Assembly (NCBI RefSeq): GCF_040938485.1
Contig: NW_027271431.1
Location: 2,852,001-2,916,000, forward strand
Source of the DNA: Diadema antillarum
Taxonomy: Eukaryota
DNA length: 64,000 bases
Reading direction: 5' to 3'
The translations under genes and the position numbers were made by a program. Below, piece by piece: positions 1-64,000 of the stretch. Each line of letters opens with the position of its first letter. The stretch's first letter is position 1. The notes below the pieces were generated by a model that ran no database searches, was not told the DNA's origin, and saw only the letters and a list, made by a program, of their open reading frames with translations.

Positions 1-15
1 TTTCTTCTCATCATA
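1..15 (-). CDS. Start of a probable internal exon of the unidentified left-hand gene (runs off the window); reads YDEKK in phase 0
   Basis: Minus-strand acceptor GTGATTTTCTTTCAG immediately before TATGATGAGAAGAAA. It is compatible with the phase-0 donors of the candidate first exons upstream. Only 15 nt are visible. Confidence 0.4.
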
Positions 16-3000
16 CTGAAAGAAAATCACGAAGTGTCTGTCACTATATAATACAGATTTGTTGTTGGCTCTGCCGTTTGTTGTGTACAGCACTGCCTAA
101 CTGGGGTGTAAACAACAGCCCGAGCCAGGCTGACTTGCGAAATGTTTCAAAAGGACTCAAATAGTGCATGGAGTCACCTGACAAAAAAAAAAAAAAAAAT
201 ATCAAATCAACACAGTAACCTTCACACAATAGAGCAGGCCATACTCTGCAGCATGCACTATTCCCGCCTGATCTTTCAGCACAGTTGCATCACAACTATC
301 ACTAAAAGTGAAATGCCACAATTTTTCTAATATCATGATCTTTCCATGTCGATGTGAATTGTCCTCATGTTTTAGGCATTTCACGAAGTTCAGTGGCAAA
401 GTATTACTACCCTCCTCCATGAAAATTTATCGCTGAGTGACCTTTGACCCTCATGTGATTTGACCCCAGTGCCCCTTGCAATCCCTACCACTGTCTCCTG
501 CCAACAATCCTTGGTCTTGTAGTCATAGCACTCACTGATGCAAAATGCTGTGCTTGCTTTCAGGGTGGCAGCTTTCACTTACTCAGTGTTTAATACGCAT
601 CTGTAATATGATAGACTTTTCTTTTGTTACACATTAGATTATGTTATAACATTGTTACATTTTATGGTCCTCTTGGATCCAACATGTTTGGGGAAAACCA
701 TGCAACACGAAGCTGAATAAAGGAACTTGACTTGGCCCACGACTCGTGGCAAATGGGCCAAAGTGTGAGAAATATGATGCCATGTGACTTAAATAAAAAG
801 GAAACCAACCATTCAAACTTAGACCTTTCCATAGTAGTCAAATATTACTGCTACAGTTTCCAACAGCTTGAGGACTACACTATATAATGTCTAGGTTTTC
901 ACTTCTTAACTTGAACCTGAAACTTGTAATATGAGAAGAGGTCAGGTTGTGGGGACGTTTTCGTCAAACAGGCGTGGGCCCAGAATTCTGCAGTTTGTTC
1001 ACAAGTGAATCCTTGTCTCTGTCTCAGGCTAGTGGAATGTCTTGCCAAAGGATTGGTTTCGGCAGATTTTACATACAAAATCCGTAAACGGCACACTCTA
1101 GGAACACCCAGCATTGTTGGGACTTCACAGTTTATACCCTACGTATAGCAGGCCTCTCAACACCACTGAAGCATGAACGGATCCCACAAAGTCCTTCCTT
1201 TTTACGATTTTCTGCTGGATGCCCACAAATAGACAATTGCTTGCTAAAAACAACAACACTGCAGTGTGACTATCACAGATAGGATGAAAAATGTGTTGCC
1301 ATATGTTCTGTTGCCGTAGTTTCTGCCATGAGTAAAAGTAGGACCTACAGCTTACTTAGAAAAAATCTGTTATCATATCATAAAACATTTGTATTTATAC
1401 TGTACTGGCATTCTCAAGTAACTTTCACTGTTCTGTATCAGTGACTACACAGTAATGGCCAGAAATGAAACAATTTTCATACACTGTTCTACTTCATCTA
1501 GAGTGATTGTCCAAAAGTGATAAGTCACAAGACCCTTCACAAAGAAGTAAGGAGAAAAATGAGAAATTTACCAGCAAGAGGTCACTATGAATTTAAATCT
1601 GGAAATTACCAACATTGAACTTTTTGCAACATATTTTCTTCTTTATTGATAACATAGTCTTGATTAAAACTCACCCAATTTCACATTCTTTACTTTAGAC
1701 TTGATAAATCACCCCCACCCTCCATTTAAATTGAATTATCAAAGCTTAAATTATCTACATTTTAATTAATTGATTTTTATGCTTCTAGTGCCTCCCCCAT
1801 CCCCACCCCCCCCCCCCCCCCCCCAATAAAAATGTTCACAAGTTGTTACACTAGTTTTGTGCCCCTTCAGCACAGTCCTGAGAGAGGGCTTCTTACAAGT
1901 ACCTGATATGACTAAAACGCTCTGGCTTTAATTGCAAGGAACAAACCCATCTGCTATCTCATTAGTTGTTTGATGAGTCATTCTCAGGCCATAAACCTGG
2001 GTACTTACAATTCAGCAGATGTAATGCAGACATCTACAAGTATCATAGCAAATCAGTAGGTAAATGTCTGAACACTTGTTTAGTCAGATGTAATTAGATA
2101 CAAATTGAAGCACAGGTGTACTGTGATCCAGGATGTTTACTTTAGGGTTGTAGCAAAAGGACATGAGAAAAAATTTATTCAACATCAAATTTTGTGCATG
2201 TCTTATTACAGAGATGTTTCTGGCCAAGAATTACTTGACATCACAGCAACTTAGAAACAAATGTACATTGGATCATAAGAATTGATATGCATATCAAAGA
2301 ATGTGTGGATGGATACATTTATTACAAGCTCTTGAGGGAGGGGGAGAATATCCATAGATTTGATATTCACTTTAAATATATTAGTTAAGAAGTTGTGGAC
2401 ATTGTTAGCAATCTAAAAAATAAAAAAAGGTAAAATATGAATTGTGAAATACCTGTAAATGGGTTGTGAAATACTTGTAAATAGGTTGTAAAAGAACTGA
2501 CTACAATCTACATACATTAATTAGTAAACTAGTTTAATATGGACAATGTGGAAATCCCCTGAGGAAAAAAAAATCTGTTGTAAAAGAATCATAAACTCAA
2601 AAGTGAGGAAGTTTTGTATGTCAAAAGAGGGCTAAACACACTTTTCTTTTATATTCACAAGAATGCACTATTGAAAAAGTATTAATAAGTGCATTTCTAA
2701 GAAATGCCTGACAATGTTGATTTTTATCTCTGAAAGCATCAATGAGTGATGTAACATCCATAATTGCTACACGCAATATCAAAGCTGTTTTGTAATCATA
2801 AGTATGAAAAGTTATGGATATCTTTCCTCTGAAATGACCTACACCTGTAGTGATAAGCACAAAGTACTTTGTAGGCACACGGCCTTAGGCTTCATCATAA
2901 GTTGGTAATTGTACTAATATCATGTTTTACTCTCCTAAAATACTATTTATTCAATACAGGGGTATAGTAAAAAAAAAAGTCATAAAAAAAAAAAAACGGC

Positions 3001-3575
3001 TGGACGATTCTACATGCTTGATCAGTAATCTTTATTGCATTTTGGTTTGACTTGTATGCTGAAAATACATGTATACAATCAAATTAAGACAAAAATGTTT
3101 CAAATACAATATCACAAATCAAAACAAAAATGTTTTAAACCTACACAGCAGAAAGAAATTGATAGAAACCAGGTACAAGTAATGGATTTTCTCTCACTCT
3201 TGGCATATGCCGAAAATGCGAAAATAGACTATATCATAGAATATGAGTTTTTGGCTATCAAAATTACCTTTTTGTAACCTTGTCACTAAGATGTCAACTT
3301 ATTCATACAAGTGTACAAACCAAAAGATACCTCTGCTAAACATTCAATGATTATTGTTTTTTAATCACTGCAAGAGAGTAAAAGCTACAAGTTTTGTAAG
3401 ACAGTACCTGGCACTTGATTAGTTGCTTCCCTGTTACACTCAGTTGCACAGTTAGACTGGGTGGGTCATTACGTTAACAAGTTCATATCAAACAAAACTG
3501 GGATTGGCACTCCGGCATGTATACAAGTGCAATACAATTAATTCAAAATCAAGGAACGAAACATACATGTCCTAC

Positions 3576-3647
3576 CGTTGTTTCTCTCAGTCTCGACTTG
3601 TTCTCCTTGAGCTGCGCCAGCACAGTATTCACATGCTCCTTAAACAT
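3576..3647 (-). CDS. Candidate alternative first coding exon of the left-hand gene: MFKEHVNTVLAQLKENKSRLRETT
   Basis: ATCATC-ATG start, 72 nt open (24 codons), phase-0 donor ACG|GTAGGA. It lies downstream of a CpG-retaining patch at ~3950-4200. Confidence 0.5.
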
Positions 3648-3949
3648 GATGATTCAAACTATCAAGCAATCCTAAACACTACGAAAAACTTGGGACGCAA
3701 AACTGACATGGTACAGGGTATATCCACAAAGTGAGAGTTCGTAGGCATCATCCAGAAAGGTTCAGTATCCAATCATTGTGTTTTGCATGTACCAAGAACA
3801 GCCACTATTGAGGCAGACTCCAGAGTGAAAGTAGAATAAATGGAAATACAATGCTTGTGTTGATGGTGAACAATAGAAATAGACCCAGATGCTGCTTTCA
3901 AAATACACAATAGCACTCCAGATGCTGTACACACTGTTGCAGCCATCCT

Positions 3950-4200
3950 GCGCCCTGATTGGACGATATTTCTCCGCAAGTAGGGACCTTGCACACATCT
4001 ATTTCATATTTCGCACCGAGTAGGTATGGCACCGCAACCCCCTACCGGTAATCAATAAAATCAGATTAAAACAGTGCGGTTACTTCCACCCCAGCGCTAA
4101 TGAGACACAACCCTGGCGAGTAACACGACAACCTCTGCAAAAACTGTTTCGGAGCACAGCAGTAGCAGCAGCAGGGAAGGGGCTACACATTGAGTCATTC
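3950..4200 (-). promoter_or_regulatory. Intronic CpG-retaining patch, putative alternative promoter
   Basis: Many CpGs within otherwise CpG-poor intron. CCAAT box (CTGATTGG on +) near 3957 and AP-1-like TGAGTCA near 4191. Confidence 0.35.
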
Positions 4201-5108
4201 CTAATCATGACCTAATAATGGCACAAACAAAAGGATGATGACCTTGCCAGGTTTAGATTGATATGTGATAGGTATGTATACATAGAAACATCTACATTAT
4301 CTAGTTTTCGACTAAAATTAGCATGCATACACTTTATCTGCACAGATGTGCTCAAATGAAGAGGGATATAGTACTGTAGCATCACTGGGACATTATCATA
4401 GATATATTGTGTTAAAAGACATACAAGTGGTACACTTGTATCAGAATCACATTTACGCCTTTCCTGTAAAAAAATAAACTCATTCCTCATTTGATTTTTA
4501 GTTTGCTTTCATTCTCTGTTGAATCAATGTCTTATGGTGAAGGTATGCCATCAGTTGTTATCATTGGCAGGTTTTTGTTTTTCTTTTTTCTTTTTAGCTT
4601 TTAATACTTAAAATATGGAAAAGGTTTGCCCTGCTTCACGCACAGCTTCAAAGTCATTCAACTTGATTTTTAGTAGAGTAGAGTTCATCCTGCATCATTT
4701 CTGCACAGCTTTTGAGCTCTAACTACCTGAAACCTGATGCCGTGCCAAGAATCAAACTGATCCTTGCAAACAAATAACGGGAGAGGAAGAGAGCTGGACA
4801 AAATACAGAGAGTGACTCTTGTGAAACGGTAAGGCTATAGAAGCTGATCCAGTGAACTTGGCAAACTTTACTTTGTATGGTTCACTGCCTTTGTAAGATA
4901 TTACTCCCAGGAGATAGCTGACGAGGACCTTACAGTATTATGTGGAAGAATGAGGAGGAAAACATGTCAGTCTATGGTATGATATTCAGAACTTTGCAAA
5001 CATATGATGACATATCAAAGCTCCACTGCAGACACGAGTTCCATGGAAAGACTTCTGAATAAATCCTTTCAATCACTGCAGTTGTTCAGACACATTTGAT
5101 CAACTTAA

Positions 5109-5169
5109 CCCGTTCCATACGGCCTGTGTATTAAGTCTATAGGAATTTCACAATTCAGTATCGAACAGG
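5109..5169. mobile_element. 61-bp piggyBac-like micro-MITE
   Basis: TTAA|CCCGTTCCATAC ... GTATCGAACAGG|TTAG; 12-bp TIR with 2 mismatches and a degenerate TTAA TSD. Confidence 0.5.
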
Positions 5170-5443
5170 TTAGATACTTGAATTGTAGGTCTATACAGAT
5201 TGCGCATTCACCATTCTGATTACTTCTTACTGTAGTTTGGCCGTTGCAGAGAAATTCTGAATCTAAAATCATAAAAACTAACAATGATCAGAAAATCTTC
5301 AGAACTATCATCTACTGTGAAGATACATTGTAGGCATGACAATAATGGAAAACATTCGGTGTGGAAGACATTTAGCCTAATACCACTACATGTAGTTGAG
5401 ATATTGTGACTGGCTTGGGCTTTGCGGAGGGTGATCCATGCAT

Positions 5444-5817
5444 GGTTTACTCCCACTTGGTCTAAAATCACCATTTTAAATAGTCCCAACCTACATGCAT
5501 GGTCTATTATCCCGATTTGTCTACAACCAGTTCATCTACTAGGTTGCAGTCATTCAGTCACTTCCAGTTCATCTGCTTCCAGATGGTCTATGTCCATTTT
5601 GTCTACTAGTACCCATGGCATAAATGCTATGGGAAAAATCCCAAGGAGATGAAATTACAATGAGACCATCTGGTCATTACATTAGATAAAACGATAATCA
5701 CCCAAACTGGGCATTAGACCAAGTGAGGATTGGACTAAACGTGCATAATTAGACAAAACTGATAGTCGACCAAAAGAGTTTAGCCATACTAGTGTTAGAC
5801 AAACTGGGAAGTACACC
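5444..5817. mobile_element. MITE with AT TSD and subterminal TAGAC(C/A)AA repeats (ISL2EU-like or foldback type)
   Basis: AT|GGTTTACTCCCACTTGGTCTA ... TAGACAAACTGGGAAGTACACC|AT; repeated TAGACCAA/TAGACAAA motifs on the right, mirrored as TTGGTCTA/TTTGTCTA on the left. Confidence 0.6.
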
Positions 5818-5874
5818 ATCTGATTTTACACCAAGTGGCAATAAACCTTGTGGAGCACTGTGTAGGATAGCTAC

Positions 5875-5889
5875 CTGGTCTGCAGCCAT
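5875..5889 (-). CDS. Candidate alternative first coding exon of the left-hand gene: MAADQ
   Basis: Strong start context GTAAAC-ATGGCTGCAGACCAG followed by phase-0 donor |GTAGCT. Confidence 0.35.
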
Positions 5890-8800
5890 GTTTACATCCA
5901 CTTTTACTGCAGACAGCAAACCTGAGCTTGCAATGGGATCCCCTCTGCGCGCCTGGTAAGCCCTGACATGAGACAAGTGCGGGGTCACTTCTGGCCATTC
6001 CACAAGGGAGAAATCTGCTTCTCATTAACGCCACAATGTGACCCATTCAAAATTAGCAGGTCAATGGGTATTTTGACGGATAGTGAGTAATCAATTTGGA
6101 AACATCTATTAGACTGTACAGATATACAACTGACCCCCCCCCCCCCACTTTATTATCCAGACAAACAAGAAAAGCATCTACCTAGATAGATTTGGGATAG
6201 GCAATGAGAATTTCTATATAAGGTCATCTAATTTTATGCAACATCTTCATGTAGCCACTGGCAAGCAGGTAAATTGAAATATCATAAGCATTTTACCACC
6301 TGAATGTGATCATGCACTACTTCTGAAAGCCTCCTCATTTGGTTTTGTATTACTACATCTAGGTATATCAGTTCATCCTCTTATCAAGTTTCATCTACAC
6401 ATACCGTACAACACCCATCTCATCAATGAACGTTACACTGTACATGCTGAGAAATCTCAAGGTTCTAAAGAAGAAGACTGTATAGCAATTTGAATATGCA
6501 GGAGTTGAAAGCACTTTTGAAACAGCTCATGCAAAACAAAACGACAACGACCCAGAGTCTCTAAAAAGGATGGGTCGGGTTTACAATTTCAAGCAAACTA
6601 AGTAAAGGCACCGGATATGCAAGATTGCTTCATATGTGTATTGACAGGGCTGCTTGCAGTGATATTGTATGAGGCACTCACAGGCGCAGCAAACTACATG
6701 TATACCCCCTAAACAACGCCTCTCACTCCTGGCTGGCTCACAGGCCATCATTTCATGTGATTTATTTCCATCGTACGTGCATAGGTCATTTCTCTCTCTT
6801 TCCCTGCACACTGACTGGGTCTGCATGCTACAATTATAGGCTGCTGCTGTGGAGAGGAGAGAGGAAAATCTGTGGCCATTGGCTTTGTTCAAATTAAATG
6901 ACAGAAATTTATACCAACACATTTTTATTTGTTTTTTTCCTCTTGGCAATTCTTATTTTCACCAGTCTGCCACCTATCTTACCCTATCAGCTCTACTTCA
7001 TCATCAGATGATATTGCACTAAATCTCTATAGTTCACCCTTTACTACACTCGTTTTGTTCTTCTGTAAGTATCACCCTTGCACATAAAATGTGTGATAAC
7101 AGGCCCATCAAATAATATAAAGAATGAATTACACTGACCAGCCATGGCCTGATGACAACAAGCAAGGAATATAGTCTACCAGGTCTCACTACGAGATGCT
7201 GCAACTGCATTTTCATCAAGTTTGTAATTTAAACAAAGGGATACCAGAGACCCAATCATTTTTACTCACAATATCTCTATCATGGTCGAGAAAGACTTGT
7301 GTTGTGCAGTTTTTCAATCCTCCCCAACTGACAAAAGTCTTCCATTCATGCCACATTAGACTAGAAAACTGCCTATTATCGATACGTACGACTCCCCCCT
7401 CCCCCCCCCCCCATCTCTATCGAGGGATTAGTAATCATTGTCTGTTGTGATAATTGTCGTTGCTATGGCATTAAACTAAAATGATCTATGATCATATGTT
7501 TTTGCTTCACTTGCAAGGTAACTGCAATTATTGCAAGGTGCCACTGTTTATGACCCTGTAATAATAATTAAAAAAAACAGGGCTCAGTCATGACGCAAGT
7601 AATGGATGTCTTACTACTCAGTGCATCATTAGTATCAAGGCCATGCTATGAAGGCCATTGTGTACAAAGTCCATCCTATGGAGTTATCAACCTTTTAGCA
7701 TGATGATGAATGGGACTAATTAATGAGAGGAGCAGATTAAGGTACAGCAGGGCACTCAGTGGTATTTCCCACTGATGACTACAGGTATATGACAACATCA
7801 GGTTGATGATAGCACATGCCACAGGTGAAGAATATTCGGCTAATGAGTCAATGTCTCACAATATGAATTACTGATATCTAAGCAATTTGCCAAACAAGTC
7901 GGTGTCATGCAAAGTGTTGATGCCCACTAGTACACTGTACTGGCAGTAGCAGATCAAGTGATAACGGTAATCTGTAAACAGGAATGCCACACGACTGCAG
8001 TATCACTCTACAAACTATATCTCAATTTCTTGATTGCAGGCTTAGCGAGAGAATTATACAGTCTGCAATACCAAGCTACCTGTATTTGGCTCAGCTGTCT
8101 ACTTTGATGTCCAGTCAACCTTTTCGTTTTTCTTCAAAGCCAATAAAAAGCCAATAAAAAAGAAATGATTTAAACCTCTGTCTCGACTGTGAAACTCTTT
8201 GTGAGGCTTGTGAAAGGATAGATCTCAAATAGTCTCCTTATAATTCATCAAAGTGACACTAGATTTGAATGAGAGATTTAAGCACATACATGATGTGCGC
8301 ATGAGTAAGGTTGTGGTACTACATGTAATCTAAGATACAACTGTATATTATAGCCTGGGGCTCTCAATTGTATCAATAGATCAATCAGGGGAATATCTTG
8401 TCTGCAGCGCTGCCGACTGGTTACAAGTGGAAAAAAATACCTTGTACATTCTGTATTTAGTATAAACAGGCTCATGTCAATCAAAAACTCAATATCTATG
8501 TTATCACTTTTATAGGTGCAGTCAGGTAAACATCATTCCATTTTCCATGGGAACATTCATCGCATAGTGAAGAATGCTTTAGACTCCAAGAAGAAGTAGG
8601 CCTACATGACCTACCAATGTACATTGCTGTTTAGGAATAAAAATCCTGCTTGGAACAAATATCCTAAAGATGTTTTGTACACAAATGTGCCTCTTGACAC
8701 AGAACTTTGTAAAATGTGTTTGTGACCATTCTGGCGGAATAAAGCCCATATTACCACTTCCATGTCTGTGTGTATGTCTGGTGGCCATAATCACGATTCA

Positions 8801-9618
8801 TAATACCTCTTTTATATCCATCTTGCTGTAATGTCTCCCCTCATTACTCTAAGATCGCATTGTATGCGTTATGCTACATTAAGCTGCTGACAAAGAAATT
8901 TGACTTCGAGAAAGAGCATTCATTTAGCTGCAGTCAATGAGACATATGTCCAAAGTCCAACTTGATCCAAGTTCAAAATCTGCTATTAGAAGGCAAACAA
9001 TTGATCATGTATGCCATCAGGTGCTGTTAGAATGTATCAATGACACTGGGGGTTTATCTCATTTGACATGCTTGAGCTGTTCTTAGTAGCTACACCTTTC
9101 ATAGCAGTTTCTCAGTGTACCTGCAGCTTCTGTCACCTACATCAATGTAACAACTGAAGCACAAAAATGCTCGGGGTAGTTCACAGGAACAAATGCATGC
9201 ATAATATGTGAACAAAACTTTTACATCTACACTTGTATGACTTTACCTCATAAGGAACACTGCACAGCAATCTACAAAACTTGGTATATTGGTGATAACA
9301 AACATTTGAGAAATTGTGCACACAGTAGCTAAACTCCCTGATATCAATTGTTCTGCTCAATGATAACTTGTGAATAGATTATTTTGTTAATGTTGTGTGT
9401 TTTAATATTTAATATGGCTATTTAGAGAGTCAACACCAATTTCACTGCAGGAGATGTTTCTTTTTCCCTTCATCTTCTTCTGCTCTTGGCATCATCACGA
9501 CATCAGATTCATTTTTCCCCCTAACATTAGGTCTAGACATTTTACAGTCACATCTGGTCATCAACATGATGTCGATGCGAGGGTGGCACAAACAATGATA
9601 CCATGTCCATAATATGAC

Positions 9619-9646
9619 CTTCTTCTTCTTCTTCTTCTTCTTCTTC
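9619..9646. repeat. (CTT)n microsatellite
   Basis: About 9 perfect units. Confidence 0.95.
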
Positions 9647-9955
9647 TGTAATCTTCAGAGGGCTTTTTGCAGCTTATCACTAAGATGAGTACAACTTGTG
9701 TGCACATGATGATCCAATGAGAGGAGGGGTGTGGTTAATCACAAGGTGTGATTTTAAGGTGGGTCATTAAAAGCTCCTTGACCTTGAACTGTTCAAGGAC
9801 CTATATTTTATATAGGCCCTAAATAATATCACATGACACAGGAAATAGACTTAAATTTATCTACAACAAGATGAAGTAAAGGCAGAAACAAATGCAGAAT
9901 CTCAGCAGTGACAAGATTTATTTTTTTTTCTTTCTTTTTATGGACGTAGATTTAC

Positions 9956-10042
9956 CTTGAAATCCTTGAAGCCAGTGATGGCGATGCTGTGTGGCCGCCT
10001 GCGGCTGGTGGCCTCACGATCACGATCTCGTTTCTCGCTCAT
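9956..10042 (-). CDS. First coding exon of an unidentified minus-strand gene: MSEKRDRDREATSRRRPHSIAITGFKDFK
   Basis: 87-nt ORF with GC-rich coding-like codon usage. Acceptor TTTCATCAG|GAAAG-ATG at 10047 and phase-0 donor AAG|GTAAAT at 9955. Protein family not recognised. Confidence 0.75.
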
Positions 10043-10149
10043 CTTTCCTGATGAAATTACAGTTTTTTGCCTTTTGAAAAAATCCCAGATAGAATACAGG
10101 ATCCAGCTTTATCCTAAATAATCCTCCGTTATCCCGTAATATCCAGATG

Positions 10150-10620
10150 GTAGAGGTCAACGACCTGGTAGAAAATTGTCATTTCAAATAATTTAATCGA
10201 ACAGGTGAGATGTTTACTCCAGTAGTCGTCGATGCTTCAGCAGCACTACTAGCACAGGAGACTTCCGGTTACCAGTTGGTAGTAAAGAATACGAAGACAT
10301 GCTGTGCGTGGCATTTGGTTTCCGTACCATCCCGCACACGACTTCATGGATGCGATGATGATCAGTGAGAGCGCGCCGCAATTCTAATAATTAGACCAAT
10401 GACTAAAAGTTTGATACACAGAATGACCGTTGATGGCGTAAGTACCTGAGCGAACAAGCTTGGAGTGATTGCGACCAAATCGTTTGCCAAATCGTGACTG
10501 AGTACAATGTTCGTCCGATTATAAATTCGGAGGAAACCATTGCAATTAAAGTATTTTTCCTCCGATCCACGCCATGTTCAAGCTAGCTCTAATAATCAAA
10601 GTCACATTTAAGCAAATAGA
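10150..10620 (-). promoter_or_regulatory. CpG-rich promoter and non-coding first exon of the left-hand gene (donor CTCAG|GTACTT at ~10446)
   Basis: Sharp switch from CpG-poor to CpG-rich sequence. ETS-like ACTTCCGG at ~10261 and a GT donor upstream of the 10047 acceptor. Confidence 0.55.
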
Positions 10621-11323
10621 TTGATAAAATGTTTATCATGTAAGTCCTTGATAAAAGAAGGACTTTGAAATGTTGACATGTCGTCATAAAACAATGTTAT
10701 TAGTCGCAACCACATACCCAATAAGGTATATGTCTCCAATTATTATTAAATGACTAAAATATATTGCATGAGATCGAACAGAAGAAGGTCTCCTTTGCAT
10801 CAAAATATTGTTGTGTTGTGACAGTTGTTGTGTTTATGAAAAATGGGGCCCTACGCCAAAAAATAATTTGCCCCAGACAATACTGGCATCAAATCAGACG
10901 ATAAACAGCTCAAACATTATTCTTATTACATTAAAGACTTTTTGCTAAAATGTCTCCACGAGGGAGCTCATAATCAATGCCTCCACGTGAGAAGCTCATC
11001 CATGATAATGTTAATTATTTCGATGATAATTGATAATTGTGAAAATAATCATGTCTCTTCGAGGGAACTCTTATGAAAGGAAAGGAAGGTATAAGACTAT
11101 AAAGATATGGATCAAAGAGGAGGAAAAAAAAAGAAATAAAAAAAGGTAGTGTCCCCACGCAGGAGCTCGTATCCCTAGTACTAACATTAAATAAGATTGT
11201 GAAATGGTCTCACACACAGACTAAATGCGATTGTGTTGTCACCTAAAAGCCACAAAACAATAATTTCAGGGGTAAAGGGGTCCGGACGGTGCATGTTGTT
11301 ACTAAATTCCTGACAAAACCATT

Positions 11324-11360
<37 letters not shown>
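11324..11360. repeat. (AAC)12 microsatellite
   Basis: Perfect trinucleotide run. Confidence 0.95.
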
Positions 11361-11492
11361 ATCAAACAAACAAAAACAAGATTCTACCAATGTACATGCA
11401 AAAAACCGTATCAACTGGAGAGTTGTTAATATCATTCTCTTCAGTCATACCTCTCCCTTCGATTTAATTTACATGTGGTTATGAACAATATT

Positions 11493-11622
11493 CGTCTGTC
11501 CGGAGATCGTAGGTTCGAATCCTGCTCGAGCACCTTATACGCCCATGATTTCTTTTATCATGGCTACTACTGAACACTGATCAATTCAGTGCTTATTTAC
11601 GTCGATGTCAATCAGTTGCAAT
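11493..11622 (+). mobile_element. tRNA-derived SINE, 5'-truncated copy
   Basis: B-box GGTTCGAATCC at 11512-11522; body similar to the copy at 11721-11897. Confidence 0.7.
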
Positions 11623-11720
11623 GAACACATCTCGACGGAAGAACTTCATGAATTTGAATATACGCAATACCCGCTGCATGCTATAAGGATTATAGAACCA
11701 ACACTTGCTGTCGGGCGGAA

Positions 11721-11897
11721 GCTCGGAGGTCTAGTGGAGATGACGTCTGTCCGGAGTTGATCAGGAGGTCGTAGGTTCGAATCCTGCTCGAGTACGTACG
11801 CCCATGATTTCTTTTGTCATGGTTACTATACTAACACTGATAAATTCAGGCAATATTTACGTCGATGTTGGGCAATTTTGTCAATCAGTTGCAATAT
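11721..11897 (+). mobile_element. tRNA-derived SINE, near full head
   Basis: A-box-like GGTCTAGTGG, B-box GGTTCGAATCC (11774-11784), T-stem GTAGG/CCTGC, followed by a non-tRNA body shared with the 11493 and 27345 copies. Confidence 0.75.
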
Positions 11898-12109
11898 CAC
11901 TTAATAATAATTGTGGGATACATGTGAAAACATGTTGAACTCACTGAAACGATTTAACTCCATTTGTGTTGAGATAATTGCAATCAAAGCTACTAAAATG
12001 AAAATAGTAAGAAAGTGTTGGATATTGTCATAATTACTGAAAGAATATTATACTACTTATGTAACATAGGGTATCACTGAAGTATACTGAATAAAATACT
12101 GAAGTTCAT

Positions 12110-12806
12110 TCTTACCCTACTAGACAAAAAGATTCTTTTCATCTTTCTCCTGTACGAACCGTATCTGCTTTAAAAACAATAACCACTACAGGACCTAAAT
12201 TTTGGAATGAGTTGGATAGAGAAATAATCCAATCTCAGTCTCTTTATTCATTTAAACATAAACTTAAACTAGTTTTTCTGAATTCATATCTATAGCTATT
12301 CTTCAATCCTCCTCGATATTCTCTGTTCATACTTCACATTACTGACATTATCGATTATGTAACATGTGCCTCGCTCGTGATTTCTGTATTATCTCCTGAA
12401 CTTCCTTTGTACACATTTGGTATCTCTGCTATTGTACACTGCATCTGACTTGTACCTCGCTCGGGTGATCACGCAACACTCAAGAAGTCTGTGCCGCGGA
12501 CATTGTTTTCATTGTTTTCTTTTTTCTTGTTCTTTTTACTTTTTGGCGTTTATATTTCTCCAATTCAGAAATTGTCATTCCTTTAATTACATACCCAAGT
12601 AAGAAATAATCTCACATCCGCATCTGGGAATCTACACCCTACAAGCAATGCTTCTATGTAGATTCCTCATATTATCACATGTTTTATTGTCTTATAAGCT
12701 GTACGTGACAATTCATCCAGGCTTTTGTATCGTGATGTCTATGTTTTATGTATTTGTTGAAATGTGGAATATGGAACAATAAAAAACAAACAAAAAACAA
12801 ACAAAC
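12110..12806 (+). mobile_element. 3' end of an L2/Crack-like LINE (ORF2 C-terminus, 3' UTR, A-rich tail)
   Basis: Translates TRQKDSFHLSPVRTVSALKTITTTGPKFWNELDREIIQSQSLYSFKHKLKLVFLNSYL*, a typical CR1/L2 ORF2 end. 3' stem-loop GGAATCTACA...TGTAGATTCC (12627-12666) and an AAAC-type tail. Confidence 0.75.
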
Positions 12807-13230
12807 TGAAAAGGTTTGATTTTGCTCTATCCGATGATCGACTTACTTCAGAATGTTTGAAATTGGCGCTTAAGCTGTTTTGCAATCAACCTCGTCACGT
12901 GATTACACCTTGCAATTCAAAATTATTTATTTTTGTAGATAATAATGTCCAGTATGATGAAACCTCTGACATAATATTGTTTCACGGTTGGAACTATCAA
13001 AGTCGATTGGAACATCACAGAGATACAAACAGTGGAATTTCGCGTGATGGATTATCTGTATATCATGTATGTATACGATTGTGATATGATTCCTACAGTT
13101 TTATACTGTGTTATGTTCTTTTGGAAAAAAAGAGAAGAATAAAATAAAATGAAATAAAAAATAAATAAATAAAATCTGCAAACACCACTAAAAATTATTG
13201 AATAGGAATATGAGGTGACTGCAGATTGAA

Positions 13231-13765
13231 TCAAAGATTATTTCATCCAAGTTAGCAACGTTGAAAGTCTTCACCTGCGGAAATGTTACTATGGAGTGGC
13301 TATAATGCAAGGGGGGGGGGGGACAGCTGAAAACTGCTAATATTAAATCCAAGACCCGTTAATATCCCAAGTCAAGCGATCACTAATTGATAACAATCTT
13401 CTCCACCTGTATAAAATGTTGTTATGTACGCATGACTATATAATTGCGCTATTATAATTATCTATTTCTTCTGAATACTCTTGTTTCTTATCAATTTGAT
13501 CAAAGATTATTTCATCCAAGTTAGCAACGTTGAAAGTCTTCACCTGCGGAAATGTTACTATATATGAAGTGGCTAATGCAGGGGGAAAAAACAGCTGAAA
13601 AGTGCTAATATTAAATCCAAGACCCGTTAATATCCCAAGTCAAGCGATCACTAATCGATAACGATCTTCTCCACCTGTATAAAATGTTGTTATGTACGCA
13701 TGACTATGCGGGTATTATATAATTATCAATTTCTTCTGAATACTCTTGTTTATTATCAATTTGAT
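13231..13765. repeat. Tandem duplication of a ~269-bp unit (2 copies)
   Basis: TCAAAGATTATTTCATCCAAG starts at 13231 and 13500; the copies align end to end with few differences. Confidence 0.9.
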
Positions 13766-16700
13766 GTGAAAATTATTGAATTTGTCATAATCATTTCATC
13801 TACACAAGTGGAGAAATAAAACAAATTGAACAAAGATAAGACTGGCCAGTAGAGGAGTTAAATATGAGCCAAAGAGGGCCAGTCACGGAGCCTAATTTGA
13901 TCCTATGTTATAGCAAAATCTTCGTTGCTGTGAGCAGGGAGGTGAGAGGAACCTCCCTGCTGTGAGGCATCATGACCTCTTTGACTCAACGATTTAACTA
14001 TGATCACAATGGGACATTAGTTGCCTATATGATTTGCTGTACATCCGCCTTTATTCCTCGACCACCGAAGACTTCTTCAGCCTTTAAAGCGAAGACTAAT
14101 GAGAATCAGAGAAGCATATATCAATTGATGATGTTAAATTCTTATAGCTTTTTCCACCTGTCATTGGTCAAAGGACGGGTGCACCCTGATTGTGTTTGCA
14201 AAAGAATGTTTTCATCCCTGACTAAATCTTAATAATACATCGAAAGAAATTCATCTTCAGAAAAATCGCACTCAGTGAGTTAAACAAGCATGCAGATTGC
14301 CTTCATTCACCAATGGATTGTTTCGTCAAAGACCCGGAAACGGATGCGTAGCCGGTGCTGTGGGATAATCCTGGTTTCCGTTAATTGGCAAGCGCAAGTC
14401 ATCATCTTTATTCTACCGGCCTTTGGGATGGTTTTTGTGTTGATGATAAGCTGTGAATCGTGTGAATTTTGCTTAGGCGTATCCCCTATAGGATGCACTC
14501 GAAACACGTCTATTCTCGATACAACATGTTACCGCACAGAAATGAATTCATGACATTACAAGGCTCAGTCAATTTCTATTCAGCGGTTGGATGAATATTA
14601 TGATCATACTATACATTCCGGCGGGACGTCTTGTTACTGTTTTCTCGTAGAAGAACTTTTCGTTTGAAAAAAAAAGAGAATAGTGATACTAAATGATAAG
14701 AAAAGGGTGTTGAGCACAATCGAAAGAAGGAATTTTGGGTGTATATTTCTGAAAAACAAGACCAATTACTTTTAATTTGCGACCCATGCGGAAATTTGAT
14801 TTTATGAAGTTGCGTTATAAAACCGTATCTATTTCTTGAGTCCGTGCAGAGTTTACCTGGCAAGCTGAATGAGTTTTGTGTTCCGAATTAGACTCCCATG
14901 AACAGGTTTATGACTTTCAGCATCTGGAATGATACAATGTGCTGCCTCAGGGTTTAAAGTGCTGTTCAAGAAGATGATAAGCCCCATGCAAGATGGACCT
15001 CAGTATAAACAACCTCCCTCAACAGTTTTTCAAACACTTTACCGTTGCTGAACAAATTATCCCTTTCCCATCATTAATCTTATATTATGTTTAACGTGGA
15101 GATGATTCCAGATCAGGTGACAGAAGGTAACGAATACCCATCCACACGTGTGACACCTCAACAGATAGCACGTCATTATCACGTAATTGTTGAACTTTTT
15201 AATCTCACCACAGGAAACATGATTATTAGCAGAGACATGAATCTTCATTAAAAGCGAAACGTTGAGTTAGAACACTTACCATGACAATGAAGAGGTAAAT
15301 ATAAAGCTATGTGTTGATGATGGTCAATAAAGCCGTCTTGAACGTAACAATGATCAGTCAGCCAATAACGTTGCCGTCTGATTCCAGTTTCACAAGAGTC
15401 ACAAGTTCCATAGATCAACGCCACCGCCTATCTGTTCGATATAGACGATATCAGTGTGTATACAGCGCACGTTGTCCAATATCATTCTGATATAATCTTT
15501 GCGGGTTTTATTTGGTGGTTATTCCGTAATCGATACTCCACATGGGGGTCATTGTTAATAGCGCAATGAACGGAAATTCTATAATACCTGTAGCTGTACA
15601 AGCGGAGATATTTTCCTGGTGTTAGATTTATTGGTGGAGCAAGTCCCAAGACAACCATCCATTACCTCATGACGAACCATTTACCGGTGATCGAAGCTGT
15701 CTGACAAAATTATACGCACTTATCTGCTTGTAACAACATCTGCGTTTCTATAAGTGTTTGCGTCGCATCGCTTTCAGTTCTCATAACAGAGTGATAATAA
15801 TCCGAGATGCAGGCACTCATGCCGAATATAAATCACTGTATTAAGATACACCACATGCAGAAGTGTATAGGACTTATAGAGGAAAATTTTATCTTGTTCG
15901 TGCAAATACCCACGTCGTCAAGGAAGTCAGCATGAATATTATACGTTCAACATTGTTATAAGCTGTTTGAGAATGGGATTTTATGAGATTGCAACACAAA
16001 TAAGATATAATCTGTCTTTGTTTGTTTTAGGATAACGTTGTCTCAATATGACTGTCATAACATGTAATCTAAGAGATTGACATGCACGCCTTGAGTGCAT
16101 AATTTTTGATGTGAGCGCAAAGCGGCACCTTCCTCAAGACGCCTTTGTACCAGATGAACAAACTGGAAGAAATTTACATATACATAAAATATATTCAAAA
16201 AAAAAATCAAACTTATGAAAGTTCAAGCTGTCATATACTGACTGGGTTGATAAATATAATTCATTGCAGCTACATGCGCAACATTGCAAACGTTATTATG
16301 TCACCAACTTGCAAGTCTCTGATTAGTTTGTGTATAAAAATACATAATGTTTTGATTATGATTATGATTTGATTTTTATGTTTTGATAAGCAACTAAATC
16401 CCTTCCTCCTCAAAAGGCACCACTGCTGCATGCATGGGTAGTACTACAACGTATGCAATAAAAATATTAAATGAATGCCCACGTGCTTAATGTCATCAAC
16501 GAGAAAATTAATTGGTGAAGATTTGTGTATATATAGGTCAATGAGAGACATGTCGGATCATGACATCAAAACCTCAATTAGTTTGCAAGTTGATGACTGC
16601 TGTAATGATATCACTGTTCTGTGGAAATATAGGAAGGTTCTGTTGGGAATCAATAACTTTTTTATACTTTTTTTTTTAAAGCCTGACTTTGATAACACCT

Positions 16701-17130
16701 CTTCTATGCATTCTTTGTTAGTTTGATTTTACTCTATTTATTAGCCCTTCGTGTGTCAAGGACTTTGAACAGTGTGGCCAAAGTTGTGTGCCAATTATAT
16801 AGCACTCAATGCACACAAAGGATGACAGCTATAACTTGCACTTTATATAGGTGTGCAATTACACTTTAAATCTCCATATATAATATTCTCTTCCACCTTT
16901 TGAATGCTACCGTCTTTGTTCAAACTCATGAAATCACAATTGGCGAAACATCGCCAGAGTTTCGAAAGGCACTTGGTCTATATACTGCAGCACTGTATTG
17001 CAACTTTATATAGTTATGGATTAATACATCATTGGGACGCTTACGCCTGGTGACAAGGAAATGAGTTTCCAGATGATATTGTTTTCCTTTGCGTGAGGTG
17101 TTCAGAAACCATGAGCACGGGAATAGATAA

Positions 17131-17814
17131 AGGAAAACTGCAGAAAGACATTTGAAACTTAGACAAATTTTCGCGAGTTCTGCTTTCAGGCCAATTTTAT
17201 AGGTGAACCAGCAATAAGAATATTCAAGGAAAATGTTAGACCAGTTAAAACTCTATATTCTGAAAAGAAAGAGATTTTTATCAAATCTGATGAAAAATTA
17301 TGGAAGTGATCAATTGCGAAGTTCACTATTTTTTTTTTTTGCAAAACAGTTCTCGAACAGTCGATATGAATATGCAAATGAGTGAGCTGATGATATCATC
17401 ACCTCACAATATCCCATTGATTGTGTACTGCAAACAACAACAAAAACTGACAAATACTCATGTGTTTTTTTCCTGCCAATTAAAGTGTAAACCATAATGT
17501 TATTCCTGTTGATTAGCTTCAAAACAATGCTCAGTGAATATATCAGAATTTGATACTGGAGTATAATTGCGTTTGAACTAAAAGAACGAAAATTTCAAGA
17601 TTTTTATCTACAAAGTATTGGTGGTTAATTGTGAGGCGATGACATCATCAACTCACTCATTTGCATATTCGAATTAACTGTATTTTTGAAGGACTGTTAG
17701 GAGAAATTTAGCGAGGCTTCGAAGTTCCATAACTTCGAATTCTTCTCCGATTTTGATCAAATTTTCACTATTGTGGTTATAGAATTTTAGTTTCATCTGG
17801 TCCGGAATTCCCCT
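17131..17814. mobile_element. Degenerate Kolobok-like non-autonomous DNA transposon
   Basis: AGG...CCT termini with decayed TTAA flanks (ATAA/TTAG). Internal 43-bp inverted repeat 17368-17410 vs 17628-17670 (3 mismatches). Confidence 0.55.
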
Positions 17815-18722
17815 TTAGAGATTTAATATTTGATACCTTCTGTAAGTTCATTTTATATATATCATGCATTGTATATATTGTCTGTCCTGAGATTCTAGAC
17901 TCACGATGAAGCCGGAAAGTTAGTGTTTTGTGCAGAACAGCAGTTGTGATATAGATGTAAGTTCATGTAAGTTCATAATTGATAATGGTGTCTTCAAAAG
18001 TTTCTCGAAATACAACCTGGTTTAACCAGGTTGTATTTCGAGAAACTTGGTTTCTTCTAGAAAGGATTTACAATCCTCTCCAGTGTGTCCTGGGGAGAAG
18101 ATCGACTGATTTCTCTTTGAGTCTTCAAGTCAGTAAGATAAGGACAATAAGATCCTCTCTCTTCTGTAGTGGAGTGATGATAATGATGATGAGACGATGA
18201 AGACCGTCGTAATAAAGGGTAGTCATTGATAATGATATTGATATGCTTCCTACCAATACCGACATCAGAATGTGTTCTCGTTTACATTTATATCAAATCG
18301 AATATTTGCTGGACTCTACATCTTTCCTTTCTTAATTTTCAGGAGAGGAACATTGCAAGACCAGAACAATCCGTTGATAGAGCAGCCTACTATACTCCTT
18401 TCTTGTATTGCTTTCAAAAACAATAAACTCAGTGTACATTCCAGTCTGATCAACAGCAAACTCGCCGTATTTATAGAGAGTTATATAATGTCTCTCTTCT
18501 ATATTAATAATACTACTGTAGATTATCTCTCTTCTACTCACCGTATGTATCTCGCGATGCGATCTAGATCCTTATCTCGCTCTCCCATCCCACCCCCATT
18601 CCCCCTGCTCCTGTTCATCCTGAACCAATCGTAGCACGGTTTAGAAAAGATAATCTTTCCACTAGCACACAACAAACCAATCAGACACCTCGTCACGTAT
18701 CACCTACATTGGCCGTGGCAAA

Positions 18723-21700
18723 ATGGTCGAAGCTGAGTTGCTGACTCGTGGCTGGTAAGATAGTTTGTTCAACAATATTACACTAGATTTGCTTATTTTT
18801 AATGCTTTCAGTGAAGTTAAGTATGAAAGTAGCTAACTGGGCTTTTAAATAGAGTCGATTCAGTGACACAAAGGCCTTTGCTAAGTCTCAGGTGTCAGCC
18901 GCTCTGCAGCTACAGCGCCCTATTAATAATTCTCAGTCCCACATATCGATATTGGTGTCCCGCCCCGTGTGTACGCGATCAACGTGAGACTCGACTCTGT
19001 TTGAGTGTTACTGAGCTCTGTCTTTAGTTTTAGATGATGTGATGAGTGACTCCAAATCCATATCCATCAAACTCTATGATATCGTCGGAGAGCTAGAACA
19101 GTTTTCTTACATAGATCTACTTCTTCTCTTCCTTCAGCTGTCTTTTTCTTTCTGGTTACACTGCACTGCTAGTGCTACCTGGGCTTTTACGAAGCTTGAG
19201 TTTGTTTTGAGTCTTCTAGTTCTAGATCTGGATGATTATGCTGAAAAACTCTGTAGGCCCTATAGAGTATCACTCAGCACTGTGGTGTGATGTGCAGCTA
19301 ATCACAATGGAGGTGACGCTGGAGCGCTTCTTTAAATGTATCAAATTTATGAATCTGTTTAATATTGCTTGGCAGACCATGCCAATCCTTCACTGTTCCA
19401 TGGAAAAAGGAGTTGGCGAGAGCAGTTGAAGAGCCTTGTGAAATAGAAATAGAATGATTATCAGGGTGATATAGCTTCGGTTTGCCATACCTCTTGGTGC
19501 TTGAGTTGGGCTGATATAATCTTCTACTATATAGATTTCAATCAGTGTTGCCATGCTTTATCTTATCATCATCATCATCATCATCATCTGTACGGAAGTG
19601 TTACTGTGTAGGTAAATCCTGTCAGGTCTCCCGGTCGTCAGCGCTTGGTAGCACGAGTAACAGTCTATATCAAGCGTGGGCGTGGATGTCAGACTATTTC
19701 AAAACGTTTGTCTGACCAGAACGTGTCTAAACCGTGTTTGAAAGAATCTATACTAGTGGATGTAAAAAGTGATGAGGGCAAACTGTTCCGTGATTGGATG
19801 ACTCTTTTGCTGAAACAGTTGCTGCGGATGTTCAAACGACAATGGGTGGCAAATAATTTGAAGGGATGGCCTCTCGTTCCACGATACTGTGACTGTACAA
19901 AGAAGGACTGTGGGTGGATTCTGTCTATACCATGTAGTATTTTGAAGACCTGGATCATGTCCCCTCTTTCCCTGCGGTAATGCAACGAATACAGGTTAAG
20001 CTTTACTAGTCTCTCACTGTAGGAAAGGGTGTTAAGTCCAGGAAACAGTTTGGTTGTTCTGCGCTGAACAGCTTCGATCCTTCTGTCATTTGTCATAAAC
20101 CTGGGTTTCCATACGACACTGCAATATTCCAAATGCGGTCGAACCAAAGCCTTGTACAGTGGCAGGAAAATATCTGGTTTGATGTTAATGAAAGCACGTT
20201 TGATAAGACCTAACATTTGGTTAGCCTTCTGGATAGATGAGGAGATGTGTTGGCGAAAGTTGAGCTCACTATCAATCAAAACACCCAGGTCCTTTTCACA
20301 GTTGACATCATCAAATGTAACATTCTCAATTGAGTAGGAGCACTGTAGGTTGTTATACCCAATGTGAAGGGTTTCACATTTCTGAGAGTTAAGAGGGAGT
20401 TGCCAGGTTTGTGACCACTTTTCCACACCAGTCAGGTCCTCTTGCAATGATTGGCAGGAGTCAATATCTGGCACTCTAGCATAGATCTTGGCGTCATCGG
20501 CATATAATTGTGATGAACTAGAGATAACATCTGGCAGATCATTCACATACATCACAAAAAGTGTCGGGCCCAGAACACTCCCTTGAGGAATACCGCTCAG
20601 TACACGTGTCCAGTCAGACTTGGAGCCGTCTACAACCACACGCTGGGTTCGATCAGTGAGAAAGGCTTTGATCCATGACAAGAGAGGATCACGAATCCCA
20701 AACGATTCAACTTTTATTAAGGAGTCTGGTATGTGGAACAGAATCAAATGCCTTTTTGAAGTCCAGATATATGACGTCGATTGGATCACCGTTATCTGTG
20801 CTCTCAGTCCAATCTTCAAGCTGACAAAGTAGTTGTGTCATACATGAGCGTCCGGGAACAAATCCATGCTGGGCATTGCAAAGCAGCTGCTGCTGGCTCA
20901 TATGCTTGATGATGGTATCTCTAATGATGGATTCCATAACCTTGACAACGACGGATGTTAGGCTAATTGGGCGGTAGTTTCCAGCGTCCTTCCTGCTACC
21001 TTTCTTGTAAATAGCAGAAATGTTTGCAGCTTAACTTTCCATTCCACAGGAAGAACACCCTCAAGCAGTGACATATGACAATGAATGTCAGAGAAACCAA
21101 TGCAATGGATGTGTGTGCATGATAAATCAGCATGCAGCGAGGGCGCACTAGTACTTCTGCTTTCAAAACCAATGGCAATGCCTGGATGAAGGATGCATGA
21201 TTTGTATGATGTAACTTGTACCCTGGCTCTAATCTGTGTGGTCTCTTTTGCTTTGTGATGAAACATCCACAGAGCATACTTCAGTTACACATCCTTTCAG
21301 AGATTCAGAGATATAATTTTTATTGTCCAATAGTCTATAGGAATTTCCTTCTGTTGGCACTTGTACCACATGTACCATATTCCTGATCACATTAGAGTAT
21401 AACATTGATGAAGAGTGTGATTACCATTTCCTAGTATTTAAGAAACTTATTTCAAAATCATTGATGCATTCATGTGTCATAGTTGTCCCTTCACCAGTCA
21501 TCTTGCCAGCATTTTCTGTACTTTCTTAAGATTTTCTTTTCTGCACCTACTGTACCAAACCACACAACTAAAAAACATCTCACTTTCAATTACTGACTTG
21601 CAGAATAACCGTAGAATTATCTTATCAGTGTTGAATCAATTCATCTTCCTAAGGAGGTATAATCATGTGCATATATAGCCTTTGCATAAAGGGACTGACT

Positions 21701-24700
21701 TTGGTCTTTCCATAATAACTCTTGATCAGTGATTGATGTACCCAGGTACTTCAAACTTTTAACTATCTCCATACTTCTTCTTTTAGATTGATTGGCTTTA
21801 CTTAACCTTTGCTTGACCAAAAAACAACAATCATCTCTTACATTTTGGCTGTATTTGGCTGTATTTAATACCAGAAGCAGTGTTGTCAGCATATTTGACA
21901 ATGGTAGCATCGTCATGAGATGAAGTGAAGTCATTTGTTAAAATGATGAACAACAGAACTGGCAGTACGCAACCCTGTATGGGTAGTTACATAATCGGAA
22001 AACATATCCTGTAGTTCTACTATTTGGGTTCTACCCAAAAAAAAAAGAAGAAAAAAAAAAAGAAAAAGAAAAGAAAAGAAATCGTAAGGCCAGAGAATTA
22101 AGGTCTAAAGGAGGGCTTAACATACACGCATGTAGGAGTATTTGTGTGACCAGTATGCCTGGGGGCCTAGATCGTAAAGTGTAAATTAATGAGTTCAATC
22201 ACAGGACATTCTGTAAGAAAAAAAAAATGATATAATCCTTGTGATTTGTACAAGTAAAATTAATTAAAGTTATATTTCCTGGTAACTAGCCCTACCAGCA
22301 TTTTAAGTTCACTGGCTTTGATCAGCACAGGTCTCTTACGTATCAATTGGAAAACTGCTCAAAATGAATAAAGTAAAAATGTCCAGTGGAATATACATGC
22401 AGTTGACATGCATGTCTCACAAATATAATATGAGCTGATGTAGGGGATTTACATGTATACCCACAAACGGTCAGGGATGTATTTTGCAGAAATTCTGAGA
22501 AGTCTCATGTGATATTCCCTTTTTCCAAGAGAGCTGCCCATTGTAAACACATGCTTGTGTCTTTGTGTGGACTGTGCAGTTGCAAAATGATGAAATTGAT
22601 GTCCCGTTCCCATCATGAAAGTTTGGGACTGGAGTCACAATGGCAGTCCAAATGTTGTGAAAATTCAATGAGAATCCTGGCTAATAGAAAAGTGTGATAA
22701 TGCACAAACCTCTAGCTGCACTGTTTGTATGACATCAGCTACTACTCGCTGTCGCCCTTCATGTGTACATTGTATGTCTACAAATAGCACACTTTTGTGT
22801 CTATTCTACTTTCCCTTTACCCATCTATTGCCTGTCATTAATTCACATGACATAGAATGGTTGTACAGGAGTAGGGCCATCACTTCTGTGGATTATTATA
22901 GATATCCTTCAAATGACATGATTTTATAGCCCATCATCGCCTGATAATGGGATTCTTTGGACATTCCGCACGGCACAACATTGGGATGTTGGACTATCTT
23001 TGTCCGAGGTTGCTCATTCCACACTTTTGCCTACCCACGACTTGGAAGTACATGTTTATGTCTCATGGAATCTGGCAGTAGTTGTTATAACCATTTAGGT
23101 ACTGATATGGCAAAAGATCTAAATACCAGTTGCACCATCTTATACTCTAGATGGCAGATGACAGCAAGATGTATTTTGTGGTCTTATAATCACCTGGCAT
23201 GTAGGCCCCAGGGAGTCAGGCAGACAGAGAAGTGCTTCTGTACTTACGTCCTTCTAGTCTGGAAATCATCATGATGACCCTCATTGATACTCAAACAAAA
23301 CCAATCTGTAGGTTGTTGAATATTGCAGCTGTGATGCCTTAGGTCCTCCTGGGTCTGTCTCTTCTTGCATATCCATGGATGATCTCCCACAGGCATCAAC
23401 TGTCAGTCCCAACTATGTCATTTAGATGCAGTACTCATGGTGGCCAAGCTGCAGTATGTAATGAATCAAAACACATTGCTGGTCAATCACCTTTTCATCA
23501 CTCGAGTTGTTATTCACCATAGATTTGATAAACAGGCTACCACTTATCCCCCTTTCTACCCTCTAACTCCTCTGCCAGGCATCTTACCAAGGATGGAATC
23601 GAGAGATGTAAGGAGGGTGCCGCCACCGTCTCAGTGGATGCCCTAACAAGGAAGGCACTTGATGTAAGTTTTCCCCTGTAACGTATTTGTCCTATTACAT
23701 GTATTGTGCTTTCATGGTTAAAAAAGCAAATTTCTTCATAAGAAGGACATCCTGCAAGTGAAGGAGGTGTATAGAAAAAAGTTTTAAAACATTTTGGAAA
23801 TTTATTTCGTGTTTTTGCTTGTATGAAATCCTTAACTGTCTTGCGGTCTTTTTTTTGTAGAGCATGATGAGACATTGGAAGACTTTGAAACAACAGTCAA
23901 TTGTCAATTCTTGCTATGAGTTGATATTCTGTTTAGTAAATTTGGAGATTTTAACACTTGCTGAAGGTTTACTCATTTATCTTCATTTAGTTTCCATTTC
24001 AGCATATTCTTCGCACAATCACTCTTCTCCTTTAAAAAAAAAAAAAAAGATTGTCTTACGTGATACATCTTGTTATATTTTTGCAGATTGATTTGAAGCA
24101 GATTGGTTCCAATGCTCTGCCTCCAGACATTGGGAAGAGCAAGTCAGACAAGGTAAGGTACTTTCTCTCACAGCAAGTGTGTCATCGCTAGGGTGGATGC
24201 ATGTTCAGTTGTAACTATTGGTGGTGGTTTGAGGAGAGATAGACTGATTGATGAATAGTTAAGAAGCATGCTACACCATTTGCATGTCTATTCATAAGAA
24301 ATGTGAGATTCTAGGGTTTGTGATGTCTTGGATATTCAGACTAAAAGATCATGGAGAGAGAGAGAAAAACAAAACAAAATTGTCAGTGGTTAGGCTGCTT
24401 GGTTTCAGTATTGCTATTTGTGATCTCCGAAATTTCCACCAGTACATTGAAATTTGGAGTCGAGTTGAAAAAAAAAAGAAGTATTATATTTGTTGTGAAT
24501 ATACGGAACAATTAAGATATACTCCTTGTTCAGTTGAATTGATATGTAATGTCAAGACAATCACAATTCAGTGAGGTGTGTGTCTAGCAGTCAAATAATG
24601 TTCTGTATGTTGTGAGTTGTGAGCACAATAAATTGCTGCCCTGATATAAAGATAATTTCTCATAATGTTGAAGATATTTACAGAAGTAGGGGTTCCGTGA

Positions 24701-27700
24701 GTTAATATATCCTGTTCTGTTTGCAAAAGGTCCAGGGGCCGTACGTACTTCAGATTCAGAAAATTCGCAACATTGCAGCTCCCAAGTCCAATGAGGATTC
24801 TTCTGTTGCTCCTCGCCTTCTCCGGCTTCAACTCACAGATGGCCATGTCACATGTGTAGGCGTTGTCATAGAAACGATTCATCAAATAGAGTAAGTCATG
24901 TATAAGATTCATATATACATTTTGAATTTGAAGGTGTTAATACAAGGACGTTGTGATGCTGATTATGTATGTAGCATCTACCTCCAATGTGATCTTTGTT
25001 GCCTTTTGAGATGTGCCGAGAAGTTGATGGCTACCATGCTCAATGCTTGCTTAGATCTGTGCTTAAATTTGCTGCTCTACGGCAAAATGATTGGATATAG
25101 AGTACAAATGTGTGATGTCAAATCACCATGGAAACTGGTTTTAAACAACCTCACCTGTCCTGGTGCTAGCCATGCTCGCACCTGATTCCAACCCAAGCTA
25201 TAACAAAAGACTGTGGCATCATTACTTCTGCACTCTATAGAGCAAGAATATTTACACATTTTGACTAATAGCAATTAATGTCTGGTGTTTGACAGCTTGA
25301 ACACTCCACCGGGCACCAAGGTCCTGCTGAAGGGAAGAGTGGATGTCACCAATGGGTTCATCATCCTCACTCCGGCCACTGTGAAGGTCCTCGGGGGAAG
25401 GGTGGAGGAGATGGTGGAGAGATGGGAACTAGCCAGGGTGAGTCAGACTTTGGTTTAGCTCTTGGCAAAACTGGAGCGTGTCCAAGACATGCTGCAGTTT
25501 GTTGGAAAGGTCTTAAATACTTATCTGCATATTGCCAAATGTCAAGGTAGGCATGTGATGTTGCTGGTATGTATCTTTTGCAACAACTTCCATTTATATT
25601 CCCATTTGCTTGTCTTGTTTGGTTAAGTGTATTTATGTCATTACTATTAAACCAAGTTGAAAAAAAAGGAGAAGATAATAGATGCCAAATACAATAAGGG
25701 AACACACTTACACTAGTGCATATTTGCTTTCTATGTATGCTTTCTATCTCCTTATCAGTAAGGAGATAATGTAAAAGTGGAAATTTTCGCGCAGTTGAAA
25801 TTTTCGCGCATTTCGCGCAATCAGAAACTAACGTGATAATAAAAGCACGCGAATATTTTTGCTTGCCATACGTCCCTGTGCGTGATGTCTTGATTCAGCA
25901 GAATGAAAAACACACGAAACTCTTCTGACCCGGCGAAGCGCGAAAAAATATCCGCTTTTACAGTAGTTTGCTTTCTATCTCCTTATCAGTAAAAACCTTA
26001 CTAATGGTTATTTGATGTATGATTATGAGTATGTATTAAAAAAATATCCCCACATGGTATTTTCAGCAACTTGCTCACCACACAAGAACAACTCAGGTGG
26101 AGGGAGCCCCGCCCCCTTGGGTGCCATTCGGACAGCGTCACAGAGTGCAGCACAGTGCAGAAAGCAGGCAGAGGACAGAGGGACCGGGTAAGTAAGGGAG
26201 GACATAGTTGTGGTATCAGGACTGGGCACTAGTCTCTAGTATCTACCAAGTACTCTGTTTCTGTGGAGATTCTAGTTACCTGTCCTTCACCAAGAGAGGT
26301 GGTTATGTTTTCATTGGTGTTTGTTTGTTTGTTTGTTTGTTTGTTTGTTTGTGTGTCTGTCTGCAAAATAACTAAAAAAGTTGTGAACGGATTTGGACGA
26401 AATTTACAGGAATAGTTGAGAATGACACAAGGAAAAGATGATTAAATTTTGGTAGTGATCTGCAAATTTGTATGGATGTTAGGAAGGATTTTAGATACTT
26501 TGGCAGGTAGGGTCAGTGAATTTGGGAGTTAATGCTGCGCATTTTTTGAGGTTTGCATACGTGCACTAAAGTGCGTGCTCTACGGCTCTAGTTTCTGCTA
26601 GGGCGACGCATGCTGTGCAGGTAGAAGTTGATGACAAAAGGCTTCTTTGTTGGGAAATTGAGCGATTGTCGGCATGCATCATACTTTTGGGTGGAAATCA
26701 CTGATATCTACGGAAGAACAAAATCAGTAGTGGAAATGAGCTGCTTGTTGGAGGTCTGTGCTCTCAGAGTGCTTCTCTAGTTTAACCCTGTCATTGCTGT
26801 TGCCACTCTGATGGTTCACAAAGTCAATAGCATTTTGATATGTTGGTCTTTGGAGGGTTAAAGTCTATGGATAGTCGCAGAAGTAAGCCAATATCAGGGT
26901 GCCCTCATTATTTTACTGATATAACATTCGATAGCGAATAGAGAATAGGTTATTGACGTGCCATCCCAGCTGTGATGATAAGGATAAAATATCATCCTCA
27001 CTCAGAGTGGGGCAGTGTTTTATTTGTGATGATTGATGGTATTCAACCCTACCTGTGGACTTGCAAATCCTTAAAGCAGTATGCTGCTTGTTGATATAGT
27101 CTGCACTTCCAGGCCATAGTCCATCTTTGCTTGATTGAACAATGCACATGTTATTTAAGTGTACACAGAAAAATCCTTGCCACTCTCTACTACAATCCAA
27201 ACTCTCTAAAAAAAGAAAAAAAAGAAAAGAAAATGGCCATATTGATTGAGGCTTTTAAACTGAGAGTTTGTTATCAAAATTAATGATTTTGCTTCGAGCT
27301 GCTTTTATTGCGACGGATTGACAAATTTGCCTTTCATCAGCGTCAATGCTGATTATTCAGTATTAAGAGTAATAGCCATGATAAACAGTGGGCATACATA
27401 CTTGGGCGGGATTTGAACCCAGGACCTTCTGATTACTAGACAGGTGTCATATCCACCAGACCACCAAGCTTCTGCCTGATAGCCAGTGATGGTTCTTATA
27501 TTACTGTAAAACGAGGAATGTTCTTGTGCATTTAAAAATTTCGCGAATTCCACAACAGCCAAGATTTGCGAAATTAAAATGCACATGAAAGTTCTTGTCT
27601 GCACTATATGCATTGAATGCAAGAGGTAACTCACGAAAATGTCATGCTGCGAAGAAGGCCGTTGGCTCCAATTCGAGAAAATTTTGTGTTTTACAGTACT

Positions 27701-30700
27701 TCTTTTGGCAGCAGGTTCTGCATGTATATTCAAAATATTGATTCTTGCATCAAGTTGTTTTTATTGCAACTGAGAGCTATTTGTAAGTCTAACAAGTCTT
27801 TGATCATGTGTACACAGGTAAGAAGCGTACACTGAACCTGGAGAAGAATCGAGAGCAGACGGACCAGGACCGAGAGTTTGAGGAGCAGCGGAAGGCGGCC
27901 ATCAAGGAACTGGACCAGGCTAGGGGCCAGCAAGGGGGCAAGAAGTTTGGTGGTACAGGGAGCAAAGGTCAAGATGGTGGCGGTGAGGCAAAGGTGAGAG
28001 GACAGGTGATGGGAGGATATAAGTCTGTCTGGCAAAGGTTAAAGGTCAGCACAGGTGGCTGCATTGTCAGTAGAGGGAAGGGGACTGAGGGGGAGGAGGA
28101 TTTGTTGACAGTGTTTCAATTACCCTTTTTAGCGTAAATTTTGATTGTAGTGTGTTGAGAGAGTAAAACATGTCAGACATAAGATGTGTTTTTCGGTTAT
28201 TTTCATTCTTTGAAAGATTTGCTTCTTTGTTGTACGTATGGATATTCTAAGGAAGAATTTATTTTGTTGTATTTGGGAGATGTTCAGAAATTTGTGACAA
28301 TGTAATACCTCTTCCACACCATTTGTCTAATGCAAAGCCTTCATTGCTCTGTCTTTTCATATTTTGCTTGAATCAAGGGCAGTTCTTTTTTTTTCATCAT
28401 GCAATTTCTAAGGTAATCACACAGACTTCATGGTGGTGTGTGTGAAGATAACACCAGTGTTTGGGATCAATTGTAATGATCAGTATTGGTTGCATTGATA
28501 TGCCTTTCGGTGTTGGAGCTCAATTTAAGGCAGTTGTTTGGAAGATAACGTCAGCACTAGCAGCGGACTTGACATCACCCAGTGTGTGTATCTCTGTATG
28601 CAGGAAAACTATGGAGGCAGGAGCACCCAGTCGGAGCGGCGCGGAGTGAGAGGTGGGGAAGGGAGACTCACTGACAGCAATAGGAACAACCAGCCCCAGA
28701 CAGTGTACAGAGAACTCTCCGTGGATGTGAGCAAAATACTTTATAAAGATGATTACTTCTTAAGTTCAAGTTGTGTCTGTCTGTCCTTGTGTGTGTGTGT
28801 GTGTGTGTGTGCATCCATGGCATAATTGAATGTGGCCTGTTGATGCAGGACTGTAAGGCTTTCGTATACTCCTGGCATAAATGACAGATCCACCGCCTGA
28901 TTTCTGTCATTTATTTTAACTGCAGAAGCGTTATTGTTATCAACCAGGCTCATGTTACTATCCATGATGAGTACTGTAGGGTGACTGCACTTGTGTACAA
29001 CAGCAGCAACAAAAGTATATTACATAACCCAATGACTACACCACAATGCATAATTAAAAAAAAATTAAAAAAATCAACGAGTGCATGTATCGTTAGCAGA
29101 AATGAAAGCATGTTTTCCTGCATCTCGTTGGAGATATATGATAGGCGTACGTCCTCATCAGGATATCATCGCCAACAACCGAAATGAATGTACAAATAAT
29201 TCTTGTTGGCAGCCATGTCTGTACAAAGTGGTTGATGGCAGTTGATATCAGTCGTTTGGATTGTTGCATATATTTCATCATTTACGAAAATATATATATA
29301 CTTGTATATACTTTAACAGAAGAAAGTTGATGAGAAGTCAGTGTCTCAACTCATTGGAATGGGCTTCAGCAGGGACGCTGCCATAGCCGCACTCAAAAAG
29401 CACTCTGGGAACCTAGACGCTGCCATCGACTCCCTGGTGACCCCCAGCGGTACTGGAGGTGGCACCAGTGGAATGGGCACCAAGTCTGGCTGGTCCTCAT
29501 CATCATCCGGGCCTCCACAGAGGGGCAGGGACAGACAGGAGAGGGGTACAGGAGGTAGTCATTCTCTGGAAGTTTTTTTTTTTTTTTTAATAGAATCAGT
29601 TTATGTACGGAAAATGACCCTAGTGCAGAGTCCGTGATGAGAGTGTTGGAAAACTTTTGGAAATGTTGCTTCATTAGGATTCAAATGGCAGTGCCTGCTC
29701 GGTCCTTGTCGATGTAGCAAAGTGTAGCTCTTTCTGATTATCAAAACACTGGAAGAGAATGCTAGTCATAATGATGCAATTTATGTGTCTCAATCTTCTG
29801 GAAATGAAATTGTGTATATTGGAAAATCGCACGTGATTAAGGAAAAAAGGCTCTTTGTGCAGAAATGTAGCTCTTTGAGCCCAGTTATGCACAGCTGATA
29901 TAACATGAATGTAGACTACGGAAGTGATTATGGTCGCAACTATTTCTAGTCATGGTGCATTTGTGGCATGGTTGAAGTGATGAAAGGAATAGTTTCATAT
30001 TGCACTTGTATCTGTTTTGTGCCAGGAGGTTTCAAAGGTCGAAGAGGAAGACGAGGAGGGGACGGTGACGATGACGATGAAGCACCTTCACAGCCTTCGG
30101 CTCCCACGACGTTGTTTGATTTCCTGGAGTCAAAGTTAGGACCGTCGAAAGCAGAAGGTGAGCCACTGAGATACACATCGTCCACAGAAATGGGCAAAAA
30201 ACATGAGAATGTATTTTCAAAAATCAGAGCTCCTAGCATTATTGAATAGAGACCGACACTCGATAAAGGTGAGACTGGACAACATTTGGAAGAGCTAAGT
30301 TTGTCATTGCATGTATTACTTTTAAGATTGTAATAAAAGTATGTTCTTTGTTGTATATGTAGTAATCAAAACAGTTTGAGGGTTCTGGTGTTAAATAACT
30401 GCTAAGTTCCATGTAATTCTTTTGCTTGGTTAAGGTTAACAAATATCAGACAAGATTATGATGCCAGTTATGGTTTTCTCTTGTGTTTGATTTAGCCTTT
30501 AAACCCAAGGAAAATGAGGTGCAGGAGCAGCGTGAGCGCAGTGAAAGACCCAGCCGCTATGACAGGGATCAGGCAAAGTCGGGCAGGGAGGCTGGTGGCA
30601 GCTACAACCACAACGTCAGGGAAACCCCACCTCGCTTCCAGAAGCTGCAGGCCCAGAAGCAGGCCCAGCGACAGGCCCAGCAGCAAGGCGAGGGCTCCAT

Positions 30701-33700
30701 GGGACCCAGGGACAACAGGGGCAACAGGAGGGACAAGCAGGACCGGTATGACAGGGACGAGCGGCGGCGGGATGGGCGACGGAATAACGAGTGGACGAAT
30801 AACAAGGAGGACACATCTCAGGGATACAGGGGTGATGGGAATTACAAGAACGAGAGGAGAGACGGAGAGAGATACCAGGATAGAAATGAGAAGCGTTTTG
30901 ATGGACAGAGTAGGGGGAGCAGGGGAGATGCCTACCAGAACGACAGAAGCTACCAGGGGAGGGGTAACAAGTCTGACCGATACCAGACAGACAAGAGTTC
31001 TCAGGGTCTGGGTAGGAGTGATGGGAGGAGTGAGAACCAGGGCAGGAACTTTAACAATGACGTCTTTTCAAACAGCAGTAACCACCAGTCCAGGAACTAC
31101 AAGAGGTATGAGAACCAAGACAAGCCCAACAGGTTCAGCGCCAAGAATGAGGGAAGCTCGGAGAAGACGTACCGGTTAATGGAAAGGAAACCGGACAGTA
31201 AGCAGGGGCAGGACGGGGATCAGTTTGGCAGGAAGAGCAACGGCAGGGAGGAAGGGAACGACCGTGGAAACAACTGGAAGGGGCCTGACCAGGAGAGACA
31301 CTCGGGGAACAGCCAGATGTTCAAGGGGGAGTTTGAGGGCTTCAGCCAATCGCAGCCTTTCGTACCTCAGCAGCAATCTCAGCTGCAGACAGCCGCCCAT
31401 GATAGGGGAAGGCAGATGGGGAACAGCACCGGCCAGGTCTTGAACCAGCAACCTTCGGGTCAGTCCAAGACCATGGCAAATGGACCGGAGATCATCCCTC
31501 AGTCAACGGTTCCTCCAGTCATGCCATTCAAGGAAGGTGACCACTGCTTCGCGAAGTACTGGGAAGACAATGAGGTGGGTACAGGAAAATGTAATGTGCA
31601 GTGAGTAAGAACCCAAGATAGAAAATTTGATGTGTTAAGTCATTACGGTACTCTTTCTCATAGTCAAAAGAGCTTTTGCTCTCTAACTTTGCTTGTGCCT
31701 CATAGATTTCTAAGAAAGAAATAGCAAATGTTATGATTTCATGACCCCTTTCTCCCAAATGACACTATGTGATAGCGAGCTATGAATGCAATTTGTAGAA
31801 TATTTGTTGGTACTCTGAAGCATAATTACTATGATTATTATGTTATTTCATGACCCCTTTCTCCCAGTGGACACAATGTGATAGCTTGCTATGTATGCAA
31901 TTTGTAGAATATTTGTTGGTACCTTGAAGCATAATTACTAATACTAATCGAGTTTAGAGGACTATCTCTATAAAACAAATCAAATATTGGAAGGGAATGC
32001 TGCAAGGGTGTGGCATGGCTCTTAAGAGAAAGCAGTTGTTATTTTGCATACTTATGATTAATAAGTCAAATAAATCCCATCAATTCCATTCAATTCAATT
32101 CAATTCAAAAAATTATCTTAATGTGAGTAAGTTTAAGAGACGTTACATGCGACTGTTCATACCCAGGATGCATATTTCACTGTTTTTCCCTGAAACCTTT
32201 ATGGTGTGATGTTTATAGAGTGTATGACACGATATGACAGGATATCTTAAATCGTTGATGTAGCACACCATCCGTCAGTCTCTCACATCTTCTGTTCATG
32301 CGTCCTTTTCTCCCGTTTTAGTTCTACAAGGCCCAGATTAGTGGCATCCACCCGTCGGGTAAGACCTGCGTGGTGAAGTTTGTGGAGTATGGAAACTATG
32401 AGGAGGTCTTCATCACTGACATCATGCCAACGCCAGACCAGCCTTGGGTAGGAGGCATTGTGTGACCCTTTCTATGGTTTACTGTAAAACCAGACATTTT
32501 TGTACGCATGAAACTTTGCAAAATTTGCAAGGAGCCAGGAGTCACGAAAGTAAAAGGCATGCAATAGTATTTGTCTACACAGGGCATTGAATGCCAGTGG
32601 TGATTCGCAAAAGTTTCATGCTGTGAGAAAGGCCGTCACCTCCAATTTGTGAAAGTTTCATGCTGTAAATGTTTCTGGTTTGACAAACTCTTTTCAGTGC
32701 AGTGGTGCTATGTAATTCACTCTTCATGGTTATATTATGGACAGAACTGATAGACAAGTTAAGCAACTGAATTTGGTCATTAACAATGCTGGACGTGACT
32801 CGTAGCTTTGATTTTGTAACCAGATGAATGAGTGGGATGATTTATAACGCATGTTTGTCAAAGTGTAGTTGTACTCTGAGACTGGGAATTTGCGAATTTC
32901 ATGTAAGAAGACGATATACATACCAAGGAGAACTGTTGGATTATATGTTTTACACGTTACGAGTCTAGTTGTGTCATAGTGTATATGTTAAAGGTCCTGT
33001 TTACCTTTGGGAGCAGTGATTTAAAAAATTTTCAAGATATGACATTTAATGCATATGTGTAGGTCTGTTGTACCACAAAACATCCTGTCATATAAAATTT
33101 TTGCAATAAAGTCTAAAATATAAGGAGATATCTGTATTTTTTTCAATAAACCGTAACTGTAGACGGTTTAGTCTGGAAACATTATCATTATAACTATTGT
33201 TCCAAATTTGTATATTTAACAATACTTAAAGGGATAGTACAGTTTTGGTTGAGATGAGAATTTGGGCTTTTAAAGTTTTGCAAGATACCAGAAAACACTT
33301 ATGATATAGCACAGAGCATACCATTTTAAGAGCATTTCAAAGTTTATTTGATGAAAATCGGGTTTGGAATTACTGAAACATCCAAAAACAAAATAAAACA
33401 AAGTGATCGTTCCAAAGTGTGGGTCCCACACTTTATTAGAATCGCTCTTTTTGGATATCTCAGCCATTTCAAAACCAATTTTTATCAAATAAACGTTGAA
33501 TTCCTCATAGAATTGCATCTCTCTCATATTTCGTATGAGATTTCTTATTATCTCACCTAAAAATGTTAGAAACCTGAAATTAGGTCTCAACCAGTACTGT
33601 ACAGTCCCTTTAACATCGATTTTACCCATTCAAATTTTTATAGTGGTTGTTTCTATCCCTAACTAACATTTTAGAACCATTTTAAAGCATTAATGCTGGG

Positions 33701-34184
33701 TTTTTGTTTTATCTGCAAAATAGCACATTATGCCCTTAAAAAAAAAAAAAATTGATTAGAAGATGATTTATATTGCCAGTAGCCAAGACACTCTATGTAG
33801 ATTTGCTGACCTCCATTTTTGTCCTCACAACCCTGAATTTCTCCCCTGCAGACAGAGCCACCTCCTCCTATAGCTTCGGTTCACCAGCAGCAGCCGTTCC
33901 TCCAAGCAGCCCCGCCCTTCCCCCAGGCCTTCCAGCAGGCTCAGGCTCCGCAAATGGTCCCCGGCCAGGCCGCAATGTCACCCCATCCCGACTACGGCAA
34001 CTTCGAAGTTCCTGTGAACATGACGCTTGAGTTCCGCAAAGGCGGCGACGGGCCGTTCATCAACAGGCAGGCCCAGGACCAGGGCGGGTTCCGAATCGAG
34101 AGGCGGGATCAGGGGGGTTACAGGATGGAGAGGCGGAACCAGAGACCGGCCCAGAACTTCTACCAGCCTCCTCCCAGGAGATGA
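18723..34184 (+). CDS. TDRD3: Tudor domain-containing protein 3 (OB fold, UBA, low-complexity linker, Tudor, EJC-binding motif), ~933 aa. Exons: 18723-18754, 23579-23663, 24087-24152, 24730-24890, 25296-25437, 26067-26187, 27818-27993, 28604-28726, 29320-29545 (alternative donor 29554), 30026-30157, 30496-31574, 32322-32447, 33852-34184
   Basis: All 12 introns are GT-AG with consistent phases. Diagnostic motifs: [80 protein letters not shown], Tudor [10 protein letters not shown]|FYKA...[20 protein letters not shown], terminal [10 protein letters not shown]. Confidence 0.96.
19565..21075 (-). mobile_element. 5'-truncated CR1-clade LINE in TDRD3 intron 1, frameshifted RT
   Basis: [44 protein letters not shown] and C-terminal RGHPFKL...[10 protein letters not shown]. 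Frameshifts at ~21030 and ~20712 (extra A). (GAT)8 tail at 19565-19588. Confidence 0.93.
21295..21990 (-). mobile_element. Degenerate Rex1/Babar- or L2-like LINE 3' fragment
   Basis: Translates [17 protein letters not shown]...[38 protein letters not shown] with stops and frameshifts. Ends in AATAAAA plus (ATCTCTGA)2. Confidence 0.75.
23250..23520 (-). mobile_element. Possible ancient RTE-clade LINE remnant
   Basis: Fragments LQLGHH and [17 protein letters not shown] resemble the RTE ORF C-terminus; heavily decayed. Confidence 0.3.
25769..25965. mobile_element. ~200-bp CTGTAAAA-family MITE (Tc1/mariner-like) with rearranged left junction
   Basis: ATGTAAAAG ... CTTTTACAG-TA, with TTTCGCG-rich internal repeats. 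Confidence 0.7.
26276..26783 (+). mobile_element. Helentron-associated non-autonomous element (HINE/DINE-1-like)
   Basis: 5' TTACC...AAGAGAGGT, (GTTT)n microsatellite, core AAAAAGTTGTGAACGGATTTGGACGAAATTT, 3' GGAGGT subTIR, GTGCTC-TCA-GAGTGC hairpin and CTAGTTT end. Confidence 0.7.
27345..27475 (-). mobile_element. Older, CpG-decayed copy of the tRNA-SINE family
   Basis: Minus strand GGTGGTCTGGTGG (A box) ... GGTTCAAATCC (B box) ... AAGTATGTATGCCCA...TCATGGCTATTACT matches the 11721 copy. Confidence 0.7.
27504..27696 (+). mobile_element. CTGTAAAA-family MITE, TA TSD, CpG-decayed
   Basis: TA|CTGTAAAACGAGG ... TGTTTTACAG|TA; alignable to 46805-47011. Confidence 0.85.
31730..31945. repeat. Tandem duplication of a ~109-bp unit in TDRD3 intron 11
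   Basis: CATGACCCCTTTCTCCCA at 31740 and 31849; both copies end GAAGCATAATTACTA. Confidence 0.9.
32482..32684 (+). mobile_element. CTGTAAAA-family MITE, diverged
   Basis: TA|CTGTAAAACC left end; internal GTCTACAC..GCATTGAATGCCAG shared with the family; right TIR decayed. Confidence 0.7.
32992..33740. mobile_element. Truncated Kolobok-like element hosting a nested second element
   Basis: TTAA|AGGTCCTGTTTACC left terminus. The host is split at a TTAA (33226-33229/33610-33613). No matching right terminus found; right boundary approximate. Confidence 0.45.
33230..33609 (+). mobile_element. Kolobok-like MITE, TTAA TSD
   Basis: TTAA|AGGGATAGTACAGTTTTGGTTGAGA ... TCTCAACCAGTACTGTACAGTCCCT|TTAA (21/25 TIR match); second copy at 50528-50903. 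Confidence 0.85.
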
Positions 34185-36545
34185 TCGGCAGTGGCAACAA
34201 AGAAGAAGTAAAAAGTGCACCATGTCTCCTGAACATTTTTCTACAATAGACATAAAGCTGGATTGTGGGAAGGAGAAGTGGGGATGGCTAAGGGGTTGTT
34301 AAGTGACAAAAAATATATGGGATCATGTATTTGCTAGAAACTAAAGAAAAGTTTTATAGAATTTCTATTGCAATACCAACCCATCTTTTGGTTGTAGGCC
34401 GGAGGGTTTTTTTTTTATTTGTTTTTTTGATAGCCCAGTGGAAGTGAGTAATAGGGTTTGTTTCTCTCTCTCTCATGTTAGCCAGGATGTAAGTTGCAGC
34501 TGCATTACGCTGCTTCCACAGGAATATAATAATGGAGGGAAGAGACATCCAAGAGTATGTACCTTACAGAGAAAATGCCATCTCCGTCACTGGCATAAGA
34601 ACATTTAAACAAGTGTGCTTGAAGTGCCACAGGATTTATTTAACAACGTTGCTTGTTTCATTATTGCCATAGCAACACAGTTGTATCTACTGCTACATCT
34701 CCATGACTTACTAACGAGAATCAAAGCGTCCATTAGTGATAAAGCAGGGTAACAAGTTTAAAAATCAAAAATGCTAAATGATAACTGTTCATATTTGATT
34801 TTCATCATTGTATTTTCCAAAATACTTTAATTATGTAATTTCTTTCTTCCTGTTGATTTAGTAGTAACTCAAATTAACTCTGATAAATTAAGGGGTCACA
34901 TGGAATGATTTGCAATATTATTCCACCAATCATCTACGCTGACAAGTAACCCATTCTCTTTTCTTCAGATATTGCTGCATTTAGACATTTGCAAAGATTG
35001 CCAGTGCTGTTATTTCTTTGCCGTCCGAATGGAGTCGATTGCCCGGTACTAGTTGGGACAAAGTAGGATGAAAGTCCCGCAGGTGCGATCTGAATCCATC
35101 AATGTAATGGATCAGTAATCAACTCAAACAAGATATGTAGAAGCTATGTATAAAATTTGTTCTTATCTTCTTAATTTGTAGCATACTTCTAGGCTTTGAA
35201 GCAGTCTCTGATTTCTATAAAAAAACAACCACAAACCAAACAAAAATAAGATCAGCATTTAATAGTAAGTTTACTTTACAGGAAGAATTTCATAGACTGT
35301 GGAGAACTTGGCCATTGGAGATACATTTTTCCAAGACCCACATTTAGAGAGATGCATTTGTTAATTTTATTTTTGATAGCACTGTGCAGCATTGTAAGAT
35401 ATATTTTACAGTCAACCTTACCTAAGGTGAATCCAAAGTGATCAGAGAAAATCCTTTGACTTTCGAATTTCAACTTACACAATAGAATGAACACGTGTTT
35501 GTATGCATGTGAGGGAGGATATTTCTTCGACTTGGCCAATTTTTCGTCTTGTGAGAGGAGGACATAGGTGAGGTTGACAGTAATTTGATATGAATTCTTT
35601 TAATCCTGTTCTTCATCTCAACTGAAAATTTCATCCTGTGGAAATTGTTTCAAATTGCCAATGTGCCAAGACCAGTTACTGAACAATCTACAATCCTGAA
35701 CTACAAATGTATGCTTGTTTTTATCCAGATTTACGGCTTTCAGCTGACATGTTTTAAATTCAAACAAAGCTTCTGTCATTTGTGACATTGGTCAAATATA
35801 TATTTTGCCACCTCAGGGAAAGATTCTCTCTCTCTCTCTCTCTTTCATGTAACCAAATATGCTGCTTTATTACTTAGGATAATTTTGTGTTGTCATGTGC
35901 ATTGCTATCTCTTGGCAATTATCAGCATACAACTTGTAGTCAGCAGCAATGCAAACACACTTGAGATGCTGAAACCAGCATTAATCTCCTGGTGGACAGT
36001 ATTTTTTTGCTTGTCCACAAACAGCATTGTATTTTTTTTTTTTTGACTTAATTACTGCTGCTGCAGCTGTACTGGCTATACACATAACAAGTTAAACATG
36101 TGGTGAACATGTTTTGGATTTCTGCACATGTGTTCGATGCAATGTGCTCCAAAATCGATAATCACATTCATCTTAAAAGTACCAATGTGTACTTCACTAT
36201 GTTATAGTACATGTCTTTAAGATGTATTTCAAGATAATGCTTGATGCATTCATGGATAGCATGTTGTAATATCACGAAATGTTTGTCTCGCATAGCTCGA
36301 ATGCTGCTAGAATGACAGTGATGTTCTATCCCCCAAAAGTTGGAAAATAACCTGCCATACTCTCAGTGGCACTTCAAATTGATAGATATAAGAAAGGTTG
36401 GAGTTGAGCGCATGGGCAACTGGTGTTCTTTTGCTCATGTCACGGTTACTGAAAACACTAAAACAGTTGTGTAGTGATTGTCAGAAATGAGCCCGAGTTG
36501 CCACCCAGAGAACAACTTCTATACTCTACTCTTGTCCTTGACAAT

Positions 36546-36865
36546 AGGGAGCTTTAGATTTTGACGCGCGGACGTTTGAGCCGACGCTTGCGCTGGATGT
36601 TCTCTCCCTGCGTCGTGTGGAAAAGTAGCTTTAGATTACGCTGGGACGCAACTTATAAAAAATGAAATCGCGCCCCCATATGATCAGTGCATGAAGAAGC
36701 TCTCTACGTCACAAACTGTGCGGACGTGAAAATAGCCCAGTACGCGTAGTGAAAAACTCAGGCGACGCAAGCTAAAAATAGATTGACTTTACGCGCGCTA
36801 CTGCGCACGCTCAGAACATGTTTTTTTCCTTTGAACGTCTGCGCGTCTAAAATCTTAAGCTCCCT
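36546..36865. mobile_element. PIF/Harbinger-like MITE with 3-bp AAT TSD
   Basis: AAT|AGGGAGCTTTAGATTTTGACGCGCGGACGTT ... AACGTCTGCGCGTCTAAAATCTTAAGCTCCCT|AAT; CpG-rich. Confidence 0.85.
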
Positions 36866-38655
36866 AATAATTATGATGATGAGGCTTCATACTCCTGTAA
36901 CGAGGTGATATGATGTATGTGACCTGTGAGATACCAGTGGAATGAGGAACTTTGAAATGATCCTCATCAAAATCATGATTGGAATGTAGACATGAGACAA
37001 ATTCACATTTTACATCTTGTTAAAGGGATTGAAGGTGGTGATCGGCAAGACCGAGGCGACTATTTGTTCATGCAGTCAATCAGTCCTTTTGAATATAACG
37101 TACATCTACAGTATGATCAAGTCATGGATGATTAAAAGCTTTATACAAGAAGCTTTAGTGCTAGAAGTGCTTAACTCCACTCAAAATATGACTAGTTGAA
37201 CTCTTCTGTCATTCTACAAAGTCCTGTGCTTTATAAATGCTACAGGTGATGTTCAATGTTTAAACGTAATTTTGAATTTGCTTGTTGCAAGTAGACATAT
37301 TTATTCTTGTGAATTAAGTTGCATTATTTTCCATTTGCTTTCATCAATTTTGATTTTTCTTTGTTCTAAAGGGATAAAACCCTGAAATCATATATGAGAA
37401 TGAGATTTCATTGAAAGATACATGATATTGTAGTACATGGATTTTTAAGAGTTGAAACTCAGTGCTAACACATTATTATTTAATGTAAGCTGTGTCATAG
37501 TTTCCTTTCTGACCCAATTCTATATGTATTAGCATCGAAACCCAATTTGAGCTAAACACTGCCCCAGAATAACAGGCTAGAAGTGTATTCTTGTGCTTTT
37601 ATCACAGGTTGTCACTAGATCCAGGTATAATTAGTGTGGCACTTGCAATCTTGTCGACGCTGCATTATCACCAGCCCAGGCTGTGTTGTTGGTGCAGTGA
37701 AGTTATAGCTCTGATTGAATTCAAGTGAGAATAAATAATTGTTGTCTCTCCACAGCTGTGAAACAACGTTACCATCGAGGGTAGTTAGACATGTAGTGGA
37801 AAACTCACATGATTTTATGGGTCTCTGATGCCATTTCTAATTTTTGAATTGCTGCCTTTCAACTTGATTACTCACCAGAAAAAGCATTTATGTTCTTTTA
37901 GCTTTATAGAGGCTCACAACTAACTGAAGTAAAGCAGTCCAGTCAGGGTAGACGAATTAGAAATATAAGGAATGCAATGGTGTGCATTATTGTAAGTTGG
38001 TAGAAGTGGGGAAATTTGAATATTGTGCAAGTTGTAAGGCATGCTTGAAATAACTGCAAGTTGACATTCCCATTAATATGAAGTCATGGGGGGGGGAAGG
38101 GGTATATTTTTTCCTATGAAGGAATGTATTTGAAAGAATGCCCTCCAAGTCGGTATTCTGTCTACAGGAATTATTTATGCTAATTAAACTTCGACACAAT
38201 TCACATTAAAGGAAGAGAAAAACTGTTATGAAATATTGCACTACCTTGACAACACGAGGTGTGAAATTGTTCAAGGGCTCTATACATAGTGCTGATTGAT
38301 GCATGCAATGTAAAGTCGTATGATCTTTCTATACCGGAGTGTGTTGGGAGACAAAGAGATACATGCTGTGGTCTGCCTGGGATAGAACAGATGACCCAAC
38401 TCCACGTCTAACGTCGGCCTTTTGTGCTCACTATGTGACACTGTGTGGATGACATCAGAAACTCTGGCACATTCGGGAGGTGATCACTGGAACCATGTAT
38501 CCCGATTTACAACTTCTATCACTTGTAATGGACTGTCTTCCAGTGCAGATGAAAAAAATAAATACACTTTGGAGCATTTATACCATCATGTACAACTCAG
38601 CAGTTCTCTTAACTTCTTGTGTGACCTCAATAATGACCTCTCTCACTCGAACTTG

Positions 38656-39234
38656 GACCCCGTATACAGTGCAAGGCTCGGCCGCGGCCAAGCAGCGGCC
38701 GAGCAGTGGCCGAGCCTGCCTTCATTTCAGTGTAAACGCGCAAAGGGCCAAATGCGGGGCCAAAATTGGCCGCGCATTTGGCCACGCTCTGGAGGTGGTC
38801 TCGGCCGTGGCCGAGCCGCGGCCTTTTCTCAGTGTAAACGCAAACTGGGCCAAATGCGCGGCCAATCTTAGTCTGGCTTCCAAACCCTCTGCCCGTACTA
38901 TTTCGTTATTCAGGATATTAACCCCCTCAACGTCGAAAACTAGTATAGTTTAAGGTGGTTTTGTCCTGCAAAGGATTTTTCCTTCGGCAAAGGCCTTTGC
39001 CCGAATGGCGACTTTGTCGCCACGGAATCCAGTTGGCAAAGGGTCTGAAAACCAGACTATACCAAATTGCGTTTGTTTACAAGCAGAGCACCACTATGAC
39101 AAAATATTGAAAGGTTTGAATTAAAAGCGCGGCCGAGCCGGGCAGTGTAAACGGACAAAATTGCGGGGCTCGGCCCCGCAATTGAGGCTGGGCTCGGCCG
39201 CGGCTCGGCCCAGCCCCGCACTGTAAACGGGGTC
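38656..39234. mobile_element. PIF/Harbinger-like GC-rich MITE containing a nested MITE
   Basis: GACCCCGTATACAGTGC ... GCACTGTAAACGGGGTC TIRs; internal CAGTGTAAACG repeats and GGCC-rich palindromes. Confidence 0.85.
38869..39059. mobile_element. Nested MITE with TAGTCTGG...CCAGACTA ends (Academ-like termini, or TA TSD)
   Basis: AGTCTGGCTTCCAAACCCTCTGCC vs reverse complement AGTCTGGTTTTCAGACCCTTTGCC (20/24). Confidence 0.7.
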
Positions 39235-40795
39235 ATGGTAGTGATGAATGTGTGGAGTTGAATGGCTTCATAATTATGTATGATGCAGAAGACCTGATAC
39301 TGAATTGTATTAGTAATTAGCAGATTTGGGGAGTGAAGTCACCCGCGTCCATCACAGGTTAGACTTCACACCAGAGTGGCCGCAGACATGCCAGAAAGAT
39401 ACTTTGTAGAAACATGGTGGTGAATGTAAATGATTTTCTTCCTTCATAGTTCTTTTTTTCTTCTTCATCATTTTTGGACCCACCACGACATTACCCTGTG
39501 AGATGCAGACCTTCGGCTGAGAAAAATGGCAATTTTATCGAAAAAATCATGATAATTAATTCAGACTTTTCCAGAAATCTAAAGGTGTATAGTTTAGCAA
39601 GTTCCTTCAAATATTCAATGGTCTTCCAAGATGTTTTGAAATGAAAGTGTTAATTATTTCTGTGATTTGTTTTCTTAAGCACTCATCAGAAGTTTGCACA
39701 GATGTATTGGAATGAATGAACACAGATTAATGGAAAGTGCTGAAAGCTATCTCTAGTACAGTCAATCCAAATTGTTTCAACAAAGTTCATCCGAAAAGAA
39801 CAGAAAGGTTTAGTGTAAATGGATCTGCATTTTAATTTCATTAAAAATTAATTGAAAAATATTAATGAATTATATTTTTGTGTGAAACATTTTCAGCAAT
39901 AAGTTTTTCCCTAAAACCGACTTACTCTTTGTAAATATTTTCCTAATTATGTCTGCATTATTCGCTCTCATGACCAGTCCACATCTGCTTTTCAAGGCTG
40001 ATCTTGTGAAGTAGTGAGACATATACCATTGAAAAGCTTTGGAATTCAGAAATACCACAATCAGAAATTTGATGCTTGATTACTTAGTAATACTCTATCA
40101 GACTGTTGTGACAATGGGTCACATTTAAGCACACAGCATACAGGGAAATACACTTCACTGCATCAGGACAGAGACACCTGCAAAGAATAACAAATTCATT
40201 GTGTAAACTGTTTTGAAAGATAATATGTTTTTTATTGTCAAACTCTGGACAAAGAAATTGCATGATTTGACCAATATGTATTATGCAAAACAACAAAACC
40301 CACGCCTTGTCAAATACAAATTTTACCATCATTGCCTCTTCTTTTTTTTTTTCCACATAAAAAAATGTCTACATTCACTTAAATATTAATCTCATCACCT
40401 ATAACATTTACACCTCACAAAACTCTGTGAGATTCTTGGCATATACATTGTATATCAGACTGTCTGGACTTTTACAGGGATCCAAAATCACCTTGTCTAA
40501 CCATACATAGCAGTGTGTGTGGAATGAAAGCATATACATTGTACATATGTGCAAAAGAAAAAAAAAAGGTACATTTATGTGTTGACAGAGAACACAAGAA
40601 GAAAGGGGCAATGCACCATTTAATGTAGTAAAAAAAGTTAAATATGCCATGTTAATGCGTTCCCTACGATAGATGACATCAAAAGCTCCCTACAATATAT
40701 GACATCAAATTTCTAGATTATAACCAGCCCTCTAGTAGTGTGGGCTTTTGACAATTTTCTTCTCGGTGTGTTTCAACTGATAGCAGCATAACGTA

Positions 40796-41067
40796 CAGTG
40801 GACTCCTGTTATAACGAAGTCCTTGGGACCGGCTGTTTTCTTTTGTTATATCGAAATTTCGTTATAACCGAACAAATACACAATAAAAATACATAGAGTG
40901 GATAATGTTGTGGCATGAATTTTAACTTCGTTGTAACCGGAATTTCGTTATAACCGAACAAATACACAATAAAAATACATAGAGTGGATAATGTTGTGGC
41001 ATGAATTTTAACTTCGTTGTAACCGGAATTTCGTTATAACCGTGTTCGTTATAACGGGAGTGCACTG
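40796..41067. mobile_element. pogo/Tigger-like MITE, TA TSD, internal perfect 86-bp tandem duplication
   Basis: TA|CAGTGGACTCCTGTTATAACGAA ... TTCGTTATAACGGGAGTGCACTG|TA; AATTTCGTTATAACCG at 40855, 40941 and 41027. Confidence 0.9.
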
Positions 41068-41532
41068 TATTACATATACCTACTTGCCCCAGAATAATAT
41101 CAGATTGGATAACCTGACAACCTGCAATTTGTAAGTAAAGATGTAAGGATCTCTGAAGACACCCAGAAGACATTTTTCTTATTCCCACATACTGAAAGAA
41201 GAGTAGAAGGTAAGTGAACAGTTGAGCAAACTCTGATTGAGAATGCTATTGCCCAAGCGTCTCTGTCATCTGATGAACTGTTTTGTGGTGACCCAACACG
41301 CTAGATACATTGTATCTTGGTCGTGTGACTGATCCTATTTGCATAAAAGTCTGAGTTTTCAGGGCATAACAATACCTTTGATTTATATCTCTTTAGCAGA
41401 CACATTTCATTCTATGTGTCTGTTGAAGAGACTTACCACTCGCCTCTCCAACAAAGGAAGGAAATAACCTTATGCCAAGTCAATGAAGTAATTTTTTCAC
41501 AAGACATCATGGCCATGTGACCAAACTAGCTC

Positions 41533-41740
41533 CTGTAAAGCCAGAAACATTAGCGGCATGATACTTATGTGAATTGGAGCCGACGGCCTTTTTTTGCGAC
41601 ATGAAACTTTCGCAAATTGGTGATTGGCATTCAGTGCATTGTGTGGACAAAAATATTTGCGTGCATTTTAATTTTGTGAATCTTAGCTCCTCACAAAATT
41701 CATGAAAATTTCATGTTTGCAAAAATTTCTGGTTTTAAAG
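41533..41740 (-). mobile_element. CTGTAAAA-family MITE, reverse orientation, diverged
   Basis: CTGTAAAGCC ... GGTTTTAAAG|TA; internal AATTGGAGCCGACGGCC is the reverse complement of the family motif GGCTGTCGGCTCCAATT. Confidence 0.7.
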
Positions 41741-43519
41741 TAGTCTGACGCTCTGTGGATTATGTTGACTTACTGACATTGTAACTGTCACAACTGTCTG
41801 ATACTTGTAATTACATACACTTTTTTCAGACATTCTCATTCATTCATGATTGAATTAAGAGCCCCTTTGTCAGGTGTAGTCCTCTGGAAAAAAAAAAAAC
41901 TAAAGCAAAACCTTGGGAACACCTAAAAATGTGCAGAACCTATGCATAACATAACCTCATCATATCAAAAGTAAGATGAAATTTTGATCTACTTACTGTT
42001 GTAACAGCCCCACATGCTTGTGTTTGAACACAAGACACATCAAGCAATGCTAATGCTGAATGACATTACTAAGTGAACAGTGACAAATGAATAAGACACT
42101 ACATCTGCACACATCTCATAAAAATGCAAGATGAAAATAAACAGTGATTTTAAGACCTGGAAATCATGCACTGGTCTTGATCAAGCATCAAATACGGCAA
42201 AACAAAGAGCAAAAATGAATTGAAATGGGGGAAATGTTTCAACACATTGTTGATTCACACAGAACGCTTATTTAGCTGACCCAAGCCATCGCTCACGTGC
42301 GTATTGTGCTTAATTAAGAACATGCTTAATCTAAACCTTGTGACACAAATGAAATTTAGCTGTGCTGTTTGTTGAGTGATTGCGTACGATGTGGAATCAT
42401 GCACCTGTGACCTCATAATGCAATTTTTTTAGACACCCATTTTCTTGAAATGAAATATAATCAAAGCAATGGGTCAAGATAAGAAAAGAGCACAGAAGAA
42501 AACAACCAAATATGACATGTACAAAGTGTCCTAATACCAAGGCTATATTTCATGTTAGTCATCCAAACTACAAGAGTGTGTACAAATAAATTACATGGCA
42601 AGTTATAGGGTCCCAAAACAGTAAATTGTATTTCAATCGACAGCCAGTGGCAATTACAGGCTTTTGCTTGGAGAGATAGAAAAAGCAAAAAACAGCCCAA
42701 AACACAGACTGTGATTAAAAGGAAATGCTCACAAGATTGTGTATTTCATATCAAGGAACACTGAAAATAAACAAAAAGTTATTTTTCAATCGATAAACAC
42801 GTTTCCAGTGTTGATGTACAACACTCAAAAAATACTGTTGGTTTGAAATCCTGACTTTACTGCTGATATCACAGCTGTAGTCAGTGGGAATGTTTAGCGT
42901 AATTCACCCTGCTACATACAGATAACATGTTCCCATGACTAAATATAGAATAGATTAGGATTTTATCTTGTGGTTGCTACATGTCCTTGATGGACATGAT
43001 GTCATATCATCTGGAACATTGGAGAACTGACAAAAGATGAATGAAACATGGCACATCACTACTTGTTCAAACTGCACAGCAAAGTGATAACAACTGGACG
43101 AGTACTGTGCATGCTGCCCGTTTTCACCAGGTGGCAAAACGGAAGTCATTGATCGACGCGACGTCTGTTAGAAGACTTCAAACACCTGTAGGTATAGTAC
43201 TGCTACTGCACGAGTGTCCTCGCCACTCAGCATTTATGATAACCTGTCAGTTTGGAATGGTACATTTGGATATCTTTGGTGGTGCTTTCAGACTTTTGTC
43301 ATCGCTGGATGTAAAGTGGCCATGTAATATCAGGGGATACCACTCACTTGTCAGAATCTATTTCGCTTTGGAAGCATTTCTAATCCAAATATGCCATGGA
43401 CTCTCGGGTTGGTCCGTCACATATCGACAAACTAGATGGATGGGAAGTTGATAATTTCTACAATACTCGAGCAGAATTTATCACACAATCTCACATGAGA
43501 CCTACGCAAATTCACACAA

Positions 43520-43522
<3 letters not shown>

Positions 43523-43570
<48 letters not shown>
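43523..43570. repeat. (CA)24 microsatellite, i.e. (UG)24 in the GNPDA 3' UTR
   Basis: Perfect run ~130 nt downstream of the GNPDA stop codon. Confidence 0.95.
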
Positions 43571-43577
<7 letters not shown>

Positions 43578-43702
43578 ATACATATACAAACAAACTGTAT
43601 GACGGACTAAGCTGCAAGCAAGTCCAGTAGACAGACTTTGTTTGCATGAGTCTTGGTAAGGCCAAGTGCTATCAGAGCTGATGACATTGCTGCGATGCGT
43701 GG

Positions 43703-46700
43703 CTACTTCTTCTTCTGACGCTTGACCTCCGGCAGGTCGGGGGAGTCCTCCACCAGCTTGTTGTGGACGTACATGAGACTCTTGAAGTACTTCACCGTTT
43801 TGACTCGCAACTCTAGGGTGGCATCCTCGTCGACGACGAATATGGTGCGTGGGTGCTGCTGGAAGGCAGAGACAGTCCACATGTGGCTGACACCTTCCTC
43901 GATAGCCTTGTAGAGGGCAAAGGCCTTGTGGGCCCCAGTGATGAGAATCATGACCTGGTAGGGACAGACAAAGCATTCTCACAGATAGGGACAAGGCATT
44001 CTCAGAGATAGGGACTAAGATATAGGGACAAGGGATTCTTAGAGAGAGTAGCAAGGAATTCTCAAATACAGTGAAACCCCGTTATAACGAGTTCGGTTAT
44101 AACGAGGAACCGCTTTTAACGAGGTGATCGCGTCGGTCCCATTTTCCTATGCATGCAAACCAATGGCAGAACGAATCGGTTATAACGAGTTCGGTTATAA
44201 CGAGATTCCGGTTATAACGAGGACAATTTCGGTGCATCATGATAAAGAAAAACATAAGCAATTTGATCGGATATAACGAGGTTCCATTTCTTGACTAAAT
44301 TGTCGCTTTCAAACACGCGACAAACGAAACATTGAAAACCGAATTCACGCTATCCACGTCTTTTTCCCGTTTTGCAGAGAACCGTTCCTTCCATTTTTTT
44401 TCTTCTAAACCACGCAATAAGACACAAGAATGCCTTCCGATGTTCCTACTGAATTATTAAACACAATCATTCAATTTTCTTTTTCGCGAGATACGCGTGT
44501 GTGACGAAGCGAAAAAAAAAGATAACGCATTCAAAAACTTTTCATGTAGCGACACTTGTGGCAAAAAATGGACAATTAGAATGCGTGTGCAACTCATCAC
44601 TATATCCTTTCCGTTTTTAGTTCTGAATTCCAGTTCTTTTGCTGAATAGCAAATATGAGTGTGTATGATTAAAGCCGAAATAATTAATGAAATCATCGCG
44701 ATCCCGCTGAGTGACAGTAGCGTGAAATTACTAAAAAAATTTGAATAACGCATGTTAACCTACTTAATCGGTGTTCAGAAAAAGAAACCAACACATTTAT
44801 TTAGTATTTAGTATTTATCTGATAATTTTAGTATGAGTGTGTGTGATTGAAGCCGAAATAACTGGTGAAATAATCGCAATCTCGCCGGGTGACCGTAGCG
44901 TAAAAGATAGTTGAATAACTTAATCGGTGTTCGGAAATAGAAACAAACGCATTTAACAGTTCAAGAACGGAATCAATGTACAAATCGCGCAGATATTTTC
45001 GGAAGAAAATAAAGAACGCATTTTTAATCCCTTCGGACGCAACGATCATACATTGTATAAAATTACAGCCGAAATGATTCATGAAATTATCGCATTCCCG
45101 CTGGGCACTAACAGCGTAAAATACCTTGCAAGTTAACGGTATCCAACGCATGTATGTTACCCTGAAATCATCGCGATCTCGCCAGATGAAAGTAGCGTAA
45201 AAAAGTTGAATGACACATGCTAACCTGAATCAGAAAAAGAAACCGACGCATTTATTAGTTTGAATAAATATGGGTTTGTTCATTATTACAATTTTAACAC
45301 TGCACTTCACAAAGAAGATTTTTCTTTCTTTCAGAAAGGTCTACCAGGTAAAGATTTGCGTAAAAAGGATCACAACCTTCCACATTCAATCCTGTCGCAT
45401 ATTTTTCAAGAACAGATGTACAATACGCGAAGAGATTTTTGGGAAGAAAATAAAGAACGCATTTTTAATCCCTTCCGGCGCAACGATCATACGTGGTACA
45501 AGATAACAGCCGAAATGATTCATTAAATCATCGCATTCTCGCTGGGCACTACAAGCGTAAAAATACCTCGCAAGTTACGGTAAACAAGGCCTGTATGTTA
45601 CTCTATCTGCGCTGGTGTTAAGAAAAACTTCACAAACAAGAATTATTACAATTAAGATTTAACTCATTTCAGCCCCTACTTTTTCGTCTAATTCACAAAT
45701 AATTTCCCTTTATTCTCTCAATAATAATGATCCATAATTGTGTAATAACAACGCAAAGGATGTCGTTATACAGTTTCATTTATGGGTATATGATGTCCTG
45801 CTTATGTTTTTCTTTGTTTTTTATGCGTACGGATATAACGAGGTACCGGATATAACGAGGTAATATCGCCGGTCCCATGGACCTCGTTATAACGGGGTTT
45901 CATTGTATAGGGAACGGGATTCTCAGAGATATGAACAAGGGATTCTCAAAGATAAGGACAAGGGATTCTCAGAGATATGAACAAGGGATTCTCTGAGATA
46001 GGGACAAGCCATTCTCATAGATAGGGACAAGGGATTCTCAGAGATAGGGACAAGGGATCTTCATAGATAGGGACAAGGGATTCTCATATATAGGGACAAG
46101 GGATCTTCATAGATAGGGACAAGGGATCTTCATAGATAGGGACAAGGGGTTGCAAGGGATTCTCAGGTCCTACCGTTTTTGCAATGATAAACAACACCTG
46201 TAACTGATCAAAGCGCAATATTGCATGGTGGATCCTTGGATTGAAACAGAGAGAAATGCTTTCATATTGAAGGAGAGTGACAAAGACATATGAAGATAAA
46301 GACAGACAGACAGACAGACAGACAGACACTCACCTCCTTGGACTCCATCACTGTGCCTACACCCACAGTCAAAGCCATGGTTGGCACCTTGCTGATATCG
46401 TTGTCAAAGAAGCGGGCATTGGCAATGATGGTGTCTTGGGCCAGCGTCTTGACCCTTGTCCTGGAGACAAGACTAGACCCTGGCTCATTGAAAGCTATGT
46501 GACCATCTGGCCCAATTCCTGAGGAAGTAAACAAAGGTAAAATAGGAGTAGGATACCTTTCAAGTTCTAGCCTACAAATGTGACACATGGGTAAATCATC
46601 TCACTATATCATTGCAGCATACATAAGAGTTAATTAGAACTTGAACAATCTACTGCAATAATTTCAAGAAAACAAATTTCAAAAGCAAGAAAATTTACTG

Positions 46701-49700
46701 CAACGGCAGAGAACATGAAAAACTCCGAGTATGGTTTGGGGCAAGTTTAACAAGGACTGTCAGGTTTCAAAGATCACAAAAAGCTCCTATAAGGAATGTG
46801 AGTACTGTAAAACGAGGAATTTTCGCGTGCATTTTAATTTCGCGAATTTCGCGAGTGCCAAAATTCGCGAAATTAAAATGCACGCGAAAGCTTTTGTCTA
46901 CACTACATACACTGAATGCCAGAAGCAATTCGCGAAAATTTCATGCCACGAAAAAGGCTGTCGGCTCCAATTCGCGAAAATTTCATGCCGCGAATATATC
47001 ATGTTTTACAGTACACAGAAACAAATCAAAAGTCTCAAGCTTAGAGGTGGTGTAGAACCACAGTGACCCATCAGTTGGACAGAATGTGATGTCTAAATTG
47101 CATACCAGAAATAGAAGACACAAAAAGTGACTGTAATAGATCAAAATATTGTACAAATGCACAAAACAATTATACAAACTCACATATGACAAAAGACATT
47201 CAGCAGACAAAATTTCATCTCCAAATACGCTGTATACTAGAATACTAGCATGGCCTCGCCCTTTGAGGAAAACTCCCCAAGAGATGCAGTCTGATTGGAG
47301 GTCCTGATTCTTGTCTCCCATATAATAGCAGATTTACAGAATGGTCAGGTAAGAATCAAAACTAGCTGGACAATAACAGGTGACTCACCATATATGTAGC
47401 AAATGTTTGTAAAGGAGGATAAAGACAAAACAAACCTCCTATAAAGAGTTCCACCCCGCCCGCCTCGGAGATCGCCTTCTCGTAGTTCAGACATTCTTCA
47501 TCCAGGTCCTTGGCGTTGCCGTCAGGGATGTGGACATTCTCGGGCAGGATGTCAATGTGCTTGAAGAAGTGGTCCCACATGAAGGAGTGGTAGCTCTCAG
47601 GGTGGTCTCGAGGCAAGCCTGTGGATGATAATACCACCACTCAAAAGTCTGATTATCGACAGATATCAAGCTTTGCTTACCACATAGAGGATATTTCAGT
47701 AGTTTCCTCTGTATTTCTTTGGAGGGTATAAGCTGTTCAAACACATACACACAAAGAATAATTGATTAAAAGATTTGAATTTTTCTGTTCAATTTTCATC
47801 TTTTATGATGAATTCAAGTAGAAACACAGGTCATACTCTGTCATGTACTTGCTCATAAACATTTATGCTGACATCACATATCTATAAATTATACAATCTT
47901 TATCTTCCATGGCAATGTTTTATGCTCGCAAATGCATACATTTTGAATGATTTGCAATTAACTTTGACACACATTTGTGCAATTCTTCAATGGGATTGAT
48001 TTTGCATGTAGGCATTCAAAAAATGAAACCTCTAAATTGACATCTTACTGACAAAATCATGAATCTAATGACATGCAAGTACTCACCTACATACTCGTCC
48101 ATGTTGAAAGTTTTCACATATCGGAAAGACAGCGCCCCCCCTTTGTGGAATTCAATCAGCTTCTTGTACATTCCAATGGGAGTGCTGCCTAAAGGGGCAA
48201 AGGGATTTTTTAATGTTTCTTTAGTAGGGCCTATTCTTTATATGGAAATACATAAACATACACACTCTCAACACAGTCAGTATGATGCAGATTCAAGAAA
48301 ATTGACAAGAATTTTCAGTAATTTTGTGAGGTAAGCAAATAAAGAAAACAGTGAAGGAGCTGAATTGGCCATATTTCTACAGCTGTAATTTGAGACACTG
48401 ACAGAGTGCCAATAGGTCATAACTAATCACTCATGGTCTTATTCCACACACTGACGGAGTGCCACAGAAGTGTAGTTTATTGACAAGAGGTCACAACTCA
48501 CCACTTATGGTCATATTTTACACAATTACATAAAAGGCTGCTTGTTCTGCAGGATGGGTTCCAGTCAAAACAATTTACTCTCTGGGGATGATTCTGTTTA
48601 ATAATTTAACAAATTTCTGTTTCTTAAATCATGATGACTTCACATGTCTTAAAGTTTCAGCTTAATTTGTCTTCTATCTTATAACATCTCATTCACTGTA
48701 GCATAGAAATGAATACAATTATAATTCCAAACAAGGAAAAGTAGAAATTACGCGGTGCGTAAAATATGTCCCCGCCGGAAGTAGCATTTAGTATCAAAGT
48801 GTACTATATAGGTCAAAAGATCAAGGTCAAAGGTCAAAGAAGTCAAAGGTCAACATTCTGTGTAGAAGTTTTGAAGCCCTCACCTAGTGCCATCACATAA
48901 AGCAAACGGCATCGAAATCGGGTTAGAAATGGTGAAGGAGTAGCATTTTGTAGCAAAATGTACAATACAGGTCAAAAAATCAAGGTCAAAGGTCAAAGAA
49001 GTCAAAGGTCAAAATTCTGTGTAGAAGTGTTGAAGCCCTCACCTAGTGCCATCACATAAAGCAAACGGAATCGAAATCGGGTTAGAAATGGCGAAGGAGT
49101 AGCATTTTGTAGCAAAATGTACAATATAGGTCAAAAAATCAAGGTCAAAGGTCAAAGAAGTCAAAGGTCAAAATTCTGTGTAGAAGTGTTGAAGCCCTCA
49201 CCTAGTGCCATCACATAAAACAAACGGAATCGAAATCGGGTTAGAAATGACGAAGGAGTAGCATTTTGTAGCAAAATGTACAATACAGGTCAAAAATCAA
49301 GGTCAAAGGTCAAAATTCTGTGTAGAAGTTTTGAAGCCCTCACCTAGTGCCATCACATAAAGCAAATGGAATCGAAATCGGGTTAGAAATGGCGAAGGAG
49401 TAGCATTTTGTAGCAAAATGTACAATATAGGTCAAAGGTCAAGGTCAAAGGTCACGACTGAAATTCTGTGTAGAAGTTTCAAAGCTCCCATGTAGTGCTA
49501 TCATATAAAGCAAACAGAATCAAAATTGGCTCATAAATGACAGAGAAGTAGCAAATTGAAGATTTCGATCACACATGGACGCACACACGGACGCACACAC
49601 GGACGGACGGACGGACGGACGGACGGACACACGGACACACACACGTACGGAGCCCGTTTCATAGTCCCCTGCTCGAACTCGTTCGGCGGGGACAATTAAA

Positions 49701-50349
49701 TGGAAATGCAAAGCTCAAATACTGTATACGCCATATTATATTATAAAGTGCATCTAATTTCTCATGAATCAGGACTTGGTTAAATTAGTGATCATGGGAA
49801 TGTACCTGAGACAGTAACAATCAGAGAATATTTAGTACACATGCACATTGCATTCATTTTGGGATCAGCGTTAATAGCTTCACTTGTTGTTAAATTTGTG
49901 AACAGCATCCAACTTGCATTTGAATAAAACACTGTAAAATACATGGCATATGATATACAGCCCTAGAATGCTGCTGATATTTTGTCATCATGAGAAGAGA
50001 CATCAAGTCAGACTGACTAATAATTCTTTTTGCAACCAAGCTGCAATTGGTAAAGAGCACTGTCAAATGAAAATCTGAATGAGTGAAAGAAAAGTAGAGG
50101 ATTTTGTGAGATCAACAAAACAACAGTGCACATGTTAGAATGGACCTCTTGCTAAGCTTGGGGATCTTCCTATCTTGCGGGATAATCAAGCAGTGACGGT
50201 ATTAACTGTCTGCTGGTGCCCTTACCTGTCGGCAGTCCCAGTACAAAGTACTTGTCTGCAGATGGGTTGAACTCCAGGATCCTGTTGCGGACATACTTGG
50301 CAGCCCACTCACTGGCCTTGCTGTAGTCGTCGAGGATTACCAGTCTCAT
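43703..50349 (-). CDS. GNPDA1: Glucosamine-6-phosphate deaminase/isomerase (co-ortholog of GNPDA1/2), 281 aa. Exons: 50349-50226, 48188-48087, 47618-47436, 46518-46334, 43954-43703
   Basis: [24 protein letters not shown]...LGLPT|GSTP...TFNMDEYV|[15 protein letters not shown]...ELFIG|[16 protein letters not shown]...KE|[21 protein letters not shown]...[20 protein letters not shown] introns, 846-nt frame intact. Confidence 0.98.
43961..46166. repeat. 23-bp minisatellite GGGACAAGGGATTCTCAGAGATA (~16 units: 43961-44068 and 45906-46166) split by a transposon
   Basis: Units read directly on both sides of the 44069-45905 insertion. Confidence 0.9.
44069..45905. mobile_element. 1837-bp non-autonomous pogo/Tigger-like DNA transposon in GNPDA intron 4
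   Basis: TA|CAGTGAAACCCCGTTATAACGAG ... CTCGTTATAACGGGGTTTCATTG|TA (23-bp TIR, 1 mismatch). Multiple subterminal (G/A)TATAACGAG-type repeats; no transposase ORF. Confidence 0.92.
46805..47011 (+). mobile_element. CTGTAAAA-family MITE, TA TSD, youngest-looking copy
   Basis: TA|CTGTAAAACGAGG ... CATGTTTTACAG|TA; all TTCGCGAA palindromes intact. Confidence 0.9.
48731..49696 (-). mobile_element. Helentron-associated element (HINE) with five ~142-159-bp tandem core repeats and a (GGAC)n microsatellite
   Basis: Minus strand: TT-AATTGTCCCCGCCGAA 5' subTIR with hairpin, (CCGT)n, core repeats (GTAGCA at 48781, 48940, 49099, 49258, 49400, 49548), 3' subTIR GGCGGGGAC, TTACGC-ACC-GCGTAA stem-loop, CTTGT-TT end. 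Confidence 0.8.
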
Positions 50350-50527
50350 TTTGGGAAGGTCTGTGATGGGATGGGTCTCTTATAATGACGGTCTTTTAAC
50401 CACGCTTGTCTGCAGTGAGAAGTTTGGGGCCAGTTTGTGATAACTTTGAGAATCTTCATGAATGTTCATTGTGAATATCATATAGAACTGGGCTTAGAAA
50501 TGTAAATCTTATGTGAAAATTTGGAAT

Positions 50528-50903
50528 TTACAGTTCTGGTCGAGGTGAAGATTTAGCTTTTAACGTTTTGTGAGATATTCAGAAACCACTCTATGAGATG
50601 TCAAAGAGCATGCAGTTCAAAGGGGTATCAAAAGTTTGTTTGATGAAAATCGGTTTTGAAATGGCTGAGATATCCAAAACCAAGGTGAAACAAAGAGATA
50701 CTTATAAAGTTGGGGCATGTCGCCTTTTATTATTAGCACTTTTTTGGATATCTCGGCCATTTGAAAACCAATTTTCATCAAACAAACGTTGAATCCTTCT
50801 TAAAATTACACGCTCTTTCATATTTCAGAAGAGGCTTTTCATTATCTCACTTAAGAATGTTCAAAACATGAATTCCTACCTCAACCAGTACTGTACAGTC
50901 CCT
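50528..50903 (+). mobile_element. Second copy of the Kolobok-like MITE (left end eroded)
   Basis: Right end CTCAACCAGTACTGTACAGTCCCT|TTAA matches the 33609 end; body alignable. Confidence 0.8.
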
Positions 50904-51633
50904 TTAAAGTGCAATGTTGATACATCTCACAACATGAAAAAGTTGGATAATGAACTAATTTGCCCATCTCATTGTGAAACACAATTACAACATATATCAT
51001 CTCAAGATAACTTTAAGGAGCAGCTGACACTAGGTATTTCTGTAAAATTCCATGGCTGCAGGTTGTGAGGAGAGATCAGACATGTAAACTTATATTCTTT
51101 ATTGAAGAGATTGAGATTGACAGTCATAGACAGACATTTGCAAATTGACCAAGAGTAAAATACACCCAGTTAGCATGCCAGCAGGGTGCCTATTTCTGGC
51201 AGGGGCACTTTCATTCATCAACAGCTATTAAATGAACATCATGTGTGCTTAGTCCCACTTAAGAACACAAGCAGGAGTTACTCGCAAGTGTTAGGGGAAG
51301 CAACACCTGATCTGATTGGGCCTTTAAATCGAATGAATGAAATGCCCTGCCGCAAAAAGGCACCCTGTGCAAAGCCTGCTGCAAACAGAGTGTTTTACTC
51401 TATTCAAGTCAGTATAAACTTACAATATTCTCTCCTTGATTATCTCTAAAAAGGCTGTTAAGATGAAAAAAATAATCCTCTCAATAAGAGAAAAACATTG
51501 CAGCATTAAAATGAATTTTAGGGTGTTTAGTGGGGAAACAATATGTGGCTTGTGTTACATGAATTATTTCACTATCAGAGAATAGACTAGACCCCTAACA
51601 GTTAATGGTTAGTTTAGCAAGGGTTAGTTAGCA

Positions 51634-51928
51634 TTATAAGATGGCCAAGTAATTTCCAGCTTGCTGATTGGTCAAAGCGTACCACGTGATCATTCGCGAA
51701 AAGTGTCTATCCCTGCACGCCCGTGGGATTTTCGCGCACCCAAATTGTCTAATCCACAGTTACTTAGTATTCGGCACAAGCTGGGATAATCTCGGAGAAA
51801 GCCTACTCTGGACCATTTTCCAACGGTAAGTACAATTTCAAAATCTTTGATATTTGATTTATTTCATTATTTCTTTCTCATACAAGGTATATTCACCTCG
51901 CGTTTGAAATTACTTAGCCATCTCATAA
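51634..51928. mobile_element. MITE with 22-bp TIR
   Basis: TATAAGATGGCCAAGTAATTTC vs reverse complement TATGAGATGGCTAAGTAATTTC (20/22). Confidence 0.75.
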
Positions 51929-52106
51929 AAGGAATAACGCATTTTCCCGTCGTTGTTCAGAGATATGCAGTGCACTCGAGGTTTCTTCTTTGCATGCACA
52001 CTCCACACTCGCCTCTGCTCTGGCTCGTGTGGAGTGCGCATGCTCAGAAGAAACCTCTTGTGCACTGCATACTCCCTAAACAACTCCGCGGAATGCGTTA
52101 TTCCTA
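51929..52106. mobile_element. Foldback MITE (almost entirely palindromic)
   Basis: AGGAATAACGCATT/AATGCGTTATTCCT, TATGCAGTGCAC/GTGCACTGCATA, GAGGTTTCTTCT/AGAAGAAACCTC and CACTCCACAC/GTGTGGAGTG nested inverted pairs. Confidence 0.75.
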
Positions 52107-52304
52107 TATTAATTTATATACAAATTAGATCCTTTACCATTGACATTGTTTAAAACAGGAAATGAGCACGATGAGCAATATGATGAGTGTAGATGACATA
52201 CACATACTTTTTCTATAGCCTAAATTAAATGTTTACACTAGCCAATATATGACTACGAAAGTACTTCCAGGCACTACTTAGTACACCACCGGTACCACCG
52301 GTAC

Positions 52305-54770
52305 CTTTGATTACACACCTCCCTGAGTGTGCCTTATATAATTTGTTACGAATTTTCAATCTTATTTGGAAAACATCTGTGCTGCCACAAGGATGGACCC
52401 ATTCAATCATCAACCCAATTCTGAAACAAGACTCAGACCCATCAAAACCCTCGTCATACAGACCAATATCTCTGACTTCGGTGATGTGTAAGTTGATGGA
52501 ACGTATGATTAATAACAGATTGTTGTGGATAATAGAGAAATATCAGTTATTATCCCCTAATCAGTTTGGTTTTAGAAGTCATAGAAGCACAATGGACGCG
52601 ATCGTTAGTTTAGAAAATGATGTACATAAAGGTTTGGTAAATAAGGAATATGTTATATCTTGTTTTTTGGATTTTGAAAAAGCTTATGATGTGTTGTACA
52701 GAGAAGCAATTATTTATAAGATGCAAAAGATGGGTTTCCGTGGAAGAATTATTACATGGATACATAGTTTTTTGAATAACAGAACAATTCAAGTTAAGCT
52801 TAACAACGTTTTGTCTGATACATTTGTGTCTGACTATGGTTTACCTCAAGGCAGTGTTATCAGCCCGACATTATTCAACATAATGCTGAGTGATTTGAAT
52901 GATGGACTAAACAAGGTTAATGCCTCCTTGTACGCTGATGATGTAGTGATATGGTGTGTAAATAAAAATTTTGATTTTTGTGTGAAGAAAGTTCAAACAG
53001 CTCTTGATTTTATATCTGAATGGTGCCATAATTGGGGCATGATATTATCAACGAAGAAGTCATGTGCTGTTGTATTTAGCAACAGAAGAATACCAAAGGC
53101 ATGTATTAGATTAGGTACTGAGCCCATGGAAGTTAAAAAGGAGTTTAGATATCTCGGTGTGTGGTTTGATTATAAGTTAACCTGGCAGAGTAATATAGAA
53201 TCAATTATAACAAGATATAAGAAAAGAATGAATTTGCTGAGGAGTTTAGCTGGCACTGACTGGGGAGCTGATACAGCAACTTTACTTGTAGTTTACAGAG
53301 CACTTATTCGATCTATTTTGGATTATGGGTGTATTGTATATGACTCAGCCCCTAAATATCAAAAGGATAGATTACAATCAATTCAATATCAATGTTTGAA
53401 GATCATCACAGGAGCCGCTGTAACTACCTCAACTGATGCACTCCAAATAGAGTGTAGGGAGATGCCCCTGGATTTACGAAGGCAATATTTTACTGATTCA
53501 TTTAAATTCCACATTCAAGCGCAAAATGCGAATCATCCTTTGAAATCACTCCTGTTACCTTGCTGGCAATACGAAACATGTCACTGGAAAGCTGGCAGAG
53601 AACCAGTTGCAATGAGATTCACTACTTTAGATGAAAGCATTGAACATTCTAACAGTTGTATTAGAGGTATTCCTTTTTGGCACTTGGTTGCACCACATAT
53701 TTCTTATTATATTAAGAAAAGAATAGCCAATAAGAAAGATGTTAATGAGTATGATTTGCGAGAGATGATGTTAGAGTATATCAATAATGAAAGGAAAAAT
53801 TTTTTAACGATTTATACAGATGGTTCTTCCAAACAAGAGAATAAAGTATCTTCTTCTGCTTTTTATGTACCACAATATAAATATGGTAAAGCGTTCCGGA
53901 TCCCTCCCGTTTCAGTATACAGATCGGAACTCATAGCCATCCTAATGGCCCTGGAATGGTTAGAAGTGAACCATATAATCCAAACACCTGTGTTGATCTT
54001 AACTGATTCTTTATCTGCATTACAGGCGATAGAACATCGAGATTCTTCTTCTGTTGTTTTTGAAATTCTGTGCAAAATTACACATTTATATAGAAAAGGC
54101 ACAAATTTGTTTTTTGAGTGGGTCCCCTCTCATTGTGGAATATCAGGTAATGAGAGAGCTGATACTCTTGCCAAATCAGGACTCGCACACCAAGAAGTTG
54201 ATTTGCAAGTCTCTTATACGGTGACAGAATTACGTGGTTATATGCTGAATTTTTACACCGGGATCTGGTGTACGAGATGGGAAAATTCACAACATGGAAG
54301 GCATCTTTATACCATTCAGCCTACACCATATACGAAATTTAAATCATTCTGTAAAAACAGAAAAGACGAATGTGTATTACATCGATTAAGACTTGGAAAA
54401 TGTAGGCTTAATTATTATTTGTGTAAAATAGGAAAACACGATAATGGACAATGTGATACTTGTAAAGAACAAGAGACTATCTCTCATGTTCTGATGTATT
54501 GTAAAGAATACTCCAGAGAACGAAAGTTTTTATGCAAACGTCTAAAGATATCATCTGATGCTCTCACATTACAACATTTGCTCCAAAATGACGAACTCCG
54601 CCAAGAATGTGTTTTATTCTTTTTGAAATCCACGGGCATATATGCCAGAATATGATTTTTTTTTTCTTTCAAGAAACATATTTATCGGGGACTGATGTGT
54701 CAAGTCTCATTTCATCTCCTCTGTGTTCTTTTCTCTTATTTTCTTATTTCTACCTAATGAGAAGATAATC
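52305..54770 (+). mobile_element. 5'-truncated I-group LINE (I/Nimb/Ingi-like) with uninterrupted 782-codon ORF2 fragment: RT + RNase H + CCHC knuckle
   Basis: ORF 52307-54655: [30 protein letters not shown]; RNase H IYTDGS / ELIAILMAL / LTDSLSAL / WVPSHCGISGNERADTLAK; CDTCKEQETISHVLMYC. 3' boundary approximate. Confidence 0.93.
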
Positions 54771-54826
54771 AGGAGGAATAGTATATAACGTAACATCATT
54801 GATGCACAGCACAGCACTGCACTTAC

Positions 54827-55420
54827 CCGCTATTGGGCTTGTCTGTTTGTATTTTGTGTTTAGAATTATAGCTAGGTAATATGTTTTGTATTGCATGGTG
54901 TATACAAATCGGGAAACTGTATCGCAAAATAATGTGTTGGGTGGAGCGCCCTCGTTGCAAATGAGTGGTCTAGGTCATGCGCGATCGGCTGAGAAGCCTG
55001 CTCAACATTACCGAGCCGGGCTGACCAGATTTTGCGAGCCTTTTACGAGGTGCTTTTCTCTATCTCAACCTTTATGCGTACAGATTGCTCCCCGCGCTTA
55101 ATTATAATCATGATTATTATTTTACTTATATTACAATGGAATTATTATTCTTTCCGTTGTCGAAAAATGAGTGTGAATTTCTTTTATATATGAGATAAAA
55201 GGCGTAAATATTCAATATTGAATGACGCGCCTTTAAGCACCAACAACAACAAACAACAAGTTGGCACAACGTAGTGGTAGTGACTGGGGCCAGCAATGAA
55301 GGGGCGCAGCGATGCATACTGTGGCCGACTGACTTACATTTTGCCACAGCCTAGCACCACTTCAATTCAGCTTCCTTGTTTGGCGATGTACACGTGGGAC
55401 TATGACTCAGGAGCAGGATT
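54827..55420 (-). other. Candidate non-coding first exon(s) of GNPDA (donors AGCGG|GTAAGT at 54827 and AAAAT|GTAAGT at 55337; acceptor CATCACAG|ACC at 50360)
   Basis: The ATG exon has an acceptor 11 nt upstream of the start codon, so an upstream UTR exon is implied. Two perfect GTAAGT donors lie next to the CpG-rich region. Confidence 0.55.
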
Positions 55421-55835
55421 TATTTAAGATGTGTCCCTATCATCAGGCTGCTGCAGCAGCTTGGTATTTACATGAAGCTTTAACGATGTCCCAGACTAAG
55501 GCTACCCAGACGATCCCACCACAACTTCGGCTTTCGGCTCTTGCGTACTGGTAATCGGGCTGGTAGTTGATGTCGGAAGCCAACTCAGCTCAACGACCGA
55601 GCACCTCCCCTCGTCGCTTCTCACCAATACGGTACCACGTGGACAGGGAAAGTCGCGTGCTTTACATGCCTGCGCAGCTATCTGCCACCGCCGCGTCGCC
55701 CCTGGCCTCGAGCGCGCGGTGGGCGCCGGGCTCGATAGGAGCGGCGCTGTACCCGAGACGGATTCCCCTTAGATTCCAGTGTAGTCACCTCAATCAAGTC
55801 TACTAGGCGTTTCGTAGCAGCAAACAGTCGAAGAA
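55340..55835. promoter_or_regulatory. Putative bidirectional CpG-rich promoter shared by GNPDA (-) and RRP8 (+)
   Basis: Among the most GC/CpG-dense host sequence in the window. CCAAT (~55624), E-box CACGTG (~55637), NRF1-like TGCGCA. About 500 bp between the GNPDA UTR donor and the RRP8 ATG. Confidence 0.7.
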
Positions 55836-58800
55836 ATGAACATGACTTTCTGGACCCTAGATGGATCAAGTACATGGCAAGAAGACGATCTTTCAAATGA
55901 GCTGCATGATGCCTTGTTCAAGGTTAAAGAATCTACCCAGGTATGAAAGCAACACAACAGTGATTTCAGCTCAGTCCCATCCCTTAAAGATAATGTCTTG
56001 CTCGTTTTTATAACTGCGTCCACATGTATCAACATACTATCTGATCTAGAACTATCAAAATAATGATGGTAGGCCGGGCTGCGGCTAATTAATAACAATG
56101 AAAAAAAAATCTGGCATTTATATGACAGACATGGTGACAGGTCGCCGTCGTTTAGGATCACCAAATCCCCCCCCCCCCCCCCCTGCAGTGAATACGGCTT
56201 TGCAAAAATTGTAGAAAATTGTGTTCATGTGTAAATATACCAGTAAATTTATGGTACAATAGCAATACCACTGCAAATGTGTCTTTCTAGTTTGAGAAGT
56301 GTAACTTTTGTGGGCTTGTGTGTGATGTGTATAGTCCTACATTCATTGTATGTGATGTAAAGTAATTTATGCTTTGAACCTGTCTTGGATGTGTAAACTT
56401 ACACTCTGAAATTTATTGAGAGATAGACCAATATATGCCAGAAATAAAATGCTGGAAAAAAACCAAGGCTGTACTTGTGTCCCACATAACAAAGGTTTGC
56501 TCTTTGTCTTCAGTAAGTTCAGTACAAACCACAGTATGTCAACAGCTAAAGTGATATTAAATCTGGCATTGTCACAGTCATACATATTACTTGGAACTTT
56601 AAACTACACAAAAGTACCTTAAAATGTAAATTTACATTTTCCATCACTAATGAATATCCTTTCATATCCATGTAGGCTAGCTATCTCAAATTATACTAGA
56701 CCAAATTATGCAAAAATCCCGGGAAATACTATATGGCTAATTTTCGATCAGTCATGTAAATTTAAACCAAATTGGTTGTCCAGAAGTATTGACATCAATG
56801 TCACATTTCATGTCATTGCTCAAAACAACTCCCTCTTTGTGAACAATCACGGTGTATGCTGCCTGCACAATCTAAAACTGAAGTTAGCCATCTTATATTA
56901 TGGGATGTATCTTTTGTGTGACCAAAAGCTAAAAAAACAATGTAGTGCCTACCAATGTCTTGGTGCATCTTTTGGGCATGCAGAATTTGAAATATCTACA
57001 TGGCTACAAAAGTAATATAGGCACATACCTTTACATTCTAGATCAACAGACCGAAAATATCAAACAACAGATTCTATCTTGAAATCTAGTGTTGAAAAAG
57101 ACATCGAAAAAAAAAATGGTTCACTTAAATGGAAAAAAAATAAAAATCTTGTCAAAGTAGAGCCTGTGATCATGTGAGGATGAATTATTTAAAACATTAT
57201 TGTACTTTCTGGTCAGTTGCTATGCAGTTCAATATGCTGAAGAGTTCATTCTTTGCCTTTCTTTACACAGGTCAATAGAAATCAGAAAAAGAAAAAGAAG
57301 AAGAGAAAGGTTGAGACGCAGACTGCTGAGGACCTGGCACCATCACCAGATGATAGGGGTACGCAACAAGAGGATAAGTCTTTGAGTCAAAATATTAAAA
57401 GCAGTAAGAAACAGAAAAAGAAGAGGAACTTGGGAGAGATGGGTGCCTCAGAGAAAGTTAGCAAACGGGACAAAGCATCTCCTGGCTCAAAGGAGAGCTT
57501 TCCAAGCACCACCAATCAAGATTTGTGGAGTGTCAAAGATGGGGAGATAATTACTTTGCTAAAGGAGCCAAGCACGATAACAAAGAATACTGAGACCAGT
57601 CTCAAACAAAATACACATGAAAAAACCCCAGAGCAGAAGCAAGTGAAGAAGAAACGAAAGAGGAAAGCAAGAAAAAATAAATTCAGGGTTGAATCAGAAC
57701 AGGTGGGGAAAAGTGATTGTGGAGATGAGGAAAAATTTAAAGCAAGTGAAGTTCAGCCTCAAAATGGACTGCATTCAGAGGCTAATAATGCCTCCACAGA
57801 TTCAAACCCCAGTCTGTCTAGAAAAGAGAGGAGAAAGTTGAAGAGAAAACTGGCAAAACAGCATCTTCAGGACCAAAACCCAGAGAGTGGAACCCCAAGT
57901 AAAAAGATGAAGAGAACTAGCGACGAGCTAGAGGTAAAACCACCCTCTCAGCATGAAGAAAAAGTTGTCAACAAGGATGAGGATTCCAAAAGCAATGAAG
58001 TAGAAAGTGACAGTGGTGGCGGACTTATCTTGGTGAAGTCAAAAAAGTCTTTAAACTTGAAGTCCAGTCTGAAAACAGAGATGGAATCCCAGTTGAAGTC
58101 GTCCCAGTTCCGTCTCCTGAATGAACATCTGTACAAAGTGACTGGTAAGGAGGCTAAGCAGCTGTTTGCTGGTGACAAGGCTGCTTTTGTCACCTACCAT
58201 GAAGGCTTCACCCAGCAGGTCGAGCAGTGGCCAGTCAACCCGGTCGATGTTATCATAGAGGTGTTGAAGAGGAGGTGAGTGGTCGGTTTTTGTGTCTTGA
58301 TAATTGCATGACATCTGGAATGTATGAACCATGAAATGTACATTGTGCCTAAAAACAGCTTGAAAATCAGTTTGTTGAACTTTTTAGTACACCAGCTTCA
58401 AATGGGGCAAACTGTTGAATATATATATAATATAATATATATATAAGCGTATGACCTAAAAATGTTTAATATTCCTTATTAACACAGTGTGTTGTCTTAT
58501 AGCACAAAAAGATTACTACAGTACTTATAGTTAGAAACAATGTTGTTGTAAGAAATTGTGGCAGTCATTCTGTGATATTTTATCTGGAACTAGCAATTCA
58601 TTATACAATACCTGAATTCCTTAACTTATAATAATATAATGGATATATTAGATGAACTAAATTTTAAAATCAAACATACAACTTTATTGTGGTAGTGGCA
58701 AATCTTACAAACGTCATAACCACAATTACGTTCGAATTGAAATAACTTACGAACAAAATGAATTTGTTTTGTTGTTGTTGTTGTTGCATAACTTTTGATC

Positions 58801-61308
58801 TTGATTTGAAAATTTCTTTCACTCTTGTAATTCATTATGCATGATCTAATGTATTGACTTCATATTTTTCTGGTTAATTTAATCCTTGTGTCTACAGACC
58901 AGCATCACAAGTGGTAGGTGACTTTGGATGTGGAGATGCCAAGATTGCTCGCTCTGTCAGGCAGAAAGTTCATTCATTTGACCTTTACCCTATCAACAAA
59001 CATGTGACTGTCTGTAATATTGCCAAGGTAATTACCAGCAATTTCCTCTAAAGAGTTCTTCAGTTGTTCACTGTGTATGCTGTCAGGGGATTAGTTTAAA
59101 TTCTCTTAGTCACCATCATTTAGCCCAGTATAATTTTGTACAGTATTTAGTTGTTCTAAAGCATTTTTTTTAAAACCACCTGATAGTATTACCATGTACT
59201 GAGAAAAATTGGAGGGCCCACCTGTTACTGTACTGCAGGCTTACATTGCATTACCTCAGATTAAATCTCTGTTTTTGGGAGGGAAGTGGTTTTTTGTGGG
59301 ATTAATTCAACCAGAATGGGCTGAAATGTGTTGTCATAGTAATTCTAAAGAGGAAAATGTAGTGTTAATTTATGTTCAAGTCATTGGGAAAACTTTTACA
59401 GTGATGACATCATCACCTCTAATTTGCATACATGTCGGCAATGGATATTACTGTTTTGTGAAAACAAGTGCATCTTTAAATTCCCCGAACAGCCTTGTTT
59501 GTATCGGTTTCATTTTACTCTGTGTATTCAAGTCAACTGTAACATGAAGTGTATTTATACTTTGATTGCCCATGTATCAAGACCTAAATATTGGTAAAAG
59601 TTTAACACCCCAACATGCACTCAAACATTAGATTACTTTTGAATGAAACTTTGATATGGAATGTGTGAATTTCTTTCCCTGTGCCATTGACTGTGATTCA
59701 TAGAGTTTGAATGCTGATATAAATTGCTGTAACAGGTTCCACTGAAGCCAAGCACCCTGGATGTGGCAATCTTCTGTCTCTCTCTGATGGGTACGGACTG
59801 GATTGACTTTGTGATGGAAGCCAACAGAACACTCAAACAAGGGTAGGTACCTTACAAAGTGTTTTCTTTTAGTTTGCATTTCCAACTGACATTTCACTGC
59901 ACAAGTCAGAGAGATATTTCTATATATTTTTTTTTTTATTGCTAGTAGCCATTTCTTATAATAGAAACATTCCACATCATGGTGTTTGAAGTACTAGACA
60001 TATATACACAATGACCCTTATTACGGGAATCAAACCTAAACCTTCAGTGCAGGAACTGCATTCCCTATGGGGCATACAACCAGACCTCTTCTGGAGCAAA
60101 TATGCCAAATCTAACCACAGTAACATTCATTTTTTTTTTCTGGGTGCACTTTCCACTCATAGTCATATAGATATATGTATAAGCTGTCTTAACTTATGGA
60201 CAGAAATGCAATGGCAGGGATTGAACCCTTGACTTGGTTTGTTTGTTTGGTTTTTACTAAAAGCACAGTAGTGCACAAACCATTAGTCCAACACACTTTC
60301 AGAGTGCTGTTTTTATTCACTCTACAATATATCATTATGATTTGTTACCATGTGTGCACCTGGTACAGGAGCTGTAAGATGACAAGTTATGGTTAAGAAG
60401 ATATGTATGACAAAAGGACTACCCTAGATGACCTTTAACCTTTCTTTTCAGTGGTCTCCTAAAAGTGGCAGAAGTAGCCAGCCGCTTCACCTCACTGGCC
60501 TCCTTCTTGTCTGTGATGAAGACCCTGGGCTTCCATCTCAAGTCAAAGGTAAGGAGAATCATTCAATGTCATTTACAATCTGTTTAGCTTCCTCTCCATA
60601 TTCCTCGTTACCAGGGCATAGAGCTGGTTCTCCATGTGGACCTGTTTCATAAAATGGGCACTTGCCATTTTACCTTGCATTACTTGCAGCTACCATAGCA
60701 GCAATCAAAATCTTCACAGATGGTCCGATATTAATTGTCACTTACTGCTGCAGAAACTAATCACTGAAGGTTGGAAATGCCACAAGGACAGTAGATGAGA
60801 AGAGAAGTTTAACGGTATTAAAAAAAAGTTCCTTATCAATGGCCATGTACATAGTTGTCATGATTTGAAAAGAGCCGATATCTGTTTGCACAAGAAGTAA
60901 CAGCCCTCTCAAGTCTGTCATTTCTATGTCTTTTGTTTTGAAGACACATTAAAGAAAATAAACTTTTAGTTAGTTCAGGTAGGCAGAATCTCTATGCTTC
61001 TCTTGGAGTCAGCAGAGCCTTCCAGAGAGGTCTACCATGTCATATACCAGGTATTTGAGATTTGGTAAAGGACTCCTTTGCCCCTCAAGAAAGAGCTATT
61101 TGAATTTTTGTTGACTGTAAATTGTACTGTATGTACTTTATACAGTGGAACATTTATGGATTAAGGATTCTTTATGTCGATTTTAATTCCACAGGACCTC
61201 TCCAACAAGGTGTTTTACCTCTTTGACTTCAAGAAGAGACATGCTCCAACTTCAGCACCTTTACCCAAAGGTGTCATCTTGAAACCCTGCCTATACAAGA
61301 AGAGATAG
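55836..61308 (+). CDS. RRP8: Ribosomal RNA-processing protein 8 / nucleomethylin (25S/28S rRNA m1A methyltransferase), ~518 aa. Exons: 55836-55940, 57271-58274, 58898-59027, 59736-59842, 60452-60548, 61195-61308
   Basis: Lys-rich N-terminus, [32 protein letters not shown] motif [31 protein letters not shown], terminal LKPCLYKKR*. Phases consistent. Exon 1 (ATG 55836 or 55842) is less certain than the rest. Confidence 0.95.
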
Positions 61309-62250
61309 CAAAGGTGTCATTGTGGAGCTCTGCCTATACAAGAAGATGTAGCAAACATGTCATCTTGAAACCTTTGCCTGTACAAGAAGAGATAGCAAAG
61401 ATGTCATCGTGGAAGAAGATAATTTGATAGCAAAGGTGTCATCTTGAAACCTTTGCCTATTTTGTACAAGAAGAGATAGCAAAGGTGTCGTCATGGTACC
61501 CTGCCTGTTCAAGATGAGACGCCAAATGTGTTATCTTGGTACCCTGCCTGTATAGGAAGAAACACCAATGTGTTGTTTTGAAACCTTGCCTGTACAGTAA
61601 GAGATAGCAAAGGTGTCATCTTGGTACTGTGCCTGTACAAGAACAATTCCCGGTATTGCCGATGCGCAGAAAACTTCTGTGCACACTGAAGAGCCCTGTC
61701 ACAGATGCACTATGGGATTCCTCGGTGCCATTGTCGCTTCCGGTTATCTCGCGCGCGTTGCAGTTCCCATACTATTCAATGGAGTTATTTGTGTGCTTTT
61801 ACGTTGATACTCCTTTTTTCTTGGCTATAATTCAGCTTTAAAAGAATTGAAATTTTCTAAATTTTACTGATTTGTGGTCACTAGAGTCATGGTTCACTAC
61901 TGCAAGGCTTCAATGTGCTGGTCACATGAGGGAAAGCAAAGAAATCTTCAACAAACAATACCCCTGGATAAAGACAGAACGTGACCTGAGTGCATATGCA
62001 GCCAAAACCGGGGCAAGTTTGTCCCCAGAGCTATCCCATAATGCATCTAAAATGCTGCTCTGCGCACGGCACCAAGGTATTGGCGATACCGAGAATTGCA
62101 AAGGTGTCATCTTTGTACTCTGTCTATACAAGAACAAATAGCAGAGGCAGAATATTGGTACCCTGCTTGTACAAGAAGAAACAGCAAATGTGTCACCTTG
62201 ATACTCTTCCCTTTCAAGAAGACAAAGTAAATGTGTCATCATATGTGCTG
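61266..62250 (+). repeat. 43-bp minisatellite derived from the last 14 codons and stop of RRP8 (12 full or near-full copies + 1 partial)
   Basis: Consensus CAAAGGTGTCATCTTGAAACCCTGCCTATACAAGAAGAGATAG; unit starts 61266, 61309, 61352, 61396, 61431, 61480, 61523, 61566, 61608, 62099, 62142, 62185, 62228. Confidence 0.92.
61649..62093. mobile_element. 445-bp MITE with AATT TSD (Sola1-like) inserted in the RRP8 minisatellite
   Basis: AATT|CCCGGTATTGCCGAT ... ATTGGCGATACCGAG|AATT; subterminal inverted AGATGCA(C/T)TATGGGAT. Removing it restores a 42-bp repeat unit. Confidence 0.75.
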
Positions 62251-62750
62251 TGGTGTCTCTTGTTTTCTTTATGAAGTTTTTGACTGCATAGCCACCTCCA
62301 AATGTGAGATGTCCTTTTCAAATTACAGCTTGCCAAAAGGAATACAAGCAGATGAAAACAAACTTTGAGCTATAAAAATCACGTCTGTGTTTTAAATCTT
62401 GTTATTTTTGCCTTTTCGTCTGCTTCCAACAATCAACTCAAGTATTTTGATGAAAAATGGCAGCACCATAGTTGATCCCTGTTAAATACATGGACACAAA
62501 ATAACTCAGACATTCAGTCCATGATGTGAGGTTCTTTTATTGGATGCTTTAATGATCGGCTTGCATGAGTGTTCTTACGTGCAACAGAGGGCCTTCGTTA
62601 CTTCTGTAAATGACGTAATGTGACTGACCTACTAATTGTCGTCTGCTATAGTCTGCATACATTTTAATCCCAAAGTGAAACACGCTCAGTCCAGCCTAGA
62701 ACGTCTTCCTGTGTGGTGAATGAGTCCTGCCATTCAAGGTATGATCTTAA

Positions 62751-62835
62751 CCCATTGAGGATGGGCTAATTTTGCTACAACACACATTCTCCATAGACAC
62801 CTGCCCGAGTGTACTCGGGACTCGCCTTCAACGGG
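62751..62835. mobile_element. 85-bp piggyBac-like micro-MITE
   Basis: TTAA|CCCATTGAGG ... CCTTCAACGGG|TTAA, with internal hairpin CCCGAGT-GT-ACTCGGG. Confidence 0.75.
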
Positions 62836-64000
62836 TTAACGCTCTTGTTTTCTAAAACCTAATGTCCTACACATTCTGATGGCAACCGGGAAATGAAACA
62901 TACTACAATCGAAAAAAAGAAATCTCTTTATCTTAAGGTTACTGGAAGATACCATAGGCATATGAACAAATGACAGCAAGTTGACTACCATGGAGTCACA
63001 CTGTCCTGGAAAGTACACAAGATGGCATAACGAATATGAACATTTTCAATTTTTAAGATTAACTATCCTATTGCTAAATGAATAAACTGAGTATTCATCC
63101 TGAGTTACGAGTAGTTGAGTAGTTTCAATGCAAGTTTAGAAATACATGTTTATAAAGTTGCCTCAGGAAATACTCTGACACAAACATGCTCTATGACTTC
63201 CACATCTTTCATTGGAGCTAAAGGACTGTCTGCAGTCCTACCTACAGGGTTCCATGTTAGCGAGATTTCATTATAACAGTAACATATTTTCGTTCCCGAG
63301 TATTTCATTTGTTGATGTTTATCTGAATTGTTTTCTATCTTGTGTAATTTATGACCCTGCTAGAGGTCCACCACGATTATTGTGTTCTTGTCTACACAAG
63401 CTGAATGCATGCTTCCTACAGGTCTTTTGTTTTTAGCATGCTTATTATCTGTTCATGTGTAGAAGTCAATGGAGCATTCTGACATTTTTAGATTTGAATA
63501 CAATGCCATGTCTTTTGATAATTTTACTTGCAAAATAGATTCTAAAAAATGAAGTTTGTATTACTTCTTTATTTCTGTAATCATATTGAATACAGCTTAC
63601 AGTGTACTATTTGGAGGAAAATACATTTTAAGCAATCCTGTCTTTTATCCACAGTGTGAAATGTTTTATTTTATACATATGAGTATATTTGAAATATAAA
63701 ATGATTTGTCAAAGGCATCATTAGAAGTTGAAACTCGGTCTGTCTAAAAGTGTCCTTGAAATCATAGAGGGGAATGAAACCCAAATATACATGTGGATTG
63801 GGTGAATGCAGCAATATCAGTAAAACACAATAGTGAAAGAATGTGGAAAATCAGACAAACTACATGTAATGAAAAAATAAGAATGTTAAAGTTTTGGTGC
63901 AGCCATCACTGCATCAAAGCTAGAAAAGTGAATAATAGGATGGATTTTTTTCATATTTTTTCCATACACAATGTCAGAAAGTGTTGTAGCCTTCTCATCC

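Follow-up and report, generated by a model that had tools for sequence, protein, structure and literature searches.

The closest described relatives of the structure reported here are the "Mirage" minisatellites of amphioxus, which are tandem duplications across exon-intron boundaries of the Adh3 and globin genes (PMC3087553). For stop-codon minisatellites originating from tandem duplication, our literature search found nothing specific, and no paper linking RRP8 with tandem repeats in sea urchins was found. Here, we analyzed a window of 64 kb (the whole stretch of Diadema antillarum DNA under study) in which the final 43 bases of the RRP8 gene are followed by 11 more recognizable units and a partial thirteenth. 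The array is very probably an old and largely frozen minisatellite that arose by neutral tandem duplication across the RRP8 stop codon.

The RRP8 coding end and its tandem copies

Six coding exons in the window constitute RRP8 and the gene ends with the stop codon in the last of them (Table 1). The full-length D. antillarum protein P0001 (516 amino acids) maps onto all six exons (tblastn), is 100% identical to the window product over exon 2 and terminates at the first TAG, which is located in unit 1 of the array. The contigs of P0003 and P0006 carry the large RRP8 exon only. Five exon translations, compared one by one and not as joined spliced model, were colinear with the Pfam model of the RRP8 family (Methyltransf_8, PF05148), and the window product is homologous to the Strongylocentrotus purpuratus "ribosomal RNA-processing protein 8-like". 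A query with the C-terminal half of P0001 yielded no Diadema transcript fragments, the top match being 58% identical, and P0001 gave no match in an exact look-up. The window protein terminates with KPCLYKKR and thus carries the PCxYKxR motif at its very end. This motif was found at most three residues away from the C-terminus in 121 of the 144 RRP8 homologues retrieved, which confirms the conservation of the RRP8 end stated in an earlier interpretation of this DNA that was made from the letters alone (the sequence-only reading).

Table 1. Positions of RRP8 exons, array units, and neighboring elements in the window
Feature	Position	Strand	Basis and remarks
RRP8 coding exon 1	55842-55940	+	Start codon 55842; P0001 tblastn; GT donor at 55941
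RRP8 coding exon 2	57271-58274	+	Lysine-rich N-terminal region, start of methyltransferase domain; PF05148 2-70; P0001 tblastn
RRP8 coding exon 3	58898-59027	+	PF05148 70-116; P0001 tblastn
RRP8 coding exon 4	59736-59842	+	PF05148 115-151; P0001 tblastn
RRP8 coding exon 5	60452-60548	+	PF05148 151-183; P0001 tblastn
RRP8 last coding exon	61195-61308	+	Stop TAG 61306-61308; PF05148 184-219 of 219; P0001 tblastn
Unit 1, true coding end (one base + 13 codons + TAG)	61266-61308	+	Array parsing, D. setosum comparison
Units 2-9, decayed non-coding copies	61309-61648	+	Units 2-8 of 43, 44, 35, 49, 43, 43, 42 nt; unit 9 with 41 of its 42 nt
Non-autonomous TIR transposon (MITE-like), 445 bp	61649-62093		Inside unit 9
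Remaining base of unit 9, followed by units 10-12 (each 43 nt)	62098-62227	+	Repeat search, parsing
Partial degenerate unit 13, grading into original downstream sequence	62228-62262	+	About 15 nt recognizable
Single-copy conserved block beside the array	62263-62350		Sequence comparison of the haplotypes and D. setosum
Candidate poly(A) signal AATAAA	63081-63086	+	Sole AATAAA common to both haplotypes and D. setosum

For the array, TRF reported a period of 43 bp between positions 61266 and 61643 (8.8 copies, score 214) and a repeat search located the rest of the units at 62099-62244. Head-to-tail units in the minisatellite range (10-100 bp), repeated beyond chance, were present in both D. antillarum and D. 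setosum. Parsing of the D. antillarum array gave 12 units of 35-49 nt each plus the partial thirteenth. Most structural claims of the sequence-only reading were reproduced. TRF and parsing confirmed that the unit consists of one base, 13 codons and TAG, and the translation of the last coding exon together with its alignment to the end of the Pfam model identified copy 1 as the real coding end. The seven terminal TAGs were recovered (units 1, 2, 3, 4, 5, 8, 10) and the five variant peptides were obtained exactly for the 43-nt units. Its count of 13 copies requires qualification since 12 units were parsed and the thirteenth is recognizable over about 15 nt only. Similarly, the units that it had placed at 61266-62250 are real, but the transposon among them was missed; since this segment does not belong to the array, nearly half of that interval is foreign.

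The transposon is bordered by AATT target-site duplications (61645-61648 and 62094-62097) and carries terminal inverted repeats of about 15-20 nt. It has at least 897 candidate copies dispersed in the genome (88-93% identity), lacks a long open reading frame, and D. setosum has an empty site at this position. All 11 copies examined (the unit 9 copy and ten others) are bordered by AATT or by a sequence one base different from it (GATT, TATT). The element is common to both D. antillarum haplotypes, one of which contains an additional 3.6-kb insertion inside the array.

When we searched the D. antillarum genome with the array unit, matches were confined to the RRP8 locus and its allele, and a dispersed repeat family was rejected as source of the unit. 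We also rejected a larger original duplication that involved the intron end and the whole last exon: the likeness between 61168-61194 and 62265-62291 was not significant, with 119 of 1000 shuffles scoring equally. In neither Diadema species did the non-repeat portion of this exon recur downstream. Minisatellites are common in this region and five other arrays with scores of at least 100 are present in the same 64-kb window.

The array in two haplotypes and in other sea urchins

The D. antillarum assembly was published as uncollapsed with both haplotypes retained. On contig C1011 of this assembly, which is colinear with the window (92-96% identity), we found the same 13-unit array (380 vs. 381 nt for the proximal part, 96% identity). 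In the array, 15 substitutions and a single 1-nt indel separate the haplotypes (3.0%), compared with 5.9-8.2% in the flank. The comparison with a sister species, which had been suggested as a check, revealed a 14-unit array in D. setosum (TRF 13.3 copies, score 322) that does not carry the transposon. In S. purpuratus and Lytechinus pictus, the array is absent and the coding end is single-copy.

An assembly artefact had been named as possible refutation. An uncollapsed assembly could in principle disturb repeats and nothing else was found in favor of this explanation. However, two haplotype contigs and the chromosome-level assembly of D. setosum each yielded the array independently, and these arrays match unit by unit. 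Translation of the downstream copies via readthrough or frameshifting meets other obstacles. The 43-nt period moves the frame after the stop and direct reading of the sequence indicated that the readthrough frame ends about 19 codons further on and that interspecies indels break it. We consider artefact and readthrough alike as extremely improbable.

Units 1, 2, and 6-13 of D. antillarum match units 1, 2, and 7-14 of D. setosum one-to-one with 69-98% identity. Units 1-2 and the full units 6-12 pair at 86-98% and the degenerate unit 13 at 69%. The mean unit identity is about 75% within species vs. about 92% between orthologous units. Since orthologous units are more alike than units within species, the array appears to be old and largely frozen. 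The proximal part deviates from this pattern. D. antillarum units 3 (91%) and 5 (86-88%) resemble the coding unit more closely than they resemble the D. setosum units at the same positions, and because of this resemblance some exchange or re-duplication with a unit-1-like sequence may have occurred at these positions. In D. setosum, units 5 and 6 represent a recent duplication (97% identical).

The sequence-only reading had proposed that unequal crossover could put variant tails on RRP8 and alter the 3′-UTR length as a VNTR. In a fuller form of this idea, crossover of unit 1 with downstream units would make the array a reservoir of alternative C-termini and a VNTR that is hypervariable in populations. 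The behavior of units 3 and 5 and the recent duplication in D. setosum are compatible with such a reservoir, and several downstream units are readable as 13-14 residue variants of the tail. However, the 13-residue RRP8 end is identical between the D. antillarum haplotypes and in D. setosum, which lends no support to C-terminus swapping. A VNTR was not supported either, since the unit count was equal (13) in the two alleles of one individual and D. antillarum and D. setosum are one unit apart (13 vs. 14). Frame-breaking lengths were observed in 4 of the 11 complete downstream units (44, 35, 42, 42 nt) and there is no codon-position bias that would indicate coding constraint on the downstream units (see below). 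Moreover, an inter-unit identity of 75% supports homologous misalignment poorly, and variant tails would probably be selected against because the PCxYKxR end hardly varies among eukaryotes. Taken together, a reservoir of this kind is very unlikely.

Divergence and constraint in the 3′-region

All function tests on the array were null. Its divergence from D. setosum was 11.1% (MAFFT) or 8.7-10.3% (BLAST), with 9.0% and few indels for the distal units. The corresponding values were 7.7-8.4% for the adjacent flank, 12.3-14.1% for the distal flank and 11.8-14.0% for four of the five intron segments measured. The array (about 9-11%) is slightly under the intron average (about 12.5%), but this reduction looks regional and not array-specific because the adjoining non-repetitive 0.5 kb directly downstream diverges even less (about 8%).

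Codon-position bias and TAG retention beyond the neutral expectation, which had been suggested as indicators of function, were seen neither in the counts nor in simulation. Differences from unit 1 are spread evenly over the three codon positions (28/33/34), and the interspecies differences of the downstream units show no codon-position bias (4/12/10; chi-square p = 0.14). Unit 1 itself differs from its D. setosum counterpart at three sites, all of them synonymous third positions; purifying selection acts on unit 1 only. Of the 12 downstream units, 6 keep TAG, which places it 25th among 41 trinucleotide windows. Its retention does not exceed that in simulation (P = 0.87). None of the six exact 43-nt units contains a premature stop (P = 0.05 in a uniform substitution model), but this absence was not significant when the observed transition bias was considered (P = 0.13-0.22). 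Rfam matches were not obtained between 60500 and 64000 at E-values up to 1, the unit dimer gave no fold signal (z = +1.2) and no sub-motif of the units stands out beyond shared ancestry.

Directly beside the array, 86 nt are identical in both D. antillarum haplotypes and in D. setosum (88 nt exact between h1 and D. setosum), and the conservation of this block is on par with that of the coding exons. Because this perfectly conserved block adjoins the array, some element in the RRP8 3′-region appears to be constrained. Its search in camarodonts yielded noise-level matches only, and no fold signal was obtained for it on the two strands (z = -0.5/-0.3). If the candidate AATAAA serves as poly(A) signal, the array would lie within the mature RRP8 3′-UTR, where the sequence-only reading had placed it; here, this location is inferred.

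With this location, the array might constitute a functional 3′-UTR module, in which an RNA element overlapping the RRP8 stop has been multiplied and the dosage of sites tunes mRNA stability or translation. A recognizable unit order that predates the split of D. antillarum and D. setosum, the divergence of 9.0% with few indels in the distal units, the strongly conserved block directly 3′ of the array, and the location of the sole poly(A) signal conserved in all three sequences downstream of the array would be consistent with this explanation. However, the array has diverged at least as much as the non-repeat flank next to it (11.1% vs. 8.4%), and the units are about 75% alike and share no motif beyond their ancestry. 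The array tolerates the 445-bp transposon in both haplotypes and the 3.6-kb insertion in one of them, and camarodont urchins do without it. Thus, the multiplied RNA element of the sequence-only reading found no support: the array diverges like neighboring non-coding DNA, with neither Rfam match nor fold signal, and a functional module is unlikely. It is also quite unlikely that Diadema RRP8 mRNAs retain the array as dosage-tunable cis element derived from the stop-overlapping sequence, maybe acting together with the conserved block, or that rare exchanges with unit 1 supply selectable variant tails.

Origin of the array and comparison with described systems

Our data demonstrate that the array originated from the RRP8 coding end and that its copy number is stable and its divergence neutral-like in two haplotypes and two species. 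The retention of an ordered array of 13-14 units since before the species split could alternatively reflect maintenance. Neutral slippage, which had been put forward as null hypothesis, is favored by the data, and the differences among the copies are essentially those of neutral decay.

For the origin of a neutral minisatellite, we suggest the following scenario. In a Diadema ancestor, a 43-bp segment (last 13 codons, stop, and one adjoining base) would have been duplicated in tandem and may then have expanded to about 13 units via slippage or unequal exchange. A 43-bp duplication wholly within the coding sequence would have broken the reading frame. The duplication across the stop was presumably tolerated because the protein, unchanged, still takes its full conserved C-terminus and its stop from the first copy, and later copies would be located downstream of translation. 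These copies would then have changed mainly by point mutation and small indels, at the neutral rate of the region, with turnover probably confined to proximal units, and unit 9 probably received the MITE along the D. antillarum lineage.

The array by itself does not reveal new RRP8 biology. It provides a clean case, dated by relative age, of a tandem duplication that began inside a highly conserved coding end and was harmless because the stop codon was carried along, and it illustrates how minisatellites "freeze" upon unit divergence. It also calls for caution in annotation because the downstream decoy ends read like alternative C-termini. The unit order, the MITE insertion, and the unit duplication of D. 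setosum might be useful as phylogenetic marker within Diadematidae.

Among sea urchins, camarodonts carry a duplicated and decayed last exon of RRP8 (at about 23696-23800 of L023 in S. purpuratus and about 10731-10850 of L024 in L. pictus), a homologue of which was not found in Diadema. Here too, RRP8 terminal coding sequence was independently copied downstream and then decayed, but the duplicate is single and dispersed, comprises the entire last exon together with the splice acceptor, and lies about 620-660 nt past the stop; there is no 43-bp array. With ordinary 3′-UTR or intergenic VNTRs, the RRP8 array shares head-to-tail units (43 bp), presumed slippage or unequal exchange, gradual decay and occasional unit duplication. 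It differs from them in that its unit was copied from the conserved end of the host coding sequence, stop included, and in that there was no length polymorphism in the two haplotypes compared.

The RRP8 array also resembles the Mirages. Both arrays are minisatellite-like and derive from the gene's own coding boundary, and both contain decoy signals without expression effect, which are splice sites in the Mirages and stop codons in RRP8 (PMC3087553). The authentic copy lies at the array edge and is still used by the gene, which in RRP8 is the terminal unit 1 with an unaffected product. In the Mirages (PMC3087553) as in the RRP8 array, homogenization involves some units but not the array ends. 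In contrast to the exon-intron boundaries of the Mirages, the RRP8 unit spans the stop codon and the 3′-flank within the last exon. The length of Mirages is unstable and changes from one haplotype to another (6 vs. 3 units in BflGb6), and their unit identities are 81-100% (PMC3087553), whereas the RRP8 array is equal between haplotypes, differs by 13 vs. 14 units between species and has a unit identity of about 75%.

RRP8 and the repeat at its coding end

RRP8 exon boundaries were defined by tblastn of the D. antillarum protein (P0001, 516 aa) and splice signals, with the exons searched individually. The long exon was 100% identical to P0001 and 86% identical to the D. setosum orthologue (P0002). 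Translations of five exons matched successive parts of the RRP8 family model PF05148 (Methyltransf_8, Pfam), and the last exon extended to the final model position (219/219). Here, the stop codon directly follows a 13-residue conserved tail. Among 144 RRP8 homologues of animal, fungal, plant and protist origin, 121 have PCxYKxR as their C-terminal end.

Coordinates of RRP8, the array and neighbouring features in the window
Feature	Position	Strand	Basis
RRP8 coding exon 1	55842-55940	+	tblastn P0001 + splice signals
RRP8 coding exon 2 (long)	57271-58274	+	tblastn P0001 + splice signals
RRP8 coding exon 3	58898-59027	+	tblastn P0001 + splice signals
RRP8 coding exon 4	59736-59842	+	tblastn P0001 + splice signals
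RRP8 coding exon 5	60452-60548	+	tblastn P0001 + splice signals
RRP8 coding exon 6 (last)	61195-61308	+	tblastn P0001 + splice signals
RRP8 stop TAG	61306-61308		translation
43-bp array	61266-61643		TRF
Further array units	62099-62244		repeat search
MITE	61649-62093		terminal inverted repeats
AATT duplications of MITE	61645-61648, 62094-62097
Conserved block	62263-62348 (to 62350 in the longest match)		exact match
Conserved AATAAA	63081-63086
GGTCAAA-rich array (159/142 bp)	48780-49553
Non-LTR-type retrotransposon	~51600-55260
Its open frame (800 aa)	52253-54652	+	PF00078, PF00075

TRF reported 8.8 copies of a 43-bp unit, and a repeat search of the window added three further units and one partial unit. 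Parsed unit lengths were 43, 43, 44, 35, 49, 43, 43, 42, 42, 43, 43 and 43 nt, followed by a degenerate unit 13. Unit 1 is the authentic coding end and consists of exactly one base, 13 codons and TAG; a terminal TAG is present in seven units (1, 2, 3, 4, 5, 8, 10). Our parsing agrees with the sequence-only reading, which had derived the 43-bp unit from the RRP8 coding end with copy 1 as the real one, and its variant tail peptides and seven TAGs were reproduced. It had placed the array at 61266-62250 but overlooked foreign transposon DNA inside. This 445-bp MITE (a non-autonomous TIR transposon) lies within unit 9. At least 897 candidate copies occur elsewhere in the genome (88-93% identity). 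AATT or a single-base variant of it (GATT, TATT) bordered every inspected copy, pointing to AATT as the 4-bp target-site duplication of this family.

Five other minisatellite arrays with scores of at least 100 were found in the 64-kb window. The GGTCAAA-rich array upstream may belong to one repeat family with the GGTCAAA-type short repeats of D. setosum (19557-20148 of its orthologous locus L020), which fill a ~1.1-kb insertion in the intron preceding the final RRP8 exon. An open frame with reverse transcriptase and RNase H domains marks a retrotransposon in the interval from the upstream gene to RRP8.

Alleles, sister species and age of the array

The assembly, in which the window is C543:2852001-2916000, comprises 1.75 Gb in 2963 contigs, and its published description states that this version is uncollapsed and keeps both haplotypes of a ~0.7-0.9 Gb diploid. 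Within this genome the array was found only in the window and on contig C1011 (96% identity, 380 vs. 381 nt). Over ~15 kb, C1011 and the window are colinear, with 92-96% identity and differing transposon insertions; because of this colinearity and the uncollapsed assembly, we regard it as the other allele (haplotype 2). Its array also has 13 units and the MITE; relative to the window array it shows 15 substitutions and a 1-nt indel (3.0%), compared with 5.9-8.2% in the flank. From the last intron through the last exon and the array to the MITE (window 59916-62031, C1011 190399-192518), the haplotypes form a local block of low divergence and are markedly closer (96.4%) than in flanking blocks (~92%). 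Haplotype 2 lacks the whole retrotransposon block of ~3.6 kb (window 51594-55265 vs. C1011 184533-184718).

In D. setosum the array directly follows the RRP8 stop, with 13.3 copies by TRF and 14 units by parsing. With two haplotypes and a second species carrying the array, the assembly artefact that the sequence-only reading had named as a refutation is excluded. In S. purpuratus and L. pictus the coding end is single-copy and no tandem repeat was found at the RRP8 end. Therefore, the array originated on the diadematoid side, after the camarodont split and before the Diadema species split. In both camarodonts, a degenerate second copy of the complete last RRP8 exon (S. purpuratus locus L023 ~23696-23800, L. 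pictus locus L024 ~10731-10850) lies ~620-660 nt beyond the real stop and has frame-breaking deletions. It includes the polypyrimidine tract, the AG acceptor and the beginning of the 3' UTR, and in S. purpuratus shares ~79% identity with the real exon. This duplication is independent of the Diadema array; here too, the end of the gene gave rise to a downstream copy that has since decayed.

Units 1, 2 and 6-13 of D. antillarum each have a single counterpart in D. setosum, namely units 1, 2 and 7-14 (86-98% identity for full units, 69% for degenerate unit 13), and diagnostic indels are common to units 4 and 5 of D. antillarum and units 4 and 5/6 of D. setosum. Mean identity was 75% among units within D. 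antillarum vs. 92% between orthologous units (Jukes-Cantor corrected 0.30 vs. 0.08 substitutions per site). Assuming equal neutral rates and no conversion, we infer for the amplification roughly 3-4 times the age of the species split. Post-split turnover is small and lies in proximal units. In D. setosum, units 5 and 6 stem from a recent duplication (97% identical). D. antillarum unit 3 is 91% identical to the coding unit vs. 75% to D. setosum unit 3, implying one or more replacements or conversions that involved unit-1-like sequence. The sequence-only reading had suggested that the array could act as a VNTR, but unit numbers are equal in both haplotypes and net copy number is 13 vs. 14 between the species.

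The MITE is present in the array of both D. antillarum haplotypes and missing from the orthologous site in D. setosum, where the empty site reads ...GAACAATTGCAAAGG...; it inserted later than the array arose, in the D. antillarum lineage. In haplotype 2, an additional ~3.57-kb TIR element is nested within the MITE (C1011 ~192515-196085; 2515-6085 of locus L019). Its ends read CAGGGTTCG... / ...CGACCCCTG, its target-site duplication is apparently CAGAG (5 bp), and no ORF of at least 100 aa spans it. Haplotype 1 lacks this element, so the insertion is polymorphic and lies within the presumed RRP8 3' UTR.

Tests for function

Both haplotypes and D. setosum have just one conserved AATAAA in common; as a candidate poly(A) signal it would place the array within a ~1.8-kb 3' UTR. 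Substitution divergence from D. setosum was 11.1% for units 2-13 (MAFFT), 9.0% for units 6-13 and 15.3%, plus large indels, for units 2-5; BLAST alignment of the array gave 8.7-10.3%. The corresponding values were 7.7-8.4% for the next 0.5 kb of flank, 12.3-14.1% for distal flank, 11.8-14.0% for four of five intron segments, 5.4% for the segment adjoining exon 5 and 4.4% for the last exon. Thus, the array is conserved no better than non-repetitive neighbouring DNA.

Codon-position bias and TAG retention beyond neutral simulation, which the sequence-only reading had proposed as checks, were not observed. Differences of units 2-13 from unit 1 fell 28/33/34 on codon positions 1/2/3, and interspecies differences of orthologous downstream units 4/12/10 (p = 0.14). 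Unit 1 itself differs from D. setosum at three sites, all synonymous third positions, and four of 11 downstream units have frame-breaking lengths. TAG is kept in six of 12 downstream units, ranks 25 of 41 among the trinucleotide windows of the unit and is not retained above neutral simulation (P = 0.87). None of the six exact-length units carries a premature stop (P = 0.05 with uniform substitutions); since stop-creating changes in the unit are all transversions, this value rises to 0.13-0.22 under the observed transition bias. Neither an Rfam match nor an RNA fold signal was detected for the array, and disruption by the MITE and, in haplotype 2, the nested element is tolerated. Taken together, rate, codon, TAG and RNA tests do not support the functional interpretations of the sequence-only reading, and its own null hypothesis, neutral slippage, stands.

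Immediately 3' of the array, both haplotypes and D. setosum share 86 identical nt, and for the window haplotype the exact match with D. setosum extends to 88 nt. This single-copy block is the second-longest exact interspecies match in 20 kb, comparable to coding exons. It had no Rfam match or fold signal, and neither S. purpuratus nor L. pictus showed detectable conservation of it. Candidate explanations are a constrained 3' UTR element or an unannotated exon.

Origin of the array and related structures

In the best-supported account, a tandem duplication would have started within the last RRP8 exon and run to one base beyond the stop, with later expansion via slippage or unequal exchange. Such a duplication would be selectively invisible since copy 1 still supplies the full C-terminus and stop; a 43-bp duplication wholly inside the coding sequence would cause a frameshift. 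Divergence of the units to ~75% identity would then make misalignment rare and freeze the array. Minisatellites are frequent in this genome and therefore one arising in a coding end is not improbable genome-wide. The observation is confirmed and the array is a well-documented curiosity for which the neutral null holds.

A literature search on RRP8 and tandem repeats in sea urchins and on stop-codon minisatellites found no description of this array. The closest named class is the amphioxus 'mirages', in which exon-intron boundaries are tandemly duplicated in a minisatellite-like manner without disturbing splicing, and which differ in length between haplotypes (PMC3087553). As in a mirage, a gene-boundary segment is multiplied and the authentic copy sits at the array edge. 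However, the RRP8 array lacks the defining feature, since its unit covers a stop codon and not a splice junction, and the two alleles seen have the same number of units (13). We therefore class it with the ordinary minisatellites, though its origin is unusual.
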